A stretch of 64,000 nt of DNA from Betaproteobacteria bacterium. GTDB taxonomy: Bacteria > Pseudomonadota > Gammaproteobacteria > Burkholderiales > JACQAP01. A model generated the notes under the pieces. That model was not told where the DNA came from. It saw nothing but the letters and a program-made list of their open reading frames with translations, and made no database searches. Both the position numbers and the translations under genes were made by a program. Location of the stretch: NCBI GenBank assembly GCA_039931685.1, contig JBDTRK010000004.1, forward strand, positions 426 through 64,425. Reading direction: 5' to 3'. How positions within the stretch are numbered: the stretch's first letter is position 1; each line of letters begins with the position of its first letter. Of this stretch, positions 1 through 64,000 are shown in pieces.

Positions 1-6
1 TGGCGA

Positions 7-1698
7 TCAAGCGGTGGCCAGGCGCCGATGCGCCAGCGCCGCGCCCACCGCCGCAACGACGTCCGCTTCGCCGAACGGCTTCTGGATATGTCCCTCGAAA
101 CCCGCCTCCTGCGTGCGCTGGCGCTCCGCCTCGCTTGGCATCCCGCTCATCGCCACGACGGGCGGTTTCGGTGCTGTGGATCCGCGGCGCAATTCACGGA
201 TGAACTCGTAACCGTCCATCCCGGGCATGCGCAAGTCGCACAGCACCAGGTCGGGATGCGTTTGTCCAACGACCTGCAGCGCTTCGCGACCATCGCGGGC
301 GACCGAGACCCGCGCGCCCAATTGCTCAAGGAGGGCACCAAGTATTTCGCGCGTGTCGTCCGAGTCCTCGATCACGAGCAACGACAGCCCGGCAAGCGCG
401 GCCCCGCCTTCGGCCCCATCCGTCGCGGCGGGAACCGCGGCAGCGATAGCGGGGGAGATCGCCGCGGGGATCTCGATGGGAATTGCAACGGGCAGCCGCA
501 CGACCACTTCGGTGCCGCGTCCGGCGCCGGCGCTCGTGACGGTAACCGTTCCCTTGTGAAGCTCTGTGAATTGTTTAACCAGCGCCAGGCCAATGCCGAG
601 CCCCTGGTACTCCCGGCGTATGCCCTGCTCCTGTTGGCGGAAAATGTCGAATACGAACGGCAAAAATTCCGCCGCGATGCCGACACCCGAGTCGGCGACA
701 ACAACCAGTGCATAGCCCGCTTCCCGGCGCAGACTCACGCGAATGTTTCCCGTAGCGGGCGTGAATTTGACGGCATTCGACAAGATGTTGCTGCAGACCT
801 GTTGCAACCGGGCCGGATCGCCCTCGACGAACAACGGCTCATCGGTCAACGCAACGTCGAGGCGGATCGCCTTCTTCTCGATATCCTGGGCAACTGTTTC
901 CAGTGCGGTGCGAATCAACGCCGCCAAATCGAGAATCTCGAACTCGAGCGTTACCCCGCCGCGCGAAATCCGGTTCATGTCGAGCAAATCGTCCACCATC
1001 CTGCTCTGCAAGAGCGCATTGCGCTCGATGGCTTCGGCGGCCCGGTGCACCTGTTCCAGGTTTTCGCTTTTCCTGAGCAGGGTGGCCCATCCGAGAATCG
1101 GGGTCAACGGCGTGCGCAGCTCGTGGGACAGCACGGCGAGAAATTCGTCCTTCGCAGCCGACGCGGCCTCGAGCTTCACCACGGCGGCCTCGTATTGGCG
1201 GGTGCGATAGTTCTCGCGCAGCAGGCTGTCGCCAAGGACTTGCAGCAATTCGCCGCGCAGCAGCAGTCGACGCTTGGGCAGTGGCGTCTTTTTGCGCAGA
1301 ACGTTCCAGAGCCGGTCGAAGGGCACCCCGGCGGATTTGGCCCAGCGGTGGACGGCGGTTACCTGGGAAAATCCGGCGAGCGCATATCCCGCCACCGCAG
1401 CACCCACCACCTCCCCTTCCAGCACTAGCGACGTGCCAACGGCTGTGAGGCCATGCATTCCGTCCACGACGATGGCCGGGCGGCTATGAAGCTGCTTCAG
1501 GCAGCGGCGCGCGCATTCGGCAAACAGGCCCGGGTCGAAACCGAATTCGCCAAACAAATCGACCAGCGGCGTGACGCACGTGGAGCGCAGCACCACACGC
1601 TCGTCGACGTCGAACAGGACCACGGTAAGGCCCGTGACCTCGGTATATTTGTCCAGCGCCACGATCCACAATTTGGAGTCAAGCCTGGTGGAGTTCAC
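7..1698 (-). CDS. hybrid sensor histidine kinase/response regulator, soluble, with PocR-like N-terminal sensor region
   Basis: ORF 7..1851. It has an H-box (FLAVLSHELRTPLTPI), ATP-binding boxes (NAVKFT, ADSGVGI, GLGIGLALV) and a C-terminal receiver (LLVIEDSDDTREI...DLVLCDLRMPGMDGYEF). The ATG at 1851 would overlap the upstream kaiC-like gene by 121 nt. The in-frame GTG at 1698 (VNSTRLDSKLW...) is the likelier start. The PocR-like call for the N-terminal ~200 aa (Cys pair FAECARRC) is weaker. Confidence 0.85.
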   Translation of the reverse strand: MNSTRLDSKLWIVALDKYTEVTGLTVVLFDVDERVVLRSTCVTPLVDLFGEFGFDPGLFAECARRCLKQLHSRPAIVVDGMHGLTAVGTSLVLEGEVVGAAVAGYALAGFSQVTAVHRWAKSAGVPFDRLWNVLRKKTPLPKRRLLLRGELLQVLGDSLLRENYRTRQYEAAVVKLEAASAAKDEFLAVLSHELRTPLTPILGWATLLRKSENLEQVHRAAEAIERNALLQSRMVDDLLDMNRISRGGVTLEFEILDLAALIRTALETVAQDIEKKAIRLDVALTDEPLFVEGDPARLQQVCSNILSNAVKFTPATGNIRVSLRREAGYALVVVADSGVGIAAEFLPFVFDIFRQQEQGIRREYQGLGIGLALVKQFTELHKGTVTVTSAGAGRGTEVVVRLPVAIPIEIPAAISPAIAAAVPAATDGAEGGAALAGLSLLVIEDSDDTREILGALLEQLGARVSVARDGREALQVVGQTHPDLVLCDLRMPGMDGYEFIRELRRGSTAPKPPVVAMSGMPSEAERQRTQEAGFEGHIQKPFGEADVVAAVGAALAHRRLATA

Positions 1699-1730
1699 GC
1701 GGGCGCCTGTGCTTTCTTTTGCGAAGGCGC

Positions 1731-3233
1731 CTATAAGCGCGAGGGCGAGCGGGAGATCAGGCTGTGATAGCCGGAAAAAGCCATCTTGACGACCGAGGCG
1801 GCCAGTTCCCGCGGCAGCACGCGCATGCCCTCTCCGTCCACGACTTCGCACTCATGACTCACGCGACTGCACGGGTTCGAGCGCATCTTCCCGACCGTCA
1901 AAGCGGTGCGCAGCGTATCGCCGAGTTCGACGAAGTTCAGCAGCAGGATATTGTCCACCAGCGAGCTCATGGCGAAGTCCCCCATCATCGAGGACATGCC
2001 CAGCATCTCCGGATTCTCGTGGTTGTAGACGGCCGCGATCTGGTGCTCCTTCATCAGCGCGATCAGCGCATGAAAAAAGTCGCGGAACACGCGGCCCTGC
2101 GTGCCCAAAGCGGAGCCATAGGTCGACAGGCTGTCGATCACCACGCGCCTGGGCTTGAACTCCAGGATGATTTTCTCGATCTCGTGGAAATGGTGATCGA
2201 CCTCGATTTCCTGCGGCGCGTTGTAGTACAGGCGCACCATGCCCTGATCGATCGCCGGCTCCAGATCGATGCCGACGCTTGCCGCATTGCGCAGCAACTG
2301 CGGGACCTGCTCATCGAGCGACAGCATCATGCTGCGCTCGCCGCGCCGCGCGCCTTCCGCGATGTAGTGCAGGGCAATGACGCTTTTCCCGACGCCCGAC
2401 ATGCCTGCGAGCACGGTCGTGCTGCCGAGAAAATAACCGCCGTTGACCAGCTCGTCGAGCCCGGGCACGCCGGTGGACACGCGCGTCGTCGGATCGAAGG
2501 CCGCGGCGCGATCGCGGCTCGGCGCGCGAGGCGCCTGCACGCGCCGGTATACCTGGATGCCTTCCCCGTTGATGATCCTGAAGGAATGGCGGCCCATCTG
2601 GAAATCATGGCCGCGCGATTTGACGATCTCGATCGAGCGCACTCCGGCGCGCATCACATCCTCCAATTTGAGCCTGATGACGGTATCCGCGATCGATTCC
2701 TCGTGCAGCGCGCCAAATTCGCCGCCGTTCAGCGCGGCCGCCTCGAGGGCCAGCACGGCAGTCAGGTTTTCGCGTTGCAGGGCCTGAACCAGCGTGTGGA
2801 AACTCTCCCGGGAATTCGGATCTGTGTCGGACCCGAGCAGACCCGCAGCGCCGTCAATGAAAATCCGCTTTGCGCAAATTTTGCTCGCCTCGTCGAGAAG
2901 CAGGCTGTCGCACTGCTGCAGTTCCTGGCGAAACACTTCGCGCGTCGTGTAGATGACTTTCAGCAGCCCGCGACGCTCCAACTCCAGCAGGTCGCATCCC
3001 AGTCCGGCGGCATCCCGCGCCAGTTTTTCGGGCGACACCTCGAATACCACGATCACGCCAGGTTCGGCGAAATTCATTGCGCCGCGGTAGACGAATTCCA
3101 TTCCCATCGTGGTCTTCCCGGTGCCGATGGCACCTTCGATCAGGATCACGTTGCCGCGCGGAATACCGCCGGAAAGAATGGTGTCGAAGCCACGGATGCC
3201 GGTTGGGATAAGTTCCGTTTTCTGCTCGTCCAT
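1731..3233 (-). CDS. KaiC-like double RecA-fold ATPase
   Basis: 500-aa ORF made of two tandem RecA/KaiC-type halves. Each half has its own Walker A loop (GAIGTGKTT near aa 35, GMSGVGKSV near aa 287) and a Walker-B-like strand (RIFIDG, RVVIDSLS). The length and the internal duplication match the KaiC family. Confidence 0.9.
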   Translation of the reverse strand: MDEQKTELIPTGIRGFDTILSGGIPRGNVILIEGAIGTGKTTMGMEFVYRGAMNFAEPGVIVVFEVSPEKLARDAAGLGCDLLELERRGLLKVIYTTREVFRQELQQCDSLLLDEASKICAKRIFIDGAAGLLGSDTDPNSRESFHTLVQALQRENLTAVLALEAAALNGGEFGALHEESIADTVIRLKLEDVMRAGVRSIEIVKSRGHDFQMGRHSFRIINGEGIQVYRRVQAPRAPSRDRAAAFDPTTRVSTGVPGLDELVNGGYFLGSTTVLAGMSGVGKSVIALHYIAEGARRGERSMMLSLDEQVPQLLRNAASVGIDLEPAIDQGMVRLYYNAPQEIEVDHHFHEIEKIILEFKPRRVVIDSLSTYGSALGTQGRVFRDFFHALIALMKEHQIAAVYNHENPEMLGMSSMMGDFAMSSLVDNILLLNFVELGDTLRTALTVGKMRSNPCSRVSHECEVVDGEGMRVLPRELAASVVKMAFSGYHSLISRSPSRL

Positions 3234-3251
3234 GGCATGTTCCCCTCAAGG

Positions 3252-3650
3252 TCAGGCGTTACTGGTGACGGACGCGCGCTGCGGCCGGCCGACGTCGGCC
3301 CTGTCAGTGCCTGCGGTTCGCAGCAGACGCATCAGATCCTGGCGGCCCTGGCGTGTTGCGGCAATTTTCATGAATTGCGACATCAATCCGTCCGGAACAG
3401 CACCCCACTGCAGGACATACATGCGAGCGGGCCGCGCAGCATTTTGCAAGGATGTCAACAAGCGGGCATCGATCAACTGATCGAGAGACTGCGCGACCTT
3501 ATCGCGTTCGTATCCGAGCCAGTCGGCGATGCGTTCGCTGGTCAACAGCGCGCGCGGGTGCCGATGGAAGAACAGCAGCAAATCGAGGTCGCAGGTGTGG
3601 CGGACGGCTGTCATGCGACTGAGCATCGACTGCAGTTCATGCGCGTCCAT
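3252..3650 (-). CDS. small winged-helix-like protein, first gene of the kaiC-like operon
   Basis: The ORF runs to 3800, but the ATG at 3650 (MDAHELQSML...) leaves room for the divergent promoter. It contains an HTH-like stretch (SERIADWLGYERDKVAQSLDQLIDARLL). Its stop lies 18 nt upstream of the kaiC-like ATG. The family was not recognised with certainty. Confidence 0.55.
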   Translation of the reverse strand: MDAHELQSMLSRMTAVRHTCDLDLLLFFHRHPRALLTSERIADWLGYERDKVAQSLDQLIDARLLTSLQNAARPARMYVLQWGAVPDGLMSQFMKIAATRQGRQDLMRLLRTAGTDRADVGRPQRASVTSNA

Positions 3651-3772
3651 ATGCGTCGCACCGGGGGGGCTGAAGTGTAATATCGTTATGCTAGGCTTGA
3701 GCAAGATAACAGGCACGATGCAGTAGTGCGCCGATAGGACTATAGAGGGCTTGAACAGATCGGAACCCAGCC

Positions 3773-4174
3773 ATGGACGATGCGATAGCGAAAATGACAA
3801 AGACCATCCTGGTCGTCGACGACCATCCGGACATCCGTTCGTTCATCAGTGCCGCCCTCGAGGCGGCGGGCTATCAGGTGCGGACGGCGGAGGACGGCGT
3901 CCAGGCGCTCGTGCGCCAACGCGAACACCCCGCGGACCTGCTCATCACCGACATCTTCATGCCGGAACAGGATGGGTTCGAGACGATCTCACGCTGCAGG
4001 GCCGAGTTCCCGCGTACGCGGATCATCGTCATGTCCGCCGGCGGCAGCAGCCTCATGAAGCAGGACTACCTTGCCACGGCAAACCTGCTGGACATCGACG
4101 CAACGCTGCGCAAGCCGTTCGATGTGGGGACGCTTCTCGAAACCGTTCGCGGCGCGCTGCAAGCACCCCAGTAA
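3773..4174 (+). CDS. single-domain CheY-like response regulator
   Basis: Receiver motifs: ILVVDDHPDIRSF, LLITDIFMPEQDGFE, IIVMSAGG, LRKPF. There is no output domain. An alternative start is the ATG at 3794 (MTKTIL). Confidence 0.9.
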   Translation: MDDAIAKMTKTILVVDDHPDIRSFISAALEAAGYQVRTAEDGVQALVRQREHPADLLITDIFMPEQDGFETISRCRAEFPRTRIIVMSAGGSSLMKQDYLATANLLDIDATLRKPFDVGTLLETVRGALQAPQ

Positions 4175-4283
4175 TACGACCCCGAGACCGAGGGGTGATT
4201 TTTCCGGCACGCCACAGCGCTCGGTCGCTGTGGTTCCCCTGGCCCAATGCCGGTACCGCAAACGGAAGAATCTTGCCGCGGCG

Positions 4284-5435
4284 TCAGGCCGCTTTCGGAA
4301 TATCGCCATCCACTGCCGCCTGCGTTCCCGGCAACGTAAAGCGGAACGTCGAGCCGAGCCGTTCCCGGCTTTCGACGCTCACCGTACCGCCGTGTGCTTC
4401 GACCAGCACCTTGACGATGGCGAGACCCAGGCCGGAGCTTCCCTCCTTCTGCCCATCCGTCTGCAGTTTGTCGAACACTGTTTCAAGACGATCCGCGGGG
4501 ATTCCCGTGCCGTCGTCGCTGACCCGGCACTCGACCTTGCCCTGAGCGTCAAGCTGCCTTGCCCCCACGCTGATCTTGCCGTGCGGTGTGTGCGCAATGG
4601 CGTTGGCGATGAGATTCTGAAAAACCCGCCGCAACGCGCTTGCATCCGCATAAACCGTCAGATCGTCGGGGACCTCGTTCGTCAGTTGCGTGCTGGCAGT
4701 CCCGGCCACCGGATGCAGGTCGCGCATCAGGACCTCGACGAGCGGCCACAAATCAAACACGCGCCGCTCGAGTTTGACGCCGGCCTGGGTGAGCAGGTTC
4801 GTGTGCTCCTCGATCACCTTGACCACCAGCCCATCGAGCTGCTGCACATTGCGGCGGAGCGTTTTTAACATGCGGATACTGTCGGCCCCCGCGCCTTGCT
4901 CCGGGAGCCTGGACTCCAGAACGCTCGAAGCCAGTGAAATGGCCGTCAGCGGCGTGCGTAGATCGTGCGCCACGAAAGCCAGATACTCATCCCGGCGCTG
5001 CTGGACTTCGAACGCCCTCTGTGTCGCATATGCCTTCACGGCCATGCCGATCGCCCCGTCCAGGACACGATTCAGGATGTGAAAGGATTTGCCCCGCAGG
5101 ATCAATCCGTCGCCTTCGGCCAGATCGTGGATGCAGCCGCGCAGGATGTTGTACTCCGCAACGACTTCTTCGATATCGAAGCCGTCCTGCAGACGCTGCA
5201 AACCATGGGCGGGTGGACTGCCATCGCTGATCGCTTCCGGGATGGTCTGGTCGGACCCCGAGCGGAGCGCGATGGCCAACTCGTCGATGAGTTCAGGCAC
5301 GTGATCGTTGAGGGTCGGCGCATCGAGCCCCTGCGCCGAGGGAAGCGCCCTGACCTGCTGCCGCCAGCTCGCGAACAGGATATCGCGCTTCTGCTTGATG
5401 AGCGCGGCCAGTTTGTCGACATCGGTAGACGGCAT
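4284..5435 (-). CDS. soluble sensor histidine kinase with RsbRD_N-like N-terminal domain
   Basis: H-box FVAHDLRTPLTAI; N, G1 and G2 boxes (NLIANAIAHT, DDGTGIP, GSSGLGLAIV). The N-terminus (KLAALIKQKRDILFASWRQQVR...HVPELIDELA) resembles the RsbR-co-antagonist N-terminal domain. The ATG at 5435 is preceded by GGGAGTGGAA. The ORF-track start is 5543. Confidence 0.85.
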   Translation of the reverse strand: MPSTDVDKLAALIKQKRDILFASWRQQVRALPSAQGLDAPTLNDHVPELIDELAIALRSGSDQTIPEAISDGSPPAHGLQRLQDGFDIEEVVAEYNILRGCIHDLAEGDGLILRGKSFHILNRVLDGAIGMAVKAYATQRAFEVQQRRDEYLAFVAHDLRTPLTAISLASSVLESRLPEQGAGADSIRMLKTLRRNVQQLDGLVVKVIEEHTNLLTQAGVKLERRVFDLWPLVEVLMRDLHPVAGTASTQLTNEVPDDLTVYADASALRRVFQNLIANAIAHTPHGKISVGARQLDAQGKVECRVSDDGTGIPADRLETVFDKLQTDGQKEGSSGLGLAIVKVLVEAHGGTVSVESRERLGSTFRFTLPGTQAAVDGDIPKAA

Positions 5436-5624
5436 TTCCACTCCCACTTCGGTCTGAATTGGCGAAGCTCCGGCGGCCGGACGATCGTGCGGATCAACGG
5501 TGCAATGCCGAGAATACCAAGCATCCCGGCGCATTGCGCGCATCCGGCCATAGTCTGGCCGGACTACTGCGGCAAGCCGTCCCCAACGTCGCTCAGGCGT
5601 CTACTGGATTGATGCAACCAACCG

Positions 5625-6827
5625 ATGCGCCTAGCCTTGTGCAATGACGAGATCCGACCTGGCCAGGGTCCGGATGACGCGCGCGCAACCGATGCAGAGA
5701 CCATGTCCGAATCCTTGGGTGACCCTGCGGCCCTGACCAGCCGACCGGACGCCGGCAACGACATCGACGTCGAGGAACTGGTTCGTCTTCGCGCCGTCAG
5801 GCGCTACGAAGTGCTGGACACCCCGTCGGATGAAACGTTCGACCGCATTACCGCCCTCACCGCAAGGCTGCTGCAGGTGCCGATCGGGCTCATCAGCATT
5901 GTCGACTCCGACCGGGTCTGGTTCATGTCGCACCATGGCCTGGATACCCGCGAAGTGCCTAGAGACGCAACCCCATCCCCGACCCTTTTCCTGCACCCGG
6001 AGCCGTGGATCGTGAACGACGCAAGGCTCGATCCGCGCACCTCTTCGAATGCGCTGGTCACCGGCGACCTCAAACTGCGCTTCTACGCTGCCGCGCCGTT
6101 GATGACGAACGACGGCTACAACCTCGGCGCGCTGTGCGCAATCGACGAACAACCGCACCAGATCAGCCCGATGAATCTCGCTGTCCTGCAAGACCTCGCC
6201 GCACTGGTCATGCACGAAATGGAATTGCGACTCGAAATCCGCTGCGCCCTGAAAATGGACGACACCCTTCTGCAGCGGTCGCGGGTGGAAAAGCGGCACG
6301 CCGAATACCTTGCCAAGCACGATGCGCTTACCGGCCTGGGAAACCGCCGCAAGCTCAACGAGAACTTCACCGTGGAGATCAACCGGCTGCGGCGCCACGG
6401 CGGCAGCCTGTGCGTGCTGATTGCCGACATCGACCACTTCAAGAAGATCAACGACAGCCATGGCCATGCCATGGGCGACGAAGTTCTCGCACGGCTCGGC
6501 GAATTGCTGTGCCAGCAGATGCGCCCGACCGATACGGCAGCCAGGATCGGCGGCGAAGAATTCGTGGTGCTGATGCCCCATACCAAAGTCCGCGAAGCGC
6601 TGGCGACGGCGGAGCGCTTCAGGGCCGCCATGGTAAAAGCCGCGTTCGGCTCGTTGAAGGAGTCCGTCACCGTCAGCATCGGCGTCGCCGAACTGCAGGA
6701 TGACGAGGATGGCGATGCCCTTCTGCGCCGCGCCGATCATGCCCTGTATGCCGCGAAGCGCGCCGGGCGCAACCAGGTCGTGGCAGCGGAATCAGGCGAG
6801 ATCGGGATTGCCCCGGAGACAGGATAA
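5625..6827 (+). CDS. GAF domain-containing diguanylate cyclase (GGDEF)
   Basis: GAF-type N-terminus (RRYEVLDTPSDETFDRITALTARLLQVPIGLISIVDSDRVWFMSHHG) and a GGDEF domain with an intact active site (RIGGEEFVVLM) plus DALTGLGNRR. The start may instead be the internal ATG at 5703. Confidence 0.9.
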   Translation: MRLALCNDEIRPGQGPDDARATDAETMSESLGDPAALTSRPDAGNDIDVEELVRLRAVRRYEVLDTPSDETFDRITALTARLLQVPIGLISIVDSDRVWFMSHHGLDTREVPRDATPSPTLFLHPEPWIVNDARLDPRTSSNALVTGDLKLRFYAAAPLMTNDGYNLGALCAIDEQPHQISPMNLAVLQDLAALVMHEMELRLEIRCALKMDDTLLQRSRVEKRHAEYLAKHDALTGLGNRRKLNENFTVEINRLRRHGGSLCVLIADIDHFKKINDSHGHAMGDEVLARLGELLCQQMRPTDTAARIGGEEFVVLMPHTKVREALATAERFRAAMVKAAFGSLKESVTVSIGVAELQDDEDGDALLRRADHALYAAKRAGRNQVVAAESGEIGIAPETG

Positions 6828-7078
6828 CGAATTCGCGCATTCGACGATCGCGAGCCAGTTCAGTGGGAACTGGCGCGACGAAAGGAGGATCGCCGCGCCA
6901 GCATTGCGCCCGCAATGGCCTGCGGTTACGAGTCCGCAGTTGGAAGCAGCCCCATCAAGGAAACGCGTTACCCAGGCTGCAGAACCAGACTAGCGCAGCC
7001 GGACCATCGCTGGTATCGGTCAGTTAACTGATTTGAGCCCCGAGCAACACCCGCCAGAGGCCCGCCGCAAGGCCTGAC

Positions 7079-7768
7079 TTACGATTCCGCCACCCAGGGC
7101 GCCGGACTGCGGCCCTGCATGTTGCCGAAGTCGCCATGCAGTTCAATGTGCACCAGTCCCCGTTGGATGGCATAGCGCACCAGTCCGACCACGTCATGAA
7201 TATTCAGCTTCTTCATGATGTGGTTGCGGTGCGTCTCTGCGGTCTTGAAACTGATGTTCAGGAGCTTTGCGGCCTCCTTTGTGGCGCTGCCTTCGGCAAT
7301 GAGTTGCAGCACCTGACGCTCGCGCGGGGTCAGCGGATCGGGTGGCGCAGTGGTCTTTTCGAGATAGGCATCCACTACCGACGCGGCGACCCCCGGGCTG
7401 AGGTAGACCTCTCCGCGGAATATCTCGCGAATGGCGCGAAGCAGGTCGTCGGCCGCCTGGGACTTCAGCACGTAGCCCTTTGCGCCGACCTTCAGCGCCT
7501 GCAGGACGTAGCCCTTGTCGGGATACATGGTCAGAATGACCGTCTTGATCTCGGGTGACAGGCTGTGGATTTCGCGGGCAGTATCCAGCCCGTTCAGCAG
7601 CGGCATGGAAAGATCGAGCACCGCAATCTCGGGATTCAGGGTACGCGCGAGTTTAAGCGCCTCATGGCCGTCGGCCGCCTCGCCCACAACCACGTGACCA
7701 GCCTTTTCCAGGATGCCGCGCAATCCCTGGCGAACAATCTGGTGGTCATCTGCCAAAAGTATCCGCAT
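7079..7768 (-). CDS. NarL/FixJ-family response regulator (receiver + LuxR-type HTH)
   Basis: MRILLADDHQIVRQGL...VLDLSMPLLNG, followed by LTPRERQVLQLIAEGSATKEAAKLLNISFKTAETHR. The ATG at 7768 lies 1 nt from the upstream kinase stop (7770-7772). Confidence 0.92.
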   Translation of the reverse strand: MRILLADDHQIVRQGLRGILEKAGHVVVGEAADGHEALKLARTLNPEIAVLDLSMPLLNGLDTAREIHSLSPEIKTVILTMYPDKGYVLQALKVGAKGYVLKSQAADDLLRAIREIFRGEVYLSPGVAASVVDAYLEKTTAPPDPLTPRERQVLQLIAEGSATKEAAKLLNISFKTAETHRNHIMKKLNIHDVVGLVRYAIQRGLVHIELHGDFGNMQGRSPAPWVAES

Positions 7769-7769
7769 T

Positions 7770-8753
7770 TCAGTCTCCGAGAGGGATGTCTGCCTGAATG
7801 GTCGTGCCATTCAAAGGTCCGGTGATTATTCGCAGCGCCCCGCCCAGGGTACTGACGCGTTCGCGGATTCCGGTCAACCCCAGTCCTTGCGGCTGCCGGT
7901 TCGCGTCGAAGCCCTTGCCATTGTCGCGAATGCTGCACCTCACCCCGGCAGGCAGGCGTCGCAATTCGATGTGGACCGAACCGGCAGCCGCGTGCTTGAC
8001 CGCATTGTTCAGGGCCTCCTGCACGATCCGGTACAGTGCCGATTCCACGGTGGTCGGCAGTCGCGCACCGTCGTCCCCGATGACGGACACGCCGATCCCG
8101 GTGCGCCTGGCTATCTGCTCGCCGAGAAACTCGAGGGCGGGAAGCAGTCCCAGATTGTCCAGGACAGTGGGACGCCATTCGTGCGACAGGTTGCGCAACC
8201 CGGCCTCGATCTGCGTGAGCAGTCCGCCGACCATTTTGAAACGTCCGCGTTGTTTGGGCGGAAGCTCGCTGGCGATGTCCGCCACCGCGATATGCACCGA
8301 CGCAAGCAACTGGCCGGCCTCGTCGTGCAAGACCTGCGCAACCCGCCGCAGTTCGCCTTCCAGAACCTCGTTCAGGTGGCGCAGCGCCCGCGCACCCTCC
8401 TGCGCGCCGCGGTGGCTCATCTCGAAGGGCGCGAGGCACTCGGCGAAGAAATCGCCTGCAGCCCGCAACGTGCGGGCGTCGGGAGGCGATTCCGCCGAGA
8501 GTCGTCGCAACGCCAGATGGTGGATTTCAGCCAGTTCGAGTACGCCACAGTCGTCCACCAGGGCCTGCCGGGCCAACTCGTATCCGCGACTCAGCGACGC
8601 CTCGCTGCCGTCCGCGAGGAACGACCGGAGGCTCTCCCGGTAGCGCGTGGCGAGCGTGGCATCCACGTCCTGCGCGACATGCTGCTCGCCGGATTCGCGT
8701 TCGCCGCGCAGTGACTGGGGCGCCGTTTTCCTTTCCAGCATCGTAACGCTCAT
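7770..8753 (-). CDS. soluble HisKA_3-type histidine kinase with RsbU_N-like N-terminal domain
   Basis: HisKA_3 H-box (VLHDEAGQLLASVHIAV); HATPase boxes (EALNNAVKHA, DNGKGF, GLGLTGIRERV). The N-terminal ~90 aa (SLRSFLADGSEASLSRGYELARQALVDDCGVLELAEIHHLALRRL) resemble the RsbU N-terminal domain. The ATG at 8753 overlaps the upstream stop as ATGA. Confidence 0.85.
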   Translation of the reverse strand: MSVTMLERKTAPQSLRGERESGEQHVAQDVDATLATRYRESLRSFLADGSEASLSRGYELARQALVDDCGVLELAEIHHLALRRLSAESPPDARTLRAAGDFFAECLAPFEMSHRGAQEGARALRHLNEVLEGELRRVAQVLHDEAGQLLASVHIAVADIASELPPKQRGRFKMVGGLLTQIEAGLRNLSHEWRPTVLDNLGLLPALEFLGEQIARRTGIGVSVIGDDGARLPTTVESALYRIVQEALNNAVKHAAAGSVHIELRRLPAGVRCSIRDNGKGFDANRQPQGLGLTGIRERVSTLGGALRIITGPLNGTTIQADIPLGD

Positions 8754-9151
8754 CGCCGCCTCCATTTCGTCACGGTAACGGCCGTGCCGCGCCCGCACTC
8801 CGAGGTGATGGCGAATTCGTCCATGATGCGCTTGATGCCAGACAGGCCGAGTGCGATGCCGCCCGCCGCTGAATAGCCCACTTGTGCCGCGAGATCGATG
8901 TCGGCGATGCGCGGTCCCTGGTCCACGGCAATGACGGTCATTCCGCTCTTGGCGCCCTCGTTGGCCATGCTGAGATAGATTTCACCCTGGCACGCGTAAA
9001 TGAAGATATTGCGGACCAGTTCGGTGATGGCCGTTGCGACGAGTGTCGCTTCGCATGCCGAGAACCCGAGCTGCACCGCCATGTCCCGCCCCTCGCGCCG
9101 CGCGGTTACCAGGTCGTGGCCCGACGACACCGGCACGCACACTTCCTGCAT
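8750..9151 (-). CDS. RsbT/RsbW/SpoIIAB-like anti-sigma-type serine protein kinase (HATPase_c_2)
   Basis: About 133 aa. Motifs: TAITELVRNIFIYA (N-box-like), IAVDQGPRIADIDLA, GGIALGLSGIKRIMDEF. Starts at 9151 (MQEV..., AGGA-like RBS), 9175 or 9247 are all possible. Confidence 0.75.
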   Translation of the reverse strand: MQEVCVPVSSGHDLVTARREGRDMAVQLGFSACEATLVATAITELVRNIFIYACQGEIYLSMANEGAKSGMTVIAVDQGPRIADIDLAAQVGYSAAGGIALGLSGIKRIMDEFAITSECGRGTAVTVTKWRRR

Positions 9152-9540
9152 TGTCCTGAACGCTGGCCTGCCCATGTTCAATTCCCGGCGGCATTGCCGC
9201 CCTCGCATTTCTATTGTTCGGACCCGTTTGCCGATGCACGCATGCAATCGGAACGGATGTTACTTTCCATGCCCGCCGCGGCATTCGAGCCCTGGGCGCC
9301 GATTACGACAAAATGATGACGGACAACGACAAAATGGCGATGGGAAGGCGAATCACGCAAAAACGAACTTCCCTGATCGGCATACCGTCCTTTTCACGAT
9401 GTAAGTGTCCTCCTGCTCTTTGCCGATATCTGTACGATACCGAACATAACCGAGTACTCTAGGGTACATATCCTTCGAAGTGGCACGCTCGAGCAACCCG
9501 CTTCCCTGACCGATTCCTCTCGAGGAAATCGAGGTGTAAC

Positions 9541-10278
9541 GTGAAAACAAAAGCTCCCCCGTCAAAGATCCATCCTCCCAACATAAACCATTTGCTGGCC
9601 GCGCTGCCCCCGGCGGACTTTCAGCGCCTGCTGCCGAAGCTCGAACACGTTGCCTTGCCGCTCGGCTGGTCCGTCTATGAAGCCGGCGGCACGATGGATC
9701 ATGTGTTTTTCCCCACCGAGGGCATCATTTCCCTGCTCTATGTCATGGAGAACGGCGCCTCCGCGGAAATCGCGATCACCGGCAACGAAGGCCTGGTCGG
9801 GATTTCCCTGTTCATGGGAGGCGAAAGCACGCCGAGCCGCGCCGTCGTGCAAAGCGCCGGTCAGGGCTACCGGTTGCCGGCGAAGCTGCTCAAGCAGGAA
9901 TTCGAGCGCGGCGGCGAGCTGCAGCACTTGCTGCTGCGTTACACCCAGGCGCTGATCACGCAGATGGCACAGACCGCGGTGTGCAACCGCCACCATACGG
10001 TGGAGCAGCAACTGTGTCGCTGGCTCCTGCTCAGTCTGGACCGCCTGCCCACCAACGAGCTGCGCATGACCCAGGAACTGATCGCCAACATGCTGGGCGT
10101 GCGCCGCGAAGGCGTCACCGAGGCGGCCGGAAAACTGCAAACCGCCGGAATAATTGAGTACCACCGCGGCCAAATCACGGTGCTGGACCGGCCGCAACTG
10201 GAAAAACGCGTGTGCGAGTGCTACGCCGTGGTCAAGCGCGAATCAGACCGTCTTCTCATTCGTAAAATCGCCGCCTGA
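9541..10278 (+). CDS. Crp/Fnr-family transcriptional regulator
   Basis: cNMP-binding-like beta-barrel (VFFPTEGIISLLYVMENGASAEIAITGNEGLVG) and a C-terminal HTH (MTQELIANMLGVRREGVTEAAGKLQ). GTG start at 9541. Confidence 0.88.
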   Translation: MKTKAPPSKIHPPNINHLLAALPPADFQRLLPKLEHVALPLGWSVYEAGGTMDHVFFPTEGIISLLYVMENGASAEIAITGNEGLVGISLFMGGESTPSRAVVQSAGQGYRLPAKLLKQEFERGGELQHLLLRYTQALITQMAQTAVCNRHHTVEQQLCRWLLLSLDRLPTNELRMTQELIANMLGVRREGVTEAAGKLQTAGIIEYHRGQITVLDRPQLEKRVCECYAVVKRESDRLLIRKIAA

Positions 10279-10605
10279 TTGCGCGATGGCCGGCACCGGC
10301 CACGCAAGCTTCCTCATGCGCAGTCATGGCCGCGAACGCGCGCCGGTGGCCATTGGCCGCTAAAGCGGCGCTGATCAATCTTTGCTTCTCCCTCGAATCG
10401 ACCCGACCGTTCGTTGATGGCTTCGCCCGGACGGGCAAGGGCGATTGATCCTGCAGGCGCATCAAGCACTAGCGCGCCGCGATGGCAGCCTCGAAAAACC
10501 CGCCGTATGTACGACAACGCACAGATCAAGTCCGGGCCGGACGGCATCATGGCTTCCCCATGCGGAGTCGACCGTTCGGCTGCGCCAACCGAAAGGAAAG
10601 CAACC

Positions 10606-10755
10606 ATGCTTTACACCATCGCCGTAGTCCTGCTGGTTTTATGGCTCGTAGGCCTGGTCACCTCCACCACCATGGGCGGCCTCATTCACGTCCTGCTCGT
10701 GATCGCCGTCATCGTCGTCCTGGTGCGACTGCTCAGCGGGCGCAGCGCCGTATGA
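10606..10755 (+). CDS. lmo0937-family small membrane protein
   Basis: 49-aa two-helix hydrophobic peptide (MLYTIAVVLLVLWLVGLVTS...HVLLVIAVIVVLVRLL). The ATG is preceded by GAAAGGAAAG. Confidence 0.7.
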   Translation: MLYTIAVVLLVLWLVGLVTSTTMGGLIHVLLVIAVIVVLVRLLSGRSAV

Positions 10756-10804
10756 GCCGTCTGCGCGGGGCTGTCACGAAAACCGCAGCGACGTTGCGAT
10801 CACC

Positions 10805-11008
10805 ATGAAAGCCGCCGCATTGGCCCTGATTGCCGCAGGCATAGTTCTGGCCTTCTACGGCGTGAACGCCATGAACTCGGCCAGTTCCAGCCTGTCCCGA
10901 TTTTTCACCGGCGCGCCGACCGACCGGGCGATTTGGCTGCTGCTCGGCGGCGTTGCGCTGCTCGTCGCGGGGCTCGCCATACTGCTGCCCGGATTCAGGA
11001 AACATTAG
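10805..11008 (+). CDS. DUF3185-family small membrane protein
   Basis: 67 aa with two TM helices flanking a conserved-looking loop (SSLSRFFTGAPTDRAIW), ending in RKH. Confidence 0.7.
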   Translation: MKAAALALIAAGIVLAFYGVNAMNSASSSLSRFFTGAPTDRAIWLLLGGVALLVAGLAILLPGFRKH

Positions 11009-11162
11009 AAGGCGACCATCGTTGCGCAGGTTCGGGCCGGCGCCACTGCGCCGCAAACCGTAACCGGCAATGTCCCGGAACGCGACGGCCTTCCAAAATA
11101 AGGCCGATCGATTTGGTTCCCCTGCCGCTATGGACTCCACCCACAACAAAGGAGCAGAACAC

Positions 11163-11729
11163 ATGAAACCCACCGTGCTGAAGGATGTATCGAAGTCCCA
11201 ACCGACGCTGTCCGACATCCAGACGCTACGCAAGCGCGCGCGCCAGCACATCGAGCAGGGCGCCGTCACGTCGGGCTACGCAGCCGAACGCGAAACCGTG
11301 ATCAAATTGCTCAACGAAGCGCTCGCAACGGAAATCGTCTGCGTCCTGCGCTACAAGCGCCACTATTTCATGGCTGCCGGCATCCACGCTGCGCCAGTCG
11401 CTGCCGAGTTTCTGGAACATGCCACCGAGGAAATGCAGCACGCCGACAGCCTCGCCCGGCGCATAGTCGAACTGCGCGGCGAACCGAATTTCTCTCCGGA
11501 GGGTTTGTCGGAACGCAGTCACGCCGAATACGTCGAGGGTGCCTCGCTGAAAGAGATGATCAAGGAAGACCTGATCGCTGAGCGCATCGCCATCGAGAGT
11601 TACCGGGAAATGATCGATTACCTGGGCGAAAAGGACCCGACCACGCAGCGCCTGCTGAAGACCATCCTCGCCAGCGAGGAGGAACATGCCGAGGACTTGT
11701 CGTCGCTGCTGCAGGGCATGGGGAATTGA
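11163..11729 (+). CDS. ferritin-like / bacterioferritin-family protein
   Basis: Di-iron four-helix-bundle ligand motifs (LNEALATEIVCVLRY, EHATEEMQHAD, IAERIAIESY, ASEEEHAEDL). The ATG at 11163 is preceded by AAAGGAG. Confidence 0.85.
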   Translation: MKPTVLKDVSKSQPTLSDIQTLRKRARQHIEQGAVTSGYAAERETVIKLLNEALATEIVCVLRYKRHYFMAAGIHAAPVAAEFLEHATEEMQHADSLARRIVELRGEPNFSPEGLSERSHAEYVEGASLKEMIKEDLIAERIAIESYREMIDYLGEKDPTTQRLLKTILASEEEHAEDLSSLLQGMGN

Positions 11730-12078
11730 GGCTTTTCGGCGCCGCGAACGCGGCGCTTCATGCCATCGCCGGCAAGCGCGACGCACGACTCGATGGTCGC
11801 GTGCGACCGACGCCGGCGCCAACTTCCGCCGGCGCAATTCCCGTCCAACTGCTTGTCTCGCTATTTATTTCCGTATGGGCGGCAGCGCACAGAGAAAGTC
11901 CGGCCGGAAGCGGATAGTCATTTGCTGTACGGCGTGCCTCCGACGCCGGCGAAACTCGGCCGGAGTCTTCAGGAAAGTATTCCACTGCCTGCCGCCATTG
12001 GCCGCGGGCATTGCGGTAACGCCGTGTCGCCGCAGTGGCGGCCGGTATCGGTAGTCCATCCACCAAAAGGGAACCAGA

Positions 12079-12300
12079 ATGAATTGGGATCGCATCGAAG
12101 GTAACTGGAAGCAGTTCAGGGGCAACGTCAAGCAGCAATGGGGCAAACTTACGGACGATCAACTCGACGTGATCGCAGGCAAACGCGATCACCTTGCCGG
12201 AAAGATTCAGGAAACGTACGGCGTCTCCAGGGACGAGGCGGAAAAGCAGCTCACCAAGTGGCAGGACCTGCAGAAAGAAATCGCCCGCCCTGCGAAATGA
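12079..12300 (+). CDS. CsbD-family general stress protein
   Basis: MNWDRIEGNWKQFRGNVKQQWGKLTDDQLDVIAGKRDHLAGKIQETYG is the canonical CsbD pattern. Confidence 0.92.
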   Translation: MNWDRIEGNWKQFRGNVKQQWGKLTDDQLDVIAGKRDHLAGKIQETYGVSRDEAEKQLTKWQDLQKEIARPAK

Positions 12301-12376
12301 ACTCACGGGAGCGCTAAACGCGCCCGTACCGTCGCATTACCGCATCATTTACCCCCATCACCACCAAGGAATAACA

Positions 12377-12958
12377 ATGAATCAGCTCCACATCACGGCA
12401 ATCGCTCTCGCGGTCGGTTTCGCATTCAGCACCGGCGCGATGGCCAAAGGCATGTCAACCGGAGAATACAAGTCCGACAAGCGCGGTATCGAAACCGAGT
12501 ACAAGTCTGCCAAGGCGAATTGCGATTCGCTCTCGGCCAATGCCAAGGACATCTGCATGGCGCAAGCCCAGGGCAAGGAGCATGTTGCCAAGGCCGAACT
12601 CGAGGCCCGTTACAAGCCTTCCGCGAAAAACCACTACCAGGCGCGCATCGCCCAGGCGGACGCCGATTACGCGGTAGCCAAGGAAAAGTGTGATGACAAG
12701 GACGGCAACGTGAAAGACGTCTGCCTGAAGGAAGCCGAAGCCGCGCAGACAACCGCCAGGGCCAATGCCAAAGCACAGATGAAAACCTCGGATGCCAACG
12801 CGACCGCCGATGAGAAATCAGCCGACGCGCGCAAAGATGCAACGGCGGACAAGCGTGACGCCGCGTATGCCGTGGCCAAGGAAAAGTGTGACAGCTATGC
12901 CGGCGATGCCAAGGATCGCTGCCTGACCAACGCGAAGGCGCGTTTCGGCAAGTCGTAA
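12377..12958 (+). CDS. secreted protein with three Cys-pair repeats
   Basis: Signal peptide MNQLHITAIALAVGFAFSTGAMA. Three copies of AK-x-x-C-D-x6-7-KD-x-C: AKANCDSLSANAKDIC, AKEKCDDKDGNVKDVC and AKEKCDSYAGDAKDRC. The rest is Lys/Ala/Asp-rich and helical. Confidence 0.7.
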   Translation: MNQLHITAIALAVGFAFSTGAMAKGMSTGEYKSDKRGIETEYKSAKANCDSLSANAKDICMAQAQGKEHVAKAELEARYKPSAKNHYQARIAQADADYAVAKEKCDDKDGNVKDVCLKEAEAAQTTARANAKAQMKTSDANATADEKSADARKDATADKRDAAYAVAKEKCDSYAGDAKDRCLTNAKARFGKS

Positions 12959-13149
12959 GGCGCCGTCCGGTCCGGACGAACGTATCCGGCTTCCTTCGGG
13001 AAAGACTACCCCCGCCGCGGGCACCATCGCCGCGGCGGCGTCATGTCTGCTGGCGCATCAGCGGCGACCGTGTGCCGATACGCGTCGAATAGTGTGCAGG
13101 GAAAATCAACACCTTGATCGGCCGACGATCCCGCAGGAAGACGGGTTGC

Positions 13150-13890
13150 TCAGGCCAGCAACTTCGGCACCTGGGTACGCATGTTTTTGTACTGCTTTCT
13201 GATGAATTGATAGCACTCGCACGACTTCTTCTCGAGGCCGCGCTTGTCGACGACGAGGATGTGGCCACGCATATAGTCGATCAGCCGGAGATCCCGCAGG
13301 TGGGCAGCGCAGATCGATATCCCGGAGCGTCGCGCGCCGAGCACGGCAGCGACAGTGGAATGCAGCATCGGGAATTCTCGAGGCGCGTAATCGTGCATTG
13401 TCAGAATCCAGCGTGCGAGCCGTTGCTCCACGCTGTGGTACTGGGCGCAGGCGACGGATTGGCTGATTACGGCCACGAAGGCCTGCGTGTAGAGCAGCAG
13501 CAGGCGCTGCAGCGGACTGCCGAAACGGATCTCCTTGCGCAGGTCACGCGCCCTCATGCGTCGCGCGCTGCCGGCAAGCTGCACGACGGCCCGATCCGGC
13601 GTGGTAAGTCCGCCGAGGAAAATATTGATGCCCACCATGCCCTCGTTGCCGATAATGCCGACCTCGACGGTGCGGCCGTCATCCATGGCGTCGATCATGG
13701 CGACCACCGCGTCTTCCGGAAAGTACACGTACTCGATCTGCTGATTCGCGCGATAAACGATCGCGCCCCGCTGCAGCTCGACCTGCTCCATCTCGTCGAT
13801 CAGCCGCCTGTATTCCGTGCGCAGCAGCGCGCCCAGGATGCCGTTCCTGACGGAAACCTCCCCGGCTGCCAAGCGCGTCGTCAGTGCCAT
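13150..13890 (-). CDS. Crp/Fnr-family transcriptional regulator (paralogue of 9541..10278)
   Basis: YVYFPEDAVVAMIDAMDDGRTVEVGIIGNEGMVG plus a C-terminal HTH (MLHSTVAAVLGARRSGISICAAHLR). It lies 40 bp downstream of the glucan synthase stop on the same strand. Confidence 0.88.
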   Translation of the reverse strand: MALTTRLAAGEVSVRNGILGALLRTEYRRLIDEMEQVELQRGAIVYRANQQIEYVYFPEDAVVAMIDAMDDGRTVEVGIIGNEGMVGINIFLGGLTTPDRAVVQLAGSARRMRARDLRKEIRFGSPLQRLLLLYTQAFVAVISQSVACAQYHSVEQRLARWILTMHDYAPREFPMLHSTVAAVLGARRSGISICAAHLRDLRLIDYMRGHILVVDKRGLEKKSCECYQFIRKQYKNMRTQVPKLLA

Positions 13891-13930
13891 CTTATTTGCG
13901 CCTCATTTGGGCTCGCCCGCAGGCGCAGCA

Positions 13931-16900
13931 TCATGCACCGAGGGCTGGCGTGGGATGAATTCTGACCTCGACGGTATGTTCCCGGTGGTCGTCGACGAGG
14001 GCAATCGCCTGGTCGCGTTGTTCGACGCCGTCCACGGTCACTCGCGTAGGGCCGGTTCCATCGCGCGCATTCACCACGGCAATGCGGTAGACGGTCTGCC
14101 CGTGCAGGTAGCGCAAAGTGAAGCCCGCCCAGTCCGCAGGCAGGCACGGCGCGAAGCGCAGCGTACCCGCTTCGCGCCGCAGGCCGAGCAGGGATTCCAG
14201 GATCAAGCGGTACATCCAGCCGGCGGAACCCGTGTACCAGGTCCAGCCGCCGCGGCCGGTATGCGGGGAGACGGCGTAGACGTCGGCCGCGACTACGTAA
14301 GGTTCCACTTTATAAGTGGCGATCGCCTTTGCGGAGTTGGCATGATTGACCGGATTGATCAGGTTGAATAATTCCCACGCGCGCGCGTTGTCGCCCAGTT
14401 CGGCGAACGCCATGACCGCCCAGATGGCGGCATGGGTGTACTGGCCGCCGTTCTCGCGCACACCGGGAACGTAGCCCTTGATGTAGCCGGGGTTCAGGGG
14501 CGACTTGTCGAAGGGCGGATCCAGCAACTGAATCAGTCTATGGTCGCGGCGGACCAGGCGCTGGTCCAGCGAATTCATCGCCAGGCGCACGTGTTCGGGC
14601 TCCCCTGCTCCCGAGAGTACCGACCAGCTCTGCGCGATCGAATCGATCTGGCACTCCGTGTTGGCCGCCGACCCGAGGGGCGTGCCGTCATCAAAGTAGG
14701 CGCGGCGGTACCAATTGCCGTCCCAGGCGTGCTCTTCGATATTCGCGCGCAGCTGCGCCGCCTGCGTCTGGCAGCGTTCGGAGAACGCCGAGTCGCCGTG
14801 AGTGCGCGCGAGCGGCGCAAACTGCATCAACACCCGATACAGGAAGAAACCCAGCCACACGCTTTCCCCTTTGCCCTGCATGCCGACCAGATTCATGCCG
14901 TCGTTCCAGTCCCCGGAGCCCATCAGCGGCAGGCCGTGCACGCCGAAACTCAGGCCCTTTTCGATGGCGCGCACGCAATGCTGGTAAAGGGTCGCGCTGT
15001 CCCGGGAGCGTACGGGCAGGTCGTAATACGAATCGTCCTCCGGGTTGACCGGCCGGCCTTCGATGAAATGAATGGATTCGTTCAGCACGCTGGCATCGCC
15101 GCTGTTCAGGACATAGCGGCACACCGCCTCCGGCAGCCAGAGGAAGTCGTCGGAGCAATGTGTGCGCACCCCGCGGCCGGCGGGCGGATGCCACCAGTGC
15201 AGCACGTCGCCCTCGGAAAACTGGTGCGCGGCGCAACGCAGCAGATGCTCGCGCGCCAGCCGCGGCTCGGCATGCACCAATGCCATCGTGTCCTGCAACT
15301 GATCGCGAAAACCGAAGGCACCACCCGATTGGTAATAACCGCTCCTCGCCCAGAAGCGGCAGGCCAGCGTCTGATACAGCAGCCAGCCGTTGCAGAGCAC
15401 ATCGAGCGACGGGTCCGGCGTTTGCACCTGCACCACACTCAGCGCGCCGATCCAGAATTGGCGGATGGTTTCGAGCGACTTGCGCGCGGCTTCCGGCCCG
15501 CGCAAGCGCTGCACCAGGCCGCCCGCGTCGTCGCTGCCCTGCCGGCCCGCGGCGCCGAGCCTGAAAACGATTTCGCGCTCCTGCCCGTCCTCGAGCTCGA
15601 ACGGAACCTGGATCGCCGCGCAGGGATCCAGGCCCGCGCCCACCTTGTTGGACAGTTTCGAACGGCCCATTGCAAGCGGGTTCCTCAGCGTGCCGTTGCG
15701 CCCGACAAACTCGCGGCGATCCCCGCTGAAGGTCACGTTTGCCGTCCTCGTCGCATCGTTCGCGTCGAAGAAGGCAACGCGGTCGGCAAATTCGGGGCTG
15801 TAGGGATTGCGCGCGCACAGCGCGCCGCTCGACGGGTCGATCTCGGTGACGACGTGCATCGCCGATTTCGGCCGCAGGTCGCCCAGTACCCATTCCACGT
15901 AGCCGGTGGCGGAGAGCCGGCGCGGCCGCCCGGAGTTGTTGCGGATTTTCAGCACCGAGAACTTGACCGCCGCCTCCGCGTCCACATAGACGACGAGATC
16001 CGAGCTGATGCCCTCCTCGTCATGCTGGAACAGGCTGTAACCGAATCCATGGCGGATGACATAAGGCGTGCTTCCGGCGCAGGGCAACGGCGTGGGCGAC
16101 CAGAAATAGCCGCTCTCCTCATCGCGGATGTAAAGCGCCTCGCCGGTCGAATCGCTGACCGGATCATCGCCCCACGGCGTAAAGCGGAACTCATGGGCGT
16201 TTTCGCTCCACGTGTAGGCCGCGCCGGACTCCGAAATGACGGTGCCGAACTGGGCATTGGCGATGACGTTCACCCACGGCGCGGGAGTCGGTTGCCCCGG
16301 CGCGGTGGTAATGACGTACTCGCGTCCGTCCGCGGAAAACCCGCCGAAGCCGTTGAAGAACAGCAGATCGCTGCGCGGCAATACCATAGTAGCCGTCGCA
16401 TCGACGCCGCGGATCCGCGTGGGCACCAGGCGCGGCATGGATACCACGCGCCTGTCTTTCGAGCCGCTGCGAATGCGGGGCGGCAGCAGGTCGGGGATGG
16501 ACGCTTCGCGCCGCTCCTTCGAGCGGCGGCGGCTGATCTGGTCGGAGAGCGAGCCGCGGGCGTCGGTGATGATCGCGCGCGCAACCGTCTGGAACAAGGT
16601 GCGATCCTCGCTGGATATCTGCTCCGCGACCCTGACGAAGATGCCGCCGGGCCGGTCTGAGAGGTTCGCGGTCATGCCCGCGGCGATCAGCCCCATGATC
16701 TGTTCCTGCAGGAGCTGGCGGTATCCGGCGTGATCTTCGTTCCAGATCACCAGGTCGACCGCCAGGCCCTTGAGCCGCCAGTAGGCATGGGCCTGCACGA
16801 GTTGGCGCACCAGCTCGATATTCGCCGAGTCGCCGATCTGCAGCAGCACGATCGGCAGGTCGCCGGATATGGCATAGCCCCACAGGCCGGACTGGCCGCG

Positions 16901-19900
16901 CCGATTGCTGGTGAGAACGGCCGCGTCGGCCCGCAGCGAGGCATTGGCGTAAATGATCGAACCGGCCAGCCGCCCGTAGAGTTGCGCGTCGGATTCGGTG
17001 CCATTGATCTGGCGCAGGTTCACCCAGCCGTGCGTCCAGGCCAGATCGAAAACGCGGTCGGCAAGATGCCGGTCCCGGTACTTGCCGACCAGGGCCAGGG
17101 CCGCGGCGTGCGTTTCGCCGATGCCGGAAACCACGTCGATCGTCGCCGCCTGGCCAGCATCGAGCGTTATGCGATGGCGGATGGCCACGATCGGATCGAG
17201 TACCGAACCCTCACTGCCGGACAAGGCTCCGGCGCGGGTCATCGCCTGCGGGGATTCGGTGGTGCGGGCACGACCGATGAATTGCATGCGATCCGTTTCA
17301 TACGACACCTCTCCGGTCTCGGCGCCATGCACCGCCATCAGGTGGAACATCGAGGGCATGTGCTCGTCGACCGAGCGAGGCCGGCGGGTACACAGGATCG
17401 CCTGCCGGTCGCGCAGTATTTCGGTCTGCACGAACAGGTTGCTGAAGGCCGGATGCAGCGCATCGGCGGCGGCCGGCGCGAGTACCACCTCGGCATAGCT
17501 GGTGATGTCCAGGGTACGGCGCGAATTCGAGCGGTTGGTGATGCGTATGCGGCGCAGTTCGATGTCGTCTTCGGGCGAAACGACGATTTCAGTATAGGTT
17601 TCGATATTGTGGTCGCGGCGGCGAAACTCGGCCCGCCCCTCGGAGAATATCGCCTCGTAGGCGTCCGCGCGCTTGAGCGTCGGCTGGTGCGCGTTCGACC
17701 AGAACTCCCCGCTCGCCACGTCGCGCAAGTAGCAGAATGCACCCCAGTTGTCGCAGGTGGTGTCTTCGCGCCAGCGCGTGACCGCGATGTCCTTCCAGCG
17801 GCTGTAGCCGCCGCCCGCGTTCGTCACCATGACGTGATAGCTGCCGTTCGACAGCAACTGCACCTCCGGGATCGCAGTATCCGGGCTCGCAATCACGCGC
17901 ACCGGCATTTCCGGACCCGTCGAGCGCGCGTGGATGTCGAACAGGCCAGCGGTGCTCGAATGAAAAACCGCGGGCTTCGGAATCCGCTCCTGCAGCAGCA
18001 GCATCGTCGCCTGGAACAGCGGCTCCGAGGCGAATCGCTTCTGCATCGGGCTGTCGAGAATGAGCCGCCCCAGGGCCAGCAGGATCATGCCCTGGTGATG
18101 CGACATGAACGAACGCACGACGGCGCTCGATTGGCCGCGAGGCAGGCGCGACGGCGTGTAGTCGATCGCCTCGTAGAAACCGTATTTACCCTCGAATCCC
18201 GCGGCTGCGAGCCGCAGCAGGTTCTCGCACGCCGCCTCGGGCGAAACCATCAGCGCAAGCGCCGAGGCGTAAGGCGCGATGACCAGATCTTCGGTCAATC
18301 CGCGTTTGAGACCGAGACCGGGCACGCCGAAGGCGCGGTACTGGTAGTTGAGTCCGGTGTCGACCAGGTTATAGCCCGATTCGGACATGCCCCAGGGCAC
18401 GCCGCGCTGGTTCCCATAGGCAATCTGGCGCTGCACCGCCGCGCGGCAGGTCTGGTCGAGCAGCGTGTCTTCGTACCCCGGCATCACCAGCAACGGCATC
18501 AGGTACTCGAACATCGAACCGCTCCACGACAGCAAGGCCGGCTCGCCGCCGGTGCTGGTGAGCATGCGTCCGAGCGCAAACCAGCTTTCCTCCGGCAGTT
18601 TTCCCTGGGCGATTGCCACGAAGCTGGAAAAACGCGCTTCCGAGGCCAGCAGATCGTAATCGCTCGAATCGCGCCGGCCTTCGGTCACGTTGTAGCCGAT
18701 GGCCAGCAGGCGGCGCGCGTGGTCGTAGAGGAAGTCGTACTCCATGTCGGCGAACTCGCCCGCTTGCCTCGCGAGTTCCTCGATCTGCCCGATCCTCGCC
18801 TGCGCGCGACGGCCGGTCTCGTCATCGCGCGTTGCCAGCTCGCGCAACGTCGGAATGCCGCCGGACTCCGGCAGCGCGCGCGCCGTGCCGGGAAAGAACA
18901 ATGCAATTTCGTCGAGCGCGTCGCGGCTTTGCCGCTCGAGGGCTTGCGCCCAGTCCTGCGCCGCTGGCGCGGACGCGCCGTCGGCAGCGGCAATTTGCGC
19001 CGCGCGACTGGCGAGCTTCTCGACGAGCGTCCTCGCGGACTGCAGCGTAGTCGGGGCGAACTGCAAATCGGGCACCGAATCGTTTCCGGATAGGACGTCG
19101 TTCAGCAGGCTGGAGGTATCGCTCAAACCCTCGAACCATCGTGGCGCCAGGATCCTTGCGTCGCAAAGCGCGAGCAACCCCGCGCGCAGCGTAAGCAGAT
19201 AGCCGGCTAGGTTGCCGCTGTCGACCGACGAAACATACAGCGGCGCCAGCGGCTTCAGCGAGCTCGTGTCGTACCAGTTGTAGAAGTGGCCCTGGAAGCG
19301 CTCCAGCATCTGCATCGTGCGCAGCGTGTTCGCGGTGCGCTCGATCAACCGTCCAGCCGTGATATAACCGAAGTCATACGCGGAAAGACTCGCGAGCAAC
19401 GAGAACCCGATGTTGGTTGGCGAGGTGCGGTGCGCGAGCACGGCGGCGGGATGTTCCTGGTAATTGTCCGGCGGCAGCCAATGGTCCTCGGGACCGACGA
19501 AGCGCTCGAAGAACACCCACGTCTTGCGGGCAAGCTTGCGCAGAAAAGCCGTATCGAGACTCGTGAGCCTGGGCTCGCGGCGGGCACGCGGCTGACCGAG
19601 CCACCATGCGATGGCGGGAGAAGCAAACCAAAGCATGAGGACGGGCCCCGCCACGGCCAGCGCGGCGGGATTGTAGGCGCCGAGTTCAATTGCCGTGACG
19701 CAGGCGATCACCGGGGCGAACCACATCGAACGATACGATGCCGCAAGCTCGCTGCGTCCCTGCGCACGGCCTCGATTCTGTTCGCTCGACGCCGTCCATT
19801 CCAGCAATCCGGTCCGGGTCACCAGTACGCGCACCATCGTGCGCCCGATCGCGAGAACGCTGTAGAACGCCTCGTAGGGCAGACACGCCAGGGCGAACGC

Positions 19901-22615
19901 GGCCTGGGCGAAGTTGTGTCCGGTCGAACGCGTTGCCACCGCGAGATGGCGCCCCAACGGAGCGCCGACCGGTCTGATGGCAAACTCCAGCACCGAGGCC
20001 ATCGCGGCGGGAAACATGAGAATCGCCAACACCGACACTGTCCAGAACCAGGCCGGCGCCAACACCGTCCAGCCAGCGAGCAGCAGCAACACCGACGCCG
20101 CGGGCACGACACTACGCCGCAGGTTGTCGAAGATTTTCCATTGCGACAGGTACGACAGCGGGTTGGCGTGACGCCGCGTTGCGAGGGTGCCGCTGTCGGG
20201 AACGCGCGCGCGCAACCACTGGGCAATTTGCCAATCGCCGCGAATCCAGCGGCTGCGGCGGTTCACGTCCGCGATGTACCGGGACGGATATTCCTCGTAC
20301 AACTGCACGTCGCTCAGCAGTCCCGAGCGCGCATAACACCCTTCGAGCAGGTCGTGGCTGAGAATCTGGTTGTCGGGAAAGCGGTCCTTGAGGCAGCGCT
20401 CAAAGGCATCGACGTCGTAGATCCCCTTGCCGATGAACGAACCTTCGCCGAACAAGTCCTGGTAAACATCGGACACCGTGCGGGTATACGGGTCGATGCC
20501 CGGCTCGCTCCCGCACAGCCGTGCATAGCCCGACTGGCTGACACTGGGAAGACTGACGGCCAGGCGCGGCTGCAGGATGGCATAGCCCTCGGTTACGCGC
20601 TGCCGGCCCGCGTCATAGTGCGCGCGATTCAGCGGATGCGCCATGGCCGACACCAGTTGCCGCGCCGCGCCGCGCGGCAGTTGCGTATCGGTGTCGAGGG
20701 TGATGACGTATCTGACGTCCGCCAGTACACGTGTCTCGCCGACGACAAATGCGAAAAGATCTTTCGCGCCGCCACGCAGCAGTGCATTCAATGCCGCCAG
20801 CTTGCCCCGCTTGCGCTCGTAGCCCATCCAGCAGTGCTCCCGGGCGTTCCACAGGCGCGCGCGGTGGAACAGGAAAAAGCTGTCGTGGCCGTATTTGCGG
20901 TTCAAGTCCTCGACTCCGGTCCGGGCGAGAAGAGCGAGGGACGCATCGTCGGCAAGGGTCTCCCGGTCGGCGTCCCGATAGTCGGTGAGCAAGCCGAAAT
21001 GCAGGTTTTCGTCGCGATTGGCGAGATAGCGCACTTCAAGCGCTTCGATCAGATCCTCGATGTCGGCCGCACTGGTCAGCATGGCCGGGACCACAGCCAG
21101 CGTCCGAAATTGGTGTGGAATCCCTTCGGAGAAATCCAGTTTCGGTAGCGGGTACGGCGCCGCCAGGCTAGCGGCGACCCGGTTGACCAGCGTCACGGCC
21201 AGTTGGCTGGTGGCGATCAGCGCCAGTAAGCCGACCAGTGCCATCAGCATGGCTGGCACGGCGCCGGCTTGCGCGACGGCCATCAAACTCGCAGTCAACA
21301 TGGCGGACGTTAGCGCTATCGCGCCCAGGTACAGAAGTAACGGACACCTGCCGCCGGTTCTCAGCAAGCGTTCGACAACGGATAGCCGGACTTGCACCGC
21401 TCGCTCGAGCCGCGGCGTGCCCTTGTCGATCAGATAGTAGCCGACGTGCGTTGCGCGGGCATCAGCGTCGCCATCCGGAGCATGGCCGGCGCGCGCCTCG
21501 CGCCCCAGCCGGATCGCCTGGCGCGCCACATCGCCTTCAGACTGGCGGCTCTCTTTCGCCATCCGCTCGACCACGTGGCGGTAACGGTCGCGGGTGGCGA
21601 AATCCATCGTGCCGTACACCGCGTCCTGCCGCAGTTCGCGCTCGACGATCCCCATCGTCTCGACGAACTCGCGCCAATCCATTGCTTCCAGGAAACGCAG
21701 ACTGCCGATGCTGTTGCTCATCGACACCTGGTCGGCGGCTTGTTCCTGGGTTTCCGAATGCACCAACTGCTCGATGGTCAAGCCCGATTCGGACAACCGC
21801 TGCTCGATCCAGGTGAGCGGCAACGCCAACGCGCGGCTTTGCCCCTGCAGCCGGCGGACCAGCTCCGCGACGAACGAACTCACCATCGGCGGGTTGGAGC
21901 GGGCCATATCCGCGGTCAGCAGAATCAGGCTCTTCGGATCGTGCTCGGCGAGCTCCATCATCTGGTCCGCCCAGCGGCCAGCGCGGTTGCGCTCGTTCGT
22001 GCCGGCGGCAATCCGGGTCGCAACACGGCGCAGGTTTTCGATCAGCGCCAGGCGCAGCATGATCGGGATGGCCCACAATTCGCCCAGCTTCAGCGGAGTG
22101 ATCGTCTGGTAGGCGGTCACGAAACGTCGCAGGCTCTCCGGGTCCACCCGGCCATCGCCGTGGGAAATGGCCTCCAGCGCGATGTCATAGGCGCGGGGCA
22201 ATCCGGCAGACGGGCCATTCAGCAAGCGGGGCAGTTCGAGGCTGTAGGCCTTGGGCAGGTGTCGCTTGGCGGTGAGGACCTGCTCTTCGATCAGATAGAA
22301 ATTATCGAGCAGCCATTCCCCCGCCGGCGCAATGCTGCGGTTGGCGTCGAGCGCTGCCTTGATCAGGCTGCCCGTCTCGATCAGGACGCTTTCGTTGTCG
22401 GCAAGCCGCGCCAGAAGCCGGTCGCGCCTGCGGCGCGGACTCAGTTTGTGCCTGGCCGCCAGGATGCAGCCATGGCTTTCCATCTGGTCGGCGCTGAACA
22501 ACTCCGCGCGCAGCGGTGTCTCGGCGGTGGAATTGGCCAGGCCGGGCACGCGCCAGAGTTCCCACCAGCGCGTACGCTCCGATTGCATCAATTGCATCAA
22601 TTGCATCAATTGCAT
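13931..22615 (-). CDS. ndvB: cyclic beta-1,2-glucan synthase (NdvB/ChvB/Cgs type: N-terminal membrane region + GT84-like transferase + C-terminal GH94-like glucan phosphorylase)
   Basis: Single ~2,890-aa ORF. The N-terminus (LRAELFSADQMESHGCILAARH) is followed by TM segments, a glycosyltransferase core (VITLDTDTQLPRGAA...RWIRGDWQ) and a large C-terminal (alpha/alpha)6-type phosphorylase region ending in a conserved block (GGWTWYTGSAGWMYR). The start is ambiguous: TTG at 22621, or one of four ATGs at 22615, 22606, 22597 and 22588. Confidence 0.93.
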   Translation of the reverse strand: MQLMQLMQLMQSERTRWWELWRVPGLANSTAETPLRAELFSADQMESHGCILAARHKLSPRRRRDRLLARLADNESVLIETGSLIKAALDANRSIAPAGEWLLDNFYLIEEQVLTAKRHLPKAYSLELPRLLNGPSAGLPRAYDIALEAISHGDGRVDPESLRRFVTAYQTITPLKLGELWAIPIMLRLALIENLRRVATRIAAGTNERNRAGRWADQMMELAEHDPKSLILLTADMARSNPPMVSSFVAELVRRLQGQSRALALPLTWIEQRLSESGLTIEQLVHSETQEQAADQVSMSNSIGSLRFLEAMDWREFVETMGIVERELRQDAVYGTMDFATRDRYRHVVERMAKESRQSEGDVARQAIRLGREARAGHAPDGDADARATHVGYYLIDKGTPRLERAVQVRLSVVERLLRTGGRCPLLLYLGAIALTSAMLTASLMAVAQAGAVPAMLMALVGLLALIATSQLAVTLVNRVAASLAAPYPLPKLDFSEGIPHQFRTLAVVPAMLTSAADIEDLIEALEVRYLANRDENLHFGLLTDYRDADRETLADDASLALLARTGVEDLNRKYGHDSFFLFHRARLWNAREHCWMGYERKRGKLAALNALLRGGAKDLFAFVVGETRVLADVRYVITLDTDTQLPRGAARQLVSAMAHPLNRAHYDAGRQRVTEGYAILQPRLAVSLPSVSQSGYARLCGSEPGIDPYTRTVSDVYQDLFGEGSFIGKGIYDVDAFERCLKDRFPDNQILSHDLLEGCYARSGLLSDVQLYEEYPSRYIADVNRRSRWIRGDWQIAQWLRARVPDSGTLATRRHANPLSYLSQWKIFDNLRRSVVPAASVLLLLAGWTVLAPAWFWTVSVLAILMFPAAMASVLEFAIRPVGAPLGRHLAVATRSTGHNFAQAAFALACLPYEAFYSVLAIGRTMVRVLVTRTGLLEWTASSEQNRGRAQGRSELAASYRSMWFAPVIACVTAIELGAYNPAALAVAGPVLMLWFASPAIAWWLGQPRARREPRLTSLDTAFLRKLARKTWVFFERFVGPEDHWLPPDNYQEHPAAVLAHRTSPTNIGFSLLASLSAYDFGYITAGRLIERTANTLRTMQMLERFQGHFYNWYDTSSLKPLAPLYVSSVDSGNLAGYLLTLRAGLLALCDARILAPRWFEGLSDTSSLLNDVLSGNDSVPDLQFAPTTLQSARTLVEKLASRAAQIAAADGASAPAAQDWAQALERQSRDALDEIALFFPGTARALPESGGIPTLRELATRDDETGRRAQARIGQIEELARQAGEFADMEYDFLYDHARRLLAIGYNVTEGRRDSSDYDLLASEARFSSFVAIAQGKLPEESWFALGRMLTSTGGEPALLSWSGSMFEYLMPLLVMPGYEDTLLDQTCRAAVQRQIAYGNQRGVPWGMSESGYNLVDTGLNYQYRAFGVPGLGLKRGLTEDLVIAPYASALALMVSPEAACENLLRLAAAGFEGKYGFYEAIDYTPSRLPRGQSSAVVRSFMSHHQGMILLALGRLILDSPMQKRFASEPLFQATMLLLQERIPKPAVFHSSTAGLFDIHARSTGPEMPVRVIASPDTAIPEVQLLSNGSYHVMVTNAGGGYSRWKDIAVTRWREDTTCDNWGAFCYLRDVASGEFWSNAHQPTLKRADAYEAIFSEGRAEFRRRDHNIETYTEIVVSPEDDIELRRIRITNRSNSRRTLDITSYAEVVLAPAAADALHPAFSNLFVQTEILRDRQAILCTRRPRSVDEHMPSMFHLMAVHGAETGEVSYETDRMQFIGRARTTESPQAMTRAGALSGSEGSVLDPIVAIRHRITLDAGQAATIDVVSGIGETHAAALALVGKYRDRHLADRVFDLAWTHGWVNLRQINGTESDAQLYGRLAGSIIYANASLRADAAVLTSNRRGQSGLWGYAISGDLPIVLLQIGDSANIELVRQLVQAHAYWRLKGLAVDLVIWNEDHAGYRQLLQEQIMGLIAAGMTANLSDRPGGIFVRVAEQISSEDRTLFQTVARAIITDARGSLSDQISRRRSKERREASIPDLLPPRIRSGSKDRRVVSMPRLVPTRIRGVDATATMVLPRSDLLFFNGFGGFSADGREYVITTAPGQPTPAPWVNVIANAQFGTVISESGAAYTWSENAHEFRFTPWGDDPVSDSTGEALYIRDEESGYFWSPTPLPCAGSTPYVIRHGFGYSLFQHDEEGISSDLVVYVDAEAAVKFSVLKIRNNSGRPRRLSATGYVEWVLGDLRPKSAMHVVTEIDPSSGALCARNPYSPEFADRVAFFDANDATRTANVTFSGDRREFVGRNGTLRNPLAMGRSKLSNKVGAGLDPCAAIQVPFELEDGQEREIVFRLGAAGRQGSDDAGGLVQRLRGPEAARKSLETIRQFWIGALSVVQVQTPDPSLDVLCNGWLLYQTLACRFWARSGYYQSGGAFGFRDQLQDTMALVHAEPRLAREHLLRCAAHQFSEGDVLHWWHPPAGRGVRTHCSDDFLWLPEAVCRYVLNSGDASVLNESIHFIEGRPVNPEDDSYYDLPVRSRDSATLYQHCVRAIEKGLSFGVHGLPLMGSGDWNDGMNLVGMQGKGESVWLGFFLYRVLMQFAPLARTHGDSAFSERCQTQAAQLRANIEEHAWDGNWYRRAYFDDGTPLGSAANTECQIDSIAQSWSVLSGAGEPEHVRLAMNSLDQRLVRRDHRLIQLLDPPFDKSPLNPGYIKGYVPGVRENGGQYTHAAIWAVMAFAELGDNARAWELFNLINPVNHANSAKAIATYKVEPYVVAADVYAVSPHTGRGGWTWYTGSAGWMYRLILESLLGLRREAGTLRFAPCLPADWAGFTLRYLHGQTVYRIAVVNARDGTGPTRVTVDGVEQRDQAIALVDDHREHTVEVRIHPTPALGA
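22581..22615 (-). repeat. 9-bp tandem repeat (ATGCAATTG x ~3.9) at the 5' end of the glucan synthase gene
   Basis: Plus strand reads gattgcatc aattgcatc aattgcatc aattgcat. The coding strand reads ATG CAA TTG ATG CAA TTG ATG CAA TTG ATG CAA, giving MQLMQLMQLMQ. Confidence 0.95.
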
Positions 22616-22821
22616 GGGCAAGCGGGATCGCCCCGTGAAAACCAGTGAATGAAAAAAACTGCAACGCGGCAGTTGCGGCTATCGGGCGCACAGACTTCGG
22701 CGCTGGCCCGGCGAGCTCGAACAGCCCGTGCCATGATGCCGTTGTCGCGCATTTCGCTCTGTGCACTATCGAACATACGGCACGCGCGTTTGTATTTTCG
22801 GGCCGGGCGATTTGCACCCGC

Positions 22822-22852
22822 AAAAAAAGGACCCGGGTTTCGGGTCCTTTTT
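22822..22852. terminator. bidirectional rho-independent terminator
   Basis: aaaaaaa-GGACCCG-ggttt-CGGGTCC-ttttt. A 7-bp GC-rich stem is flanked by an A-run and a T-run, about 70 nt downstream of the stop of the minus-strand gene 22925..23773. Confidence 0.75.
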
Positions 22853-22924
22853 AATTGCTGCGGGTAAGGGTCCTACCGTATTGCAATCAGGCTGGTTGCG
22901 CCTTGATCGCGCATGCGGCGTAAC

Positions 22925-23773
22925 TTACGAACCCGGCCGCGTTACCGTATTGCCATCGAGCGTCACGTTGGTTCCGGTAAAGAATCGGCCATTGGCCGAC
23001 GCGCCCGTGCCCAGTGTGACCGCTGATCCAGTAATGATGATGCCCTCAAAATGCGCGGTCGTGCCGATGGCCGCGCCAGCGCCACCGCCAATTTGCCAGA
23101 ACACGTTCTTGGCCAGTGCACCGCCGGTCAGGATCACATTCGTAGCGGCGGCCTGGGTCAGATTTCCGGAAATCTGGAAGATCCAGACATCCGTTGCGCT
23201 GCCGTTGAGGGTGAGATCCGATGCGATGCTCACGTCCGTGCCCCAGGTGTAGGTGCCGGCCGGGAGGGTTTCACTGCCGATGGTTCCGGCGCCGTGATTC
23301 AGGTTGGCACCCGTTCCTGCAGGACGTCCAGCCGCATCGCCATATGCGGCGATCGAATCGTTTACGGCCGTGGTCAGGTCGGCAGGGGTGGGCGCCGTAT
23401 AGTCAGATGCGTACATCTTGCCGGTGACTTGCGAAGACGTCGCAAAGGTATTGGACGCGTCCATCGTTTCTGAAAATCCCGTTGTCGCGGTGCTGGCGAT
23501 GGGACTCGTGCCGATGTTACCGGTCACTGTGGAGGTTGAAATGTTGGTGGTTCCCGCCTGCGCAAGAATCACGAAAGTCCCGGCGCTATTGAGGTTCACG
23601 CAAGCCGGGTTCGTCGTATCGCAAACCGCCCCTGCCGCGCTTACCGGCGTCGGGCCGGGGCTGGCTGCCGGAGCGCCATCGCCACCACCGCCGCCGCAAC
23701 CGGCCACGAAGCCGGTCAGCACAAACGCAATCAACCACGTCAGTCGCCTTGTAGTGCTCTCGAATCTGTTCAT
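22925..23773 (-). CDS. ice-binding-like (DUF3494) family lipoprotein
   Basis: Lipoprotein signal (LIAFVLTGFVAGC) followed by a Gly-rich linker. DUF3494 hallmarks: AGTFVILAQAGTTNISTSTVTGNIGTSPIASTATTGF and the C-terminal GASANGRFFTGTNVTLDGNTVT. Thr/Gly/Ala-rich beta-solenoid-like composition. Confidence 0.8.
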   Translation of the reverse strand: MNRFESTTRRLTWLIAFVLTGFVAGCGGGGGDGAPAASPGPTPVSAAGAVCDTTNPACVNLNSAGTFVILAQAGTTNISTSTVTGNIGTSPIASTATTGFSETMDASNTFATSSQVTGKMYASDYTAPTPADLTTAVNDSIAAYGDAAGRPAGTGANLNHGAGTIGSETLPAGTYTWGTDVSIASDLTLNGSATDVWIFQISGNLTQAAATNVILTGGALAKNVFWQIGGGAGAAIGTTAHFEGIIITGSAVTLGTGASANGRFFTGTNVTLDGNTVTRPGS

Positions 23774-24264
23774 TTGATTTCCTTCCTAAGTGTGCGCGTC
23801 GTTCTTGGCCATTGCCGCTGAACGGACCAGCGCTGCCCCGGTAAATCACTATCAGTTAAAGATGGAGCCGGAACGCGGGCGAACGATGCTTGCGCGTCAT
23901 CGTCCACGATCCGACTTGGGAAGCAGACTAATCGCGGGACATTTATCAAGCGTTTCCAGGATTGATCCGATCGGACTATGCGTGCCGGACCGCGTCCGCT
24001 GGCGCCGACTGAGCGCGAGCCGAATGCCCATGCCTACAGCCCGCCATGTACTCCGGGTGGCGTGACAGATGAGAAATCATCAGGGGTATCGCCAGGGATC
24101 GTCTTATGTGATGCACCGTACCGACTGCGCCCGGTGTGCAGGCGAAAATGGTCCTACGGTTGCGGCAAGACATCCCGATTGCTTGCGCTACAGGCCGCCT
24201 TCGGTCAACGCAATATTGGCGTCAGCGACAAATTCGAGACCGCGCCCGGCAAAAGGAAATCAGC

Positions 24265-24378
24265 ATGCAAACCTTCATTAATAAGTCCTCCTACCCGTTG
24301 CTGTGGATTACGGGTGTCGCGGTAGCGTGGTTCTGCGCGATCGGCGTCGGCGCCTTCCTCGGGTGGATCCCGCTGTAG
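24265..24378 (+). CDS. possible 37-aa membrane peptide
   Basis: ATG preceded by AAAAGGAAA. The product MQTFINKSSYPLLWITGVAVAWFCAIGVGAFLGWIPL has one TM helix. There is no family assignment. Confidence 0.35.
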   Translation: MQTFINKSSYPLLWITGVAVAWFCAIGVGAFLGWIPL

Positions 24379-24455
24379 ATCGGCAGGACCGGCCTGTCAT
24401 GAGGAGCACATGTCGGGGGGGACTGAATTTTACTATTGACCCGGAGAGTTCAGCC

Positions 24456-24722
24456 ATGAAACCAGCTGGCCATTTTTGTTCCGCGCTTCTGGCAATTGTC
24501 GTATCGCTGTCCTGCGTCGGTTGCGCATCGAATGCAAAGAAGGAAGGGATGCGGAATTATTTCGACGACGGCATCGTCCCCCTCAAGGTCAAGTTGGCCT
24601 ATATCAATGGCCCGACCTTGCAATGGGCCTGCGCCGGGATCGAAACCTTCGATTGGGCCGATGCGGGCGCGCATGCCCGCCTTGACCGCGATACGTCAAG
24701 CCAACTGCCCGGGCTCGGCTAG
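24456..24722 (+). CDS. possible small lipoprotein
   Basis: MKPAGHFCSALLAIVVSLSCVGCASN looks like a lipoprotein signal, with GGAG upstream. Its 3' end overlaps the convergent hybrid kinase gene by 4 nt. Weak call. Confidence 0.35.
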   Translation: MKPAGHFCSALLAIVVSLSCVGCASNAKKEGMRNYFDDGIVPLKVKLAYINGPTLQWACAGIETFDWADAGAHARLDRDTSSQLPGLG

Positions 24723-27253
24723 CCTTCGAGCCACATCCGCATCACGGACAGCAGTTGCTCCACGTTGACCGGTTTGGCGATGTAGTCGGTGGCGCCCGCT
24801 TCCATGCACTTCTCGCGGTCGCCGGTCATCGCCTTGGCACTGACCCCGATGATCGGGATGTTCCTGAATTGCTCCATTGCCCGGATGATGCGTATGGTCT
24901 GATACCCGTCCTGTTCCGGCATCATCATGTCCATCAGGATGACGTCAACATCGGGGTTGGCCTTGAGCATCGCGATGCCATTGACGCTGCTTTCCGCATT
25001 GAACACCAGCATGCCCTCTTGTTCCAAGGCGCTGGTGAGCGCGAAGATGTTGCGGATATCGTCGTCCACGACCAGCACCTTGCGGCCAGTCAACGCTGCC
25101 ACAAGTTCCCTTGGACTCGAGTGCGGCCGGCGGTGCCCCGGAGGCATTTCCTTCATCGCCTGTTGCAGGCTCAGCCGCGTTGCTTCGAGCACCGCCTCGG
25201 CGGACGGCACCTGTTTCAGCCACATAAGATCGGCAAACTCCTGACTTTTGCCGTGATCGGCGGCGTCGTCGCGACCGGACGCCGGGCGAATCACGATGAA
25301 TGCCTGCTCGGTGGATTCCGTTTGCGCAATTTCGCGGACCAGGTCAGTCGGTGACATGTCGGCGAGGCTCTGGCCAATCATCGTGCAATCGATGCTCGCC
25401 TTGCGCAGAACCTTGAGCACCTGTTTGCCCGTGCCCACGCCGGTGACCTTCAGTCCATCGCTGGTCATCGCCGCAACCATTGCTTCGCGCTCGGCTTTGC
25501 TTTCGGCAGCCACAAGCAGGTTCGTAGGCTGATGGCTCATGACACCGCCGAGCGTGCGCAAAGCCTCGCGCATGGCATCCTCCAGCGATGGCCTGCTCAC
25601 GGATCCAAGCGCGCACAGGCAAGCATAGGTTTGTTTGCGATCGTCGATGCTAAGAACGTTGACGGGAATATGCCGGGTGTCCGGATCCTGCTTCAGCAGC
25701 TTGAAGATGGCCCAGCCGCCCGTGGCCTTGCCGTTGACATAAACGGTGACGACGTTGGGCATGTATTCGTTCGCGAGGGCGAGCGCGGTATGGACATTGG
25801 GTGCGCTCAATGCCCGGAAACCCAGCTCCCGAACCTGGCGCAGCAGCCTTGCGCCAAACTTCTCGTCGTCTACGACATTGAGCACGACACGGTCTCCGGG
25901 CCGGATTCTGTCGCGATCGTCGCGTCGATCCGCTGCTTCAACAACCGGGAGGGTCGGGGAAAGATCTCCACCCGCCGTCTCGCCTCGCACCTGCGGATGC
26001 ACGTCCGGCTCCTTCGATTCCACGCCTGCGTCATGCCTGTAACTGAGCGGGAGATAAAGTGTAAAGGTGCTGCCATTGCCGAGGCTGCTTTGAACCCGGA
26101 TTTCGCCGCCGAGCAAACGTGCCAGTTCGGTACTGATCGACAGTCCCAGGCCCGTGCCTTCGAACATGCGGCTGGTTGTTCCGTCGGCCTGGCGAAACGC
26201 TTCGAAGATGATTTTCTGTTTGTCCTCGCGGATGCCAATGCCGGTGTCGACGACCGAAAATGCGACAACCTGTTCCGAATCGTCGAGGCTGCCGCGCCCC
26301 CGCGTCCAGCCGCTGCCGGCGACCGAGATTGCCAATGACACCGCGCCTTGCAAAGTGAACTTGAACGCATTGGACAGCAGGTTCTGGATGATCTGTCGCA
26401 ACCGTTTCGTGTCCGTCAGGATCGTGGCTGGCAGTGCCTTGTCCAGCGTAATGCCGAACTCCAGGCCCTTGTCGTGCGCTACCTGCCGGAATACGCGCTC
26501 CACGTAGTCCCGCAGCTCGGCAAGGCCCTCGTTGGTGATGCTCAGCGTGACCGTGCCGGATTCAACCTTGGACAGGTCAAGAACGTCGTTGATCAAGGCC
26601 AGCAGGTCGTTGCCCGATACGCAGATGGTTTGTGCAAATTCGACCTGTTTCGGCGTGAGATTGCCGGACGCGTTCTCGGCCAGCAGTTGCGCCAGGATGA
26701 GCAAGCTGTTCAGCGGTGTCCTGAGCTCGTGGGACATGTTGGCAAGAAACTCGGACTTGTACCGCGAGTTCAGCGCCAATTGTTCCGCTTTACGTTCGAG
26801 CGCGATGCTGGCTGCCTCGATCTGCCCGTTCTTGTACTCGACCCGCTTCACCTGTTCGGAGAGGCGCCTGGCCGTCTCCTGCAACTTTTCATTGGTACGC
26901 TGAAGATCTTCGCGCTGTTTCCCGGAAAGTGGGTCGGACGATGGCCGAACGAGGTCGCCAATCAGGGCATTGATCGAGTTCATGCATTCGGCCCAGGACC
27001 CGGTCGCCCCGTTTATGCTCGCCCGCCGGTCGATCTGTCCCTTCCTGCCGACCTGGTCGCGCAGCCTGGCCAGTTCAGCCGCCATGGCTACATTCATTTC
27101 TGCAATTTCGTTGAATAACGCGGCGATCCCGCCGTCCGATTCACCGGGATCGACGGACATGCGAAAGTCGAAATCGCCCATCTTGAGCGCCCGCAGCGCC
27201 CTGAGGATTTCCGTAGTACCGTGCATCCGCCGCTTGATCTGCGGATTGGTCAT
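24719..27253 (-). CDS. soluble hybrid histidine kinase (HAMP-like N-terminus, HisKA, HATPase_c, two degenerate receiver-like modules, C-terminal receiver)
   Basis: H-box FLANMSHELRTPLNSL; HATPase boxes (NLLSNAFKFT, VDTGIGI, GTGLGLSI). The terminal receiver is VLVVDDDIRNIF...VILMDMMMPEQDGYQT...AKP. I saw no TM segment. Confidence 0.9.
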   Translation of the reverse strand: MTNPQIKRRMHGTTEILRALRALKMGDFDFRMSVDPGESDGGIAALFNEIAEMNVAMAAELARLRDQVGRKGQIDRRASINGATGSWAECMNSINALIGDLVRPSSDPLSGKQREDLQRTNEKLQETARRLSEQVKRVEYKNGQIEAASIALERKAEQLALNSRYKSEFLANMSHELRTPLNSLLILAQLLAENASGNLTPKQVEFAQTICVSGNDLLALINDVLDLSKVESGTVTLSITNEGLAELRDYVERVFRQVAHDKGLEFGITLDKALPATILTDTKRLRQIIQNLLSNAFKFTLQGAVSLAISVAGSGWTRGRGSLDDSEQVVAFSVVDTGIGIREDKQKIIFEAFRQADGTTSRMFEGTGLGLSISTELARLLGGEIRVQSSLGNGSTFTLYLPLSYRHDAGVESKEPDVHPQVRGETAGGDLSPTLPVVEAADRRDDRDRIRPGDRVVLNVVDDEKFGARLLRQVRELGFRALSAPNVHTALALANEYMPNVVTVYVNGKATGGWAIFKLLKQDPDTRHIPVNVLSIDDRKQTYACLCALGSVSRPSLEDAMREALRTLGGVMSHQPTNLLVAAESKAEREAMVAAMTSDGLKVTGVGTGKQVLKVLRKASIDCTMIGQSLADMSPTDLVREIAQTESTEQAFIVIRPASGRDDAADHGKSQEFADLMWLKQVPSAEAVLEATRLSLQQAMKEMPPGHRRPHSSPRELVAALTGRKVLVVDDDIRNIFALTSALEQEGMLVFNAESSVNGIAMLKANPDVDVILMDMMMPEQDGYQTIRIIRAMEQFRNIPIIGVSAKAMTGDREKCMEAGATDYIAKPVNVEQLLSVMRMWLEG

Positions 27254-27361
27254 TGCGGCCTCCCGGTATGGGTTTTGTTTTTCCGCGAAAACCGCGAAGT
27301 CAACCCTGTCCGCCCACTATGGGCTGTTGGCAGCGGCACAAGACTCGGGGCTCCGCGACGA

Positions 27362-27748
27362 TCAGGGATGCTGGTGCTGGCTGGCGGACTCCCGGAGTAG
27401 ATTCTTGAGTACGGCCATGACTTCTTCGATTTCGCTCGACTTGTCGAAAAAATAATCAGCTCCGTAACTGAGGCATTTCTCCCGGTTTTCGGGCGTCGGA
27501 AAGTTCGTCAGCATGATGATCTTCGGCGGCCGCGGATACTTCATGACGTCCTCGATCAGGTCAATGCCGCTGCGCTGCGGCATCCGCACATCGACGATCG
27601 CCACGTCGGGTTCAAGTTTTTTTACCAGGTCGGCAGCGTCATAGGCATTGTCCGCCTGAGCGACGATTTCGATGCCCTCGACCTCGGTGAGAAGCTCCGC
27701 GAGCCGCACCCGAATGAGTGCCGAATCATCCACAATCAGGACTTTCAT
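27362..27748 (-). CDS. single-domain CheY-like response regulator
   Basis: MKVLIVDDSALIRVRL...VAIVDVRMPQRSGIDL...IIMLTNF...FDKS. Confidence 0.9.
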   Translation of the reverse strand: MKVLIVDDSALIRVRLAELLTEVEGIEIVAQADNAYDAADLVKKLEPDVAIVDVRMPQRSGIDLIEDVMKYPRPPKIIMLTNFPTPENREKCLSYGADYFFDKSSEIEEVMAVLKNLLRESASQHQHP

Positions 27749-28218
27749 GAACGCCTGGCGATCTGCAGCGCGATCATTCGGAAATATCCTGCGGCTCGCC
27801 AGGTGGTCATCGCTTGGTCCGGTGTGAGCGAGCTTTCAGGAAATTTCAGTCTCCGCGACAGCCTGTGGCAATCCCTCCGGGATCGAGTCATCGCGATATC
27901 GCTCCCAAAACGTGGCCGACGGCAACAGGGCTGAAAAACGCAAGCGAGTCCGACTGGAGTAAACCCCCGCACATGGCTGGCCTGCAGGCTTCGAAACGCA
28001 AATCCATCGGTTATCTTGTCTCAAATACTCCGACGTTTATCCGGGTATCAGACTAGCCTACATATGCGACCGCCCGCTATCCAAAAGCATTGATTTTCCC
28101 GCTGGGGAAGCACTGATTTTGTCGTAGCGAAACGGCTACACGCGTGAAGCAAAATCCTACCGGGCGATTGCGGACCGGAAAGAAAGCGCAAGGGGGAGAA
28201 GCGTAAAGACCGGCGCGG

Positions 28219-28848
28219 CTATTCCACCAGCCCGTGTTTCATGGCGTAGCGCACCAGATCCGTATTGCTGTCGAGCTTGAGCTTCTTGAGTATGCGGATC
28301 CGGTAGGTACTGACCGTATTTGGACTCAGGATTAACTCCTCGGCGATGTTCGAGATCGATTTTCCGGACGCGATCATCCACATGACACGGTATTCGCGAT
28401 CTGACAGCGACTCGTGGGGAAGGCCTTCCGAACCCGCTTCGAGTTCGAGCGCCAGCTTTTCCGCAAGCGATGCGCTGACGTACTTCTTGCCGCTGACGGC
28501 TTTCCTGATCGCGACCGTCAGTTCCTCGGAGGCGCACTCCTTGTTTATGTAACCCGCCGCCCCTGCCCGCAACGCCGAGATTGCGATCGCGTCTTCCGGA
28601 TGCATGCTCAGTATGAGGACAGGGCGATGCGGATAGGCATGCTTGATTTCCTTCAAGACCTGCAGGCCGTTGCCTCCCGGCATGGAGTAGTCGAGGATCA
28701 GCACATCCCAGTCGACGTTGCGCACGGCTTCCAGCGTTTCACCGAAGTTCTTCGCTTCACCGACCACGGACATGTCCGGTTCCGCGGCAAGGATCTGCTT
28801 CAATCCCTGGCGCACCACCGTATGATCGTCCGCAATGAGGATGTTCAT
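28219..28848 (-). CDS. NarL/FixJ-family response regulator
   Basis: MNILIADDHTVVRQGL...VLILDYSMPGGNG, followed by the LuxR HTH (LSDREYRVMWMIASGKSISNIAEELILSPNTVSTYR). Confidence 0.92.
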   Translation of the reverse strand: MNILIADDHTVVRQGLKQILAAEPDMSVVGEAKNFGETLEAVRNVDWDVLILDYSMPGGNGLQVLKEIKHAYPHRPVLILSMHPEDAIAISALRAGAAGYINKECASEELTVAIRKAVSGKKYVSASLAEKLALELEAGSEGLPHESLSDREYRVMWMIASGKSISNIAEELILSPNTVSTYRIRILKKLKLDSNTDLVRYAMKHGLVE

Positions 28849-28932
28849 CGCGCTACATTCGCTCCGGGTTCAATAGCATGCGTGGCCGACGTCCGTCATT
28901 GCCGGACGCTCGATACGGGCACAAACCGGGTG

Positions 28933-30051
28933 CTATGGCTTGCCCCGCTCTGGAAATGGAATTGAAAGCGTGACGGACGTGCCTTTGCCATCGATGCCCT
29001 CGATCTCGACCCGACCTCCCAGGATATGCGCGCGCTCCTTGACGCCAACCAGTCCCAGTGATTTCGGGCTGCGCAAGTCTGTCTGTGCAATTCCCCGGCC
29101 ATTGTCGACGATTTTCAGTATGAGTTGATCGGCATCCAGCCGCAACTTAATGTCGACCCGCGTCGCTTTGGCATGGCGCGCCACGTTGGTCATGACCTCC
29201 TGGAAGATCCGGAAAACGGCGGTAGACCGCGGCTGGTCCATGACGAATTCCTCTTCCGGCAAATCCACCTTACAGCGGATGCCTGTGCGCGCCTGAAATT
29301 CCCTGGCCTGCCATTTCAGGGTACCCGTGAGTCCGACATCGTCGAGCACCTGAGGTCTGAGTTCCGAGGAAATCTTGCGCACGGATTGAATCGTTTCGTC
29401 GATGAGCCGGAACATCGATTTCACCTTCTCGGCCTGCTCTTCGAGTCCCTTGGGCAGTCTTTTCTCCAGCCACGACAAATCCATCTTCAGCCCGGTCAGC
29501 GCCTGTCCCAGTTCGTCGTGGATCTCGCGCGCCATGCTGGTTCGCTCCTCTTCCCGGACGGCCTGTATGTGCGCGGCGAACTCGCGCAGCCTTTCTTCCG
29601 ATTCGCGAAGGTTCTGCTCGATCACCTTGCGCTCGGCGATTTCCCTGCCGAGTTCCGCGTTGTAGCGGTAAAGATCGGCGAAGACCGATATTTTCGATCT
29701 GAGGATCTCAGGCACGAGAGGCTTCAGCAGATAGTCCACGCCCCCCACTTCATAGCCCCGGAAGCTGGAAACCGCGTCGTCGTAGCTGCCCGATAAGAAT
29801 ATGATCGGCGTATGTCGCGAGCGTTCGCATTGCCGGATCAACCTGGCAGTCGCGAAGCCGTCCCGGTCCGGCATCCGTACGCTCAGCAGAATGACGGCAA
29901 AATCGACCTGCGTCGCGTGGCGCAAGGCCTCCTGCGCATTACCTGCGGTCGTGATCTCCACGTCCAGGCTTGCGACGATTTCGCGGCACTCCCGCAGCGC
30001 CGAGGCGTCGTCTTCGACGATCAGGATATTTGGTTTTGACAGGCTGGACAT
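28933..30051 (-). CDS. receiver-HisKA_3-HATPase hybrid kinase (N-terminal REC)
   Basis: N-terminal receiver (ILIVEDDASALRE...VILLSVRMPDRDGF...IIFLSG), a coiled linker, a HisKA_3 H-box (REIHDELGQALTGLKMDL) and HATPase boxes (EVMTNVARHA, DNGRGI, SLGLVGVKERA). Confidence 0.9.
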   Translation of the reverse strand: MSSLSKPNILIVEDDASALRECREIVASLDVEITTAGNAQEALRHATQVDFAVILLSVRMPDRDGFATARLIRQCERSRHTPIIFLSGSYDDAVSSFRGYEVGGVDYLLKPLVPEILRSKISVFADLYRYNAELGREIAERKVIEQNLRESEERLREFAAHIQAVREEERTSMAREIHDELGQALTGLKMDLSWLEKRLPKGLEEQAEKVKSMFRLIDETIQSVRKISSELRPQVLDDVGLTGTLKWQAREFQARTGIRCKVDLPEEEFVMDQPRSTAVFRIFQEVMTNVARHAKATRVDIKLRLDADQLILKIVDNGRGIAQTDLRSPKSLGLVGVKERAHILGGRVEIEGIDGKGTSVTLSIPFPERGKP

Positions 30052-30861
30052 GGCGGCGCTCGCCGGATCCCATCGGCAGGTGACGTTGCAGGACTGATGA
30101 CAATATCACGCGGGAGGCATGTTTCCGTTCGAGGTTGCGTCGCCTTGCGGCGCATCGACCGCAAATCGAAGTTCATCCGGGCAAGCGTACCGGCGTATCA
30201 GTCCAGCCACAACGCGAGTCTGGAAACGCCGGACCGTGCATCGCAGACCGGCTTGCGATCTTGCGATGCGGCGACCCGACACCTACCGCGGCTTCATGCG
30301 ATGTGAATGCCGCAATTGCAGGTGAAGCGATTCACTTGCACGCCCTTCCCTGCCTCGCCTGCACGGACCGGCCCCCGCATCGGGGCCAGGCCATGAGCTT
30401 GTCAATCGCGCCGACGGGCTCGCCCCTCGACGACGTCCCGCCGTAGTCATCGCCTCTCCCAAAAATTTCGCCAGGCCACTTCGCGTCCGGCCCGGCTCGG
30501 GCGCGCTTTGCGCGACAACGAGTTGAGCCGGGCTGCAGCGCTCAAGTTCCCGATTGCCAACCGCACAGGGTCTGGGACCTTGCCCGGCCGACAACGCTAA
30601 CCCCCTCTCGCACATCAGCAATTTATCGCTCTCGGGACGAACAAGGCGCCCTGTCGTTCAAGCCAGACAGCTTTTTGTGAGCGCAAACAACGGTCTCAAT
30701 GAATATGGGCATCAGTTGTCGCCCTGACACTACATCTCTGTAGTGGTTAATCTACACTCCTCCATCTATCCATCTATTTATAAATGACTTTCTGAAGCGG
30801 CATGCGTCTTGCAGACAGATGCAGTGAAGCAAATTTTGCTCACTCATTTGGAGGTTCGATC

Positions 30862-32229
30862 ATGGACTGCAATATCGCCTTGCCAGTACTTCATAGTAGC
30901 GGTGATCCCGGTGGCTTCATACGTAACAACCCTGAGCGTCACGCTGCAAGTTCTTCGGTCGCCGCCTATCGGACTCGCGCACTTCATTCGGCTTCTGTCG
31001 GGATTCTCCTGGTCGGCATCTCGTTGATCGCCGCGTGCGGGAGCGGCGGCGGCGGCTCGGATGCGAGTGCGGCTGCAGGTAAGAATCGCGGTGGCGGTGG
31101 AACAGCCTCGACGACCGTCCCTAGCACGACACCAACCACAACCCCAACCACAACCCCAACCACTACCCCAACCACTACCCCGACCGGCACCGCTACCACT
31201 CGCGACGTGCTCCAGCAGCCTTTCGCGGTCACCAGCATTTGGAACATGCCGATCGGCAGCAACGCCGTCTATGTGCCCGCAAACATACCGGCGATTCCCT
31301 ACAGCCCGAATGAATGGGCACCGATGCCGGTCATTGACAGGGAAATCATCGTCCTCACGCCGACCGCGCCGCTGACAAATATCTACTACAGCAGCGCGGC
31401 CTGGACCGGAGCCAACCGTTGTGCCCCTACCGGCAGCATGATTTTCCAGTTGCCTATCCCGAGCAACTTTGTCGTCCCCAACGCACCCGGCAATGGAAGC
31501 GCGGCGTTCCTCAAGGCGGATGGACGCACCCTGGTTCAGACGCAGCCGTTTACGCGCTGCACCGCTGGCGCATCGGGAACTTCGCTTACCGACGCGTCCA
31601 GTTTTCCTGAGGTCGATCTCCATGGCGACGGCATCCGCGGTTCTCATGGCGGCTCGGGACTATCGGCAATTGGCGGGTCCATCCGCGTGGGTGAACTGCG
31701 CCCCGGAAGCAAGGGACCGGCACACGCCCTCAAGGTGGCTGTCGACTCGCCACAGGTTCTCTTCGCGTGCACGACCGCCAGCCAGTGTTTCCGTTGGCCG
31801 GCGGATAGAGCCGACGGTGGTGCCGTGGGCTCTTACGGCAGGCTCCGCCCCAGCAACAGCAGCGCAATGAAGATGGGCGCGCTGCTCGCCATCCCGGCCT
31901 CGACGAACCTGTCAAACCTGGGCCTGGAGACGGAACCAGGAAAGCAGCTCGCCTGGACGCTGCAGAACTACGGCGCTTACATCGACGACAGCACGGGCGG
32001 TCCAGCCGTAGTCATCAACGCCGAGGACGGCTATCACGGATCCGTGATAACGCAGTTCCAGAACGATTGGGGCTTCCCGATGGAACAACGCGTGAACAGC
32101 AACTCGCCGTGGTCCCGCGACATGCAACGTTTGATGACGGCGCTTTATGTTGTGGACAATAACAGCCCAACCACCATTGGCGGCGGCGGCACGCCCCTTC
32201 AGCCTCTTGCCGCGGCGTTGAGCAACTGA
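30862..32229 (+). CDS. secreted lipoprotein with Thr/Pro linker and uncharacterised ~330-aa C-terminal domain
   Basis: The ATG at 30862 is preceded by TGGAGG. Signal/lipobox: GILLVGISLIAAC followed by GSGGGG. The linker is (TTTP)n. The C-terminal domain has enzyme-like conserved-looking blocks (HGGSGLSAIGGSIRVGEL, FRWPADRADG) that I cannot assign to a family. Confidence 0.7.
   Translation: MDCNIALPVLHSSGDPGGFIRNNPERHAASSSVAAYRTRALHSASVGILLVGISLIAACGSGGGGSDASAAAGKNRGGGGTASTTVPSTTPTTTPTTTPTTTPTTTPTGTATTRDVLQQPFAVTSIWNMPIGSNAVYVPANIPAIPYSPNEWAPMPVIDREIIVLTPTAPLTNIYYSSAAWTGANRCAPTGSMIFQLPIPSNFVVPNAPGNGSAAFLKADGRTLVQTQPFTRCTAGASGTSLTDASSFPEVDLHGDGIRGSHGGSGLSAIGGSIRVGELRPGSKGPAHALKVAVDSPQVLFACTTASQCFRWPADRADGGAVGSYGRLRPSNSSAMKMGALLAIPASTNLSNLGLETEPGKQLAWTLQNYGAYIDDSTGGPAVVINAEDGYHGSVITQFQNDWGFPMEQRVNSNSPWSRDMQRLMTALYVVDNNSPTTIGGGGTPLQPLAAALSN
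31129..31184 (+). repeat. 12-bp tandem repeat encoding (T-T-T-P)n linker
   Basis: aca cca acc aca acc cca acc aca acc cca acc act acc cca acc act acc ccg acc. About 4.5 in-frame copies of ACN-ACC-CCA-ACC. Confidence 0.9.
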
Positions 32230-32236
32230 CTTCCGG

Positions 32237-32260
32237 ATGCGCTCGGTGCGCCGAGCGCAT
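32237..32260 (+). other. perfect 10-bp stem-loop immediately after the stop of 30862..32229
   Basis: ATGCGCTCGG-tgcg-CCGAGCGCAT. No T-tract follows, so it may be a weak terminator or an RNA-stabilising hairpin. Confidence 0.45.
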
Positions 32261-32480
32261 TCGCGTATTGCTGCGAGGCCATGGTCCGAACGGACTACGC
32301 AGATACAATTGAATCTCGAGCGCCGATGCGGGATAGTAACGACCGGTGTAGTTAAAGCACTACGCTGGAACAGAGTCAGGTGGTCAGCCCGCTGTCAACA
32401 GCCCAGGCAAGCTCGGGCCAGGCAATGTGTAGGCACCTGTGGGTTCACGATGTTGGTTGAATCTGGTGGATGAAGTTCAA

Positions 32481-32513
32481 AAGGGTACACCGACAGGTCG
32501 TACCCTTTTTTTT
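32481..32513 (+). terminator. rho-independent terminator
   Basis: AAGGGTAC-(11-nt loop)-GTACCCTT followed by a run that brings the total to eight T. It lies ~250 nt downstream of the nearest plus-strand stop codon. Confidence 0.6.
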
Positions 32514-32711
32514 GCCCAGGCCTTGGTGCGCGCTTCAATTCGGCCGGCCCACGCAATCGCGACGTTGCCCGACACGACCGCAGCATGAGCCACTTGGACC
32601 ATGCGCCGTCGGCGCGAGCAATCATTGTCTGCATTTGACGACGAGTAGATTTGCATCTGCGCCATTCCGAACGCTGTTCAGGCGCTGTCGCGAGTAATCC
32701 CCCGACCAACG

Positions 32712-33533
32712 ATGCAAGCTTGCAGTCAAATTGTGAATAAACTGAATACAGGTTCGCCGCAATCTCCGGAGGTCGCGACGCTGACCGCGGAAGCCGCGTC
32801 GCAACTTGCCGGCGACGCCGTCGAGGTCGTGGTCGCCCGGCTGGACGTGGAGCCGGATGCGGTCAATGCGCTGGCAGGCTGGCTCGATGGCGATGAGCGT
32901 AAGCGGGCGCTTCGCTTTGAATTCGAACGCGACCGCCAGCGATTCATTGTTGCGCGGGGACGCCTGCGGCAATTGCTTGGCGCGCGCCTGGATACCGAAC
33001 CGCAATCGGTCGAGCTGTCGTATGGAACACACGGCAAGCCCGTTCTCGCACACGGATCCGCGGACCAGGACTGGCGCTTCAATGTCTCGCATTCCAGGGA
33101 CGTCGCGGTGTTCGCCTTTTGTCGCGGGCGCGAAGTGGGCATTGACGTCGAAGCGGTCCATTCCGTCCATTGCGCTGACGCCGTTGCGGCGCATTTCTTC
33201 TCGCGCAATGAACTGGAGACGTACCTGGCGCTCGACGAGCCGGACAAGGAGCTGGGTTTCTTCCATTGCTGGACACGCAAGGAAGCGTTCATCAAGGCCC
33301 TTGGCGACGGCCTGCGTTATCCCCTGGACTCTTTCGATGTCTCCCTGTCGCCGCGCGTGCCCGCCAGACTCCTGCGTGTCGGAAATCTGGACGGCAACCA
33401 CTCCGGATGGTACCTGCGCAGCTTCATTCCGACGCCGGGCTATGTCGCAGCGATCGTCATCGAGCGCTCCAGGGCCGCGACCAACGATGCCGCCTTTCTG
33501 AAGGGTCCCGCCTGCAAGCTATGGACGCGATGA
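32712..33533 (+). CDS. Sfp/EntD-type 4'-phosphopantetheinyl transferase
   Basis: GKPVL...FNVSHSRDVAVFAF...VGIDVE and FFHCWTRKEAFIKALG are the canonical PPTase motifs. The stop overlaps the next gene's start. Confidence 0.88.
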   Translation: MQACSQIVNKLNTGSPQSPEVATLTAEAASQLAGDAVEVVVARLDVEPDAVNALAGWLDGDERKRALRFEFERDRQRFIVARGRLRQLLGARLDTEPQSVELSYGTHGKPVLAHGSADQDWRFNVSHSRDVAVFAFCRGREVGIDVEAVHSVHCADAVAAHFFSRNELETYLALDEPDKELGFFHCWTRKEAFIKALGDGLRYPLDSFDVSLSPRVPARLLRVGNLDGNHSGWYLRSFIPTPGYVAAIVIERSRAATNDAAFLKGPACKLWTR

Positions 33534-34717
33534 ATCCGGTCGCCAGTGATCGGCGGCAACCCGTAGTGCCTTCCGGCAGCTATCGCTCCGCATGGATCGA
33601 CGACGAGGTGCGGATGTTCCGCAAGACCGCATCCCAGTTCATCCAGAAGGAATTCGCGCCTCACTATGCCCGCTGGTGCACCCAGCAACGCCCCGATGCC
33701 GACGCCTGGACGAAGGCGGGCGGCGTAGGCCTGCTTCTGCCTGACATTCCCGAAGCGTACGGCGGCGGTGGCGGCACCTTCGCCCATGAAACCGTGGTCC
33801 TGGAGGAACTTGCCCAGGCCGGGATCCAGTTCGGTGCCAGCATCCAGAGCATCGTCGCACACTACATCCTCGCCTACGGCAGGGAAGAGCAGAAACGCCA
33901 TTGGCTTCCCCGTATGGCGCGCGGTGAACTGGTGGCCGCCATCGCCATGAGCGAGCCTTCCGCGGGCTCCGACCTGCAGGGCATCAAGACCACTGCCCGG
34001 CGCGACGGCGACCACTATGTCATCAAAGGTTCGAAGACGTTCGTCACCAACGGCTGGCACGCCGGGATCGTCTGCCTGGCGGTGAAAACCGATCCCGCAA
34101 GCGCCGGCCTGAAAGGACTTTCCCTCGTCATCGTCGAAACGAAAAATCTTCCCGGCTACCACGTCGGGCGCTCGCTCGAAAAGGTCGGCATGCACGCGCA
34201 GGATACCTGCGAGATCTTCTTCGACGACGTGCGCGTGCCGGCCTCGAACCTTCTCGGCGCCGCTGAAGGCAAGGGCTTTTCCCAGATGATGGAGCAACTG
34301 CCCTACGAGCGCCTCACGGTCGGCGTAAGCGCCGTCGCAACAGCGGAGCGTGCGGTCGCCATTACCACCCAATATGTCAAGGACAGAACGGCCTTCAGCA
34401 AGCCGCTCATCGATTTTCAGAATACCCGCTTCCAGCTCGCCCAATGCGTGACCGAAGCGCAGATCGGGCGCGTCTTTCTGGACAACTGCATCGAGCGTTT
34501 CATCGCCGGAGGGCTCGACGACGTTACGACGGCCATGGCGAAGTACTGGCTCACCGAGTGTGAATGCCGCATCGTCGACGCGTGCATGCAGTTGCATGGC
34601 GGTTACGGCGTCATGATGGAGTATCCGATTGCCCGCATGTGGGTCGACAGCCGTGCGCAACGGATCTACGCCGGCACAAATGAAATCATGAAGGAGTTGA
34701 TCGCCTGGTCGTTGTAA
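33521..34717 (+). CDS. acyl-CoA dehydrogenase-family flavoenzyme
   Basis: ACAD N, middle and C regions (AIAMSEPSAGSDLQGIKTTA, GSKTFVTNG, HGGYGVMMEYPIARMWVDSRAQRIYAGTNEIMKELIA). The ATG at 33521 or 33530 overlaps the PPTase stop. The ORF-track start at 33266 lies inside the PPTase gene. Confidence 0.88.
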   Translation: MDAMNPVASDRRQPVVPSGSYRSAWIDDEVRMFRKTASQFIQKEFAPHYARWCTQQRPDADAWTKAGGVGLLLPDIPEAYGGGGGTFAHETVVLEELAQAGIQFGASIQSIVAHYILAYGREEQKRHWLPRMARGELVAAIAMSEPSAGSDLQGIKTTARRDGDHYVIKGSKTFVTNGWHAGIVCLAVKTDPASAGLKGLSLVIVETKNLPGYHVGRSLEKVGMHAQDTCEIFFDDVRVPASNLLGAAEGKGFSQMMEQLPYERLTVGVSAVATAERAVAITTQYVKDRTAFSKPLIDFQNTRFQLAQCVTEAQIGRVFLDNCIERFIAGGLDDVTTAMAKYWLTECECRIVDACMQLHGGYGVMMEYPIARMWVDSRAQRIYAGTNEIMKELIAWSL

Positions 34718-34753
34718 CTGTTTCTCCAAGATGGAACACACGGAAATGAAATC

Positions 34754-37588
34754 ATGAAACGGACGAAAAATACGCAGGACGGATCGACGCACAACGACAT
34801 CCCGCGGTTGCGCATTTTCGACGATGCGAACCGCCAGCGGCCGGCGGATGAATGCAATGACTCGGCGGTAGCTTTTCCCGACAAGGATCTGTGTTTGCAC
34901 GACCTGTTCGAGAAGCAGGCCGCACGAACTCCCGACGCGCTGGCCCTCGTGTACGAGCAGCAAAGGCTGAGCTATCGTGATCTGGCGCAGCGCTCCGACC
35001 AGCTCGCCCGGCAATTGCGCACCTTGGGCGCCGGACCGGATGTGCTCGTCGGGCTGCTGGTCGAGCGTTCGCTTGAGATGGTGGTGGGAATCCTGGGCAT
35101 TCTGAAGGCAGGCGCAGCCTATTTGCCCATTGATCCCGGCTATCCCCAGGAACGGGTCGGCTTCATGCTCGCCGACGCCAATGCCGCGCTGGTCCTCACG
35201 CAAACCAGTTTGCTGCCCTCCCTGCCTGTCGGCACCACGCAGGCCGTATGCCTGGATACCTTCGAATGGAGCGCAGCGGGGGCATCGCCGCGGGACGCAG
35301 TTCACTTCCATCCGCGCAATCTCGCGTACGTGATCTATACGAGCGGTTCCACCGGCCATCCCAAAGGGGTCGGCATCGAACATCGCAACATCGTCAATTA
35401 CGTGTTGGGCGTAGCGCAGCGGCTGCAACTGGAGCCCGGCATGAATTGCGCGACCGTGTCGACCATCGCCGCCGACCTCGGTAACACGGTGATCTTCCCG
35501 GCGCTGGCCACCGGGGGCTGCGTGCACGTCATATCGCAGGAAAGGGCCGAGAACCTGGACTTGCTGGCAGAGTACTTCAGCCGCGAGGCAATCGACGTGC
35601 TGAAGATCGTGCCGTCACATCTCGCGGCATTACAAAGCGGCAGGAATCCCGAGCGGATCATGCCCAGGAAACGTCTCATCCTCGGCGGCGAGGCCTCGCG
35701 GCTCGAATGGATCGCGCAACTGCGCGCGTTGGCGCCCGATTGCGCGATTTACAACCACTACGGCCCCACGGAAACCACCGTAGGGGTACTAACCTATCGT
35801 GTCGGCGCACAGTTGCCGGATACGCCGTCCGGCACACTGCCATTGGGCAAACCCCTGCCGAACAGCTGCATGCACATCCTCGATGCGGGCGGGCAACCCG
35901 TGCCGGTCGGGGATCGGGGCGAGCTCTGCATCGGCGGCAACGGCGTGGCGCGCAGCTATCTGAATCGTGCGGACCTGTCTGCCGCGAAGTTTGTCCGCGA
36001 TCCGTTCAGTCGGGATACCACGGCACGAATATATCGCACCGGTGACCTTGCGCGCTACCTGCCGGACGGAAACATCGAGTTTTGCGGCCGCATCGATGAC
36101 CAGATCAAGTTGAACGGCTATCGGGTCGAACTCGGTGAAATCGAATGCGCGCTGCGCGAACAGGGCGGCGTGCGCGATACCGTCGCACTGGCCCGCGAAG
36201 ACGAGTCAGGCACTCCACAGCTGGTCGCTTACGTGGTGCCGCAGCGGACCAATCAGGCGCTCTGGGGATGCAACCCGATCCATATCCTGCCGGATGGTTC
36301 GCCGATAGCGCATCTGAACAAGAGCGAAACCGACTACATCTATAACGAAATCTTCGTCCTGCAGGCCTACCTGCGGCACGGCATCTCGATACGCGACGGC
36401 GACTGCATCATCGATGCGGGCGCCAACATCGGCCTTTTCACCGTGTTCGCCAGCAGACTGGCCCGTAATGTGCGCATGCTGTCCTTCGAGCCGAATCCTG
36501 CCGCATTTGCCTGCCTGAAGGCCAATGCCGAAGCCTGGGGCACCTCGGTGAAATGCCTGCCGCTGGGATTATCCCGGGAAAACAAATCGGCGGAGCTGAC
36601 ATTTTTCCAGGGGCTTTCGCTGCTGTCCGGGTTTTACGCCGACGCCGCCGTCGAACACGAGATGGTCAAGAATTACGTGCTGAACCAGCAGCCGGACCCG
36701 TCGCAAAGCGAGCAGTCGGCTGCCGATATCGGCGCCTTGATCGATGACCGGCTGCAATCTCGCGTCATAACTGCCCAGCTTCGCACGCTGTCGAGCGTCA
36801 TGGCGGAGGAAGGTATCGACCGTATCGACCTGCTCAAGATCAATGTTGAAAAGAGCGAACTGGACGTGCTGATGGGCATCGGGCGCGACGACTGGGCCAG
36901 GATCCGCCAACTGGTCATCGAAGTGGACCAGAACGCAAACCTCACGCCCATCACCGACCTGCTGGAGCAGCACGGTTTCGAGTACCTCGTCGAACAGGAT
37001 CCGTTGCTGCGGAACACCGAGCTTTGTTACGTGTACGCGATCCAGCCTTCGGATCACGGTCGCCTCGTACGACAACAATCGGCCGATGCCCATCTGCGCG
37101 CGCTGCCAGCCGTCGACGCAGAAATTCTGACGCCCGCGCTTTTGCGCAACCATCTGAAAGCGCGGCTCCCCCGGTACATGATTCCGTCGGCATTCATCCT
37201 GATGGAGAAGTTCCCGTTGACTTCGAACGGCAAGATCGATCGCAAGGCCTTTCCTGCATTCTCCGGCGAGAAATTGGCCCCCGTCCGCGCACTCGCTGCT
37301 CCACAGACCGATACCCAAAGGGAACTCGCGACGATCTGGGCCGAGCTGCTGAAGCTCGACAGTGTGGGCATCGACGACGATTTCTTCGACCTCGGGGGAC
37401 ATTCCTTGCTCGCCATCCGCGCCGTGTCGCGCATACGGGATCGATTCGCGGTGAATCTGTCGCTGCGTAATCTGCTCGAAGCGCCCACGGTGGAAGGGTT
37501 GGCCCGGGTCATCGATGGCTTGTCCTGGCTGAAGCGCTCCAGGAACCCGTCGGATGACACCGGCAATCGGGAGGAAATCGCACTATGA
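34754..37588 (+). CDS. NRPS-like adenylation domain interrupted by an FkbM-type methyltransferase, plus a thiolation (PCP) domain; no condensation domain
   Basis: A-domain cores: LKAGAAYLPIDP, YVIYTSGSTGHPKGV, NHYGPTETTVG, YRTGDLARYLPDGNIEFCGRIDDQIKLNGYRVELGEIE, then LPRYMIPSAF and NGKIDRKAF. About 290 aa are inserted between the last two groups and carry FkbM-like motifs (DCIIDAGANIGLFTVFAS, LSFEPNP, IDLLKINVEKSELDVL). PCP motif FFDLGGHSLLAI. Confidence 0.9.
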   Translation: MKRTKNTQDGSTHNDIPRLRIFDDANRQRPADECNDSAVAFPDKDLCLHDLFEKQAARTPDALALVYEQQRLSYRDLAQRSDQLARQLRTLGAGPDVLVGLLVERSLEMVVGILGILKAGAAYLPIDPGYPQERVGFMLADANAALVLTQTSLLPSLPVGTTQAVCLDTFEWSAAGASPRDAVHFHPRNLAYVIYTSGSTGHPKGVGIEHRNIVNYVLGVAQRLQLEPGMNCATVSTIAADLGNTVIFPALATGGCVHVISQERAENLDLLAEYFSREAIDVLKIVPSHLAALQSGRNPERIMPRKRLILGGEASRLEWIAQLRALAPDCAIYNHYGPTETTVGVLTYRVGAQLPDTPSGTLPLGKPLPNSCMHILDAGGQPVPVGDRGELCIGGNGVARSYLNRADLSAAKFVRDPFSRDTTARIYRTGDLARYLPDGNIEFCGRIDDQIKLNGYRVELGEIECALREQGGVRDTVALAREDESGTPQLVAYVVPQRTNQALWGCNPIHILPDGSPIAHLNKSETDYIYNEIFVLQAYLRHGISIRDGDCIIDAGANIGLFTVFASRLARNVRMLSFEPNPAAFACLKANAEAWGTSVKCLPLGLSRENKSAELTFFQGLSLLSGFYADAAVEHEMVKNYVLNQQPDPSQSEQSAADIGALIDDRLQSRVITAQLRTLSSVMAEEGIDRIDLLKINVEKSELDVLMGIGRDDWARIRQLVIEVDQNANLTPITDLLEQHGFEYLVEQDPLLRNTELCYVYAIQPSDHGRLVRQQSADAHLRALPAVDAEILTPALLRNHLKARLPRYMIPSAFILMEKFPLTSNGKIDRKAFPAFSGEKLAPVRALAAPQTDTQRELATIWAELLKLDSVGIDDDFFDLGGHSLLAIRAVSRIRDRFAVNLSLRNLLEAPTVEGLARVIDGLSWLKRSRNPSDDTGNREEIAL

Positions 37589-38583
37589 ACCTGCAGCCCT
37601 TCCTGGCCGAACTGTACAGTCGCAATATTCAGCTCTGGGCCGACGGCGACCGCCTCAGGTGCAAGGCGCCAACGGGTGTACTCACGACCACCCTGCGCGA
37701 CCAGTTGATAGAGCGCAAGGGCGAGATCCTGGCGCTTCTGCGCAGCGCCGAGGCCGTTTCCAGCCAGCCGCGGGCGATCGTTCCGCTTCAACCGGGGGGC
37801 GATCGCACGCCAATTTTTGCGGTCGCCGGCCACAATGGCGACGTCTTCGCCTATCGCGCCCTGGCGTTCCACCTCGGTAAAGATCAGCCGTTCTTCGCAC
37901 TCGAGCCACCGGGACTCGATGGCGACAGCGAACCGTTGCAGCGGGTCGAGGACCTCGCCGACTATTTTGCCGCGCAGATCCAGGCATTTCAGCCTGACGG
38001 CCCCTACATCATTGCCGGCTATTGCGCGGGCGGCACGATTGCCTTCGAACTGGCCCGCCAGTTACGGGCGCGTGGCGCAACGATCCAGCTTCTGGCCCTG
38101 ATTGCCTCGCCGTACCCGACGTCCTTTCGCGTTGCGGCGCGTATGCAACAGGCTGTCGTGCACCAGGTGGCGCGCATCGTCCGGCATGTCCGTTCGTTGC
38201 GACGGCTGTCATTCCTGGAATCTATTCGGTACATAAGCGCGAAATTTCGCCGGCGCAGTCTACTGCGCGACGCCGAGCACGCTGCATCGCTGGATCCCGT
38301 TCTGGCGCGGCGCGACGACGTGGCGCGCACTACGATTGCGGCGCTGCGCCGTTACACGCCGGAGCGTTATTCCGGGCGTGTAGGCCTTTTGTTGCCCAAC
38401 AGGCAATGGTTGCGCTCAGGCGCCGCCCCCTTGCATTGGCGATCCGTAGCGCCACACGCCGAGCATTACTTCGGTCCGGACGGCTGCAATCCGGACCTCC
38501 TGTTGGTCGATCCGGACGCCCCCGCCATTGCCGATCTGTTCAGGCGGTGCCAGGAAGGCAAGCCGGCGGAGGCCTCGCCGTGA
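37585..38583 (+). CDS. TubC-N-type docking domain fused to a thioesterase with a Cys nucleophile (GYCAG)
   Basis: The N-terminus (FLAELYSRNIQLWADGDRLRCKAPTGVLTTTLRDQLIERKGEILALL) matches the TubC N-terminal docking pattern. The alpha/beta-hydrolase TE has the nucleophile elbow IIAGYCAGGTIAFELA (TGC at 38023-38025). The start overlaps the NRPS stop as ATGA. Confidence 0.8.
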   Translation: MNLQPFLAELYSRNIQLWADGDRLRCKAPTGVLTTTLRDQLIERKGEILALLRSAEAVSSQPRAIVPLQPGGDRTPIFAVAGHNGDVFAYRALAFHLGKDQPFFALEPPGLDGDSEPLQRVEDLADYFAAQIQAFQPDGPYIIAGYCAGGTIAFELARQLRARGATIQLLALIASPYPTSFRVAARMQQAVVHQVARIVRHVRSLRRLSFLESIRYISAKFRRRSLLRDAEHAASLDPVLARRDDVARTTIAALRRYTPERYSGRVGLLLPNRQWLRSGAAPLHWRSVAPHAEHYFGPDGCNPDLLLVDPDAPAIADLFRRCQEGKPAEASP

Positions 38584-38945
38584 ATAGCGTGCGATCGGCG
38601 CACCCAATGCATATTTGCGCGGCATGGCCAGAAGGCACTGCTGCCGCACATCCGGGCATTGCGCATCTCCAAGCGTCCCCGCCTGAGCAGCGCCGTAGAC
38701 CAAATGGACCAGCAGCCCGCGGATCGCCCAGGTACCGCGCTTAACGCTGCATCGCCAGACTATCGACCTATGAGCAAAGAAGAAAATGTGGTCCGGACCC
38801 GTGGCGGCGCCGATCCACCTCGCTTTTTGCGGCAAGCGACGCCGAGCCTGTTCGCCCGGACGGGCCGCGGTGCAATGTGTAATCCAGAGCTCGCGCCTGC
38901 GGTCGATTCATCTGGCGGCGTCATCGCACAGAATTCGATGACGTC

Positions 38946-40100
38946 ATGAAAATCTGCCTGCTCGGCCTGCATAACCTGTCTGTCCTGGCACCGGAATTCA
39001 AAAACCACACTGTGGGTGGCGAACCGGTCCAGCAGACATTGCTGGCAAGGGCGCTCGCGCGTCGAGGGCATGATGTAAGCATGGTCGTTGCTGATTATGG
39101 CCAGGAGGACGACCTGGAATGCAGGGCCATACGACTGTTCAAGGCCTATCGCCTCGATGCGGGCATACCGGTGCTGCGCTTCGTGCATCCCCGCTGGACC
39201 AGATTGTGGTCGGCACTGATGCGGGCGGATGCCGAGCTCTATTACACGAGTTGCGCAGGCATGGAGGTCGGCCTGCTCGCATTGTTCTGCCGGTATTTCG
39301 GCAAACGGTTCGTATTCCGCAGCGCAAGCGATGCGGACTGCGACAAATCGCGCCTGCTCGTCAGACACGCGCGCGATCGTTGGCTCTATGCCTATGGCCT
39401 GCGGCGGGCGGATGCCATCCTGGTACAGAGCGCCTCCCAGGCGCAAGCCTTGTTGCGCAGCTATGGATTGGCGAGCCGGATTGCGGGAATGCTGGTCGAG
39501 CATCCGCGGTCGCCCCCCCCCCATGACCTGGACGTGTTGTGGGTCGGCAACATTCGGGGCGTAAAGAGGCCGGACCGGGTTCTCGAACTTGCAGCGAAAC
39601 TGCCGCAATTCAATTTTCACATGGTCGGGGGCCCCCTGTCCGGCGACGAAGCGCTCTATGAGGCGGTGCGGGATGCGGCAGCGACAAGGACCAATCTGAC
39701 CTTTCATGGCCGCCTGTCGTATGGGGACGCCAACGATCTGTACGATCGGGCAAAGCTGCTGGTCAATACTTCCGATGTGGAGGGTTTTCCGAATTCGTAT
39801 CTGCAGGCCTGGATCCGGGGCGTGCCCGTAGTAACGCTCATCGATCCTGACCGCGTGATTGAGCGCGAAGGTCTGGGCGTCGCTGCAAGTTCACCGGACG
39901 GGCTCTCCAGGGCCATCGGTGCCCTGCTTGGGTCGCCGACAGCCTGGCAGGCGGCCAGCGATCGCTGCAGGTATTTCATGGCGCGGGAATTCGGCGAAGA
40001 TAAAATTCTGACCGCCTACCTTGAGACATTCGATGACGTCATGCGGTCCCGACCGCCCAACGCCCGGAATTTCCCGACAAGCGAGGCACCCCGTGCCTGA
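38946..40100 (+). CDS. GT4-family (group 1) glycosyltransferase
   Basis: MKICLLGLH...GGEPVQQTLLARALARRGHDVSMVV, with a C-terminal GT-B region (NTSDVEGFPNSYLQAWIRGVPVV). It contains the C10 tract. Confidence 0.85.
   Translation: MKICLLGLHNLSVLAPEFKNHTVGGEPVQQTLLARALARRGHDVSMVVADYGQEDDLECRAIRLFKAYRLDAGIPVLRFVHPRWTRLWSALMRADAELYYTSCAGMEVGLLALFCRYFGKRFVFRSASDADCDKSRLLVRHARDRWLYAYGLRRADAILVQSASQAQALLRSYGLASRIAGMLVEHPRSPPPHDLDVLWVGNIRGVKRPDRVLELAAKLPQFNFHMVGGPLSGDEALYEAVRDAAATRTNLTFHGRLSYGDANDLYDRAKLLVNTSDVEGFPNSYLQAWIRGVPVVTLIDPDRVIEREGLGVAASSPDGLSRAIGALLGSPTAWQAASDRCRYFMAREFGEDKILTAYLETFDDVMRSRPPNARNFPTSEAPRA
39513..39522 (+). repeat. homopolymeric C10 tract inside the GT4 coding sequence
   Basis: tcg ccc ccc ccc cat encodes S-P-P-P-H. 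I counted ten consecutive C directly in the sequence. Confidence 0.95.
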
Positions 40101-41190
40101 GACCCCTTTCATCATCACGGTCGATACGGAGGGCGACAATCTCTGGGAAAAACCACGAGAAATTACCACCCGCAATGCGGCCTACCTGCCTCGCTTCCAG
40201 TTGCTCTGTGAGCGGTTCCACTTCAAACCTGTCTATCTGGTGAATTATGAAATGGCGATGTCGGACGTATTTGTCGAGTTCGGACGCGATGTCGTATCCC
40301 GCGGTGCCGGCGAAATCGGCATGCATCTGCACGCCTGGAACTCGCCGCCGCTTGAGCCGCTGACCCGCGACGATTTCTTTCATCAACCCTTTCTGATCGA
40401 GTACCCGGACCGGATCATGAGCGAAAAAATCCACACCATGACCCATCTGCTCGAGCACAAGTTCGATCGCAAAATGATCAGCCATCGCGCGGGGCGCTGG
40501 GCGTTCGACGGCCGGTATGCGGCGATGCTGATCGACGAGGGTTATCTGGTCGACTGCTCCGTGACGCCGGGCGTCGACTGGAGCGCCACACCGGGTGATC
40601 CGGAGGGCAATGGCGGCACGGACTACACTTCATTTCCCGACAGCCCATACTTACTCAGCCCGGTCGATATTTCGGTTGCGTCAGCCGGACCAATGCTCGA
40701 GGTGCCCATGACGGTCTTTGCGAGCAAACTCTTCCAACATTCGCCCTGGGTTTATCGGGTGCCCGGTTTGGCCCGGGCCGCCCGGCGAATATCTCCGCAG
40801 CGACGCTGGCTGTGCCCGGTTGCACTTCTGGAAAAGCACAACCACGATGCCATGCTGCAACTCGCCCGCAGAGCACGCGATGAACCTCCGACCCATATGG
40901 AATTCATGCTGCACTCCTCGGATCTCATGCCGGGCGGCAGCCCGAGCTTCAAGAACGCATCAGACATCGACGGTTTGTACGATCGCCTGGAAACGCTGTT
41001 CGACAAATTATCAATGTGGTGCCGCGGGATGACGCTCGCGGAGTTCCGGGAACACTGGATGAAGGCGCCGAATAAAACGCGATTAATCGGGCTCGGCGAA
41101 CAGCAAAGCAATCGGGTGGCCAGATCAATGGAAGTGAGAAAGTCCACGACCGGCCCGGCCCCGGTGGAAAAAGGCAGCGTACCGGGATGA
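40093..41190 (+). CDS. polysaccharide deacetylase-like / glycoside hydrolase-deacetylase barrel superfamily protein
   Basis: FIITVDTEGDNLW...GMHLHAWNSPP...EFMLHSSDLMPG resembles CE4-like barrel proteins from EPS loci. GTG at 40093 overlaps the GT4 stop by 8 nt; ATG at 40021 is an alternative. The family call is moderate. Confidence 0.55.
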   Translation: MPETPFIITVDTEGDNLWEKPREITTRNAAYLPRFQLLCERFHFKPVYLVNYEMAMSDVFVEFGRDVVSRGAGEIGMHLHAWNSPPLEPLTRDDFFHQPFLIEYPDRIMSEKIHTMTHLLEHKFDRKMISHRAGRWAFDGRYAAMLIDEGYLVDCSVTPGVDWSATPGDPEGNGGTDYTSFPDSPYLLSPVDISVASAGPMLEVPMTVFASKLFQHSPWVYRVPGLARAARRISPQRRWLCPVALLEKHNHDAMLQLARRARDEPPTHMEFMLHSSDLMPGGSPSFKNASDIDGLYDRLETLFDKLSMWCRGMTLAEFREHWMKAPNKTRLIGLGEQQSNRVARSMEVRKSTTGPAPVEKGSVPG

Positions 41191-41975
41191 TCCGCATCGA
41201 GGGGACGGGCGCGATTTACGGGGAAGTATGGTACGACGAAGAACCGCCCCGGAATTCCGGAGTGGATATCGTCCGCTATCGCTGCAGACACGCCGCTATC
41301 GCGAATGCCCGCCATTCTCCGTTTCTGTCGTTGGTCACGGATCTTTGCGCAGAGGCCAATGCCATCGCCGACCAGTTCGGCAAGGATTGCCGGTACAAAG
41401 TCCGGCGCGCCGACACGAAGGATGAACTGGACACGGAATTCATCCTGGAACCGGAGAACCGGCTGGACGAATTCGGCGAATTCTTCGACACGTTCGCTCG
41501 TCAAAAGGGGCATGAAGCCTGCGATCGGCAATGGTTGCGCGCTGCATGCAAAGCCCGCCAGCTCGTCCTCACGACGGCGACCCGGCACGGCGAGGCGCTG
41601 GTGTGGCACGCCTATGTCATCGCTGGAAATTCGACCTGGTTGCAGTACACCGGATCCTGTTTCCGCAATCGAGAAAGCGATTACCGCGCCCTCGTCGGCC
41701 GGGCCAATCGTTGGCTGCACTGGAAAGACATGCTGCGGTTCAAGGAACTGGGAATGCTCCGCTATGACTGGGGCGGAATGTTCGAGGACGAATCGACCCC
41801 GGACCGCGCCGGGATCAACGAATTCAAAAGAACCTTTGGCGGACGGCTTGCGCGAACTTACGATTGCACGGTCCCGGTGACCCTCAAAGGCCGGATCTAT
41901 CTTCCGCTTCGCGACGCGTGGCGCAGCCGAAAGACCATTCTTCCCGGCCGAAAAGAAGTTGCCGCAGGAGCCTGA
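41187..41975 (+). CDS. FemAB-like / GNAT-fold (Acetyltransf_6-like) protein
   Basis: 262 aa. KDCRYKVRRA..., WHAYVIAGNSTWLQYTGS..., ANRWLHWKDMLRFKELGMLRYDWGG and INEFKRTFGG resemble FemAB-family / BioF2-like N-acyltransferases found in PEP-CTERM-type EPS loci. The start overlaps the upstream stop as ATGA. Confidence 0.55.
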   Translation: MIRIEGTGAIYGEVWYDEEPPRNSGVDIVRYRCRHAAIANARHSPFLSLVTDLCAEANAIADQFGKDCRYKVRRADTKDELDTEFILEPENRLDEFGEFFDTFARQKGHEACDRQWLRAACKARQLVLTTATRHGEALVWHAYVIAGNSTWLQYTGSCFRNRESDYRALVGRANRWLHWKDMLRFKELGMLRYDWGGMFEDESTPDRAGINEFKRTFGGRLARTYDCTVPVTLKGRIYLPLRDAWRSRKTILPGRKEVAAGA

Positions 41976-41981
41976 CCGCGT

Positions 41982-42806
41982 TCAGGGAAGAATCCCTTGC
42001 AGCCGCCCCGCGGACACCGCGCGCGGCGTCACGCCGCGGATCACGCGGGCGTGAATGACCGATGAGGGCTTTCCGAAAGCAGAGTGATAGTTGGCGAGTT
42101 TGAGGTAGCAACCCTGGTCCGGATATAGCGTAGGCCCGCGGTATGCCATCTTCCGCGCGCCATTGACCCATGCATCGAAAAAGCCATCGGCTTGCGATGT
42201 CCACTTCACGTGGTAAATGAAGTGGTACCAGACATTCTTCACGACCGGGCCGATGGGCGCGTTGTAGAGCGTCGGCCTGACCTGGTTGCCGTAAGCGATC
42301 TGGAAACTGAGGCCGGTAGGACGGTCGGGCGATGCCGCGCTGGCGGGCATCGCGTTCACCTGGAAATTGGCCTGTCCGCCACCGGGTCTGGCATTGTGGA
42401 AATCGGCGACGACGCCCCAGTTCCACGAAGACGCCGTGCTTTCGGGCGGGTCAACGTAGTCGGCGGGGAACAGAATCGAGTGTGCCCACCAGGCCTCTTT
42501 GCCCTCGTAGCAGTCGGTCGTCGCCTGGTCGAGGGTAAGATCGTTGCGCTCGGCGGCGCGGCTTCCATAAATGCTGCTGTCTCCAGGTTCCGTATGCAGG
42601 CGCACGCCGCGCATTCCGGCGACATCCACGAGCGACGCGCGGCCCGCCACTTTCGACTGTTCTGCGAATCCGCAATCCTTTGGCGAGCTCTCGAATAAAC
42701 AGGAAAATTCGATACTGGGCACCGCGATCTCCCGAACGTTCCTGTCGGCAGCCGACACGACCAAAACGAGCGTGAGCAAGAAGGCTGCAAGAAATTTCGA
42801 GCGCAT
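41982..42806 (-). CDS. secreted polysaccharide lyase-like jelly-roll protein
   Basis: Signal peptide MRSKFLAAFLLTLVLVVSA. Blocks RAAERNDL, WWAHSILFPADY, VVADFHN, GFFDAWVNG and YLKLANYH resemble the 'Polysaccharide lyase' (heparin lyase I / glucuronan lyase-like) family. ATG at 42806; the ORF-track start is 43049. Confidence 0.65.
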   Translation of the reverse strand: MRSKFLAAFLLTLVLVVSAADRNVREIAVPSIEFSCLFESSPKDCGFAEQSKVAGRASLVDVAGMRGVRLHTEPGDSSIYGSRAAERNDLTLDQATTDCYEGKEAWWAHSILFPADYVDPPESTASSWNWGVVADFHNARPGGGQANFQVNAMPASAASPDRPTGLSFQIAYGNQVRPTLYNAPIGPVVKNVWYHFIYHVKWTSQADGFFDAWVNGARKMAYRGPTLYPDQGCYLKLANYHSAFGKPSSVIHARVIRGVTPRAVSAGRLQGILP

Positions 42807-42823
42807 GACATCTTGCCGGCTAA

Positions 42824-43687
42824 CTAGATTTTCTCCGCATGGACGATGCGGTGCCAACCCCAGCGCCGCCCCAACGCCCGACGGCAGCTTTCCGGCAACA
42901 GGCGGCCCAACGCCCCCCAGTGCCGGTAATCGAAGAAATAAACCTCGTTGCCCGTCATCCTGAATGCCGACAGCAGCGCTTGCGCTTCTTCCGCGCCATA
43001 CACCCGGGAATAAGGGTTGTCCGGTCCATCGGTGTTCCGGCTCAGCCACTCGTCATCTTTCATTTTCCCGTCCTGCCTCGCCAGTTCCCGGTGACGCTCG
43101 ATCTTGCGTCGAGGAAAGCCCATGCGCTCCAGGCATGCAATCGCGCCCGGCACTGACAGGACGCGCAGTGCCGCTTTGCGCAAAAAACCGGATTTCAACG
43201 ACGTAGTTGATCGACGTGCGGTTGTACAGCATCGCCAGCAACTTGCCCCGGGGATTGAGAACGCGATGAATTTCTGCGACGGCCTTTTCCACTTCGGGAA
43301 TATGGTGCAGCACGTCGAACGTGCCATCCGGGAAATCAAGGGAAGTCGCATCGCCTTGCAACGCGACGCCAGGGAGCGAAAAGGCCCGCAATGCCTGCAA
43401 CGTCGCCTCGGTCGACGCCCGATCGACATTGAGCCTGTGTAGACGCCTCCCCGTCCAATGATGGTGCGCGCGCCAGAACCCACCCCGGACCCGATCTCGA
43501 GAACGCGCTTGCCACGCCAGTCGATCTTCGAGATCACATCGAGGATGTGAGGCTGAAGGTCGTAACGCTGACGCTCGATATCCAGAAAGTATTCCCGCCA
43601 CAACCGGTTCTGGTCGCTCAGATCCGAATCACACGGCCTGCCGTCCCAATACTGCCGGACCTGCTCTTGAGCTAATGCGCTATTCAT
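42824..43687 (-). pseudogene. class I SAM-dependent methyltransferase whose central part is encoded in another reading frame (two frameshifts)
   Basis: The frame of ORF 42824..43879 gives a good N-terminus (VLEIGSGVGSGARTIIGRGGVYTG) and C-terminus (LRKAALRVL...WLSRNTDGPDNPYSRVYGAEEAQALL). Between them are ~83 aa of R/C/S-rich nonsense. The missing core (LNVDRASTEATLQALRAF...DFPDGTFDVLHHIPEVEKAVAEIHRVLNPRGKLLAMLYN) is read in the frame of ORF 43053..43601. The switch points are near 43431-43437 and at the A6 run 43182-43187. Confidence 0.7.
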
Positions 43688-45426
43688 TACCTGAGCACTC
43701 CCATCCCAATTTGCACGCTCTGCCCGCTCGTTGGCGCCAGGATGAATGTGCTGCCGCCTTCGAGTACGTGTCCGGACAATCGGGAATCCAGTGACAGCGC
43801 CCCATCCGCGGCGACGGAGTAGTATCCGCTGCCGGATGTCGCGCTCGATACGCCGCCTTTGTTCCGCGTTCCCGACCAACTGTAGTTACCTGCACCATCA
43901 AAGACGATCGACCGCACCTCACTGTTGAACGCATACAAGGGGAACGGAACATCGAGGCTATTGATGTACGGGGTATTGGGAATATTGATATTGATCGTAT
44001 TGGCCGGCCCGGCCGTGGCATCCGAATAGTGGTAGGCGACAGCATAGCGGCCACCGAGGCTGGCGTTACTGAACGTGCCGCCCTTCCTCAAGCCCACACC
44101 CATCTCGACTTTCCCGCCCGGTGTGGCAAGGATGAATGCGCTGGCGCCGGCAAGCACATTCCCGGCTAGTCCCGTATCCAGCGTCAGGGTTCCGTCCGTC
44201 GCGAGCACGTAAGTTCCGCTGCCCGACGCAGGGCTCGAGTTCCCACTCGTGTTGCGGGTTCCCGACCATGTGTAGTTTCCCGCGCCGTCGAACGTCATCG
44301 TGCGCAGTTCGCTGCTCAGCGCGTACCCGGGAAACGGAACGGCGAAAGTATTGTTGTACGGTGTCTTGGTCACATTGAGGTTGATCGTGCCTGGAGGCCC
44401 GACGGTGGCGTCGGAATAGTAGAGCGCGACGGCGTAGCTGCCGTTGAAACTGGCATTGTTGAACGTTCCACCTTTTTTTACGCCCATGCCCATTTCTATG
44501 ACCGGCACCCCGGCAGTTGATGCGAGGACGAATGTACTTCCGCCTGCAAGCACGGTCCCGACGACGCCGAAGTCCAGCGCCACCGTACCATCGGCGGTAA
44601 CGGTGTACTGTCCGTTGCCCGATACCGGCGTCGTTGTTCCGGCAACGTTGCGGATTGCCGTCCACGAATAATTGCCTGCTCCGTCAAACGTGACGGTGCC
44701 TTGTTCGACCCTGAACGCATACTCGGGGAAAGGCACATTGACCAGGCTGCTGTACGGCGTACCGGGAACGTTGAGGTCGATTTGGACCGACGGCCCAAAT
44801 CTGGCGTCGAGCATCGAGAAGTTAAAGGCGTAGTCGCCGAAAAGGGTGGCCAGCGTATAGCCGGCCACCCCGAACCTGCCGAAGTGCGAGGTCTGTGCGG
44901 TAACTGTGTCCTGAATGGTGTCTCGTGCAACGGTGCGCAGCGTTTCATTGGCCGTGCCGCTGCCAATCGAGACAATCTTCAAGGTTGTCGGGTCACTGAT
45001 GCCGTTGGAAGCCAGGTACTGCGGCGAGTAGCGCAGCGTCACGGATACCGGGACGGCAAAGACCTCTCCGGCCGGCCCCAATTCGGCGACCAGCACATCG
45101 GCGGGCAGGCCGGTTGCGCCGGATACCTGACTAATCGTGATCTTGGTGGGATTGGACAACGCACCCGCCGGAATCACGACTTGGGTCCCTATGATCGGCG
45201 AGGATGCATCCGTTACCGCAACCGTTCCTCCGGCCGAATCGATGACCTGGCTGGCGATTACGGTGGCGCCCGATCCCGGTGTCGTCCCCGAATCCGTGGC
45301 ACTCCCGCCGCCGCCGCCGCATGCGGCCAATGCCACCAGGGCCGCACATGACACGATGATCTTGAATGAGGTCTCGATGATTTTTCTCGTCCTGAATGGC
45401 AATAATGGGTCCGGTCCTGATCCCAC
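43687..45426 (-). CDS. lipoprotein with three ~130-aa tandem repeats
   Basis: Lipoprotein signal IIVSCAALVALAAC followed by GGGGGS. After an N-terminal ~150-aa domain there are three repeats (aa ~190-318, 319-448 and 449-579). Each contains ...PFP-Y-A-...FDGAGNY(S/T)W...G-G-Y-V-ADG-L-LD...G-VL-GG-S-F-L...EMG-G. No family was recognised. Confidence 0.8.
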   Translation of the reverse strand: MGSGPDPLLPFRTRKIIETSFKIIVSCAALVALAACGGGGGSATDSGTTPGSGATVIASQVIDSAGGTVAVTDASSPIIGTQVVIPAGALSNPTKITISQVSGATGLPADVLVAELGPAGEVFAVPVSVTLRYSPQYLASNGISDPTTLKIVSIGSGTANETLRTVARDTIQDTVTAQTSHFGRFGVAGYTLATLFGDYAFNFSMLDARFGPSVQIDLNVPGTPYSSLVNVPFPEYAFRVEQGTVTFDGAGNYSWTAIRNVAGTTTPVSGNGQYTVTADGTVALDFGVVGTVLAGGSTFVLASTAGVPVIEMGMGVKKGGTFNNASFNGSYAVALYYSDATVGPPGTINLNVTKTPYNNTFAVPFPGYALSSELRTMTFDGAGNYTWSGTRNTSGNSSPASGSGTYVLATDGTLTLDTGLAGNVLAGASAFILATPGGKVEMGVGLRKGGTFSNASLGGRYAVAYHYSDATAGPANTININIPNTPYINSLDVPFPLYAFNSEVRSIVFDGAGNYSWSGTRNKGGVSSATSGSGYYSVAADGALSLDSRLSGHVLEGGSTFILAPTSGQSVQIGMGVLR

Positions 45427-45477
45427 GAAGCATCAAGTCCGGCTGGGTCGTGAATGCCCCGGTATCGGCATCAACCG

Positions 45478-46752
45478 TTATAGCCGCAGCGACGGCAGCT
45501 TGGCGCGCTGAACCGCCGGACGCGGCGCCTTGCTGTCGCGCCAGAGACTGGCATAGGCCGCCAGCAGTTTCGGCGCCTCATGGCGCCACTCCAGTTCGTT
45601 CTCCACGCGTCTGCGCCCGTACGCACCCATTCGCGCGCGTCGCGCCGGATCGTCGATCAATTCGACAATTTTCAGGGCCAGATCAATGCTGTCGTTGTTC
45701 TTCGCGTAAAGCGACGCGCCTTGCGCCGAGAAGCGTCCCTCGGCGAGATCAAACTGGACAATGGGCTTGCCGAGCGCCATGTATTCCATGATCTTGTTCA
45801 TGGTCGACTTGTCGTTCATCTCGTTGGCGACGTCAGGATTGACGCAAACTGCGGCGGTATTGAGCATCGCCAGCATCTCGGTGTCCGAAACGCGACCCGT
45901 GAATGTCACGAAATCGCCAACTCCGAGTTCCGCGGCCAGCCCCTTCATCGCTTCGAGCGACGTACCGCCACCTACCAGTCCGAAATGGATATCGGTGCGA
46001 CCGAGGCCGAGCGCCAGATGCTGGATTGCACGCAGCAGATAGTCGATTCCCTCTTGTCTGCCCATTACGCCCACATAGCCCACCAGGTGCGCACGCCCGC
46101 ATTTCAGGCGATCGTCGGGCGGACCGATCTTCAGGCGCTCCAGGCTCGGCCCGCTCCTTACCACGAATACGCGATCCGGCGTCATGCCGCCGCGCTCCAT
46201 TGCGATGCTCCGGTAGGATTCGTTGGTTGCAATCGAAACGTCGGCCGTCCGGAATGTCCAGCGTTCGAGCTTGAGCATCAGCCGGTAGAAAAAATCACGC
46301 CGGCCGAACTTCGCCTCGTAGAGTTCGGGATTGATGTCGTGGTGATCGAACACGAATTTCTTGCCCAACACCTTGAAGAATCGGCCGATCAGGAAAAAAA
46401 GATCGGGCGGATTGCAGGCGTGAATTACATCGAACCCATCCTTGCGCAGAATCCGCCAGCACAGGACGAAGGTGCGCAGCAACGCGATGGAATACTCCAT
46501 CGCATAGCCCTTCGGCCCTTCGCCCTCGACGGGCAGGGTGTAGCGCCAGATGGCAATGCCGTCGATTTTTTCGAACGCGCTCTCGCAACCCTTGCCGGTC
46601 GGACAGATGATGGAGACGACGTATCCGGCGTCGCGCAGCGTGGTGGCTTCCTGCCACACGCGGCGGTCGAACGGGCTGGGCAGATTTTCGACCAGCATCA
46701 CGACCCGCTTCCCGATGTGCGCCCCCGCCTTCGAAGCTGATCTTTGCGTCAC
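45478..46752 (-). CDS. GT4-family glycosyltransferase
   Basis: VVMLVENLPSPFDRRVWQEATTLRDAGYVVSIICP...FDVIHACNPPD...FVFDHHD. C-terminal GT-B region (NPDVANEMNDKSTMNKIMEYMALGKPIV). The start overlaps the upstream stop as ATGA. Confidence 0.88.
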   Translation of the reverse strand: MTQRSASKAGAHIGKRVVMLVENLPSPFDRRVWQEATTLRDAGYVVSIICPTGKGCESAFEKIDGIAIWRYTLPVEGEGPKGYAMEYSIALLRTFVLCWRILRKDGFDVIHACNPPDLFFLIGRFFKVLGKKFVFDHHDINPELYEAKFGRRDFFYRLMLKLERWTFRTADVSIATNESYRSIAMERGGMTPDRVFVVRSGPSLERLKIGPPDDRLKCGRAHLVGYVGVMGRQEGIDYLLRAIQHLALGLGRTDIHFGLVGGGTSLEAMKGLAAELGVGDFVTFTGRVSDTEMLAMLNTAAVCVNPDVANEMNDKSTMNKIMEYMALGKPIVQFDLAEGRFSAQGASLYAKNNDSIDLALKIVELIDDPARRARMGAYGRRRVENELEWRHEAPKLLAAYASLWRDSKAPRPAVQRAKLPSLRL

Positions 46753-48062
46753 CAGCAGATGCCCTCGTAGACGCCGGAAACGCTGCGTGACTCGGTAATG
46801 CGCACCAGATCGAAGACAGTCTGCTTGTCGGTCAGGCGACCGGGCACATCGCGAAATTCGGGTGCGGCATTGCCGATGACAATCGTGTCGGCGTGGCTCA
46901 GAACCTCGTCGATGCTCGAAACCATCAGACGCGAAATATGCGGAATGTGATTGAGGATGTAATCGCGGTTGGCACCGTGGATGCGGGCAATATTGACGTT
47001 GCTGTCATAGATCCTGAGGTCGTACCCCTTGCCGATCAGACGCTCCGTCAGCTCCACCACCGGGCTTTCGCGCAAATCGTCCGTGCCGGCCTTGAAGCTG
47101 AAGCCGAGAACGCCGACTTTGCGGCTGCCTTTTTCGATCACGGTGCGTACGCCGCGCTCGATCTGCTGCTCGTTGCTTGGCAGTATCGCCGCCAGGATGG
47201 GCACAGACAGGTCCAGCGTTTTCGCCTTGTAGAGCAGTGCGCGCAGATCCTTCGGCAGACAGGAGCCGCCGAAGGCAAATCCGGGTTTCAGATAATAGGG
47301 CGACAGATTGAGTTTTGTGTCCTTGCAGAAAATATCCATGACACGATGGCCGTCCACGTCGAGGCCCTTGCACACGTTGCCGATCTCGTTGGCGAAACCC
47401 ACTTTCAGTGCGTGCCAGGCGTTGTCCGCGTACTTGACCATTTCCGCAGTATCGATGTCGGTCCGGATCATCGGCGCATCCAGGTGGCCGTAGAGACTGG
47501 CAAGGAGGTCGCCGCTGGCCGGATTGAGTTCCCCGATCACTGTTTTTGGGGGATGGAAATAGTCGTGCACTGCGGTGCCTTCGCGCAGAAATTCCGGATT
47601 GATGCACACCCCGAACTCGACTCCGGCGCGTCGGCCCGACGACTCTTCCAGAATCGGAATGACGATTTTTCGCATCGTGCCGGGCAGCATCGTGCTGCGA
47701 ATGACCACCGCCGGCGCGCCCGGGTGATGGCGTATGGCCTGCCCGATCTCCTCGGCAACGCGGCGTATGTACTTGAGTTCGATATCGCCGTTCGTGCGGC
47801 TGGGCGTGCCCACGCAAACCAGGACGAGGTCGCTGCGCTGTACCGCGTCAATGACATCTGTGGTTGCCGCCAGCCGGCCTGCCGCAACCTGACGCTCGAT
47901 GATGGTGCCGATGTCCTTCTCTATGATGGGCGACTTGCCCGCATTGATAAGATCCACCTTGCGCGGCTCCGGATCGACACCGATGACGTCGTGACCCTGC
48001 TGCGCCAGGCAGCCCGCCGAAACGGTGCCGACGTACCCAAGACCCAATACGCTGATCTTCAT
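46749..48062 (-). CDS. algD: GDP-mannose 6-dehydrogenase (AlgD type)
   Basis: MKISVLGLGYVGTVSAGCLAQQGHDVIGVDPEPRKVDLINAGKSPIIE, GFAFGGSCLPKD, FSFKAGTDDLRESP and the C-terminal EGICW closely track Pseudomonas AlgD as I recall it. The ATG at 48062 is preceded by GAGGAGG. Confidence 0.88.
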   Translation of the reverse strand: MKISVLGLGYVGTVSAGCLAQQGHDVIGVDPEPRKVDLINAGKSPIIEKDIGTIIERQVAAGRLAATTDVIDAVQRSDLVLVCVGTPSRTNGDIELKYIRRVAEEIGQAIRHHPGAPAVVIRSTMLPGTMRKIVIPILEESSGRRAGVEFGVCINPEFLREGTAVHDYFHPPKTVIGELNPASGDLLASLYGHLDAPMIRTDIDTAEMVKYADNAWHALKVGFANEIGNVCKGLDVDGHRVMDIFCKDTKLNLSPYYLKPGFAFGGSCLPKDLRALLYKAKTLDLSVPILAAILPSNEQQIERGVRTVIEKGSRKVGVLGFSFKAGTDDLRESPVVELTERLIGKGYDLRIYDSNVNIARIHGANRDYILNHIPHISRLMVSSIDEVLSHADTIVIGNAAPEFRDVPGRLTDKQTVFDLVRITESRSVSGVYEGICW

Positions 48063-48249
48063 GCCCCTCCTCGATAACGTTGACAATCCGGCCGGCAGCA
48101 TTGCGCGGCCGCAAGGCAATCCAGGCTCCAGCGAATGCCGTGGACACATTCACGGGCCTATGCAACCGCAGCATAGGAGAGCGTATTGACGCCAGTGAAA
48201 GGTGTACCTAGTCCGGTCGGATCACTACCCGTTTGCGACCGGGAAGGTT

Positions 48250-49101
48250 TCAGGCCGCACGGCGCAGAATGGCGTAGACGTTGTGGACAAAGTAGTCCCG
48301 CACCGCCGGAATGCCGGTGAGGAAATCGGAGATTTTGCGAAGCGGCCCCGGCTTCTTCAGGAAAGCATTGACGGCCAGGAAATCGAAAGCCCACCCAGTA
48401 CGGCGAACGTGTTCCAGGAAGTCCGAATAGCGCATCAGATTGAGGCCGCCAGCCACCTGCGGGTAGGCGTTCGCCGGATCGGTGGGGCGAAAGCATTCTC
48501 GCCGAACGCGCAGCACGGCCTGCTCCGAGAACAGTACACCGCGCCAGGGCACCTGCAGCCGGAAGAAATCCCACATGTGGTCTCCGAATGGCGAATGAAA
48601 CAGGGGACCGAAGGCCAGTACGGCAACTCCTCCGGGCGCGATCAGGTCCGTCATTCTGCGCAGAAATGCACAGGGATCATCGATATGCTCGAACGCGTCG
48701 ATCGAAAGCAATACGTCGTACTTTTGATCCGGCACCCAAGCGTGCAGGTCGCGGCAGACGAATTGCACGTCACGCCCCATTGCGCCCTGCCGGGCATGGG
48801 CGGTGGCCCTTCCGATGTTTCTGGGCAGATAATCCACACCGGTGATCTGCCCGACACCACGTTTGGCGATCGCCATAGTCAATTCCCCAGAACCGCAGCC
48901 CATGTCCAGATAGGACAGATCCGGATTCAACGGGAAATGCCCTTCGAATCGCTCGACGAGCTTTCGGAATTTCAGCTCCGCCTCTGTAGCTGACACGACG
49001 GCCTCGCCGCTATACAAAGCGTCCAACCGCTCTTCCGTCGCCAGGTTCCGGCTATGGGCAAGACTGCGCAGGATGAGGTAATCGAGATGGGCGCCCAGCA
49101 T
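48250..49101 (-). CDS. class I SAM-dependent methyltransferase
   Basis: Motif I (YLDMGCGSGELTMAIA), then YDVLLSIDAFEHIDDP and LIAPGGVAVLAF. The ATG at 49101 is preceded by AGGAAAC. The ORF-track start at 49254 overlaps the upstream gene. Confidence 0.85.
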   Translation of the reverse strand: MLGAHLDYLILRSLAHSRNLATEERLDALYSGEAVVSATEAELKFRKLVERFEGHFPLNPDLSYLDMGCGSGELTMAIAKRGVGQITGVDYLPRNIGRATAHARQGAMGRDVQFVCRDLHAWVPDQKYDVLLSIDAFEHIDDPCAFLRRMTDLIAPGGVAVLAFGPLFHSPFGDHMWDFFRLQVPWRGVLFSEQAVLRVRRECFRPTDPANAYPQVAGGLNLMRYSDFLEHVRRTGWAFDFLAVNAFLKKPGPLRKISDFLTGIPAVRDYFVHNVYAILRRAA

Positions 49102-49135
49102 CGGGTTTCCTAAATAATCGCGTTGGCTTGTTGCA

Positions 49136-51181
49136 TCAGCAGACGATCTCGGTGCGCAAGACAACCCGGCCCTTGAGCCGGCCCTGCCATACGATGGTCG
49201 GCGAGGGCAGCTTGTCGTCGAACTGTCGCGACACCCAACCGAAGATGGGCGCAATGCCCCCGGTGATGACTTGTGAGCTCGTCGCCTCGAACTCCGGAAG
49301 CCTGAGCAAGAGGGTCTCCCTGCCCTGGCTCAGCACGTAGCCGCCGGGAACCGCCTCGACCCGGCATTGCTCGCTGCAATGGAACAGCAGTTCTATGTCG
49401 TGCGATTCGGCCATATGCAACGTATCTTCGATGGTCACCAGCCTGCTGGCCTTGCTTAAGGTAATCCGCCGCCGGTGCGTCACCGGATCGTCCAGCCGCT
49501 TGTAGCCGTCGTGCCATCCTTCGAACAAGTCCTCCTCTGGCGTGCTGGCCCATTGGCTGCAGCCCGCGCGCGCTTTCTTCAGCCACATGAAATTACCGCC
49601 GGACTCCGACTGGTCTTTTGCATCCACACGCACCGTGTTGTGCGCGGCCGTGCCGCGAAAATATCGGCGCCAGGGGCCCTGCGTATGGTAGGCATAGGTC
49701 CCGGGATCGATCAGGAACTCCAGGCCGCCGACCGACAAGGTGAAAGACAAGGCATCGGCATGCCCATGGGCGGCGATGGACCGGAAGCCCAATGGCCCTG
49801 CATCGGCGGTCAGCCGGATTTCGTTTTCCGTTTCGAAGTCGCAGCCGAGGATGTAATAGCCTCCGATCGGAAAGCTCTGCCGCGGCGGCAGCGTGGTCGC
49901 CGCCACGGATTGCGCATCGAACAGGCTGTCCGCCTGGCTGCCCAGCAGCCATCGCGTCTTGTCGTCGAGCGAGCCGGCCTTGCGCTTGAACTCGCCGCTG
50001 CGGAAGATGACCGCGCCTGTCGCGAGCAGGGATCGGGAGGGGGAGACTTCGTCCGCACCCAGCCGCGCAACCCGGCCGTCGTCGGCGTCACCGAACATCG
50101 GAACATTCCCGCTCACGTCCATGATCGATGCAAGGTAGTCGAGCATGGCCTCGATGCGGGTTTCGTAGGCGACCGAAAACCAGATTCCGTTTTCCTTGCC
50201 GGCAAGCAGGCAAAGCAACAGAAAATCCAGCACGAACTCATGGTAGGCAACGGCTTGCTCACGATTCACGCCATCGGGAGCATTTTGCCGCAACGCCTCG
50301 GCTTCCAGGATGGCCTTGGCCGTCGACCGCCATTTTTTGGCCACACGCCAATGCGGCCAGGTCAGGCCCGCGATGAAAAGACCGGCAGCTTCGCCGATGA
50401 GATGGTTATTGGCGGAAGAGTGACGCGAAAAGTAGCCGCGCACGAACTGCGCATGCTGATACACCGATTCAAGCCAACGCTGCTGCAAACGCGCGCCCTG
50501 GGCACCGTCGAACAACGGCGATCGTGCGCCCCCGAGCAGTTGCCAGGTGACGGACCAGTTGATCAGCCGGATGGCCACTTCGAGCGCACTCGACCAGTTC
50601 GGGCCCATGCGGTAGGGGCAGGAAGCAAACCACGATTCCAGGTGCTGCCGGATGACCTGCAGATACGCGGCGTCGCCGCTGAGCACGTAGGCTTGCGCCA
50701 ACGTCACAAGATGAAGATGCCGGTTGGGCTCCCATAGATACTTGATGTCCCCGACCAGATGCGGGTTGCGGTAGTCGAGGAGTTTTCCGAAGCTGAGCGG
50801 CGCATCGATTCCGGACTTTGGATCGCGGTTCCAGCGCGGCGGGGAGCCGATATCGAAATCCTTCAAGGCAAATACATCCAGCTTTCCCGCGGCGACGCGG
50901 TCGGCGGCAGCCGTGTACCGCGCAGCATCCACGCTGGCAGTGGCGTGAATCCAGGAATTCGAGGTGGCGGCCAGAGCGGGTGCCGGCATAGTCTGGCCTC
51001 CGAAGAACCATCCGACGCTCTGCGCATGCGCGGACAATGCACGCGCGAAGCGGTGGACGATCTCCGCAGGCGACATGCAACTCAGGCGATTGATGCGCCA
51101 CGTGAGCCAATGCGAGATTCCCGTAACCACGTCGGCCGGCTCGCGCCGACCGCCGGGTCCTGCGATTTCATGCCCGTGCAT
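49136..51181 (-). CDS. heparinase II/III-family protein
   Basis: KYLWEPNRHLHLVTLAQAY, SANNHLIGEAAGLF and IAAHGHADALSFTL are typical of alginate-lyase-like N-terminal plus heparinase II/III C-terminal domains. The start overlaps the asnB-like stop by 14 nt. An alternative ATG is at 51076. Confidence 0.82.
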   Translation of the reverse strand: MHGHEIAGPGGRREPADVVTGISHWLTWRINRLSCMSPAEIVHRFARALSAHAQSVGWFFGGQTMPAPALAATSNSWIHATASVDAARYTAAADRVAAGKLDVFALKDFDIGSPPRWNRDPKSGIDAPLSFGKLLDYRNPHLVGDIKYLWEPNRHLHLVTLAQAYVLSGDAAYLQVIRQHLESWFASCPYRMGPNWSSALEVAIRLINWSVTWQLLGGARSPLFDGAQGARLQQRWLESVYQHAQFVRGYFSRHSSANNHLIGEAAGLFIAGLTWPHWRVAKKWRSTAKAILEAEALRQNAPDGVNREQAVAYHEFVLDFLLLCLLAGKENGIWFSVAYETRIEAMLDYLASIMDVSGNVPMFGDADDGRVARLGADEVSPSRSLLATGAVIFRSGEFKRKAGSLDDKTRWLLGSQADSLFDAQSVAATTLPPRQSFPIGGYYILGCDFETENEIRLTADAGPLGFRSIAAHGHADALSFTLSVGGLEFLIDPGTYAYHTQGPWRRYFRGTAAHNTVRVDAKDQSESGGNFMWLKKARAGCSQWASTPEEDLFEGWHDGYKRLDDPVTHRRRITLSKASRLVTIEDTLHMAESHDIELLFHCSEQCRVEAVPGGYVLSQGRETLLLRLPEFEATSSQVITGGIAPIFGWVSRQFDDKLPSPTIVWQGRLKGRVVLRTEIVC

Positions 51182-53042
51182 AATGTCGGTGCCAAATCTC
51201 CAGGTTGAGAAGCGACCACAGCAGCTTTTCGCTGTTCTGCCTGCCGCTCAGGTGATCCGCGAGTATTCCATCCAGGACCTTGGCATCGTAATAGGACCGG
51301 GTCATCGATTCGGCGCCCTGCAGGTGACTCGTCAGAAAATCTCGCATCGGGCCGCGAAACCATTTGTTAACCGGAACACGGAATCCCACCTTCGGTCGCG
51401 TCAGGATGCGTTCGGGAAGCAGATGCCGGGCCGCCGCCCGGAGTATCCATTTGGTGTGCCGACCCCGTATGCGGAACCGGTCCGGCAGAGACGAAACAAA
51501 CGCGACCAATTCGTGATCCAGGAACGGAACACGTCCCTCTATCGAAGCCGCCATGGTCATTCGGTCCGCGCGCTCGAGCAAGTTGTCGGGCAGCCAGCTG
51601 GTCTGATCGAAATAGAGCATGCGTCTCAATGAACTGCCGTGCGGATCGGCATCGAACGGCGCCGCGTCGGTCGGCGATGTGCGCGGAAAACGCATCACGC
51701 TCAGCCGGTCGCGCTCGGTGAAGCTAAGCGCTCCGAACCAGCGCACGTAACGCTCGCGCCAGTCTTCGATGTTCAGGTTGGTCACCGCAGTCTTGATGCG
51801 GCGGCAACCGTAGGGAAGTGCCCGGGCCAGCGGTTCGACGAGGCGATGGCGCAGGCTGCCCGGCAGCAACTGGTAAGGCCGCGCGAAGCGCTCGACGACA
51901 TGCTTCGGATACCCGCCGAGTATTTCGTCGCTGCCTTCGCCGGTCAGCACCATCTTCACGCTGCGTGAGGCTTCGCGCGCCAGCATGTAGATCGGAATAT
52001 CGGAGGGTTCGGATACCGGCGCATCGCGCAAGGCCACCAGCGCCGGGAGCCGGTCGACGAGGTCGCGATCCGTGACCGTGAGTTCATGGTGTGTCGTGCC
52101 GAAGTGCCGGGCGACTTCGCCCGCGTAGCCCAGTTCGCTGAAGCCGTCGTCGCCGAAGCCGACGGAAAAAGTATTGATCTTGCTATTGTGCCGGCTCATG
52201 AGCGCCACGATGGTCGAGGAGTCGAGCCCGCCGGACAGGAACGCACCGAACGGCACGTCGCTCACCATCTGCAGCTTGACCGCCTCGTCCAGGTGTGAAA
52301 GGAAGGCGTCGACGACATCGGCACCCGGTTGCTGGATGAGGTTCGCGCTGCGATCCGGTGGCGACCAGTAGCGCGCCTCGACGAGTTTTCCGTGCTCCCA
52401 GGTGGCCGTCGTCCCCGGCAACAGTTTGCGGATGCCGTTGAACAGCGTTCTCGGCCCCGGCACGTAGCGATAGGCCAGGTAGTCCCAGACCGCCTCCCGA
52501 TCTACCGAAGTGTTGAGGCCGGGAATGCGCAGCAAGGCCTTGATCTCCGATGCGAAGAATAGTCCGTTCGCGTTTTCATACAGGAACAGCGGCTTCTCGC
52601 CGAAGCGGTCGCGCGCCAGGAACAGGCGTTCTTTGCGGACATCCCAGATCGCGAATGCGAACATGCCGCGCAGGTGATTGACCACGTCGCACTGCCAGTG
52701 CTGGTAGGCGCGCAGCAGAACTTCGGTGTCGGAATCGCGTGCAAAGCTGTAACCGAGCCCGCACAACTCGTCCCTCAGTTCGCGGAAGTTGTAAATCTCG
52801 CCGTTGAACGTCACCGCAAGGCCGGCGCCCAGATCGCACATGGGCTGACGCGCCCCGTCGGGATCGATGATCGCCAGGCGCTTGTGCCCGAGAAACACGT
52901 CATGGCCCGTGCTGTTGCAGCGAAACTGCCTGAGGCCCTCGTCGTCCGGTCCGCGGTGGGCGATCGCATTCAGCATCGACTTGAGCATGTCAAGGTTGAG
53001 CACACGGTCCGGTCGTGCAATCCATCCTGCAATTCCACACAT
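51168..53042 (-). CDS. asparagine synthase (glutamine-hydrolysing) family amidotransferase
   Basis: N-terminal nucleophile MCGIAG; GATase-II region (FNGEIYNFRELR) and synthetase PP-loop (AFLSGGLDSS). 624 aa. Confidence 0.92.
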   Translation of the reverse strand: MCGIAGWIARPDRVLNLDMLKSMLNAIAHRGPDDEGLRQFRCNSTGHDVFLGHKRLAIIDPDGARQPMCDLGAGLAVTFNGEIYNFRELRDELCGLGYSFARDSDTEVLLRAYQHWQCDVVNHLRGMFAFAIWDVRKERLFLARDRFGEKPLFLYENANGLFFASEIKALLRIPGLNTSVDREAVWDYLAYRYVPGPRTLFNGIRKLLPGTTATWEHGKLVEARYWSPPDRSANLIQQPGADVVDAFLSHLDEAVKLQMVSDVPFGAFLSGGLDSSTIVALMSRHNSKINTFSVGFGDDGFSELGYAGEVARHFGTTHHELTVTDRDLVDRLPALVALRDAPVSEPSDIPIYMLAREASRSVKMVLTGEGSDEILGGYPKHVVERFARPYQLLPGSLRHRLVEPLARALPYGCRRIKTAVTNLNIEDWRERYVRWFGALSFTERDRLSVMRFPRTSPTDAAPFDADPHGSSLRRMLYFDQTSWLPDNLLERADRMTMAASIEGRVPFLDHELVAFVSSLPDRFRIRGRHTKWILRAAARHLLPERILTRPKVGFRVPVNKWFRGPMRDFLTSHLQGAESMTRSYYDAKVLDGILADHLSGRQNSEKLLWSLLNLEIWHRHYARA

Positions 53043-53241
53043 GCAACCCCCTGCCGGTACGCGCTGTCAGTATCGGCACAACGCCCCGGCGTGTTTGCCA
53101 TTGAAAGATTCCGATGTATTGCTCCCGCCGAACGGCTTGCGGCATGCGCTACACCTTCGCACTACGTCACTTTCCCTATTCGACTTCCTGTCTGGATTCG
53201 AGTCAGTGGACCTGAAACGCCGCTGCGCAGCCACGGAGCCC

Positions 53242-54333
53242 TCAGCTAAGGCAGCGGTCGTACAGTCTGCGAAAATCATCCGCCAGCCGCCCCACGGCGT
53301 AGTGCTCCAATACGCGCCGCCGCGCCGCTTCCGACATTCGTCTCAGCTTGTCGCGGTCGTCGTCGAGGGCGGCCACTGCGCTCGCAAGAGCACCTGCATC
53401 CTTCACCGGCACGAACAGGCCGTGCTCCCCGTCGCGCATCACATCGGGCATTGCGGCGACGCGTGTCGTGATGGGGACGCAGCCGGCCGCCATTGCCTCG
53501 AGCAATGCATACGGGAGGCCTTCCTTGTGGTAAGTCGGAAAGACAAACAAGTCCGAATCGAGCCAGAGCCTGTATTTCCCGGCAGCGAAGATGCTGCCGA
53601 TGAACTGCACGCGGTCCTCGAGGCCGGCCCGTTTTGAGGCGGCCATCATGGCGGCCAGATCCGGGCCTTCGCCCGCCACCGAGAGGGTGAATTCCCGCCC
53701 GGCGCGCTTCAGCGTGACCAAAGCCTCGATGACTTCGAACAACCCTTTGCTGCGGACCAGTCGTCCGACATAAACCAGCTTGAGCGGCCCGCCCGTGTTG
53801 CAAACGCGTTTCTGGTCGGCAAGGCCTGCGGCGTCAATGGCGTTGGGGACCAGGTGGACATTAATTCGCCGATCAAAGTCCTGGTAGGCGCGTAGCTCGG
53901 CCGTAGAAAGCACGGCCACCACGCTGCTGGAAACGAGAAAGCGCCGCAAGATCCAGGTCAGCAAGGCGTTGCCCTCGAAGAACGCCTGCGGGAGCGCCCC
54001 ACCATGAATCTGATTCACCACGCGCCGGCCGAATCCCTTGGCGACGATCCAATAGCCCAGATCCCGCCAGTAGCCGTTGCGATCGAGCGAAGTGTTGATG
54101 TGGACGACGTCGGCACCTGTCCTGAGCATGAGCAGCCCGAGCTGGAAAGGGCTTGCCGCAAGCCGCGCCACCTTCTGCAGGAAATTCTCCCGGCGCCCTT
54201 CGCTTCCGACCTGGAAGTGGATGAGCGAGAAATCATCGGCGAGCCGGGAAGCGAACAACGTATTCAGGTGCGTGCTGACCCCGCTGACCGCTTCGCGGTG
54301 TGGACCGAGCACGAGGACCACCGCTCGTTTCAT
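53242..54333 (-). CDS. GT4-family glycosyltransferase
   Basis: MKRAVVLVLGPHREAVSGVSTHL..., C-terminal FVFPTYHKEGLPYALLEAMAAGCVPI. Alternative starts are at 54375 and 54438. Confidence 0.85.
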   Translation of the reverse strand: MKRAVVLVLGPHREAVSGVSTHLNTLFASRLADDFSLIHFQVGSEGRRENFLQKVARLAASPFQLGLLMLRTGADVVHINTSLDRNGYWRDLGYWIVAKGFGRRVVNQIHGGALPQAFFEGNALLTWILRRFLVSSSVVAVLSTAELRAYQDFDRRINVHLVPNAIDAAGLADQKRVCNTGGPLKLVYVGRLVRSKGLFEVIEALVTLKRAGREFTLSVAGEGPDLAAMMAASKRAGLEDRVQFIGSIFAAGKYRLWLDSDLFVFPTYHKEGLPYALLEAMAAGCVPITTRVAAMPDVMRDGEHGLFVPVKDAGALASAVAALDDDRDKLRRMSEAARRRVLEHYAVGRLADDFRRLYDRCLS

Positions 54334-54568
54334 GCCGTAGAGCGCATCGGTGCAAGCATTGACGTTCCGGGGCATAACATCGACCGGCGCCGAGTCTGAC
54401 ACCGATACTCGATGCGGCAACCCTCCGTATGGCGGCATTTCCGATCCTCTCCTTGTAAAACCATGAATGACAGTCCCTATCGCTGTCGCGCATAAGGCAC
54501 CGATTTGTCGCTATTGTGCGACAGTGCTATGCAGTGATTTGCATGCTCGCCATGGGCCGGATGGACCG

Positions 54569-55720
54569 TCAGCCCGCTATTTCAGGTCGCGACCGCAGAG
54601 GGTTTGCACAGATTTCCAGGATCATCCGTTCGTAACGGTCCACCATGGCCTTCTCCGAGAACCGGGATTCCGCCACCAGACGTGCGTTCCTGCCTATGTC
54701 CGTGGAAACGGCGCGATCCGCCAGAAGCGTCAGTCTTCCGACCATGGCCTCGGTATCGCCAACCGGAAAAAGGTAACCGTTGAGCCCTGGAGTAATCATC
54801 TCTGGAGCGCCACCGACATCGGAATGCACAACCGGTTTACCCAAGGCCATGGCCTCGATCCCCGCCAGGGAAAACGCCTCGGTGAAACTGCACAGCACCA
54901 TGACATCGCAGGCGGCGACATACGGCCGCACATCCTGCTTGAATCCGCTTATCACCACTTCGTCCTGCACGCCGCGTTCGCGGGCGCGGGCTTCGACCGC
55001 CGTCCGCATGGGGCCGTCGCCAATGATCAGTGCCCGTGCCTGAATGCCTTTGGCGCGCAGCATTGCAATCGCGTCCACTAGCTGCAGGGGATTCTTCTCC
55101 GGCCGCAGCACAGCCGACAATCCGATCACGTAGTCGGCATCGCGAAAGCCGAGGGCGGCGCGCAGGCTTGCGCGCTCCGTGGCATTGCAGGCGTCGCTGA
55201 ACTGATCCGTATCCACGCCGTTGTAGATTACTTCGTTTCTGCGCGAGAACACGCCGCGATGCACCCAGTATCGTTTCTGGTTTTCGCAGACGAAAACGAG
55301 GCAGTCGGCGGCCCAGAACAGCGGACGATAGGCGAGCATCTGCAACTGCTCCTTGATCCCGAGCAGGCGGTTCGAATGAAAAGTCACGATCAAGCGCACG
55401 CGCTTGCGCGAAAGACGCGTCGCCAGCGCGGCGTACATCAGCGCATAGGGATTCGCCGCCACGATTACGGCAGGTTCGATGCGGGCAATGTGGGCGGCAA
55501 ACCGGGCCAGTGCAGCGCTGTCAAAATAGCGGGCGGCATCGAGGCACTTCACGCTTGCGCCATCGCGCAATCGGATCCGGTCCAGTTGGTCTGCTCCATT
55601 CTTGATATAGACCGCATGGCATTCGTGGCGGCGCTCCACCAGGCGGTTCATGATCGTGATCGAGTGGCGTTCGGCGCCGCCGTGACACAGCGAACCCGTG
55701 ACGAACATCATTCGCGGCAT
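54569..55720 (-). CDS. GT4-family glycosyltransferase
   Basis: MMFVTGSLCHGGAERHSITIMNRL..., C-terminal VLCSFTEAFSLAGIEAMALGKPVV. Confidence 0.88.
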   Translation of the reverse strand: MPRMMFVTGSLCHGGAERHSITIMNRLVERRHECHAVYIKNGADQLDRIRLRDGASVKCLDAARYFDSAALARFAAHIARIEPAVIVAANPYALMYAALATRLSRKRVRLIVTFHSNRLLGIKEQLQMLAYRPLFWAADCLVFVCENQKRYWVHRGVFSRRNEVIYNGVDTDQFSDACNATERASLRAALGFRDADYVIGLSAVLRPEKNPLQLVDAIAMLRAKGIQARALIIGDGPMRTAVEARARERGVQDEVVISGFKQDVRPYVAACDVMVLCSFTEAFSLAGIEAMALGKPVVHSDVGGAPEMITPGLNGYLFPVGDTEAMVGRLTLLADRAVSTDIGRNARLVAESRFSEKAMVDRYERMILEICANPLRSRPEIAG

Positions 55721-55729
55721 GACCCTGGC

Positions 55730-57259
55730 TCAGTGTGCGCGCTTGCGCCTGCGCAGGGTGGCGATCCAGGCTCGACCCATGCCGGACATAGCGGCCATTG
55801 CGGCATAAACCAATGCGAGCGTAGTCCCGCCAACGAGCCCGCGAATCAGCGGCCCGCTCGCGGGGAAACACAGAACGACCATGCCCCAGGCGATCAAAGC
55901 CGCCAGAGCGGCGAAGGACACGAGCAGTGCGAGGGCTTTCCAGTCCTGCAGCCGCCGAATCGGCACTTCCGTGAGCAAGGAAATTCGCCACAGGGTGACC
56001 ATGCGGTCGATATAAATCACGATCACGCCCCCCACCGCCGCTCCCGCCAGCCCGATTTGTACGGCCGCGTACCAGTTAAGGGCCACGGCCAGGACTAGCG
56101 CGGCGACGTTCAGCACCATTACGAATACCGCTTGCCGGAGCAGCATCGTAAGACTCGATAATTCAACGACAAGGGCGGCAATGCCGACGATGTAGATGCG
56201 AATTACCGGAGCGGCATCCAGATAGGTCGCCGTGTAGACGATCGTAACAAGTTCGTCCGCGAAGACGAAGGCAAACGCGAACAGCGGAAAAACGAGTGCA
56301 CCGACCATGATATTCCCGCGACTGTTGAGCTCGAGCAGGCCGGCAATGTCGCCGCTCGCCTGGTGGCGGCTCATGGTCGGCAGAAATGCATAGCTGACCG
56401 ACTGGCGGAACAGGTTCATCAGCGGTCCGAGCACCGCGGCAATCGAAAACGCCGCAAACATACTCAGCGGGAAAAGCGCGGCGACCACCCACTGGTCCGC
56501 CTGCGTGCGCAAACCGTACAGCGCGCCAGCCGCTCCGAGCGGCGCTGCATACTGCAACTGATCGACCAATGCGCTCCATCGCAACACCGGCCTGCGCAAA
56601 CCGTGAAACCTGGCGATATAGCCCATCAGGACGACCACCTTGAACGCCACGAAGGCGAGCAAAACCAGCAGCACAGGTCCCAGATCGCGCGTCAGAACGG
56701 CAACCAGAGACAGCGACACGGCACGCAATACGGCAAGGCTGACCGTCGCCTTCGCCTGCCACTTCACGCGCTCCTCGGCGGTGGGCAGTACATCGAGCAA
56801 AGAGGCGACGACCCACATCAGAATGAACACGGGCAGCACGACTTCGTGCCGGGCAAGACCACGCAACTTCTCTGGTAACCAGGGATTCCAGCCACTGACT
56901 GCCCACGCTGCGACCAGGCCGGCAAGCACGAGAAATATCAGCGTCTGATTCACATACAGGCGTTTGCCCGTCGCGTCAGAGCGCGGCAGAAAGTAATAAA
57001 GGCTCGCGGGCATGGCCAATGTCGCCACCGCGATGACCGTGCCGGCTACCAGCCACAGCAGGCGGTACTCTCCGAAGGCAGCGGCATCAAGGCATCGCGT
57101 CAACACCACAGGAAGAATGAACTGCATCGCAACGTCGAACGCGTTTGCTGCACCCAACGACAAGGCACGGTGTCCGAGCCGCGGCGCAGCCGGCATCGCG
57201 GTCGCCGTTTCGCCCCCAACGGCCGACGTTTGCATTGCTGCGGACGGATCCGGAACCAT
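55730..57259 (-). CDS. Wzx-like oligosaccharide/polysaccharide flippase (MOP superfamily)
   Basis: Polytopic membrane protein. LGAANAFDVAMQFILPVVLTRCLDAAAFGEYRL is a typical flippase N-terminus. The ORF extends to 57457, but that extension overlaps the ligase-like relic. ATGs at 57259 and 57235 are likelier starts. Confidence 0.8.
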   Translation of the reverse strand: MVPDPSAAMQTSAVGGETATAMPAAPRLGHRALSLGAANAFDVAMQFILPVVLTRCLDAAAFGEYRLLWLVAGTVIAVATLAMPASLYYFLPRSDATGKRLYVNQTLIFLVLAGLVAAWAVSGWNPWLPEKLRGLARHEVVLPVFILMWVVASLLDVLPTAEERVKWQAKATVSLAVLRAVSLSLVAVLTRDLGPVLLVLLAFVAFKVVVLMGYIARFHGLRRPVLRWSALVDQLQYAAPLGAAGALYGLRTQADQWVVAALFPLSMFAAFSIAAVLGPLMNLFRQSVSYAFLPTMSRHQASGDIAGLLELNSRGNIMVGALVFPLFAFAFVFADELVTIVYTATYLDAAPVIRIYIVGIAALVVELSSLTMLLRQAVFVMVLNVAALVLAVALNWYAAVQIGLAGAAVGGVIVIYIDRMVTLWRISLLTEVPIRRLQDWKALALLVSFAALAALIAWGMVVLCFPASGPLIRGLVGGTTLALVYAAMAAMSGMGRAWIATLRRRKRAH

Positions 57260-57323
57260 GACGGACTGCACGCGCCGGCCCATGGCAGTCAAGTAGCAGG
57301 CTGCTTGTTGAGTCGGCCGTACA

Positions 57324-57914
57324 TTAGCCCAATCGCCAGCCAAAGGAAGGTACCTGTTCGGGTCGCAGCGCAAGGCTGCCATCGGTAATGCTGGAGACAA
57401 CGAAGCGGACGACCAGACCCTGGTCGCAACTCCATTTCCCGAATCCCCTCCGGTCATGCAGGAAATAGGCGCATTTCAAAACTCTAGCGGCTCTTCCCAT
57501 TTCGAGGAGTTCGCTAACCGACTCCTGCAATAACTGCGCGGTCATGCCGACAAAATTTCTGAAAAAAGGCGACTTGCTCATAAACTCGGGCGACCATTTG
57601 TGCCGACTCGCCGCTTTATGGGGACTAATCGAGCGACGTAATATGGAGTGCCATACTAGCCACATGATATTTTTCGGATTGCCTGCCTCGCTAGTCTGAT
57701 CGGACCAGCCGGAACCGGGGACGCCTATGCTTGTTGTTAAACCTCTTTCCTGCAGGCAGGACCATTGACAGGATCGTATGGATTCCCGCCAGATCGACTC
57801 CGGAATGGGGAGCTGCCCACTGGTCAGGAAAGTCGGGCCGCCCGTTCGGCCCGTACGCGGAATCATGGCAACGGACTTGAATTGCAGTGAGAACCACCTC
57901 ATCACGGATCCCAC
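57324..57914 (-). pseudogene. diverged 3' fragment of a Wzy/O-antigen-ligase-like gene (relic copy)
   Basis: The C-terminal half of this 196-aa ORF aligns with the C-terminus of the intact gene 61911..63452. ELLEMGRAARVLKCAYFLHDRRGFGKW aligns with ALLDMGVAGLVLMCAYFIHVWRGFRKL, and SSITDGSLALRPEQ aligns with SNITDGSLVPRPEQ. A 1-nt indel after PEQ breaks the frame. The TM hydrophobicity is lost. Confidence 0.65.
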
Positions 57915-57923
57915 GCGGATACC

Positions 57924-59351
57924 TTAGCGGGTGAGCGTATAAAGGTCGGTGGTGGATATCGGATCAAAGCTGTATATCACACTGATGCACAAGAGAATCC
58001 ACAGCAAGATCTTCAAATGGCTTTTCGTCAGCAGCTCAGCACACAATATTGAAAAGAATGGAACGAACATCAACTGCCTGTAACCAAGGCCGTAGCCAAA
58101 CACCAGACCATAAGGTAATGCTGTCAAGAGCACGATCACTGACAGCTTCGAAATCTCCCTTGAATGAGCCTGAAAACATGATGAAACCGCCAAAACGATG
58201 AAGAAGAAGAACACACTGCCCGTCCCGATCACACGTTGAACAAGCTGCACTTCCGGTCTAACAACGGACCGCCCATCGAATGTTTTGCTGCTCGATTTAA
58301 GTTCTGACGATAGCGAGAAATCATCAACCTTCTCTCCACGAGGATCAAAATTTCTATGGGTGATTGGTGTCAAGATCTCCATGGCAAAGGAAACGGGATT
58401 CGCAAAAGGCGTGAGAATTGCCAATGATATTATTCCAAACACTGCTAACTCTTTAGCACGTCGTTTAATATATTCAACGGCTGACGCCAGGCCAGATGCC
58501 GCATAGCATTCGTAGCCTTGCCATATAAAGAAAAAGAGCAAGGCTGGCAAAAGAAATACCGCCGTATTCTTCGATGCCAGAGCAAGCCCATATGCCACTC
58601 CACCGATCACATATTTGCGTTTTAAGAGAAAGTAACTGGATGCCAGCAAAAAAGGCACCATGATTGAATCATGGTGTAAGTTTGGGAAGTACTGAATAGT
58701 GGTCGGAAAGAAAGCGCATACAGCAGCTCCCAAACCTGCCAGCCTCTCATCAAACTCGGTTTTCAATATGAAATAGACGAGCAAAACTGTGAGTAACCCG
58801 GATACGATTTGTACCAAACGCGTGAGCACAAACAAGGGATGATAATTTTGGCTGTGTTGAATATGAAGCAACTCTTGCCCGTTTGAAACCAATGATACAA
58901 GCGCGAGTTGCGGTATCGACAGCAACGCAGGCAGGAGAGGCTTGCCGGCACCATGGCTGTAGAACCTGTCCGGTTCCGGGACTATCATGCGCGACTGATA
59001 CAAAACCAATGCCTTTGGATCGGTGCTCTCGACACGCTCTGGCTTGGAATAGCCAAATCGGCTTTCCTCCTCGGCAAACAGGGTTTTGTGGTGCTCGTTG
59101 ACGATGGGGGAAAAAAGAGGGCGATACTGCCAATAGAAAAAATAAGACTTTGCGGCCGTTTCGAAGGCTTTCTTGTAGTTTTTTTCCTTTACGTAGCCCT
59201 TTGTATAGTCCCCGCCCAACAACTCGTAAGGTTCTCGAATAAACGCAAACTCATCGACATCCAGCTTGACGGTAGCAAATAATGACGCGAGTACTAGATA
59301 GATCACGGAAATCGCGACAATGTGAAATCTTGGTGTAGAAAATATTGTCAT
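57924..59351 (-). CDS. GT-C-fold membrane glycosyltransferase (ArnT/PMT/GtrC-like)
   Basis: 475 aa with about 11-12 TM segments. The first loop carries an acidic motif (KLDVDEFAFIREPY) as in GT-C enzymes. G+C is markedly lower than in the flanking DNA. Confidence 0.7.
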   Translation of the reverse strand: MTIFSTPRFHIVAISVIYLVLASLFATVKLDVDEFAFIREPYELLGGDYTKGYVKEKNYKKAFETAAKSYFFYWQYRPLFSPIVNEHHKTLFAEEESRFGYSKPERVESTDPKALVLYQSRMIVPEPDRFYSHGAGKPLLPALLSIPQLALVSLVSNGQELLHIQHSQNYHPLFVLTRLVQIVSGLLTVLLVYFILKTEFDERLAGLGAAVCAFFPTTIQYFPNLHHDSIMVPFLLASSYFLLKRKYVIGGVAYGLALASKNTAVFLLPALLFFFIWQGYECYAASGLASAVEYIKRRAKELAVFGIISLAILTPFANPVSFAMEILTPITHRNFDPRGEKVDDFSLSSELKSSSKTFDGRSVVRPEVQLVQRVIGTGSVFFFFIVLAVSSCFQAHSREISKLSVIVLLTALPYGLVFGYGLGYRQLMFVPFFSILCAELLTKSHLKILLWILLCISVIYSFDPISTTDLYTLTR

Positions 59352-59969
59352 GTCAGGTTTCTCGTAAGTAGTTCTCGCAAGCTTCCCGGTTCGGTGGACG
59401 GTTCAAAACTGTCGGTTCCGCAGCGAGCAAATTCTGTTGTTAGCGCGCTGGCAAGATTCTCCCCGCATCCTTCGGCCTAAAGGCGTTCTACGACTCGAGC
59501 CAAATGGCGACGATTTCGCACTCTTCCGCCAGTGACTCGAATGGGAAAGCCGCTAGAGCCGCCTTCCTGCAGGTCAGAATAAAGCGTTCGACAAAGGCGT
59601 TCCAATGCATTTTTCAGACATGGACGAAGCGCAACTCGATGCTTCGGGCGCGGCACCAAGAGATAAAATGGGTCGCTTGTTAGTCCGGTGCTAATGTCGT
59701 AACGAATCGCGTGAATCAGGCTGTGCAGGTCGATCGACCGCCCCGTAAGCTTCATCACTTATTTCACCGGGGCGCTCACAGCAGTGTCGATGCTGACGGC
59801 GCCACAGTTTTCATCGTCGATTACGCCAGGAGTCCGGGGTACCCGCCCACGGTAATGCGTGTTTCGCATGAAGAGAGCCCAGCCCGCATTCATCTGGAGC
59901 ACCATAAATCCGGCGCCCGCTGCTCGCTCCTGCGCACCCGGCGCTCGGACCGCCGCGGCAGATCAATCT

Positions 59970-60380
59970 TCATCTATGCGTTCCCCTGAATGCGATGTAC
60001 TTCGAGCTGAAAAAATTGAAGAACAGAGCAACCGCGGAGGCAATGGCAAGGGGTACGAGAGGCGAGTTTGCAAGTGCATTGAATCTGAAAATCAGCCAGA
60101 AGAAAATTGCCAGATTCAGAAGCGCGCCAAGGCCGTTGACGACCACATAGCGCGCCCACTCTCGAAAGACCTGTTTGTCCTTCTTTCCAGAGAAGGTGTG
60201 CTGCCGGTTTAGATACCAGGTTAAGGTAACCGCCACACTGAATGAGAACAATCGGGCGGACAGTAAATCCAGGCCGAAAAGACTATTCAGAAAAATGAGT
60301 ACTCCACCATCGGTGGCAAAACCGATACTGCCGATCACAACGAAGCTGCTGGCTTGTTGCGATATTTGCCGCCACATCAT
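59970..60380 (-). CDS. gtrA: GtrA-family membrane protein
   Basis: 136 aa with four TM segments: FVVIGSIGFATDGGVLIFL...WYLNRQHTF...NGLGALLNLAIFF...FFSSKYIAF. The start overlaps the GT2 stop as ATGA. Confidence 0.85.
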   Translation of the reverse strand: MMWRQISQQASSFVVIGSIGFATDGGVLIFLNSLFGLDLLSARLFSFSVAVTLTWYLNRQHTFSGKKDKQVFREWARYVVVNGLGALLNLAIFFWLIFRFNALANSPLVPLAIASAVALFFNFFSSKYIAFRGTHR

Positions 60381-61411
60381 GACGCGGGTGGGGATTTGAA
60401 GCGATGGCTGTCAGCGAGCCAGGGAAGACCGAGATATACCAGCCGTCTGAATTCTCTGCGGCCCCGGGCCACCGAACTCAATATCATGCCGTTGCTCAAG
60501 CTCAGAAAAGCAAGAATCATGATGCTCGCAGAAAGAATTGCCGTTGGAACGCGCGGCACAAGGCCCGTCTCCAACCATTCGAGAACTATGGGCGCCCCCA
60601 GAGCAAATGAGGTGGCGGCAAGTATGGCGAACAATACTCCAAAGAAGAAAGAGGGACGCTCTTCCTTGGTCATCAAGAGGATCGTCCACAGAATGCGAAT
60701 GCCGTCGCGATAGGTATTCAGCTTGCTCACGCTGTTCTCCGGCCGCTCCTTGTACGGCGTGGGCATCTCCGCGACCGGCATATGGAGAGACAGCGCATGT
60801 ATGGTGAGCTCTGTCTCGATTTCGAAACCTGTCGAAAGCGCGGGAAACGATTTTACGAAGCGCCGGGAGAAGACCCGGTAACCGGAAAGAATGTCGACGA
60901 AACGCCTGCCAAAGATCCAGGCCACAATGCCCGTCAAGAAGCGGTTGCCAAGTCGGTGTCCGACCCGATACGCCTCACGCTTCTCAGTGACACGTTGCCC
61001 ATTGACCATGTCGCATCGATTTTGAAGGAGCAAATCAATCATCAGCGGAGCGCTAGCCGCGCTATATGTATCATCGCCGTCTACAAGCACGTAGATGGAT
61101 GCCTGAACGTCCGCAAACATTCTGCGAACTACATTCCCCTTTCCCTGCTCGGGCTCCACGCGCACGATAGCACTATGATCCCTTGCTATTGCCGCAGTGT
61201 GGTCCGTGGAGTTGTTATCGTAAACATAGACCCGAGCGGCGGGAAGATGCTGCTTGAATGCATCAATAACCGCGGAGACCGCCACTCCCTCGTTGTAGCA
61301 AGGGATAAGCACAGCGATACTCAGCGTTTCAGATATAGCTGGCTCTTCCAGAATACGCGACTGTTCTACGCCGCTCCGCAATTGATGATCTCCGTGCGCG
61401 CTAACGCCCAT
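60377..61411 (-). CDS. GT2-family polyprenyl-phosphate glycosyltransferase (GtrB/ArnC/DPM1-like) with C-terminal TM helices
   Basis: IAVLIPCYNEG...YVYDNNSTDHT...GKGN...VLVDGDDTY, then two C-terminal TM helices (FFFGVLFAILAATSFALGAPIVL, ILSASIMILAFLSLSNGMIL). Confidence 0.85.
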   Translation of the reverse strand: MGVSAHGDHQLRSGVEQSRILEEPAISETLSIAVLIPCYNEGVAVSAVIDAFKQHLPAARVYVYDNNSTDHTAAIARDHSAIVRVEPEQGKGNVVRRMFADVQASIYVLVDGDDTYSAASAPLMIDLLLQNRCDMVNGQRVTEKREAYRVGHRLGNRFLTGIVAWIFGRRFVDILSGYRVFSRRFVKSFPALSTGFEIETELTIHALSLHMPVAEMPTPYKERPENSVSKLNTYRDGIRILWTILLMTKEERPSFFFGVLFAILAATSFALGAPIVLEWLETGLVPRVPTAILSASIMILAFLSLSNGMILSSVARGRREFRRLVYLGLPWLADSHRFKSPPAS

Positions 61412-61910
61412 GGTAGCCCTCCGTCAAACAGCAAGAGAATGGAAACCGCCTTGTGCCAAAGCCCTCAACCAATCGTTTCGGGCAGGTCGCGGCGATGACG
61501 ATGCCGCCCAACACGCAAAAGCAATCGATGAAAATCCAGAAAATGCGCAGAAATGGCACTTGGTACAGATGGCTGTATGCGTCGATTTGGATTGGAGCAG
61601 CCAGACATACAGTTATGCAGCGCCAACGACACAGAACGACAAATCGACTTTCCATACTCTTCCCCTCGAATTGCACGCAATTTCCGGTTAGGACGGTGAC
61701 ATGGGCAGAAGCCAGAATCGCCATGGAACCATGGTCCGAATGGATCAGGTCTTTGATCCACGATAGCGTCGATGCAGAGCGCATTCGCTTTCGCCCATTT
61801 TCTATTCGTGGCACTTACTCTTCCGGCAGTGTGTGGCGCGGCGACGCGAGTCCGTGAATCGGCGCACATTGCTTTTCCGGCGAACCCTCGCATGCTCAGT
61901 GGCGCCCCGA

Positions 61911-63452
61911 TCATTGTTTGGAATAGCCTTTGGATGTATGGCCGTACATCATTCCAATCGCCAGCCAGAGCAATGCCTGCTCGGGTCGCGGCACCAGGCT
62001 GCCGTCAGTGATATTGGAGACAAGAAGACTGAGTAATCCCGCTGTGGCGCCCTGAAAGAGTCCGCGTAGCGCGGGAACCAGGTGCGAATCGCGACCCAAT
62101 TTCCTGAATCCTCTCCAGACGTGGATGAAATAAGCGCACATCAGGACCAGACCGGCCACCCCCATGTCGAGCAGGGCCTGAAGATAGGCATTGTGCGGGT
62201 GCGTGGCCTGCAGGACGTTCGCCCCTCCTCCCGCGCGCATCGTTTCGGACCACATCATTGAGCCGAGGCCGCTGCCGTAGACCGGGCTGTGTGCCACTTC
62301 AGGAAGCAACGGAATCCACAGACCGTTGACGCGACCGGCGCTGATCGCGTTCAATCCTTCCCCCTCCCCGGTGGCTGCGCGATCGTAGACCGCACCGGGA
62401 AGCGCGAACAGCGCGATCACGGCCAGCAGTCCGAAAAGAATCAGCGTCTTTGCGCTGCGCCGCCAGATCAGAAAGTACGCGTTGACCACGATGAACCCGA
62501 CGAATGCGCCGCGCGAGAAGGTCAGCACCAGCGCCGTGACTGCCGGCAGCATGGTGGCCAGAAGCGCAAATCGGAATCCGGGCTCCTTCGTTTCGGCCCA
62601 CACAAAAAGCAGGAGGGCATACGCAAACACGAAAAGTCGCCCGAGGTCGTTGGCGTGCAAGCCGAGGGTCGACAGGAATTCGCGCGAATCGCTGCTCGCG
62701 AGTTGGCTGATCGAGATCCCGGACTGGACGACGAACACGATGACGATCAGGCCCATTGCCCAAATCGAGACCAGCGCGGGGATGAGAAATTTCTCCGGCT
62801 TCCCGGATTTCGACACGGCCGCCCCGACCAGCAACGCAAAGATCACCATTAGAATGGGCTTCATCACCATGTCGCGGACATATCCGGTGACGTTGTCGAA
62901 TTCGATCAACTCCAGAATGTGGAATGCCGGCGCGATTTCGAAGACATGCCGCGAGCCGATCACGCCAGCGGCCACTATGGGCGCGATGTATAACCAGACA
63001 AGCGGGCGCGGCAGAAAATTGCGCAGGCTCCCGTCAGATAGTGCGTGAAGCAGGCAGGAGCCGAGCGTGCCGATCAGAACCAGGTTCAGTGGATTGAGGC
63101 CGGTAATTCCGAGCATTGCGTGCGGAAATACGTAACTGTTTGAAATCGGCATAAACAGGATCAGCAGCACGACCCCGATGCGGAAATCGAGCAGGATGAA
63201 CGCGCAACCGATCAGCGAAACACACAGATACAAGGCGTTCAATCCGGCGAACGCGACGACACCCCCCCAAAGCACACCGAGCAGTGCTATGCCTGCCAGG
63301 GTGGACGCCTTGTGTGTGTATGGTTGCTCGGTCCAGGCCTGCCCCAGGACGCTATCGTCGCGAGGCGGGGCCTTGCTTCGCCGCCACCGGGCCGCCAGCC
63401 CGGAAAAAAACGATCGCTCCAGAGCCAGGGACATTCTGCTCGACCGCTTCAA
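61911..63452 (-). CDS. Wzy_C / O-antigen-ligase-like polytopic membrane protein
   Basis: 513 aa with more than 10 TM segments. Wzy_C-like region: LTFSRGAFVGFIVV...HPHNAYLQALLDMGVAGLVL. It sits next to the BY-kinase, as in exosortase-A-type EPS loci. Confidence 0.82.
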   Translation of the reverse strand: MKRSSRMSLALERSFFSGLAARWRRSKAPPRDDSVLGQAWTEQPYTHKASTLAGIALLGVLWGGVVAFAGLNALYLCVSLIGCAFILLDFRIGVVLLILFMPISNSYVFPHAMLGITGLNPLNLVLIGTLGSCLLHALSDGSLRNFLPRPLVWLYIAPIVAAGVIGSRHVFEIAPAFHILELIEFDNVTGYVRDMVMKPILMVIFALLVGAAVSKSGKPEKFLIPALVSIWAMGLIVIVFVVQSGISISQLASSDSREFLSTLGLHANDLGRLFVFAYALLLFVWAETKEPGFRFALLATMLPAVTALVLTFSRGAFVGFIVVNAYFLIWRRSAKTLILFGLLAVIALFALPGAVYDRAATGEGEGLNAISAGRVNGLWIPLLPEVAHSPVYGSGLGSMMWSETMRAGGGANVLQATHPHNAYLQALLDMGVAGLVLMCAYFIHVWRGFRKLGRDSHLVPALRGLFQGATAGLLSLLVSNITDGSLVPRPEQALLWLAIGMMYGHTSKGYSKQ

Positions 63453-64000
63453 TCAAATTGCATTGAAAACGGTGCCGACGACGCGCGTGCCCGTGTCGCT
63501 CAGGACCCGGATCGTGCTGGCCATATCCGCCATATTGGTGTGATCCTTGCGCGCCAGCACGATGGCGCTCCCGGCCCGAAAGGCCAGGCTTTGCGCGTCC
63601 GCGTACAGACTCGCTGGTGGCGTATCGAACAGGATGACGTCGAACTCGTTGTGCAATTCGCCCAGCAGCGCGGCGAGCGCGGGCCGCAACAGCAGTTCCT
63701 GCGGATTGGGCGGACACGCCCCGGCGGTCAACAGCGAAAGTGTGCCGAAATGCGGCACCGCCACCACAGCACCGCGATCGCCACGGCCCGACAACACGGC
63801 AGAAAGCCCGATCCGGTCGGCAACGTTGAAGATCCGATGCTGCCTCGGTTTGCGCAAGTCGGCGTCGATCAGCAGTGTGCGTTCGCCGAGCTGGGAAAAA
63901 GCCACGGCGAGGTTGGCGGCCACGTAGCTGCGCCCTTCGCCCGAGCCCGGGCTGACCACGGCCAGCATCCTTTGGCTGACCTTGGCATTGGACCATCTGA
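63453..64000 (-). CDS. BY-kinase (CpsD/EpsG-type chain-length-determinant tyrosine autokinase ATPase), 5' end outside the window
   Basis: Walker A-like VVSPGSGEGRSYVAANLA, then LLIDADLRKP and ILFDTPP. The reading frame stays open to the window edge upstream of the ATG at 63968, so the gene is partial. Confidence 0.8.
   Translation of the reverse strand, partial: RWSNAKVSQRMLAVVSPGSGEGRSYVAANLAVAFSQLGERTLLIDADLRKPRQHRIFNVADRIGLSAVLSGRGDRGAVVAVPHFGTLSLLTAGACPPNPQELLLRPALAALLGELHNEFDVILFDTPPASLYADAQSLAFRAGSAIVLARKDHTNMADMASTIRVLSDTGTRVVGTVFNAI

What the first reader, a model, noticed from the sequence alone, without database searches (positions are those of the whole stretch)
37585..38583. Free-standing thioesterase with a Cys nucleophile (GYCAG) and a TubC-type docking domain
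The nucleophile elbow reads IIAG-Y-C-A-GG (TGC at 38023-38025) instead of GxSxG.
- Cys-nucleophile NRPS thioesterases are rare.
- In the cases I recall (obafluorin ObiF, sulfazecin SulM) they are linked to strained-ring (beta-lactone or beta-lactam) release chemistry.
- The N-terminal ~55 aa look like a TubC-N docking domain, which normally mediates intersubunit NRPS contacts.
- Here it is fused to a TE, which suggests trans docking onto the A-MT-T protein.
- A Cys acyl-enzyme would also suit transfer of the unit onto a sugar hydroxyl or amine rather than hydrolysis.
Basis: partly seen in the sequence, partly recalled or inferred. Interest (0 to 1): 0.7.

Follow-up and report, generated by a model that had tools for sequence, protein, structure and literature searches.

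The report
Docking-domain cysteine thioesterase, noncanonical active site
This is a real, widely conserved release enzyme that clips onto the tail of a one-module peptide synthetase and takes its product onto a cysteine; it lacks the histidine and aspartate that normally assist such enzymes, so its release chemistry is unknown.

Summary
ORF 37585..38583 encodes an N-terminal TubC_N (beta-hairpin docking) domain joined to a thioesterase-fold domain, with Cys147 (TGC 38023-38025) at the nucleophile elbow.

The Cys is not an error or a strain oddity. All 79 readable related loci have it, encoded by both TGC and TGT. It dominates a large clade of soil-bacterial proteins.

Docking is well supported. 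In 75 loci the upstream carrier protein ends in R-E-E-[I/V/F]-x-[L/V]; nearly all overlap the thioesterase start. Tail changes are matched by docking-domain charge swaps.

The link to strained rings is not supported. The canonical Asp (A174) and His (P303) positions are unoccupied across this clade. The only conserved ionisable candidates are His83 and Asp86 in the oxyanion loop.

PPTase, acyl-CoA dehydrogenase, A(FkbM-MT)T and the thioesterase form a cassette found across phyla, sometimes with an extra C-A-T module. The A-domain code is Asp-type. The sugar-transfer genes nearby are specific to the Burkholderiales.

Best reading: a docked chain-release thioesterase with a rewired active site. 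It is a new variant of a known kind and moderately interesting.

The parts
37585..38583 (+). Gene for the docking-domain thioesterase (332 aa)
   Evidence: ORF and translation; Pfam TubC_N + Thioesterase; more than 1100 homologues
37585..37764 (+). N-terminal beta-hairpin docking (TubC_N) domain, residues 1-60; hairpin strands at 16-20 and 23-27 (DGDRLRCK)
   Evidence: Pfam PF18563 E 3.3e-19; PDB sequence hits to AerJ, TubC and EpoB docking domains; alpha-beta-beta-alpha-alpha secondary structure in the model
37774..38559 (+). Alpha/beta-hydrolase thioesterase domain, residues 64-325, with a three-helix lid at 178-256
   Evidence: AF2 model; Foldseek hits to NRPS/PKS TEs; hhalign probability 100% against canonical TE domains
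38023..38025 (+). Cys147 codon (TGC) in the G-Y-C-A-G-G nucleophile elbow
37831..37842 (+). His83-Asn84-Gly85-Asp86 in the loop after strand beta3 (oxyanion loop). His83 and Asp86 are the clade hallmark and the candidate relocated base/acid pair
   Evidence: His83 and Asp86 are invariant in A1. His83 is in all readable loci; Asp86 in 66 of 75. They are the only candidate base/acid residues at >=85% conservation in the clade. They are anti-correlated with the canonical Asp/His. His83 aligns with x of the H-P-x-G-G motif
38104..38106 (+). Ala174 at the position of the canonical type I TE aspartate (after beta6)
   Evidence: Aligned with the Asp of AB3403 and of canonical TE domains; G/A in the clade
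38485..38493 (+). Cys301-Asn302-Pro303 in the loop after beta8. Pro303 occupies the canonical catalytic His position, and Cys301 lies in a two-residue insertion
   Evidence: hmm alignment and hhalign; Cys301 is invariant in close relatives but only about 65% conserved clade-wide
37568..37585 (+). C-terminal tail R-E-E-I-A-L of the A-MT-T protein: the short linear motif predicted to bind the docking domain
   Evidence: Conserved at the extreme C-terminus of the upstream carrier protein in 75 loci regardless of its architecture; covaries with hairpin residues 25 and 27; binding mode as shown for Kj12 (PMC6195595)
34754..37588 (+). A-(FkbM methyltransferase)-T protein, 944 aa. The MT is inserted between A8 and A9; T domain at residues 857-920; specificity code DLTKIGHVGK
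   Evidence: Pfam; translation; code conserved in all 33 MT-containing loci
33521..34717 (+). Acyl-CoA dehydrogenase-family flavoenzyme (398 aa from the ATG at 33521)
   Evidence: Pfam; NCBIfam; 66-82% identical across phyla; closest PDB entries are 2PG0 and human LCAD
32712..33533 (+). Sfp/HetI-type phosphopantetheinyl transferase
   Evidence: Pfam; NCBIfam HetI 5.9e-47; conserved in the cassette
38946..41975 (+). GT4 glycosyltransferase (38946-40100), unknown protein (ORF 40021-41190) and FemX-like GNAT (41187-41975). These follow the cassette only in the closest Burkholderiales relatives
   Evidence: Pfam; locus L001 gene list; tblastn across loci; weak FemX match

Best explanation
The gene encodes the trans-acting chain-release thioesterase of a small, self-contained carrier-protein pathway: PPTase, acyl-CoA-dehydrogenase-like flavoenzyme, A(MT)T, and this thioesterase.

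Shown by comparative data:
- Its N-terminal beta-hairpin docking domain binds the C-terminal tail ...REEIAL of the A-MT-T protein. This tethers the thioesterase next to the carrier domain.

Inferred from fold and conservation:
- The carrier-bound unit is transferred from phosphopantetheine onto Cys147 by thioester exchange, giving an acyl-S-enzyme.
- The unit is most likely an aspartate methylated by the embedded FkbM-type domain and oxidised by the flavoenzyme.

Inferred, not shown:
- The usual helpers are absent (Asp after beta6, His after beta8).
- The clade-specific His83/Asp86 pair in the oxyanion loop beside the nucleophile is the most likely substitute base/acid.
- Release is most likely by water, giving a free tailored amino acid in this one-module version and short peptides in relatives that carry extra C-A-T modules. 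A thioester intermediate without a canonical water-activating His would equally suit attack by an amine or hydroxyl acceptor.
For: - Fold and elbow Cys.
- Cys is invariant and encoded by two synonymous codons.
- The tail motif is conserved in 75 loci, with the start overlapping the upstream stop in nearly all (72 of 75); all 4 tail changes at position -4 are matched by hairpin changes (R25 to Q/K, residue 27 to D).
- The binding mode of such tails is established for Kj12 (PMC6195595) and for SLiM/beta-hairpin pairs (PMC13324335).
- Clade members fused in cis to NRPS C-termini lack the docking domain.
- The same thioesterase clade ends a multimodular NRPS-PKS and A-MT-T-C-A-T synthetases. Chain release is the common denominator.
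- The four-gene cassette stands alone among unrelated genes in Vicinamibacterales and Gemmatimonadales.
- The Asp-type code DLTK[IV]GHVG is present in all MT-containing loading modules.
- Canonical Asp aligns with A174 and canonical His with P303, by two independent alignments.
- His83/Asp86 co-occur with loss of both canonical residues in 62 rows; sequences that keep the canonical pair lack His83.
- No other plausible base/acid residue reaches 85% conservation in the clade.
- Precedent for stand-alone A-T modules whose tailored amino acid is freed by a dedicated thioesterase: discussion in PMC7966384.
Against: - No coordinates of the model could be inspected, so the proximity of His83/Asp86 to Cys147 is inferred only from alignment to the H-P-x-G-G oxyanion loop.
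- The His83 / no-canonical-His anti-correlation may partly reflect shared ancestry rather than functional compensation.
- His201 (lid) and Cys301 are invariant among close relatives and could contribute.
- Hydrolysis versus transfer is not resolved.
- The flavoenzyme resembles fatty acyl-CoA dehydrogenases (LCAD, 2PG0) more than prolyl-carrier dehydrogenases, so its substrate is uncertain.
- No member of the clade has been characterised, as far as my literature searches show.
Confidence: 0.55

Rival explanations
1. Acyltransferase rather than hydrolase. The Cys147 acyl-enzyme hands the tailored aspartyl unit to a hydroxyl or amine of a sugar or exopolysaccharide intermediate made by the neighbouring GT4, FemX-like and EPS genes.
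For: - The gene sits inside a large polysaccharide locus.
- GT4, an unknown protein and a FemX-like gene follow it in the same order in 7 close relatives.
- A thioester acyl-enzyme with no canonical water-activating His favours aminolysis or alcoholysis.
- Precedents for alpha/beta-hydrolase transfer of carrier-bound acyl groups exist: CouN7 and Pks13 (own knowledge, and PMC8748450 introduction).
Against: - The GT4/unknown/FemX-like trio is absent from roughly 35 other cassette loci in Gemmatimonadetes, Acidobacteria, Verrucomicrobia and others.
- There the cassette is flanked by unrelated genes.
- The same thioesterase clade terminates ordinary multimodular NRPS lines.
Confidence: 0.2
2. Aminoacyl shuttle of the CmaE/SyrC/CysB type. 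The Cys carries the unit from the A-MT-T carrier domain to a second carrier protein elsewhere.
For: - A Cys nucleophile on an alpha/beta-hydrolase fold, acting in trans on a stand-alone A-T module that tailors Asp/Asn, parallels CysH/CysB in cystobactamid biosynthesis (PMC7966384).
- Thioester-to-thioester transfer needs no strong base, which would fit the missing His.
Against: - No second carrier protein is encoded between 30.8 and 42 kb or in the stand-alone cassettes.
- In relatives the thioesterase always follows the last module of the line.
- Sequence and fold matches are to type I TE domains.
Confidence: 0.08
3. Ring-forming Cys thioesterase like ObiF or SulM, releasing a beta-lactone, beta-lactam or other strained or cyclic product.
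For: - GxCxG elbow.
- The position after beta6 is G/A, as in ObiF1 Gly1173 (PMC6668435).
- Asp/Asn thioesters can cyclise through their side chains (own knowledge).
Against: - ObiF and SulM keep the catalytic His and an Asp after beta7 (PMC11298585). Here the His position is Pro and no acid is conserved after beta7.
- No beta-hydroxylase or sulfotransferase is in the cassette.
- The clade serves lines with unrelated last modules.
- ObiF1 is a weak match (E 2.4e-6).
Confidence: 0.05
4. Catalytically crippled or purely structural thioesterase-like protein, comparable to the triad-less TE0 of PacP, or an editing (type II) thioesterase.
For: Both canonical triad partners are missing. TE-like domains without a triad are known (PMC8748450).
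Against: - The elbow Cys, the GG after it and the oxyanion loop are invariant across phyla, with synonymous codon variation.
- It is the only release function in the cassette.
- It has none of the type II hallmarks: GHSxG, about 240 aa, Asp after beta7 plus His (PMC8748450).
Confidence: 0.05

Closest known systems
AB3403 (ABBFA_003403) terminal thioesterase domain, Acinetobacter baumannii, PDB 4ZXH
   Same: It is the best PDB sequence match (E 2.8e-17). Its elbow is G-W-C-F-G-G, so it too has a Cys nucleophile on a type I TE fold. Its product is also unknown, and its cluster also contains an acyl-CoA dehydrogenase and a PPTase (own knowledge).
   Different: AB3403 is fused in cis to C-A-T. It keeps the Asp after beta6, which aligns with A174 here (PMC11298585), and it has no docking domain.
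ObiF and SulM Cys thioesterases (beta-lactone / beta-lactam release)
   Same: GxCxG elbow, a thioester acyl-enzyme, and no Asp after beta6.
   Different: They retain Cys-His-Asp with the Asp after beta7 (PMC11298585, PMC6668435) and are cis domains. Here the His position is Pro303 and no acid is conserved after beta7. The match is weak.
TubC / EpoB / Kj12 / AerJ beta-hairpin docking domains with C-terminal short linear motifs
   Same: Pfam TubC_N and PDB matches. The partner ends in a short charged/hydrophobic tail (REEIAL here, versus LRGEI in Kj12B). The salt-bridge logic is supported by covariation (PMC6195595).
   Different: In the described cases I could read, the docking domain precedes C or Cy domains (PMC13324335, PMC6195595). 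Here it precedes a thioesterase, and it does so as a large conserved family.
Dedicated thioesterases that free amino acids tailored on stand-alone A-T modules (novobiocin, nikkomycin and vancomycin pathways)
   Same: One A-T module, an on-carrier tailoring enzyme and a release hydrolase, with no condensation domain (logic summarised in PMC7966384).
   Different: Those are Ser hydrolases without docking domains (own knowledge). Here the thioesterase has a Cys, is docked, and also serves elongated lines.
CmaE / SyrC / CysB aminoacyl shuttles
   Same: Trans-acting alpha/beta-hydrolase-type enzymes that carry an aminoacyl group, on a Cys in CmaE and SyrC (own knowledge), taken from a stand-alone A-T module (PMC7966384, PMC8748450).
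   Different: They need an acceptor carrier protein, and none is present here. No sequence comparison was possible with these tools.

Membership tests
Type I NRPS/PKS thioesterase (PF00975, alpha/beta hydrolase) | Alpha/beta-hydrolase core with a lid inserted between beta6 and beta7 | tested here: met
   AF2 model pLDDT 88, lid helices 178-256; Foldseek top hits are all TE domains; hhalign probability 100%
Type I NRPS/PKS thioesterase (PF00975, alpha/beta hydrolase) | Nucleophile elbow G-x-S/C-x-G after beta5 | tested here: met
   G145-Y-C147-A-G149 directly after strand 141-146; aligned with the Ser/Cys of solved TEs
Type I NRPS/PKS thioesterase (PF00975, alpha/beta hydrolase) | Catalytic Asp after beta6 (position I) or after beta7 (position II) | tested here: not met
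   Position I is A174, and G/A in the clade. After beta7, residues 271-273 are P-N-R, and position 272 is S/N/C/D in the clade with no conserved acid
Type I NRPS/PKS thioesterase (PF00975, alpha/beta hydrolase) | Catalytic His in the G-x-H motif after beta8 | tested here: not met
   The canonical His aligns with Pro303 in two independent alignments. Position 303 is P/G/A/S in 50 relatives. Pfam matches only the N-terminal half of the profile
Beta-hairpin docking domain (TubC_N, PF18563) | Sequence and fold match to TubC/EpoB N-terminal docking domains | tested here: met
   Pfam E 3.3e-19 against a 26-bit cutoff (69 bits); PDB hits to AerJ, TubC and EpoB; helix, hairpin, two helices in the model
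Beta-hairpin docking domain (TubC_N, PF18563) | Partner subunit ends in a short linear motif after its carrier domain | tested here: met
   R-E-E-[IVF]-x-[LV] is at the extreme C-terminus in 75 of 75 loci with an upstream ORF; covariation with hairpin residues
Beta-hairpin docking domain (TubC_N, PF18563) | Physical binding of tail to hairpin | not testable with these tools
   Needs ITC/NMR or a multimer model; only single chains from the window could be modelled
ObiF/SulM-type ring-forming Cys thioesterases | Cys-His-Asp triad with the Asp after beta7 | tested here: not met
   compared with PMC11298585 and PMC6668435
ObiF/SulM-type ring-forming Cys thioesterases | Substrate carrying a beta-hydroxyl or beta-sulfamate nucleophile | tested here: inconclusive
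   The A-domain code is Asp-type. No hydroxylase or sulfotransferase is in the cassette. The product is unknown
Type II (editing) thioesterase | About 240-aa stand-alone protein, G-H-S-x-G elbow, Ser-Asp(beta7)-His triad | tested here: not met
   332 aa with a docking domain, G-Y-C-A-G elbow, no triad. RifR and RedJ are only distant matches
CmaE/SyrC/CysB aminoacyl shuttles | An acceptor carrier protein distinct from the donor | tested here: not met
   Only one PP-binding domain lies between 30.8 and 42 kb, and none is in the stand-alone cassettes
CmaE/SyrC/CysB aminoacyl shuttles | Sequence homology to CmaE/SyrC | not tested
   No CmaE or SyrC sequence or structure was available in the tools used

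The most novel reading that the evidence does not exclude
A whole clade of assembly-line thioesterases has moved its catalytic base/acid from the classical beta8 and beta6 loops to the oxyanion loop after beta3 (His83/Asp86). This would create a Cys-His-Asp arrangement with a topology not described for alpha/beta hydrolases. The clade comprises hundreds of species-level genomes in at least seven phyla. It is delivered to its carrier protein by a beta-hairpin docking domain and a fixed REEIxL tail. In this arrangement the enzyme would hold the product as a thioester and release it by a non-hydrolytic route, such as aminolysis or transfer. Its core cassette would make a so far unknown dehydro/methyl-aspartate-derived metabolite common in soil bacteria.
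Probability: 0.3. Interest if true: 0.7.

Novelty: new variant of a known kind. Interest (0 to 1): 0.5.

Why it matters
- Thioesterases decide how nonribosomal products leave the assembly line, and they are prime engineering targets.
- A large, uncharacterised clade pairs a Cys nucleophile with no canonical His or Asp. It would extend the known catalytic repertoire of the alpha/beta-hydrolase fold.
- It would also caution against reading "Cys thioesterase" as "beta-lactone or beta-lactam".
- The fixed REEIxL tail and docking-domain pair is a compact, portable way to recruit a release enzyme in trans. That is useful for split or engineered synthetases.
- The conserved four-gene cassette points to an unknown aspartate-derived metabolite made by many uncultured soil bacteria.

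Tried and rejected
- **Model coordinates.** I tried to measure distances from Cys147 to His83, Asp86, His201 and Cys301. The prediction tool returns no coordinates, so proximity rests on alignment only.
- **Sequencing error or strain-specific Cys.** Rejected.
- **Canonical His hidden elsewhere in the C-terminal half.** His284, His291 and His294 are variable. His201 is only about 63% conserved clade-wide.
- **Cys301 as an essential second thiol.** Rejected as a clade-wide feature: it is about 65% conserved and replaced by S, V or T.
- **Exosortase-system hydrolase families.** There was no NCBIfam hit.
- **Literature.** Searches for a characterised docking-domain thioesterase, or for a TE lacking the His, found nothing relevant. 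The enacyloxin docking paper was not held.
- **The unknown 389-aa neighbour.** It has no Pfam, NCBIfam or PDB match.
- **Flavoenzyme as a prolyl-carrier-type dehydrogenase.** It is closer to fatty acyl-CoA dehydrogenases, so this is left open.

Full report
**1. Observation**

- The ORF 37585..38583 on the plus strand is real.
- It starts at an ATG that overlaps the TGA of the upstream 944-aa gene (ATGA). A GGGAGGA ribosome-binding site precedes it.
- Pfam finds TubC_N at residues 6-53 (E 3.3e-19).
- Pfam also finds Thioesterase PF00975 at residues 76-204 (E 6.9e-27). Only the first half of that profile is matched.
- An AlphaFold2 model built on 50 homologues (pLDDT 88) shows two parts.
  - A small helix-hairpin-helix-helix domain.
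  - An alpha/beta-hydrolase core with a long three-helix lid (178-256).
- In the model, Cys147 sits directly after strand 141-146, which is the nucleophile elbow.
- Foldseek's best PDB matches are all NRPS/PKS thioesterases: skyllamycin TE 7CRN, NocB, GbnD6, AB3403 and the oocydin branching TE, at E about 1e-15.

**2. The Cys is selected, and it is the rule in this clade**

- Cys147 is invariant in 50 homologues of 56-80% identity.
- In the 79 distinct, readable related genome loci, every one has Cys. It is encoded by TGC in 62 and TGT in 10 of the 72 that matched a strict pattern.
- That rules out a sequencing error or a strain-specific mutation.
- An exhaustive profile search of 1.84 billion representatives found 3115 proteins at E <= 1e-30.
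- Among the 150 best of these, 145 aligned domain rows have Cys and 18 have Ser at this column.
- A scan of one genome per species found 418 loci.
- The top 80 loci are almost all soil metagenome-assembled genomes. They come from Burkholderiales, Gemmatimonadetes, Verrucomicrobia, Acidobacteria, Armatimonadetes, Eisenbacteria and Binatia.
- Among solved NRPS thioesterases only ObiF, SulM and AB3403 have Cys (PMC11298585). Cys is therefore rare among characterised enzymes, not in nature.

**3. The expected triad partners are missing**

I aligned the clade to canonical TE domains in two independent ways.
  - An HMM alignment of 150 representatives.
  - A profile-profile comparison against 11 canonical terminal TE domains (probability 100%).
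- Both give the same answer.
  - The canonical Asp after beta6 (L-A-L-x-D-T) aligns with Ala174, which is G or A in the clade.
  - The canonical His of P-G-x-H-x-x-M aligns with Pro303.
  - Cys301 lies in a two-residue insertion just before that position.
- The AB3403 alignment shows the same Asp-to-Ala174 correspondence.
- ObiF and SulM place their Asp after beta7 instead and keep the His (PMC11298585, PMC6668435). Here no acid is conserved after beta7.
- In the clade as sampled at 50% clustering, the only candidate base/acid residues conserved at 85% or more besides Cys147 are His83 and Asp86. Glu155 and Tyr257 are also conserved, but Glu155 is equally conserved in canonical domains.
- His201 in the lid and Cys301 are invariant only among close relatives. 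Clade-wide they are about 63% and 65% conserved.
- His83 and Asp86 lie in the loop after beta3 (G-H-N-G-D).
- His83 aligns with the x of the H-P-x-G-G motif of canonical thioesterases. From my own knowledge of SrfTE and human FAS TE, the backbone NH of that residue forms the oxyanion hole next to the nucleophile.
- Across representatives, 62 rows combine His83, Asp86, Cys147, G/A174 and no canonical His. Sequences with an acid at 174 and the canonical His lack His83.
- This is what relocation of the base/acid pair would look like.
- The two states also mark two lineages, so shared ancestry is a confounder. I could not measure distances in the model.

**4. Docking**

- I extracted the ORF ending at the thioesterase start in every locus. 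Its architecture varies: A-MT-T, C-A-T, or two- and three-module proteins of 2000-3200 aa.
- Whatever the architecture, it ends in R-E-E-[I/V/F]-x-[L/V]-stop. The window's version is ...SDDTGNREEIAL.
- The stop overlaps the thioesterase start in nearly every case (72 of 75).
- Conservation at each tail position across the 75 loci:

| Tail position | Residue counts |
|---|---|
| First | R in 73 of 75 |
| Second | E in 69 |
| Third | E in 69 |
| Fourth | I/V/F in 74 |
| Last | L/V in 72 |

- In four loci the third position is R or Q instead of E. These are the only loci in which hairpin residue 25 changes from R to Q or K together with residue 27 becoming D.
- That is a charge swap of the kind shown experimentally to govern Kj12 tail-hairpin pairing. 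There, the last five residues add a strand to the hairpin and form two salt bridges (PMC6195595).
- Clade members fused in cis to NRPS C-termini match the profile only from about residue 50 onward, so they lack the docking domain.

**5. Genomic context**

- The plus-strand genes run in this order:
  - an unknown 475-aa protein;
  - a HetI-type PPTase;
  - an acyl-CoA-dehydrogenase-family protein;
  - A-(FkbM methyltransferase)-T;
  - the thioesterase;
  - a GT4 glycosyltransferase;
  - an unknown protein;
  - a weakly FemX-like GNAT.
- The opposite strand downstream carries a large polysaccharide locus. It contains GT4 genes, UDP-glucose dehydrogenase, heparinase-like and polysaccharide lyases, an asparagine-synthase-type amidotransferase, and Wzy/O-antigen-ligase-like genes.
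- tblastn of the window proteins against 80 related loci shows what is conserved.
  - PPTase, dehydrogenase, A(MT)T and thioesterase form a cassette in about 45 loci across phyla.
  - The dehydrogenase is 66-82% identical across those loci.
  - The GT4, unknown and FemX-like genes follow only in seven close Burkholderiales relatives.
- In a Vicinamibacterales locus and a Gemmatimonadales locus, the four genes sit alone among peptidases, a TonB-type receptor and other unrelated genes.
- In about a dozen loci a further C-A-T module lies between the loading module and the thioesterase. It was confirmed as A-MT-T-C-A-T in L031.
- One 60%-identical homologue instead terminates a multimodular NRPS-PKS.
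- The common role of the clade is therefore terminal release. The sugar context is a local feature.

**6. Substrate**

- Reading the specificity residues from the translation gives D-L-T-K-I-G-H-V-G-K. From my own knowledge of the Stachelhaus code, this is the aspartate type.
- The code DLTK[IV]GHVG is present in all 33 methyltransferase-containing loading modules.
- A sister variant lacks the methyltransferase and has the asparagine-type DLTKIGEVG. It also has a roughly 400-aa insert of unknown family in the A domain.
- The methyltransferase lies between motifs A8 and A9.
- The dehydrogenase is closest to fatty acyl-CoA dehydrogenases, 2PG0 and human LCAD. It scores below every curated NCBIfam cutoff.
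- One chemically coherent but untested sequence runs in three steps.
  - Methyl-esterification of the side-chain carboxylate.
  - Alpha,beta-dehydrogenation to a stabilised enamino ester.
  - Release.

**7. Mechanism and rivals**

- Best explanation (confidence 0.55): a docked, trans-acting release thioesterase.
  - It takes the carrier-bound unit onto Cys147.
  - His83/Asp86 are the likely helpers.
  - Release is most likely by hydrolysis to a free tailored amino acid. This follows the logic of stand-alone A-T modules with dedicated thioesterases (PMC7966384).
- Rivals:

| Rival | Confidence | Main point |
|---|---|---|
| Transfer to a sugar or polysaccharide acceptor | 0.2 | Context-supported only in Burkholderiales |
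| CmaE/SyrC/CysB-like shuttle | 0.08 | No acceptor carrier protein is present |
| ObiF/SulM-like ring formation | 0.05 | The defining triad is not met |
| Inactive or editing protein | 0.05 | The catalytic loops are too conserved |

**8. Novelty**

- Every component is a known kind: a thioesterase fold, a Cys nucleophile and a beta-hairpin docking domain.
- Three things are new.
  - The combination occurs as a large, conserved family.
  - Both canonical triad partners are absent from the whole clade.
  - The tail motif is fixed.
- My literature searches found no characterised member. The library is incomplete, however, and one key docking paper was not held.
- I rate it a new variant of a known kind, with interest 0.5.
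- The most novel reading not excluded is a relocated catalytic dyad and non-hydrolytic release. I give it probability about 0.3.

Noticed in passing
L022:6813-9989 (also L023, L028, L029, L033, L036, L049): A sister cassette in Gemmatimonadetes keeps the PPTase, the dehydrogenase and the docked thioesterase. Its loading module has an Asn-type code (DLTKIGEVG). In place of the methyltransferase it has a roughly 400-aa insert with no Pfam match inside the A domain. This is reminiscent of the AMDH insert of CysH (PMC7966384), but I did not test that.
   Followed up: partly
window 33521-34717 and related loci: The acyl-CoA-dehydrogenase-like gene is 66-82% identical across phyla, which is more conserved than the thioesterase (46-71%). 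Its closest solved relatives are fatty acyl-CoA dehydrogenases (2PG0, human LCAD), not aminoacyl-carrier dehydrogenases. Its substrate in a pathway with no fatty-acid-activating gene is unexplained.
   Followed up: partly
window 13931-22621 (-): A 2896-aa ORF with GH94 supersandwich and catalytic domains plus a GT2-like region. This is the architecture of a cyclic beta-1,2-glucan synthase.
   Followed up: no
window 22925-23773 (-); L001:14838-15662 (-): An ice-binding-like (PF11999) protein is encoded near the cassette in the window. In the relative L001 it lies immediately downstream of the FemX-like gene. The recurring neighbourhood is unexplained.
   Followed up: no
window 58000-62000: G+C drops to 0.50-0.54, against about 0.61 elsewhere, over a PMT_2-type glycosyltransferase (57924-59351) and a GT2 gene (60377-61411). 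This may be a horizontally acquired part of the polysaccharide locus.
   Followed up: no
window 51168-53042 (-) and 61911-63452 (-): The asparagine-synthase-type amidotransferase and the Wzy_C/O-antigen-ligase-like protein score against exosortase (XrtA/PEP-CTERM) system models, but well below their curated cutoffs. The locus resembles such EPS systems without qualifying as one.
   Followed up: no
window 30802-32229 (+): A 475-aa ORF upstream of the PPTase has only a weak low-complexity 'mucin' hit. It has no counterpart in any of the 80 related loci. Its link to the cassette is unknown.
   Followed up: partly
P0164, P0179, P0202, P0204, P0243 and others: Several long NRPS/PKS proteins carry two tandem thioesterase-like domains of the related canonical group. 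Some have Cys and some Ser at the elbow, and a few have Asp at the nucleophile column.
   Followed up: no

What the first reader, a model, noticed from the sequence alone, without database searches (positions are those of the whole stretch)
39513..39522. C10 homopolymer inside a GT4 glycosyltransferase gene: candidate slipped-strand phase-variation switch
The GT4 gene 38946..40100 contains ten consecutive C (TCG CCC CCC CCC CAT, encoding S-P-P-P-H).
- The ORF track shows the +1 alternative frame ending at 39526 (TGA within ccatgacc).
- The other alternative frame ends at 39564, so a gain or loss of one C truncates the enzyme within 1-14 codons.
- Even in a GC-rich genome a run of 10 is long. 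The next longest runs I noticed are 7-8 nt.
- Long homopolymers in surface-glycan transferases are the classic contingency-locus mechanism in Neisseria, Haemophilus and Campylobacter.
- This mechanism is rarely described for environmental EPS loci.
Basis: partly seen in the sequence, partly recalled or inferred. Interest (0 to 1): 0.65.

Follow-up and report, generated by a model that had tools for sequence, protein, structure and literature searches.

The report
Fixed C10 run in EPS glycosyltransferase
A real run of ten cytosines sits in the flexible linker of a soil bacterium's sugar-transferase gene and could in principle switch the gene off by slippage, but every copy found in nature has exactly ten Cs, so it looks like a young, incidental frameshift hot spot, not a proven switch.

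Summary
C10 lies at 39513..39522 in a 384-aa GT4 glycosyltransferase gene (38946..40100) within a large polysaccharide locus. C11 stops one codon after the tract and C9 stops 13 codons after it. The run is the longest homopolymer in the window and goes against a clear avoidance of G/C runs in the window's genes.

The switch interpretation gains no positive support.
- The tract encodes P190-P192 in the interdomain linker, the most variable internal segment of the protein.
- None of 133 orthologues has a run longer than 5 there. The nearest relative (89% aa) reads GCT CCC GCC.
- All ten same-species copies read exactly C10 in frame. These are the window, a JGI contig, a second MAG and Logan contigs from seven soil, sediment and rhizosphere metagenomes.
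- No C7, C8, C9, C11, C12 or C13 product exists in an exact look-up of 15 billion proteins.
- Raw reads were not available, so minority variants within populations remain untested.

Best reading (about 0.7): a young, lineage-specific homopolymer in an unconstrained linker. It is mechanically frameshift-prone but is kept ON by purifying selection. A true contingency switch remains possible (about 0.15). Interest is low to moderate.

The parts
39513..39522 (+). C10 homopolymer (G10 on the template strand). It covers codons P190, P191 and P192 plus the first base of H193.
   Evidence: Read directly. It is the longest run in the window. The identical run is present in L055, L136, L137 and Logan contigs of X1-X5, X7 and X12.
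38946..40100 (+). GT4 (GT-B fold) glycosyltransferase gene, 384 aa. It is the conserved first gene of a GT4-hyp365-hyp262 triad.
   Evidence: Pfam N- and C-domain hits lie above the cut-offs. There are 133 orthologues at 47-89% identity. The triad is conserved in 102 and 88 of 133 loci. The motif E279-X7-Q287 is invariant in 131 of 131 orthologues.
39501..39521 (+). Interdomain linker, codons H186-P192. It is the most variable internal segment of the protein and tolerates indels in orthologues.
   Evidence: Mean column entropy is 2.61 bits against a protein mean of 1.03. The flanks A180-E185 and D194-N202 are nearly invariant. The Pfam domains end at 179 and begin at 194. An alignment to SenB places residues 184-193 just before the first strand of the C-domain.
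39524..39526 (+). TGA stop reached after the gain of one C (C11, also C8). The product is 193 aa.
39562..39564 (+). TAA stop reached after the loss of one C (C9, also C12). The product is 205 aa.
40093..41190 (+). Conserved 365-aa protein with no known family. Its GTG start overlaps the GT4 stop by 8 nt, so a premature stop in GT4 would probably also lower its expression (inference).
   Evidence: Sequence. The JGI gene call in L055 agrees. There is no Pfam or NCBIfam hit. It co-occurs with the GT4 gene in 102 of 133 loci.
41187..41975 (+). Conserved 262-aa protein with a weak GNAT/FemAB-like resemblance. Its ATG overlaps the preceding stop (ATGA).
   Evidence: Acetyltransf_6 at E 0.0012 and FemAB at E 0.019, both below the cut-offs. 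It co-occurs with the GT4 gene in 88 of 133 loci.

Best explanation
The C10 run is a real but incidental homopolymer that arose recently in this species. It formed through three point substitutions (an ancestor like GCT CCC GCC became CCC CCC CCC) in the poorly constrained Pro/Ala-rich linker between the two Rossmann-like domains of a conserved exopolysaccharide GT4 glycosyltransferase.

Like any C/G run of this length, it must be a hot spot for one-base slippage during replication. Each slip truncates the enzyme after the N-terminal domain. It probably also weakens expression of the two translationally coupled downstream genes.

These null variants appear to be removed by purifying selection, because the populations sampled in nature all carry the in-frame C10 allele. 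On this reading the tract is a mutational liability, or at most a latent switch, and not an evolved contingency locus.

Shown: the tract, its position, its consequences in silico, its absence from orthologues and its invariance among samples. Inferred: elevated slippage, polarity on the downstream genes, and purifying selection as the reason for the invariance.
For: - Location. The tract lies in the most variable internal segment of the protein (2.61 bits against a mean of 1.03), between nearly invariant flanks and with indels among orthologues. It falls between the Pfam domains and just before the first strand of the C-domain.
- No orthologous tract. None of 133 orthologues has a run longer than 5 at this site. 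The nearest relative, L056 (89% aa), reads TCG GCT CCC GCC CAT, and the next nearest read GCG CCG ACG.
- No family tendency. G/C runs of 8 or more are no more frequent in GT4 orthologues than in the flanking DNA.
- Invariance. The tract is C10 with zero gaps in the window, L055 (JGI metagenome), L136 (second MAG, GCA_046593555.1), L137/X2, X1, X3 and X4, X5 and X7 and X12; L055, L136 and L137 were read directly. These come from soil, sediment and rhizosphere samples of different studies.
- No variant products. An exact look-up of the predicted C7, C8, C9, C11, C12 and C13 products among 15 billion proteins found none.
- Comparator in a Burkholderiales with real homopolymer phase variation. In Bordetella, essentially every C/G tract of 9 or more differs in length among three very close species (PMC1891110, Table 1).
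- Comparator across species. Coding poly-C runs of 9 bp have a mean pairwise variability of only 0.15 across 42 species, so most such runs are not variable (PMC3315296).
- Chance. Given the PPP tripeptide and 27% CCC usage, CCC CCC CCC has about a 2% chance. Synonymous shuffles give a run of 10 or more in 3% of trials for the GT4 gene and 8% for the window.
Against: - The window's genes clearly avoid G/C runs (runs of 5: 27 observed against 58.9 expected; runs of 6: 4 against 14.6). A C10 in a conserved gene is therefore an exception that needs either youth or selection to explain it.
- All three substitutions that created it went towards C, and CCC is not the preferred proline codon (CCG 53%, CCC 27%).
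- The gene class (surface-glycan transferase) is the classic one for contingency loci.
- A sister strain has a second long run, C11, in an intergenic region 9 kb upstream. This hints that long poly-C tracts may be commoner in this species than in its relatives.
- The same-species GT4 sequences differ by only 0-0.26%, so they are not deeply independent lineages.
- Contig-level data cannot show minority OFF subpopulations.
Confidence: 0.7

Rival explanations
1. The tract is a genuine contingency locus. Reversible slipped-strand gain or loss of one C switches the GT4 gene (and, by polarity, hyp365 and hyp262) OFF and ON. This produces EPS-altered subpopulations as a bet-hedge, for example against phages or grazers that recognise the polysaccharide. 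The ON state dominates in the environments sampled so far.
For: - The tract length of 10 exceeds the more-than-8 C/G threshold (PMC1891110).
- Both one-base changes stop translation within 1-13 codons of the tract, before the catalytic C-domain.
- The locus is a large polysaccharide cluster with four GT4 genes, a GT2, a UDP-glucose dehydrogenase, a Wzy_C-type protein and lyases.
- The tract runs against strong general avoidance of G/C runs and uses the non-preferred CCC codon three times.
- Strain L136 carries a second poly-C tract (C11) in an intergenic region of the same locus.
Against: - There is no length polymorphism in ten same-species copies from at least nine samples.
- No variant products are on record.
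- No orthologue has a repeat at this site.
- Only one coding tract was seen in 64 kb.
- In Bordetella, tracts of this size almost always differ between close relatives (PMC1891110).
Confidence: 0.15
2. The selected feature is the tri-proline peptide, not the DNA repeat. A rigid PPP linker, or an EF-P-dependent translational pause between the two domains, would benefit folding or domain spacing. The homopolymer would be a by-product of codon choice.
For: - It is the only PPP in 35 window genes.
- It sits exactly between the two domains.
- Orthologous linkers are generally Pro/Ala-rich, for example PPPPPAP in L018.
- PPP motifs stall ribosomes and need EF-P. This rests on established knowledge and was not tested here.
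Against: - PPP is not conserved. The nearest relatives have A-P-A, A-P-T or V-P-T.
- Positions 190-192 have entropies of 2.5-3.0 bits.
- Other Pro-rich orthologous linkers use mixed codons, so nothing requires CCC three times.
Confidence: 0.1
3. The run is a sequencing or assembly artefact: a homopolymer miscall, and the true gene has a shorter or mixed tract.
For: Long-read MAGs of related species (L009, L047) show frameshifts in this gene, so such errors do occur in this kind of data.
Against: The identical C10 is found in independent short-read-derived contigs from seven runs, a JGI contig and another MAG. The reading frame is intact across it.
Confidence: 0.02

Closest known systems
Helicobacter pylori futA/futB alpha-1,3-fucosyltransferase poly-C tracts (Lewis-antigen phase variation; e.g. 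PMC2806470, PMC2583950)
   Same: Both have a poly-C run of about 10 or more inside the coding sequence of a surface-glycan glycosyltransferase. A change of one C frameshifts and truncates the enzyme.
   Different: - The H. pylori tracts vary in length between and within strains, and the switching has been shown experimentally.
- The enzyme belongs to another glycosyltransferase family (GT10, from my own knowledge), and the organism is host-restricted.
- Here the tract is invariant in all copies and absent from orthologues.
Neisseria lgtA/lgtC/lgtD/lgtG and Campylobacter jejuni wlaN/cgtA poly-G/C tracts in LOS glycosyltransferases
   Same: Both involve a homopolymer within a glycosyltransferase ORF, with ON/OFF control by slipped-strand mispairing.
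   Different: Those genomes hold many such loci. Their tracts are conserved as repeats but differ in length among strains. Neither property was found here.
Bordetella homopolymeric tracts (fim2/fim3/fimX promoters, tcfA, bapC, bvgS; Gogol et al. 2007, PMC1891110)
   Same: Bordetella belongs to the same order as the window's nearest relatives are labelled (Burkholderiales) and is GC-rich. Its C/G tracts longer than 8 exceed chance expectation, and some lie in coding sequences of cell-envelope genes.
   Different: In Bordetella nearly all C/G tracts of 9 or more are length-polymorphic among three very close species, and several vary within single cultures. Here there is no polymorphism among ten copies. 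The organism is a free-living soil or sediment bacterium, not a pathogen.
Mycobacterium tuberculosis and M. bovis homopolymer frameshift variants (e.g. ESX-1-associated and frd tracts; PMC11898584, PMC12263978)
   Same: Both concern a GC-rich genome with a short C/G run in a coding sequence that acts as a reversible frameshift hot spot.
   Different: The variants there were observed directly in populations under selection. No variant has been observed here.

Membership tests
Simple-sequence contingency locus (phase-variable gene) | A repeat tract long enough to be hypermutable, within an ORF or promoter | tested here: met
   C10 at 39513..39522 lies inside the ORF. The threshold used for Bordetella is C/G longer than 8 (PMC1891110).
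Simple-sequence contingency locus (phase-variable gene) | Gain or loss of one repeat unit switches expression (frameshift to a truncated product) | tested here: met
   In silico, C9 gives 205 aa and C11 gives 193 aa. Both lack the C-terminal domain.
Simple-sequence contingency locus (phase-variable gene) | Tract length differs among strains or populations of the species | tested here: not met
   All ten same-species copies read C10 with zero gaps. No variant products are on record. This is a consensus-level test only.
Simple-sequence contingency locus (phase-variable gene) | Length heterogeneity within a population, with high-rate reversible switching | not testable with these tools
   All 19 runs are kept as Logan contigs and none as raw reads. 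No RNA runs were found.
Simple-sequence contingency locus (phase-variable gene) | The repeat is retained, with varying length, at the orthologous site in related species | tested here: not met
   Across 133 orthologues the longest run at the site is 5. The nearest relative reads GCT CCC GCC.
Simple-sequence contingency locus (phase-variable gene) | The genome carries several such tracts, more than chance expects | tested here: inconclusive
   There is only one tract in 64 kb. A sister strain has an extra intergenic C11. The rest of the genome was not available.
GT4 glycosyltransferases (GT-B fold, retaining) | Two Rossmann-like domains matching the Pfam Glyco_transf_4 and Glycos_transf_1 models | tested here: met
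   PF13439 scores 40.6 bits (cut-off 28.5), PF13579 40.7 (29.7), PF00534 50.4 (26.4) and PF13692 52.5 (27).
GT4 glycosyltransferases (GT-B fold, retaining) | The E-X7-E motif in the C-terminal domain | tested here: inconclusive
   The motif reads E279-GFPNSYL-Q287. The second Glu is replaced by Gln, invariantly in 131 of 131 orthologues. This marks a distinct subfamily. Catalytic competence was not tested.
PEP-CTERM/XrtA (exosortase-associated) EPS locus | Locus genes reach the curated cut-offs of the XrtA-associated NCBIfam models, and an exosortase is present | tested here: not met
   TIGR03108 (503.8 against 816.9), TIGR03088 (146.9 against 409), TIGR04063 (80 against 442) and TIGR03097 (54.8 against 188) all fall below their cut-offs. 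No exosortase was found among the proteins scanned.

The most novel reading that the evidence does not exclude
An uncultured, free-living soil and sediment betaproteobacterium uses a poly-C contingency tract to switch a conserved exopolysaccharide module (GT4 plus two coupled proteins of unknown family) off and on. The ON state is the majority state in bulk samples, and OFF cells form a small bet-hedging fraction, for example against EPS-targeting phages. This would extend pathogen-style slipped-strand phase variation of glycan transferases to environmental EPS loci.
Probability: 0.13. Interest if true: 0.55.

Novelty: new member of a known kind. Interest (0 to 1): 0.27.

Why it matters
If the tract did switch, it would be a rare documented case of slipped-strand phase variation of an EPS glycosyltransferase in a free-living soil bacterium. 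That would bear on phage-host dynamics and biofilm heterogeneity in soils.

As the evidence stands, its main value is cautionary. A long homopolymer in the right kind of gene is not enough to call a contingency locus. Comparison with orthologues and with many natural populations shows a young tract, fixed in frame, in an unconstrained linker.

It is also a practical warning. This site will generate false frameshifts in long-read assemblies of this species.

Tried and rejected
- A pattern scan of JGI metagenome contigs for the two flanks with a 5-16 nt gap, meant to catch any tract length, found nothing. The protein-based scan that followed gave 80 loci, the closest at 89% aa identity and all without the tract at this site.
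- No raw-read runs exist for this sequence. All 19 runs are held as contigs, so read-level C9/C10/C11 counts were impossible. No RNA runs hold the gene.
Laying X1, X2, X5 and X12 on the window's version of that region showed only the window allele in X1 and no coverage of the site in the other three runs.
- Contigs of several low-depth runs (X6, X9, X13, X19) stop 7-26 nt before the tract. I considered this a possible sign of heterogeneity. I rejected it because a length polymorphism would break k=31 unitigs at the far end of the tract (about 39521), not before it. Gaps of this kind also occur all along the gene at 2-4x depth.
- The single-sequence AlphaFold2 model was useless (mean pLDDT 37, pTM 0.23), so no fold search was run. 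The linker assignment rests on Pfam boundaries, the SenB alignment and conservation.
- The promoter and terminator scan of 38400..42200 was uninformative.
- It would draw on the same few assemblies that had already been inspected directly.
- Programmed ribosomal frameshifting or transcriptional slippage as a way to make an alternative protein was rejected. Both alternative frames stop within 1-13 codons of the tract.

Full report
**1. The observation**

The window reads ...GAG CAT CCG CGG TCG CCC CCC CCC CAT GAC CTG..., with ten C at 39513..39522. The run lies in frame in the ORF 38946..40100 (384 aa).

Pfam places a GT4 N-terminal domain at residues 28-179 (Glyco_transf_4, Glyco_trans_4_4). 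A group-1 C-terminal domain lies at residues 194-328 (Glycos_transf_1, Glyco_trans_1_4). All four hits are above their cut-offs.

The two other frames stop at 39524..39526 (TGA) and 39562..39564 (TAA). In silico, C11 and C8 give products of 193 and 192 aa, C9 and C12 give 205 and 206 aa, and C7 and C13 stay in frame. Any one-base slip therefore removes the whole C-terminal, nucleotide-sugar-binding domain.

**2. Is the run more than chance?**

- It is the longest homopolymer in the window. The next are T8 and G/C runs of at most 7.
- A first-order Markov model expects about 0.13 G/C runs of 10 or more per 64 kb.
- In about 0.9 Mb of homologous loci from other species (mean GC 63%), G/C runs fall off about 4-5-fold per added base: 116, 28, 6 and 1 for lengths 6-9. 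None reaches 10. That implies about 0.02 per 64 kb, or one to two per genome.
- Synonymous-codon shuffling of 35 window genes gives a G/C run of 10 or more in the GT4 gene in 3.3% of trials and anywhere in the window in 8%.
- Real genes are depleted in G/C runs of 5 (27 against 58.9 +/- 6.6) and of 6 (4 against 14.6 +/- 3.7). No shuffle out of 500 was as low. This agrees with the general under-representation of poly(C) and poly(G) in prokaryotic genes (PMC2831843).

The C10 is thus a real outlier against a background of avoidance. It is not so improbable that selection must be invoked, because a reader scanning a window will always pick its longest run.

**3. The run is real DNA**

The identical C10 with identical flanks occurs in several independent assemblies:
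- a JGI metagenome contig, L055, 100% identical over 5 kb;
- a second MAG, L136 (GCA_046593555.1), 97.5% identical over 11.9 kb;
- Logan contigs of seven runs from different studies and habitats: X1 (sediment), X2/L137 (soil), X3 and X5 (rhizosphere), X4, X7 and X12 (sediment). All span the tract with zero gaps.

Many of these contigs are the length of a single 151-nt read, so a long-read homopolymer error is excluded.

**4. Where the run sits in the protein**

Across 129 orthologues, residues 186-192 form the most variable internal 7-residue window (2.61 bits against a protein mean of 1.03). Only the C-terminal tail is more variable. Insertions and deletions occur among orthologues. The flanks A180-E185 and D194-N202 are nearly invariant.

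An alignment to the solved GT-B enzyme SenB starts at residue 184 and puts DVLWVGN at the first strand of the C-domain. The tract therefore encodes the interdomain linker. A single-sequence AlphaFold model was too poor to add anything (pLDDT 37).

**5. Comparative evidence**

I collected 54 orthologous loci from species-representative genomes and 80 from metagenome contigs. Most are soil Burkholderiales or betaproteobacterial MAGs and Steroidobacteraceae MAGs, with a few Bradyrhizobium. Identity to the query ranges from 47% to 89%.

At the aligned site the longest homopolymer in any of 133 orthologues is 5.

| Orthologue | Codons at the site | Peptide |
|---|---|---|
| L056 (nearest, 89% aa) | TCG GCT CCC GCC CAT | S-A-P-A-H |
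| next nearest (about 75-84%) | mostly GCG CCG ACG (also GTT/GTC CCC ACC/ACG) | mostly A-P-T (also V-P-T) |
| L018 (Pro-rich) | CCT CCG CCG CCG CCC GCG CCG | mixed codons |

The tract is therefore derived in this species. Measured against the L056 codons, it needs two Ala-to-Pro changes and one synonymous T-to-C change.

In the window's genes CCC makes up 27% of Pro codons and CCG 53%. This is the only PPP tripeptide, and it holds the only two CCC-CCC pairs out of 33 Pro-Pro pairs.

**6. Population evidence**

Every same-species copy is C10 and in frame (section 3). I also asked whether the exact predicted products of C7, C8, C9, C11, C12 and C13 alleles exist among about 15 billion predicted proteins. 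None does. The 90% cluster holds only two full-length 384-aa members.

Two caveats apply.
- The copies are close relatives at this gene. The window and L136 differ at three bases of the GT4 gene (two codons, both nonsynonymous). The 38.0-42.5 kb block differs by only about 0.2%, while the flanking 33-38 kb differs by 4-8%. The observations are independent samples but not deep lineages.
- Contigs report the majority allele only. No raw reads and no RNA runs are available.

Even so, true contingency tracts usually differ in modal length between independent populations. In Bordetella, essentially all C/G tracts of 9 or more differ among three species that have fewer than 1 indel per 10 kb, and several vary within one culture (PMC1891110, Table 1 and abstract). 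Conversely, across 42 species the mean pairwise variability of coding poly-C runs of 9 bp is 0.15 (PMC3315296), so most such runs are stable at consensus level. Ten out of ten identical copies fits the stable class far better.

**7. Context**

The gene belongs to a large surface-polysaccharide region.
- Upstream lie a PPTase, an acyl-CoA dehydrogenase, an NRPS-like adenylation-FkbM methyltransferase-carrier protein and a thioesterase with a TubC docking domain.
- Downstream lie two translationally coupled conserved proteins without a family. The second is weakly GNAT/FemAB-like.
- Further on come polysaccharide lyases, three more GT4 genes, a nucleotide-sugar dehydrogenase, an asparagine-synthase-type amidotransferase, a heparinase II/III-like protein, a PMT_2-type membrane transferase, a GT2 and a Wzy_C protein.

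The GT4-hyp365-hyp262 triad is the conserved core (102 and 88 of 133 loci). The GT4 stop overlaps the GTG start of hyp365 by 8 nt, and the hyp365 stop overlaps the ATG of hyp262. A premature stop at the tract would therefore probably be polar (inference). The XrtA/PEP-CTERM NCBIfam models are hit only below their cut-offs, so I do not file the locus there.

**8. Interpretation**

What is shown: a real C10, in a dispensable-sequence linker, unique to this species, invariant in all samples, and with frameshift consequences that would abolish the enzyme.

What follows from established knowledge: a C/G run of 10 slips orders of magnitude more often than ordinary sequence, so OFF mutants must arise.

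What is not shown: that they persist, revert or are useful.

The most economical reading is a young, incidental homopolymer that selection keeps in frame (0.7). A contingency switch with a strongly favoured ON state is not excluded (0.15). A protein-level reason for PPP, such as linker rigidity or EF-P pausing, is possible but unsupported by conservation (0.1). An artefact is excluded (0.02).

**9. Novelty and score**

At best this would be a new member in an unusual ecological setting. With no positive evidence of variation and two defining features tested and not met, interest is low to moderate (0.27).

The decisive test is read-level or UMI-amplicon counting of C9, C10 and C11 in the samples that carry the organism, followed by a reporter fluctuation assay.

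Noticed in passing
L136:1507-1517 (corresponds to window about 30420-30440, intergenic between 28933..30051(-) and 30802..32229(+)): A sister strain (MAG GCA_046593555.1) has a C11 run (GGGCGCCCCCCCCCCCGCAAC) where the window reads GGG-----CTCGCCCCTCGAC. The site lies in a divergent (about 9-15%) intergenic region between a hybrid response-regulator/histidine-kinase gene and a Thr/Pro-rich protein gene. That makes two poly-C tracts of 10 or more within 9 kb in that strain, against none in 0.9 Mb of other species.
   Followed up: partly
window 33000-38000 versus 38000-42500: Strain divergence is mosaic between the window and L136. The PPTase/ACAD/NRPS-like/thioesterase genes differ by 4-8%. The GT4-hyp365-hyp262 block differs by only about 0.2% (10 mismatches in 4.5 kb), and the GT4 gene has 0 synonymous and 2 nonsynonymous codon differences. 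This suggests recent exchange or a sweep of this block.
   Followed up: partly
window 39780-39806 (E279..Q287 of the GT4): The GT4 signature E-X7-E reads E-GFPNSYL-Q. The Gln is invariant in 131 of 131 orthologues, within a fully conserved TS(D/E)xEGFPNxYLQAW block. This marks a distinct GT4 subfamily with no equivalog-level NCBIfam model.
   Followed up: partly
window 31125-31185, inside ORF 30802..32229 (+): An in-frame tandem repeat CCAACC / CCAACCACAACC (4.5 copies of 12 nt, 95% matches) lies in a 475-aa protein with no family and only a weak mucin-like hit. It is a likely Thr/Pro-rich linker of variable length.
   Followed up: no
window 22582-22615: A perfect 9-nt tandem repeat (ATTGCATCA x 3.8) lies at the extreme 5' end of the 2896-aa GH94 (cyclic beta-1,2-glucan synthase-like) ORF 13931..22621 (-).
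   Followed up: no
window 32712-38583 and 41187-41975: An NRPS-like set (PPTase, acyl-CoA/acyl-carrier dehydrogenase, adenylation-FkbM methyltransferase-carrier protein, thioesterase with TubC docking domain) sits directly upstream of the GT4 triad. The same arrangement occurs in the nearest relatives (L001, L002, L003, L005, L009, L047, L050). A weakly FemAB/GNAT-like protein lies downstream. Together these suggest an aminoacyl or acyl decoration of the polysaccharide.
   Followed up: partly
window, 35 predicted genes: G/C runs of 5 and 6 are two- to four-fold rarer in coding sequence than in synonymous-codon shuffles (27 against 58.9, and 4 against 14.6; 0 of 500 shuffles as low). Codon choice in this genome avoids G/C runs.
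   Followed up: yes
L009:6954-7002 and L047:6001-7148: The two closest species-level relatives (82-84% aa) are MAGs, presumably long-read assemblies. Their GT4 orthologues are broken by one (L009) or several (L047) frameshifts, none at the linker. These are most likely assembly errors and not pseudogenes.
   Followed up: partly
L006:5779-5786, L088:874-881, L089:1779-1786: Three related loci (about 70% aa to the query) share a G8 run exactly 222 nt upstream of their GT4 start. The length is the same in all three (with GT4 match positions).
   Followed up: no

What the first reader, a model, noticed from the sequence alone, without database searches (positions are those of the whole stretch)
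57315..62030. Lower-G+C GtrB/GtrA/GT-C cassette flanked by a direct duplication of the Wzy/ligase gene 3' end
Between the Wzy/ligase-like gene and the Wzx-like gene lies a stretch of about 4.6 kb. Its composition is visibly more AT-rich than the flanks (by eye ~45-52% G+C versus ~65%).

It encodes a three-part polyprenyl-phosphate-sugar decoration module:
- A GT2 with C-terminal TM helices (GtrB/ArnC-like).
- GtrA.
- A GT-C enzyme after a 620-bp spacer.
This is the logic of phage-borne gtrABC O-antigen glucosylation cassettes.

The cassette is bounded by two same-orientation copies of the 3' end of the ligase gene.
- DNA 57315-57410 aligns with 61940-62030. Shared strings include ggccgtacat and ccaatcgccagcca, then tcgggtcgc, aggctgcc and ggagaca.
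- At protein level the relic ORF 57324..57914 matches the last ~130 aa of the intact gene. LEMGRAARVLKCAYFLHDRRGFGKW aligns with LDMGVAGLVLMCAYFIHVWRGFRKL, and ITDGSLALRPEQ with ITDGSLVPRPEQ.
- The relic carries a 1-nt indel.

I saw no integrase, transposase or tRNA. The cassette therefore seems to have entered, or to be exchangeable, by homologous recombination within the ligase gene.
Basis: seen in the sequence. Interest (0 to 1): 0.75.

Follow-up and report, generated by a model that had tools for sequence, protein, structure and literature searches.

The report
Foreign sugar-decoration cassette with duplication scar
A soil bacterium's slime-polysaccharide operon has picked up a foreign three-gene module that probably adds a side-sugar outside the cell membrane, and the insertion duplicated about 250 bases of the host gene it landed in, so both neighbouring genes kept working ends; this is a clean example of a known process, not a new kind of system.

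Summary
Window 57,293-61,910 (4.6 kb) is 51.8% G+C against 61.8% in the flanks. It encodes a GT2 polyprenyl-phosphate-sugar synthase, GtrA and a PMT_2-type GT-C enzyme. It is bounded by same-orientation copies of the Wzy_C (ligase-like) gene's 3' end (73/91 nt, E 9e-18).

Corrections:
- The relic covers the last ~85-90 codons, not ~130.
- It carries a 2-nt insertion and a 42-nt deletion, not a 1-nt indel.

New findings:
- In 53 of 62 related loci the ligase stop overlaps the wzx start (NTGA).
- The relic keeps this ancestral junction. The intact ligase has a replaced 9-residue tail.
- The closest relative (87% ligase identity) has an empty site.
- The relic shares 7 of 12 substitutions specific to the window's own ligase, so it is an in-lineage duplicate, not donor DNA.
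- The same cassette (81-83% DNA identity) lies in an unrelated locus in another high-G+C genome, also bordered by scraps of neighbouring host genes.
- No integrase, transposase, terminal repeats, phage or plasmid match was found.

Best reading: horizontal acquisition by a recombinase-independent insertion-duplication. Recombination between today's repeats is unlikely, because the longest identical run is 14 nt. This is a new member of a known kind, of moderate interest.

The parts
61911..63452 (-). Wzy_C-domain (O-antigen ligase/polymerase-like) gene, intact, 513 aa. The last 9 residues (HTSKGYSKQ, 61,914-61,939) and the stop are not homologous to relatives.
   Evidence: Pfam Wzy_C 1.6e-16. 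Homology to 130+ relatives and to L144 ends at ~61,939/61,940.
61940..62183 (-). Copy A of the duplicated segment (ligase codons ~424-504, possibly from codon 415 at 62,206). It is the functional part of the intact gene.
   Evidence: blastn 80% over 91 nt, E 9e-18. tblastn residues 424-508. Alignments.
61412..61910 (.). 499-nt stretch between the ligase stop and GT2 with no recognisable gene. 54.5% G+C. Not shared with the L053/L054 cassette copy.
   Evidence: No Pfam hit for its ORFs. No tblastx or blastn match. SNP density 14/kb against L141, neutral-like.
60377..61411 (-). GT2 polyprenyl-phosphate hexose synthase (GtrB/DPM1/AglJ-like) with a C-terminal hydrophobic region.
   Evidence: Pfam PF00535, NCBIfam TIGR04182 3e-61, PDB 5mlz 5e-7. 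82.7% DNA identity to L053/L054 over 61,319-59,970.
59970..60380 (-). GtrA-family small membrane protein (proposed lipid-linked sugar flippase).
   Evidence: PF04138 1.3e-19.
59352..59969 (.). 618-nt spacer (155 nt in L053), not alignable with L053, with no recognisable content.
   Evidence: Highest SNP density against L141, 16/kb.
57924..59351 (-). GT-C glycosyltransferase of the PMT_2 / GT39-like family, 475 aa.
   Evidence: PF13231 3.8e-14. 190 homologues, best 79% (P0002), named GT39 / Dol-P-Man protein mannosyltransferase by sources. 80.6% DNA identity to L053/L054 over 59,358-57,887.
57520..57923 (-). Segment of unknown origin between GT-C and the relic (5' part of ORF 57914..57324). Probably non-coding.
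   Evidence: No homologue among 1.8 billion representatives except itself. No Pfam hit. 3 nonsynonymous to 1 synonymous SNPs against L141.
57289..57519 (-). Copy B, the decayed ligase 3' end. It has a 42-nt deletion at 57,411|57,410 and a 2-nt insertion at ~57,349-57,350. It retains the ancestral tail MYGRLNKQPAT, the stop TGA 57,291-57,289 and the TTGA overlap with wzx. It contains a 48-codon ORF from ATG 57,435 to that stop.
55730..57292 (-). wzx-like flippase (Polysacc_synt_3 in the near-identical L141). The start is TTG 57,292 overlapping the relic's stop, or ATG 57,283. The longer ORF from 57,457 is an over-extension.
   Evidence: NTGA overlap in 53 of 62 related loci. L010 and L030 have 1 and 6 open codons upstream. 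The gene call in L141 corresponds to 57,283.

Best explanation
A lower-G+C three-gene cassette was acquired horizontally and now sits inside an exopolysaccharide operon of an uncultured soil betaproteobacterium. It encodes a GT2 polyprenyl-phosphate-sugar synthase, a GtrA-family protein and a PMT_2-type GT-C transferase.

Where it landed (shown). It entered the last codons of the Wzy_C (ligase/polymerase-like) gene. There the ancestral gene's stop codon overlaps the start codon of the wzx flippase gene.

What the insertion did (shown). It was accompanied by a direct duplication of about 250 bp of the host's own ligase 3' end.
- The upstream copy keeps the ligase reading frame, with a new 9-residue tail supplied by the insert.
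- The downstream copy has decayed as ligase-coding DNA but still carries the ancestral stop/start junction in front of wzx.

Timing (shown). The event happened after this lineage split from its closest sampled relative, which has the empty site. It happened before two strains 0.7% apart diverged.

How the cassette works (inferred from family membership). The GT2 enzyme loads a hexose onto undecaprenyl phosphate in the cytoplasm. GtrA helps move it across the membrane. The GT-C enzyme transfers it in the periplasm to the exopolysaccharide or another lipid-linked glycan made by this operon. The cassette has the same orientation as the operon and no terminator was predicted, so it is probably co-transcribed.

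How it got in (inferred). The most likely route is a recombinase-independent illegitimate insertion that produced a long target duplication, such as a staggered break or a replication template switch. Homologous recombination with a foreign ligase allele is less likely.
For: Foreign origin:
- G+C is 51.8% against 61.8%, and GC3 is 0.53-0.62 against 0.73-0.80.
- The cassette is absent from all 132 related ligase loci. In 62 of them wzx directly follows the ligase.
- The closest relative, L144 (87% ligase identity), has ligase and wzx overlapping by 4 nt and no cassette.
- The same cassette, 81-83% DNA-identical, lies in an unrelated acyl-CoA dehydrogenase/carboxylase locus of a 65-73% G+C genome. 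There it is also low in G+C.

Duplication:
- 73/91 nt identical, E 9e-18.
- L144 positions 11,414-11,496 are matched by both copies.

In-lineage origin of the relic:
- It is closest to copy A out of 126 homologous segments.
- It shares 28 non-consensus states with A, against at most 19 for any relative.
- It has the A state at 7 of 12 A-derived sites, and the L144 state at only 2 of 10 L144-derived sites.

Junction logic:
- 53 of 62 adjacent loci have ATGA, GTGA or TTGA in the wzx frame.
- The relic keeps TTGA and a tail like that of relative L043. Copy A loses homology after MMYG.

Gene functions. The three-component framework is described in PMC11127046.

No mobility genes or element ends.

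Real structure: three assemblies agree.

Recurrence of host-gene scraps at cassette borders: L053 and L026.
Against: - The 5' half of the relic carries far more lineage-specific change (about 28%, spread evenly over codon positions, plus a 42-nt deletion) than the 3' half (about 12%). It also exceeds what the few post-duplication changes in copy A would predict. This is not explained by simple neutral decay since one event.
- Polarised site counts are small (12 and 10 sites).
- No intermediate genomes are available to show that the duplication and the insertion were one event.
- Sugar, acceptor and expression are all inferred.
- SNPs between the two strains do not show strong purifying selection on the cassette genes: 8 synonymous to 8 nonsynonymous over the three genes.
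Confidence: 0.7

Rival explanations
1. Campbell-type entry. A circular DNA carrying the cassette plus a ~250-bp ligase fragment integrated by one homologous crossover within the ligase gene. This gives the same insert flanked by two copies of the fragment, and the cassette could leave or move to other strains by the reverse reaction.
For: - The topology is exactly that of insertion-duplication: the upstream copy is truncated at the fragment's end and the downstream copy starts at the fragment's beginning.
- The relic derives from the window's own lineage or a very close one, as expected if the circle came from a conspecific strain.
- L026 has a relic starting at nearly the same ligase codon (~412-420) with a different cargo.
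Against: - It only moves the problem back one step. The first joining of cassette and ligase fragment still needs an illegitimate event.
- The same cassette in L053 is bordered by fragments of quite different host genes, stitched together.
- The present copies share at most 14 identical nt in a row.
- No empty-site or alternative-cargo variant exists among near-identical strains.
Confidence: 0.2
2. The relic is not a duplicate but a piece of a foreign, diverged ligase gene. It travelled with the cassette from the donor and recombined with the resident gene near its 3' end.
For: - The relic is lower in G+C (56%) than the ligase body.
- It is only 67-72% identical to copy A.
- B-specific changes in the 3' part are biased to third codon positions: 2, 2 and 7.
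Against: - The relic shares window-specific derived states in both its halves (4 of 7 and 3 of 5 polarised A-derived sites) and not the L144-derived states.
- Copy A is its nearest sequence of 126.
- The L053/L054 copy of the cassette carries no ligase fragment.
Confidence: 0.05
3. The cassette is ancestral to this polysaccharide locus and was lost in the relatives. The lower G+C simply reflects membrane-protein composition.
For: Three-component modules do occur natively inside polysaccharide loci elsewhere, for example L137 and L142.
Against: - It would need loss in 132 of 132 related loci, each restoring a precise 4-nt gene overlap.
- GC3, which is little affected by protein composition, is 0.15-0.2 lower.
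- An 82%-identical copy lies in an unrelated locus.
- The duplication scar marks an insertion.
Confidence: 0.03

Closest known systems
gtrA-gtrB-gtr(type) O-antigen glucosylation cassettes of Shigella flexneri and Salmonella temperate phages
   Same: - The same three-part logic: a GT2 undecaprenyl-phosphate-sugar synthase with C-terminal membrane segments, GtrA, and a GT-C transferase acting in the periplasm on a Wzx/Wzy-made glycan (PMC11127046).
- Horizontally mobile, with atypical G+C.
   Different: - The gene order is GT2-GtrA-GT-C rather than gtrA-gtrB-gtrC.
- The GT-C is PMT_2/GT39-like.
- There is no prophage, integrase or tRNA attachment site, and no match in 50,697 phage records.
- It is inserted inside an exopolysaccharide operon of a soil betaproteobacterium.
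Chromosomal three-component modification systems inside polysaccharide loci (Klebsiella O-antigen galactose addition; Citrobacter pentofuranose systems)
   Same: - The module is embedded in the glycan biosynthesis locus and presumably co-expressed with it (PMC11127046).
- Relatives of this GT-C occur with GT2+GtrA (L137, L142) or with UbiA+HAD+GtrA (L056) in polysaccharide loci.
   Different: - Here the module is demonstrably a recent insertion with an empty-site relative and a duplication scar.
- The sugar and the acceptor are unknown.
Insertion-duplication (Campbell-type) integrants, and illegitimate or homology-facilitated illegitimate recombination during natural gene transfer (named from general knowledge, not tested here)
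   Same: - The insert is flanked by two same-orientation copies of an internal target fragment.
- One copy is truncated at its 3' end and the other at its 5' end.
- No recombinase gene is present.
   Different: - This is a natural case in which both flanking genes remain functional because the duplicated piece spans a gene-gene overlap.
- The route (circle plus crossover, or break or template switch) is unresolved.
Genomic islands that integrate into the 3' end of a gene and supply a replacement end
   Same: The target gene stays intact with an element-supplied tail, and the displaced original end remains at the far border as an imperfect direct repeat.
   Different: - Only 9 codons are supplied by the insert.
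- The repeat is a duplicate of host sequence, not an element-borne attachment site.
- There is no integrase.
- The same cassette uses unrelated sites.

Membership tests
Three-component periplasmic glycosylation system (Gtr-type) | GT2 polyprenyl-phosphate sugar synthase with C-terminal membrane segments | tested here: met
   PF00535 4e-15; TIGR04182 AglJ 3e-61, below its cut-off; NF041391 dolichyl-P-hexose transferase 5e-25; PDB 5mlz DPMS 5e-7. A DGDD motif and a hydrophobic C-terminus are visible in the translation.
Three-component periplasmic glycosylation system (Gtr-type) | GtrA-family small polytopic membrane protein | tested here: met
   PF04138 1.3e-19 over residues 13-131 of 136.
Three-component periplasmic glycosylation system (Gtr-type) | GT-C fold transferase | tested here: met
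   PF13231 PMT_2 3.8e-14. Homologues carry PF26314/PF03155 and are named GT39 by sources. There is a weak PDB hit to GPI mannosyltransferase 1. The fold itself was not modelled.
Three-component periplasmic glycosylation system (Gtr-type) | Demonstrated transfer of a lipid-linked sugar to a glycan acceptor | not testable with these tools
   Needs mutants and glycan analysis.
Phage-borne gtrABC seroconversion cassette | Located in a prophage next to an integrase and attachment site, typically at a tRNA gene | tested here: not met
   No integrase or phage genes in the neighbourhood. The only tRNA call is 20 kb away and unsupported by Rfam. No tblastn hit in the phage collection.
Transposon or insertion-sequence-bounded element | Transposase gene, terminal inverted repeats, short target-site duplication | tested here: not met
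   No transposase domain. No inverted repeats at the ends and no end sequences shared with the L053 copy. The duplication is ~250 bp.
Integrase-mediated genomic island | Site-specific recombinase, plus a conserved attachment core repeated at both ends and at every integration site | tested here: not met
   No recombinase found. The repeats in the window (ligase end) and in L053 (acyl-CoA dehydrogenase start) are unrelated host sequences.
Wzx/Wzy-dependent exopolysaccharide locus of the EpsG / XrtA-associated type (host locus) | Tyrosine autokinase, Wzy_C protein, MOP flippase, GT4 transferases and amidotransferase in one operon | tested here: met
   TIGR03029 EpsG 3e-64, TIGR03108 8e-151, and the TIGR03088/TIGR04063 GT4 families (all below equivalog cut-offs); Wzy_C; Polysacc_synt_3 in L141. 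An exosortase gene itself was not looked for.

The most novel reading that the evidence does not exclude
Glycan-decoration cassettes of this kind may spread between unrelated chromosomal sites without any recombinase of their own. The route would be an insertion-duplication process, either template switching or a circle plus short homology, that copies 50-250 bp of the target. That copy would let tightly coupled flanking genes survive. The leftover gene end would then be retained and remodelled as a short leader reading frame that keeps the downstream flippase translationally coupled. Two observations fit this: the 48-codon ORF from ATG 57,435 to TGA 57,289, and the 73-codon relic ORF in L026.
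Probability: 0.15. Interest if true: 0.65.

Novelty: new member of a known kind. Interest (0 to 1): 0.4.

Why it matters
- It gives a dated, sequence-level picture of how surface-polysaccharide diversity arises in uncultured soil bacteria. There is an empty site in the nearest relative, an occupied site in two strains, and the same cassette elsewhere in another genome.
- A ready-made side-chain glycosylation module was dropped into a working operon without disabling either neighbouring gene.
- Long duplications of host sequence at cassette borders recur with no recombinase. This could be used to detect such acquisitions in metagenomes.
- It also raises a testable question about whether the leftover gene end is kept for translational coupling of the flippase.
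- It does not reveal a new type of system.

Tried and rejected
- Rfam on 56.5-63 kb at E<=1, and on the whole window at gathering thresholds: nothing.
- Promoter and terminator scan: no more sites than shuffled sequence gives, and nothing in the relic.
- tRNA scan: one 96-nt tRNA-Ala call at 37.7 kb, unsupported by Rfam and irrelevant.
- Pfam on every small ORF in the 499-nt gap, the 618-nt spacer and the relic ORF: nothing.
- Full HMMER search of the 196-aa relic ORF against 1.8 billion representatives: only itself.
- blastn and tblastx of the three unassigned segments against L053-L056, 52 related loci and the whole window: only the ligase relic.
- Search for inverted repeats or shared end sequences between the window and L053 inserts: none.
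- Alignment of the GtrA/GT-C spacer with L053: not alignable.
- GT-C against the phage and plasmid collections: no match.
- The ~1.2-kb and ~4.4-kb inserts between ligase and wzx in 19 other loci are native-G+C GT4 or asparagine-synthase-plus-GT4 genes without repeats. They are ordinary locus variation and not the same phenomenon.
- Third-codon-position bias of relic-specific changes was considered as evidence for a foreign functional allele. It was rejected as too weak (7 of 11) and contradicted by the shared derived states.
- Significance of the 48-codon leader ORF: 4% of shuffles reach it, so it is suggestive only.


Full report
**Layout**

All genes in this part of the window are on the minus strand. 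In the direction of transcription the order is as follows:
- an EpsG-type tyrosine autokinase (63,968-63,453, cut by the window end);
- a Wzy_C-domain ligase/polymerase-like gene (63,452-61,911);
- 499 nt without a recognisable gene;
- a GT2 enzyme (61,411-60,377);
- GtrA (60,380-59,970);
- a 618-nt spacer;
- a PMT_2-type GT-C enzyme (59,351-57,924);
- an ORF of 196 codons (57,914-57,324);
- a wzx-like flippase (to 55,730);
- two GT4 transferases, an XrtA-type amidotransferase and a heparinase-like protein.

This is a Wzx/Wzy-type exopolysaccharide operon. Its relatives are soil Burkholderiales and betaproteobacterial metagenome-assembled genomes.

**Check of the observation**

- Composition: the 4.6-kb stretch is 51.8% G+C against 61.8% for the rest of the window. 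No 500-nt window outside it falls below 0.53. GC3 is 0.53-0.62 in the three cassette genes against 0.73-0.80 in the neighbours.
- Repeat: the DNA repeat is real, 57,315-57,405 against 61,940-62,027, 73/91 identical, E 9e-18, same orientation.
- Relic length: at protein level the relic matches ligase residues 424-508 (45% identity). That is about 85 residues rather than 130.
- Relic lesions: it has a 42-nt deletion and a 2-nt insertion rather than a 1-nt indel.
- Rest of the ORF: the first ~125 codons of the 196-codon ORF have no similarity to ligase or to anything else in a library of 1.8 billion representatives.
- Assembly: two other assemblies carry the same structure. These are a 7.7-kb JGI contig with 2 mismatches and an NCBI contig at 99.3% with no gaps. 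An assembly chimera is therefore excluded.

**What the duplication contains**

I collected 132 related loci. In 62 of them wzx follows the ligase directly, and none carries the cassette.

In 53 of those 62 the ligase stop codon overlaps a start codon in the wzx frame: ATGA 31, GTGA 18, TTGA 4. Two loci have only 1 and 6 open codons upstream of it, which fixes this as the real wzx start.

The two copies in the window differ in what they retain:
- The downstream copy (B) keeps this ancestral arrangement. Its tail reads MYGRLNKQPAT, then TGA at 57,291-57,289 overlapping TTG at 57,292. This is almost the same as in relative L043 (MYGQLNKRLAT, TTGA).
- The upstream copy (A) is homologous to all relatives only up to MMYG (about 61,940). 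It then continues into unrelated sequence, giving a new tail HTSKGYSKQ.

The tail is variable in length and sequence among relatives, so the replacement is probably tolerated.

The structure is therefore: ligase body and copy A, then the insert, then copy B with the original tail and junction, then wzx. The long ORF that the ORF listing starts at 57,457 is an over-extension of wzx.

**Empty site and direction of events**

The closest relative found is L144 (87% ligase identity). It has ligase and wzx overlapping by 4 nt and no cassette.

- Window 63,995-61,939 matches L144 up to position 11,496 at 88%.
- Window 57,398-54,538 matches from position 11,414 at 83%.
- The same 83 nt of L144 are therefore matched twice, and nothing of the host is missing.

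**Origin of copy B**

- Of 126 homologous segments, copy A is the one most similar to B: 67.4% against 64.7% for the next.
- B shares 28 non-consensus states with A, against at most 19 with any relative.
- I polarised sites using L144 and ten close relatives. B has the A state at 7 of 12 sites where A is derived, and the ancestral state at 3.
- B has the L144 state at only 2 of 10 sites where L144 is derived.

B therefore branched from the window's own ligase lineage after the split from L144. It is a true duplicate, not donor DNA.

**An unexplained feature of copy B**

B-specific change is about 28% in its 5' half and is even over codon positions. It is about 12% in its 3' half. Both are more than the handful of changes copy A has accumulated since the duplication.

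In the 5' half, residues of a former membrane helix (V, L, M, V, W) have become R, R, K, D, R.

**The cassette elsewhere**

The GT-C enzyme has a 79% homologue on two JGI contigs, L053 and L054.

- There the same three genes are 81-83% DNA-identical to the window in two blocks, window 61,319-59,970 and 59,358-57,887.
- They are again low in G+C (0.47-0.57) within a 65-73% G+C genome.
- They lie among acyl-CoA dehydrogenase, carboxyltransferase and biotin carboxylase genes, not in a polysaccharide locus.
- The sequences outside the two blocks are unrelated between the two genomes, and no inverted repeats or shared ends exist.

In L053 the insert is also bounded by host sequence repeated in direct orientation. 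A 55-nt copy (78%, E 2e-7) of the ribosome-binding region and first 13 codons of the downstream acyl-CoA dehydrogenase lies upstream of the cassette. It is fused to a 34-residue fragment (88% identical) of the carboxyltransferase gene that is intact 6 kb away.

L026 is an independent third case.
- An antisense 401-codon ORF in a lower-G+C stretch lies between ligase and wzx. I read it by eye as acyltransferase-like and did not test it.
- Next to it are a ligase 3' relic (78% over 171 nt) starting at nearly the same codon as in the window, and what looks like a GT4 5' fragment.

More distant relatives of the module occur natively in polysaccharide loci with GT2+GtrA (L137, L142) or with UbiA+HAD+GtrA (L056). 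This fits the published picture of widespread three-component systems (PMC11127046).

**Mechanism of function (inferred)**

The GT2 enzyme resembles archaeal AglJ and dolichol-phosphate hexose synthases, and the solved Pyrococcus dolichol-phosphate-mannose synthase. GtrA and a PMT_2-type GT-C complete the classical scheme:
- the sugar is loaded onto a polyprenyl phosphate in the cytoplasm;
- the lipid-linked sugar is translocated across the membrane;
- it is transferred to a glycan on the outer face of the inner membrane.

The acceptor is most simply the polysaccharide made by this operon. The sugar is unknown. The cassette shares the operon's orientation, and the scan predicted no more terminators than shuffled sequence gives, so co-transcription is likely but untested.

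**Mechanism of entry (inferred)**

The topology is that of an insertion-duplication.

- No integrase, transposase, tRNA, RNA family, phage or plasmid link was found.
- The duplicate is of host origin.
- The same cassette elsewhere is bordered by stitched fragments of other host genes.

For these reasons I favour an illegitimate, recombinase-independent insertion that generated a long target duplication. Possible routes are a staggered break with fill-in or replication template switching.

It gives the same topology and cannot be excluded. It needs an earlier illegitimate step, however, and does not explain L053.

Today the copies share at most 14 identical bases in a row. This makes recombination between them unlikely; that conclusion is an inference from general knowledge of RecA requirements.

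**Why the relic persists**

Its 3' part is better conserved than its 5' part. It still ends in the stop/start overlap.

It also contains a 48-codon ORF (ATG 57,435, preceded by GGAGGGG at 57,451-57,445). Through the 2-nt insertion this ORF runs into the ancestral tail and stop. In L026 a 73-codon relic ORF runs to the relic's own ligase-type tail (GQRRR) and stop, at the point where the wzx match begins; whether that stop overlaps the wzx start was not checked.

This suggests retention for translational coupling of wzx. However, 4% of shuffled sequences give an ORF as long, and only one SNP falls in the relic. This remains a hypothesis.

**Verdict**

The finding is real and its core description is right. 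It is a well-resolved case of horizontal acquisition of a known type of glycan-decoration module, with an informative duplication scar at a translationally coupled gene junction. It is a new member of a known kind and of moderate interest.

Noticed in passing
L026:6178-8075: An independent case in another soil Burkholderiales genome. An antisense 401-codon ORF (6330-7535; acyltransferase-like by eye, not tested) in a lower-G+C stretch lies between ligase and wzx. It is followed by a 73-codon ligase 3' relic ORF (78% over 171 nt to the intact copy) that runs to its own ligase-type stop next to where the wzx match begins. Right after the intact ligase stop there is what looks like a GT4 N-terminal fragment.
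   Followed up: partly
L053:7906-8283 and 11807-11861: The L053 copy of the cassette is bordered upstream by a chimeric relic. The first 13 codons of the downstream acyl-CoA dehydrogenase (55-nt repeat, 78%) are fused to a 34-residue fragment (88%) of the carboxyltransferase that is intact at 174-1784.
   Followed up: yes
window 57,420-57,520: In the relic, former membrane-helix residues of the ligase (V, L, M, V, W) are replaced by R, R, K, D, R, several through multi-base codon changes. This half of the relic is far more diverged than the other half. The cause is unknown: decay, selection against a toxic membrane fragment, or mutagenic repair.
   Followed up: partly
window 57,289-57,435: A 48-codon ORF with an SD-like GGAGGGG 9 nt upstream starts out of the ligase frame. 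It is brought into the ancestral tail frame by the 2-nt insertion, and ends at the TGA overlapping the wzx TTG start. 4% of shuffles give an ORF this long.
   Followed up: partly
window 61,465-61,914: The new ligase stop is again part of an ATGA, starting a 149-codon ORF with no homologues or domains. This is probably chance, since any base but C before TGA makes a start codon.
   Followed up: partly
window 53,081-54,538 versus L144:14279-18983: The region holding the second GT4 gene is not shared with the closest relative L144. L144 instead has a 727-residue dehydrogenase fusion, another GT4 and an epimerase, so the operon is mosaic at a second place.
   Followed up: no
window 37,701-37,796: ARAGORN calls a 96-nt tRNA-Ala(TGC), but Rfam finds no tRNA in the window at gathering thresholds. 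It is probably a false call.
   Followed up: partly
window ~9,100-9,800, ~27,400-28,500 and ~30,400-31,200: Three other patches with 500-nt G+C below 0.56 (minimum 0.532 at 30,501). Their content was not examined.
   Followed up: no
window 60,377-61,411: The GT2 ORF is 344 codons, whereas nearly all 120 listed homologues are 311-329. Homology to the L053/L054 copy starts only at codon ~31, so the 5' end of this gene may have been replaced or the start mis-assigned.
   Followed up: no
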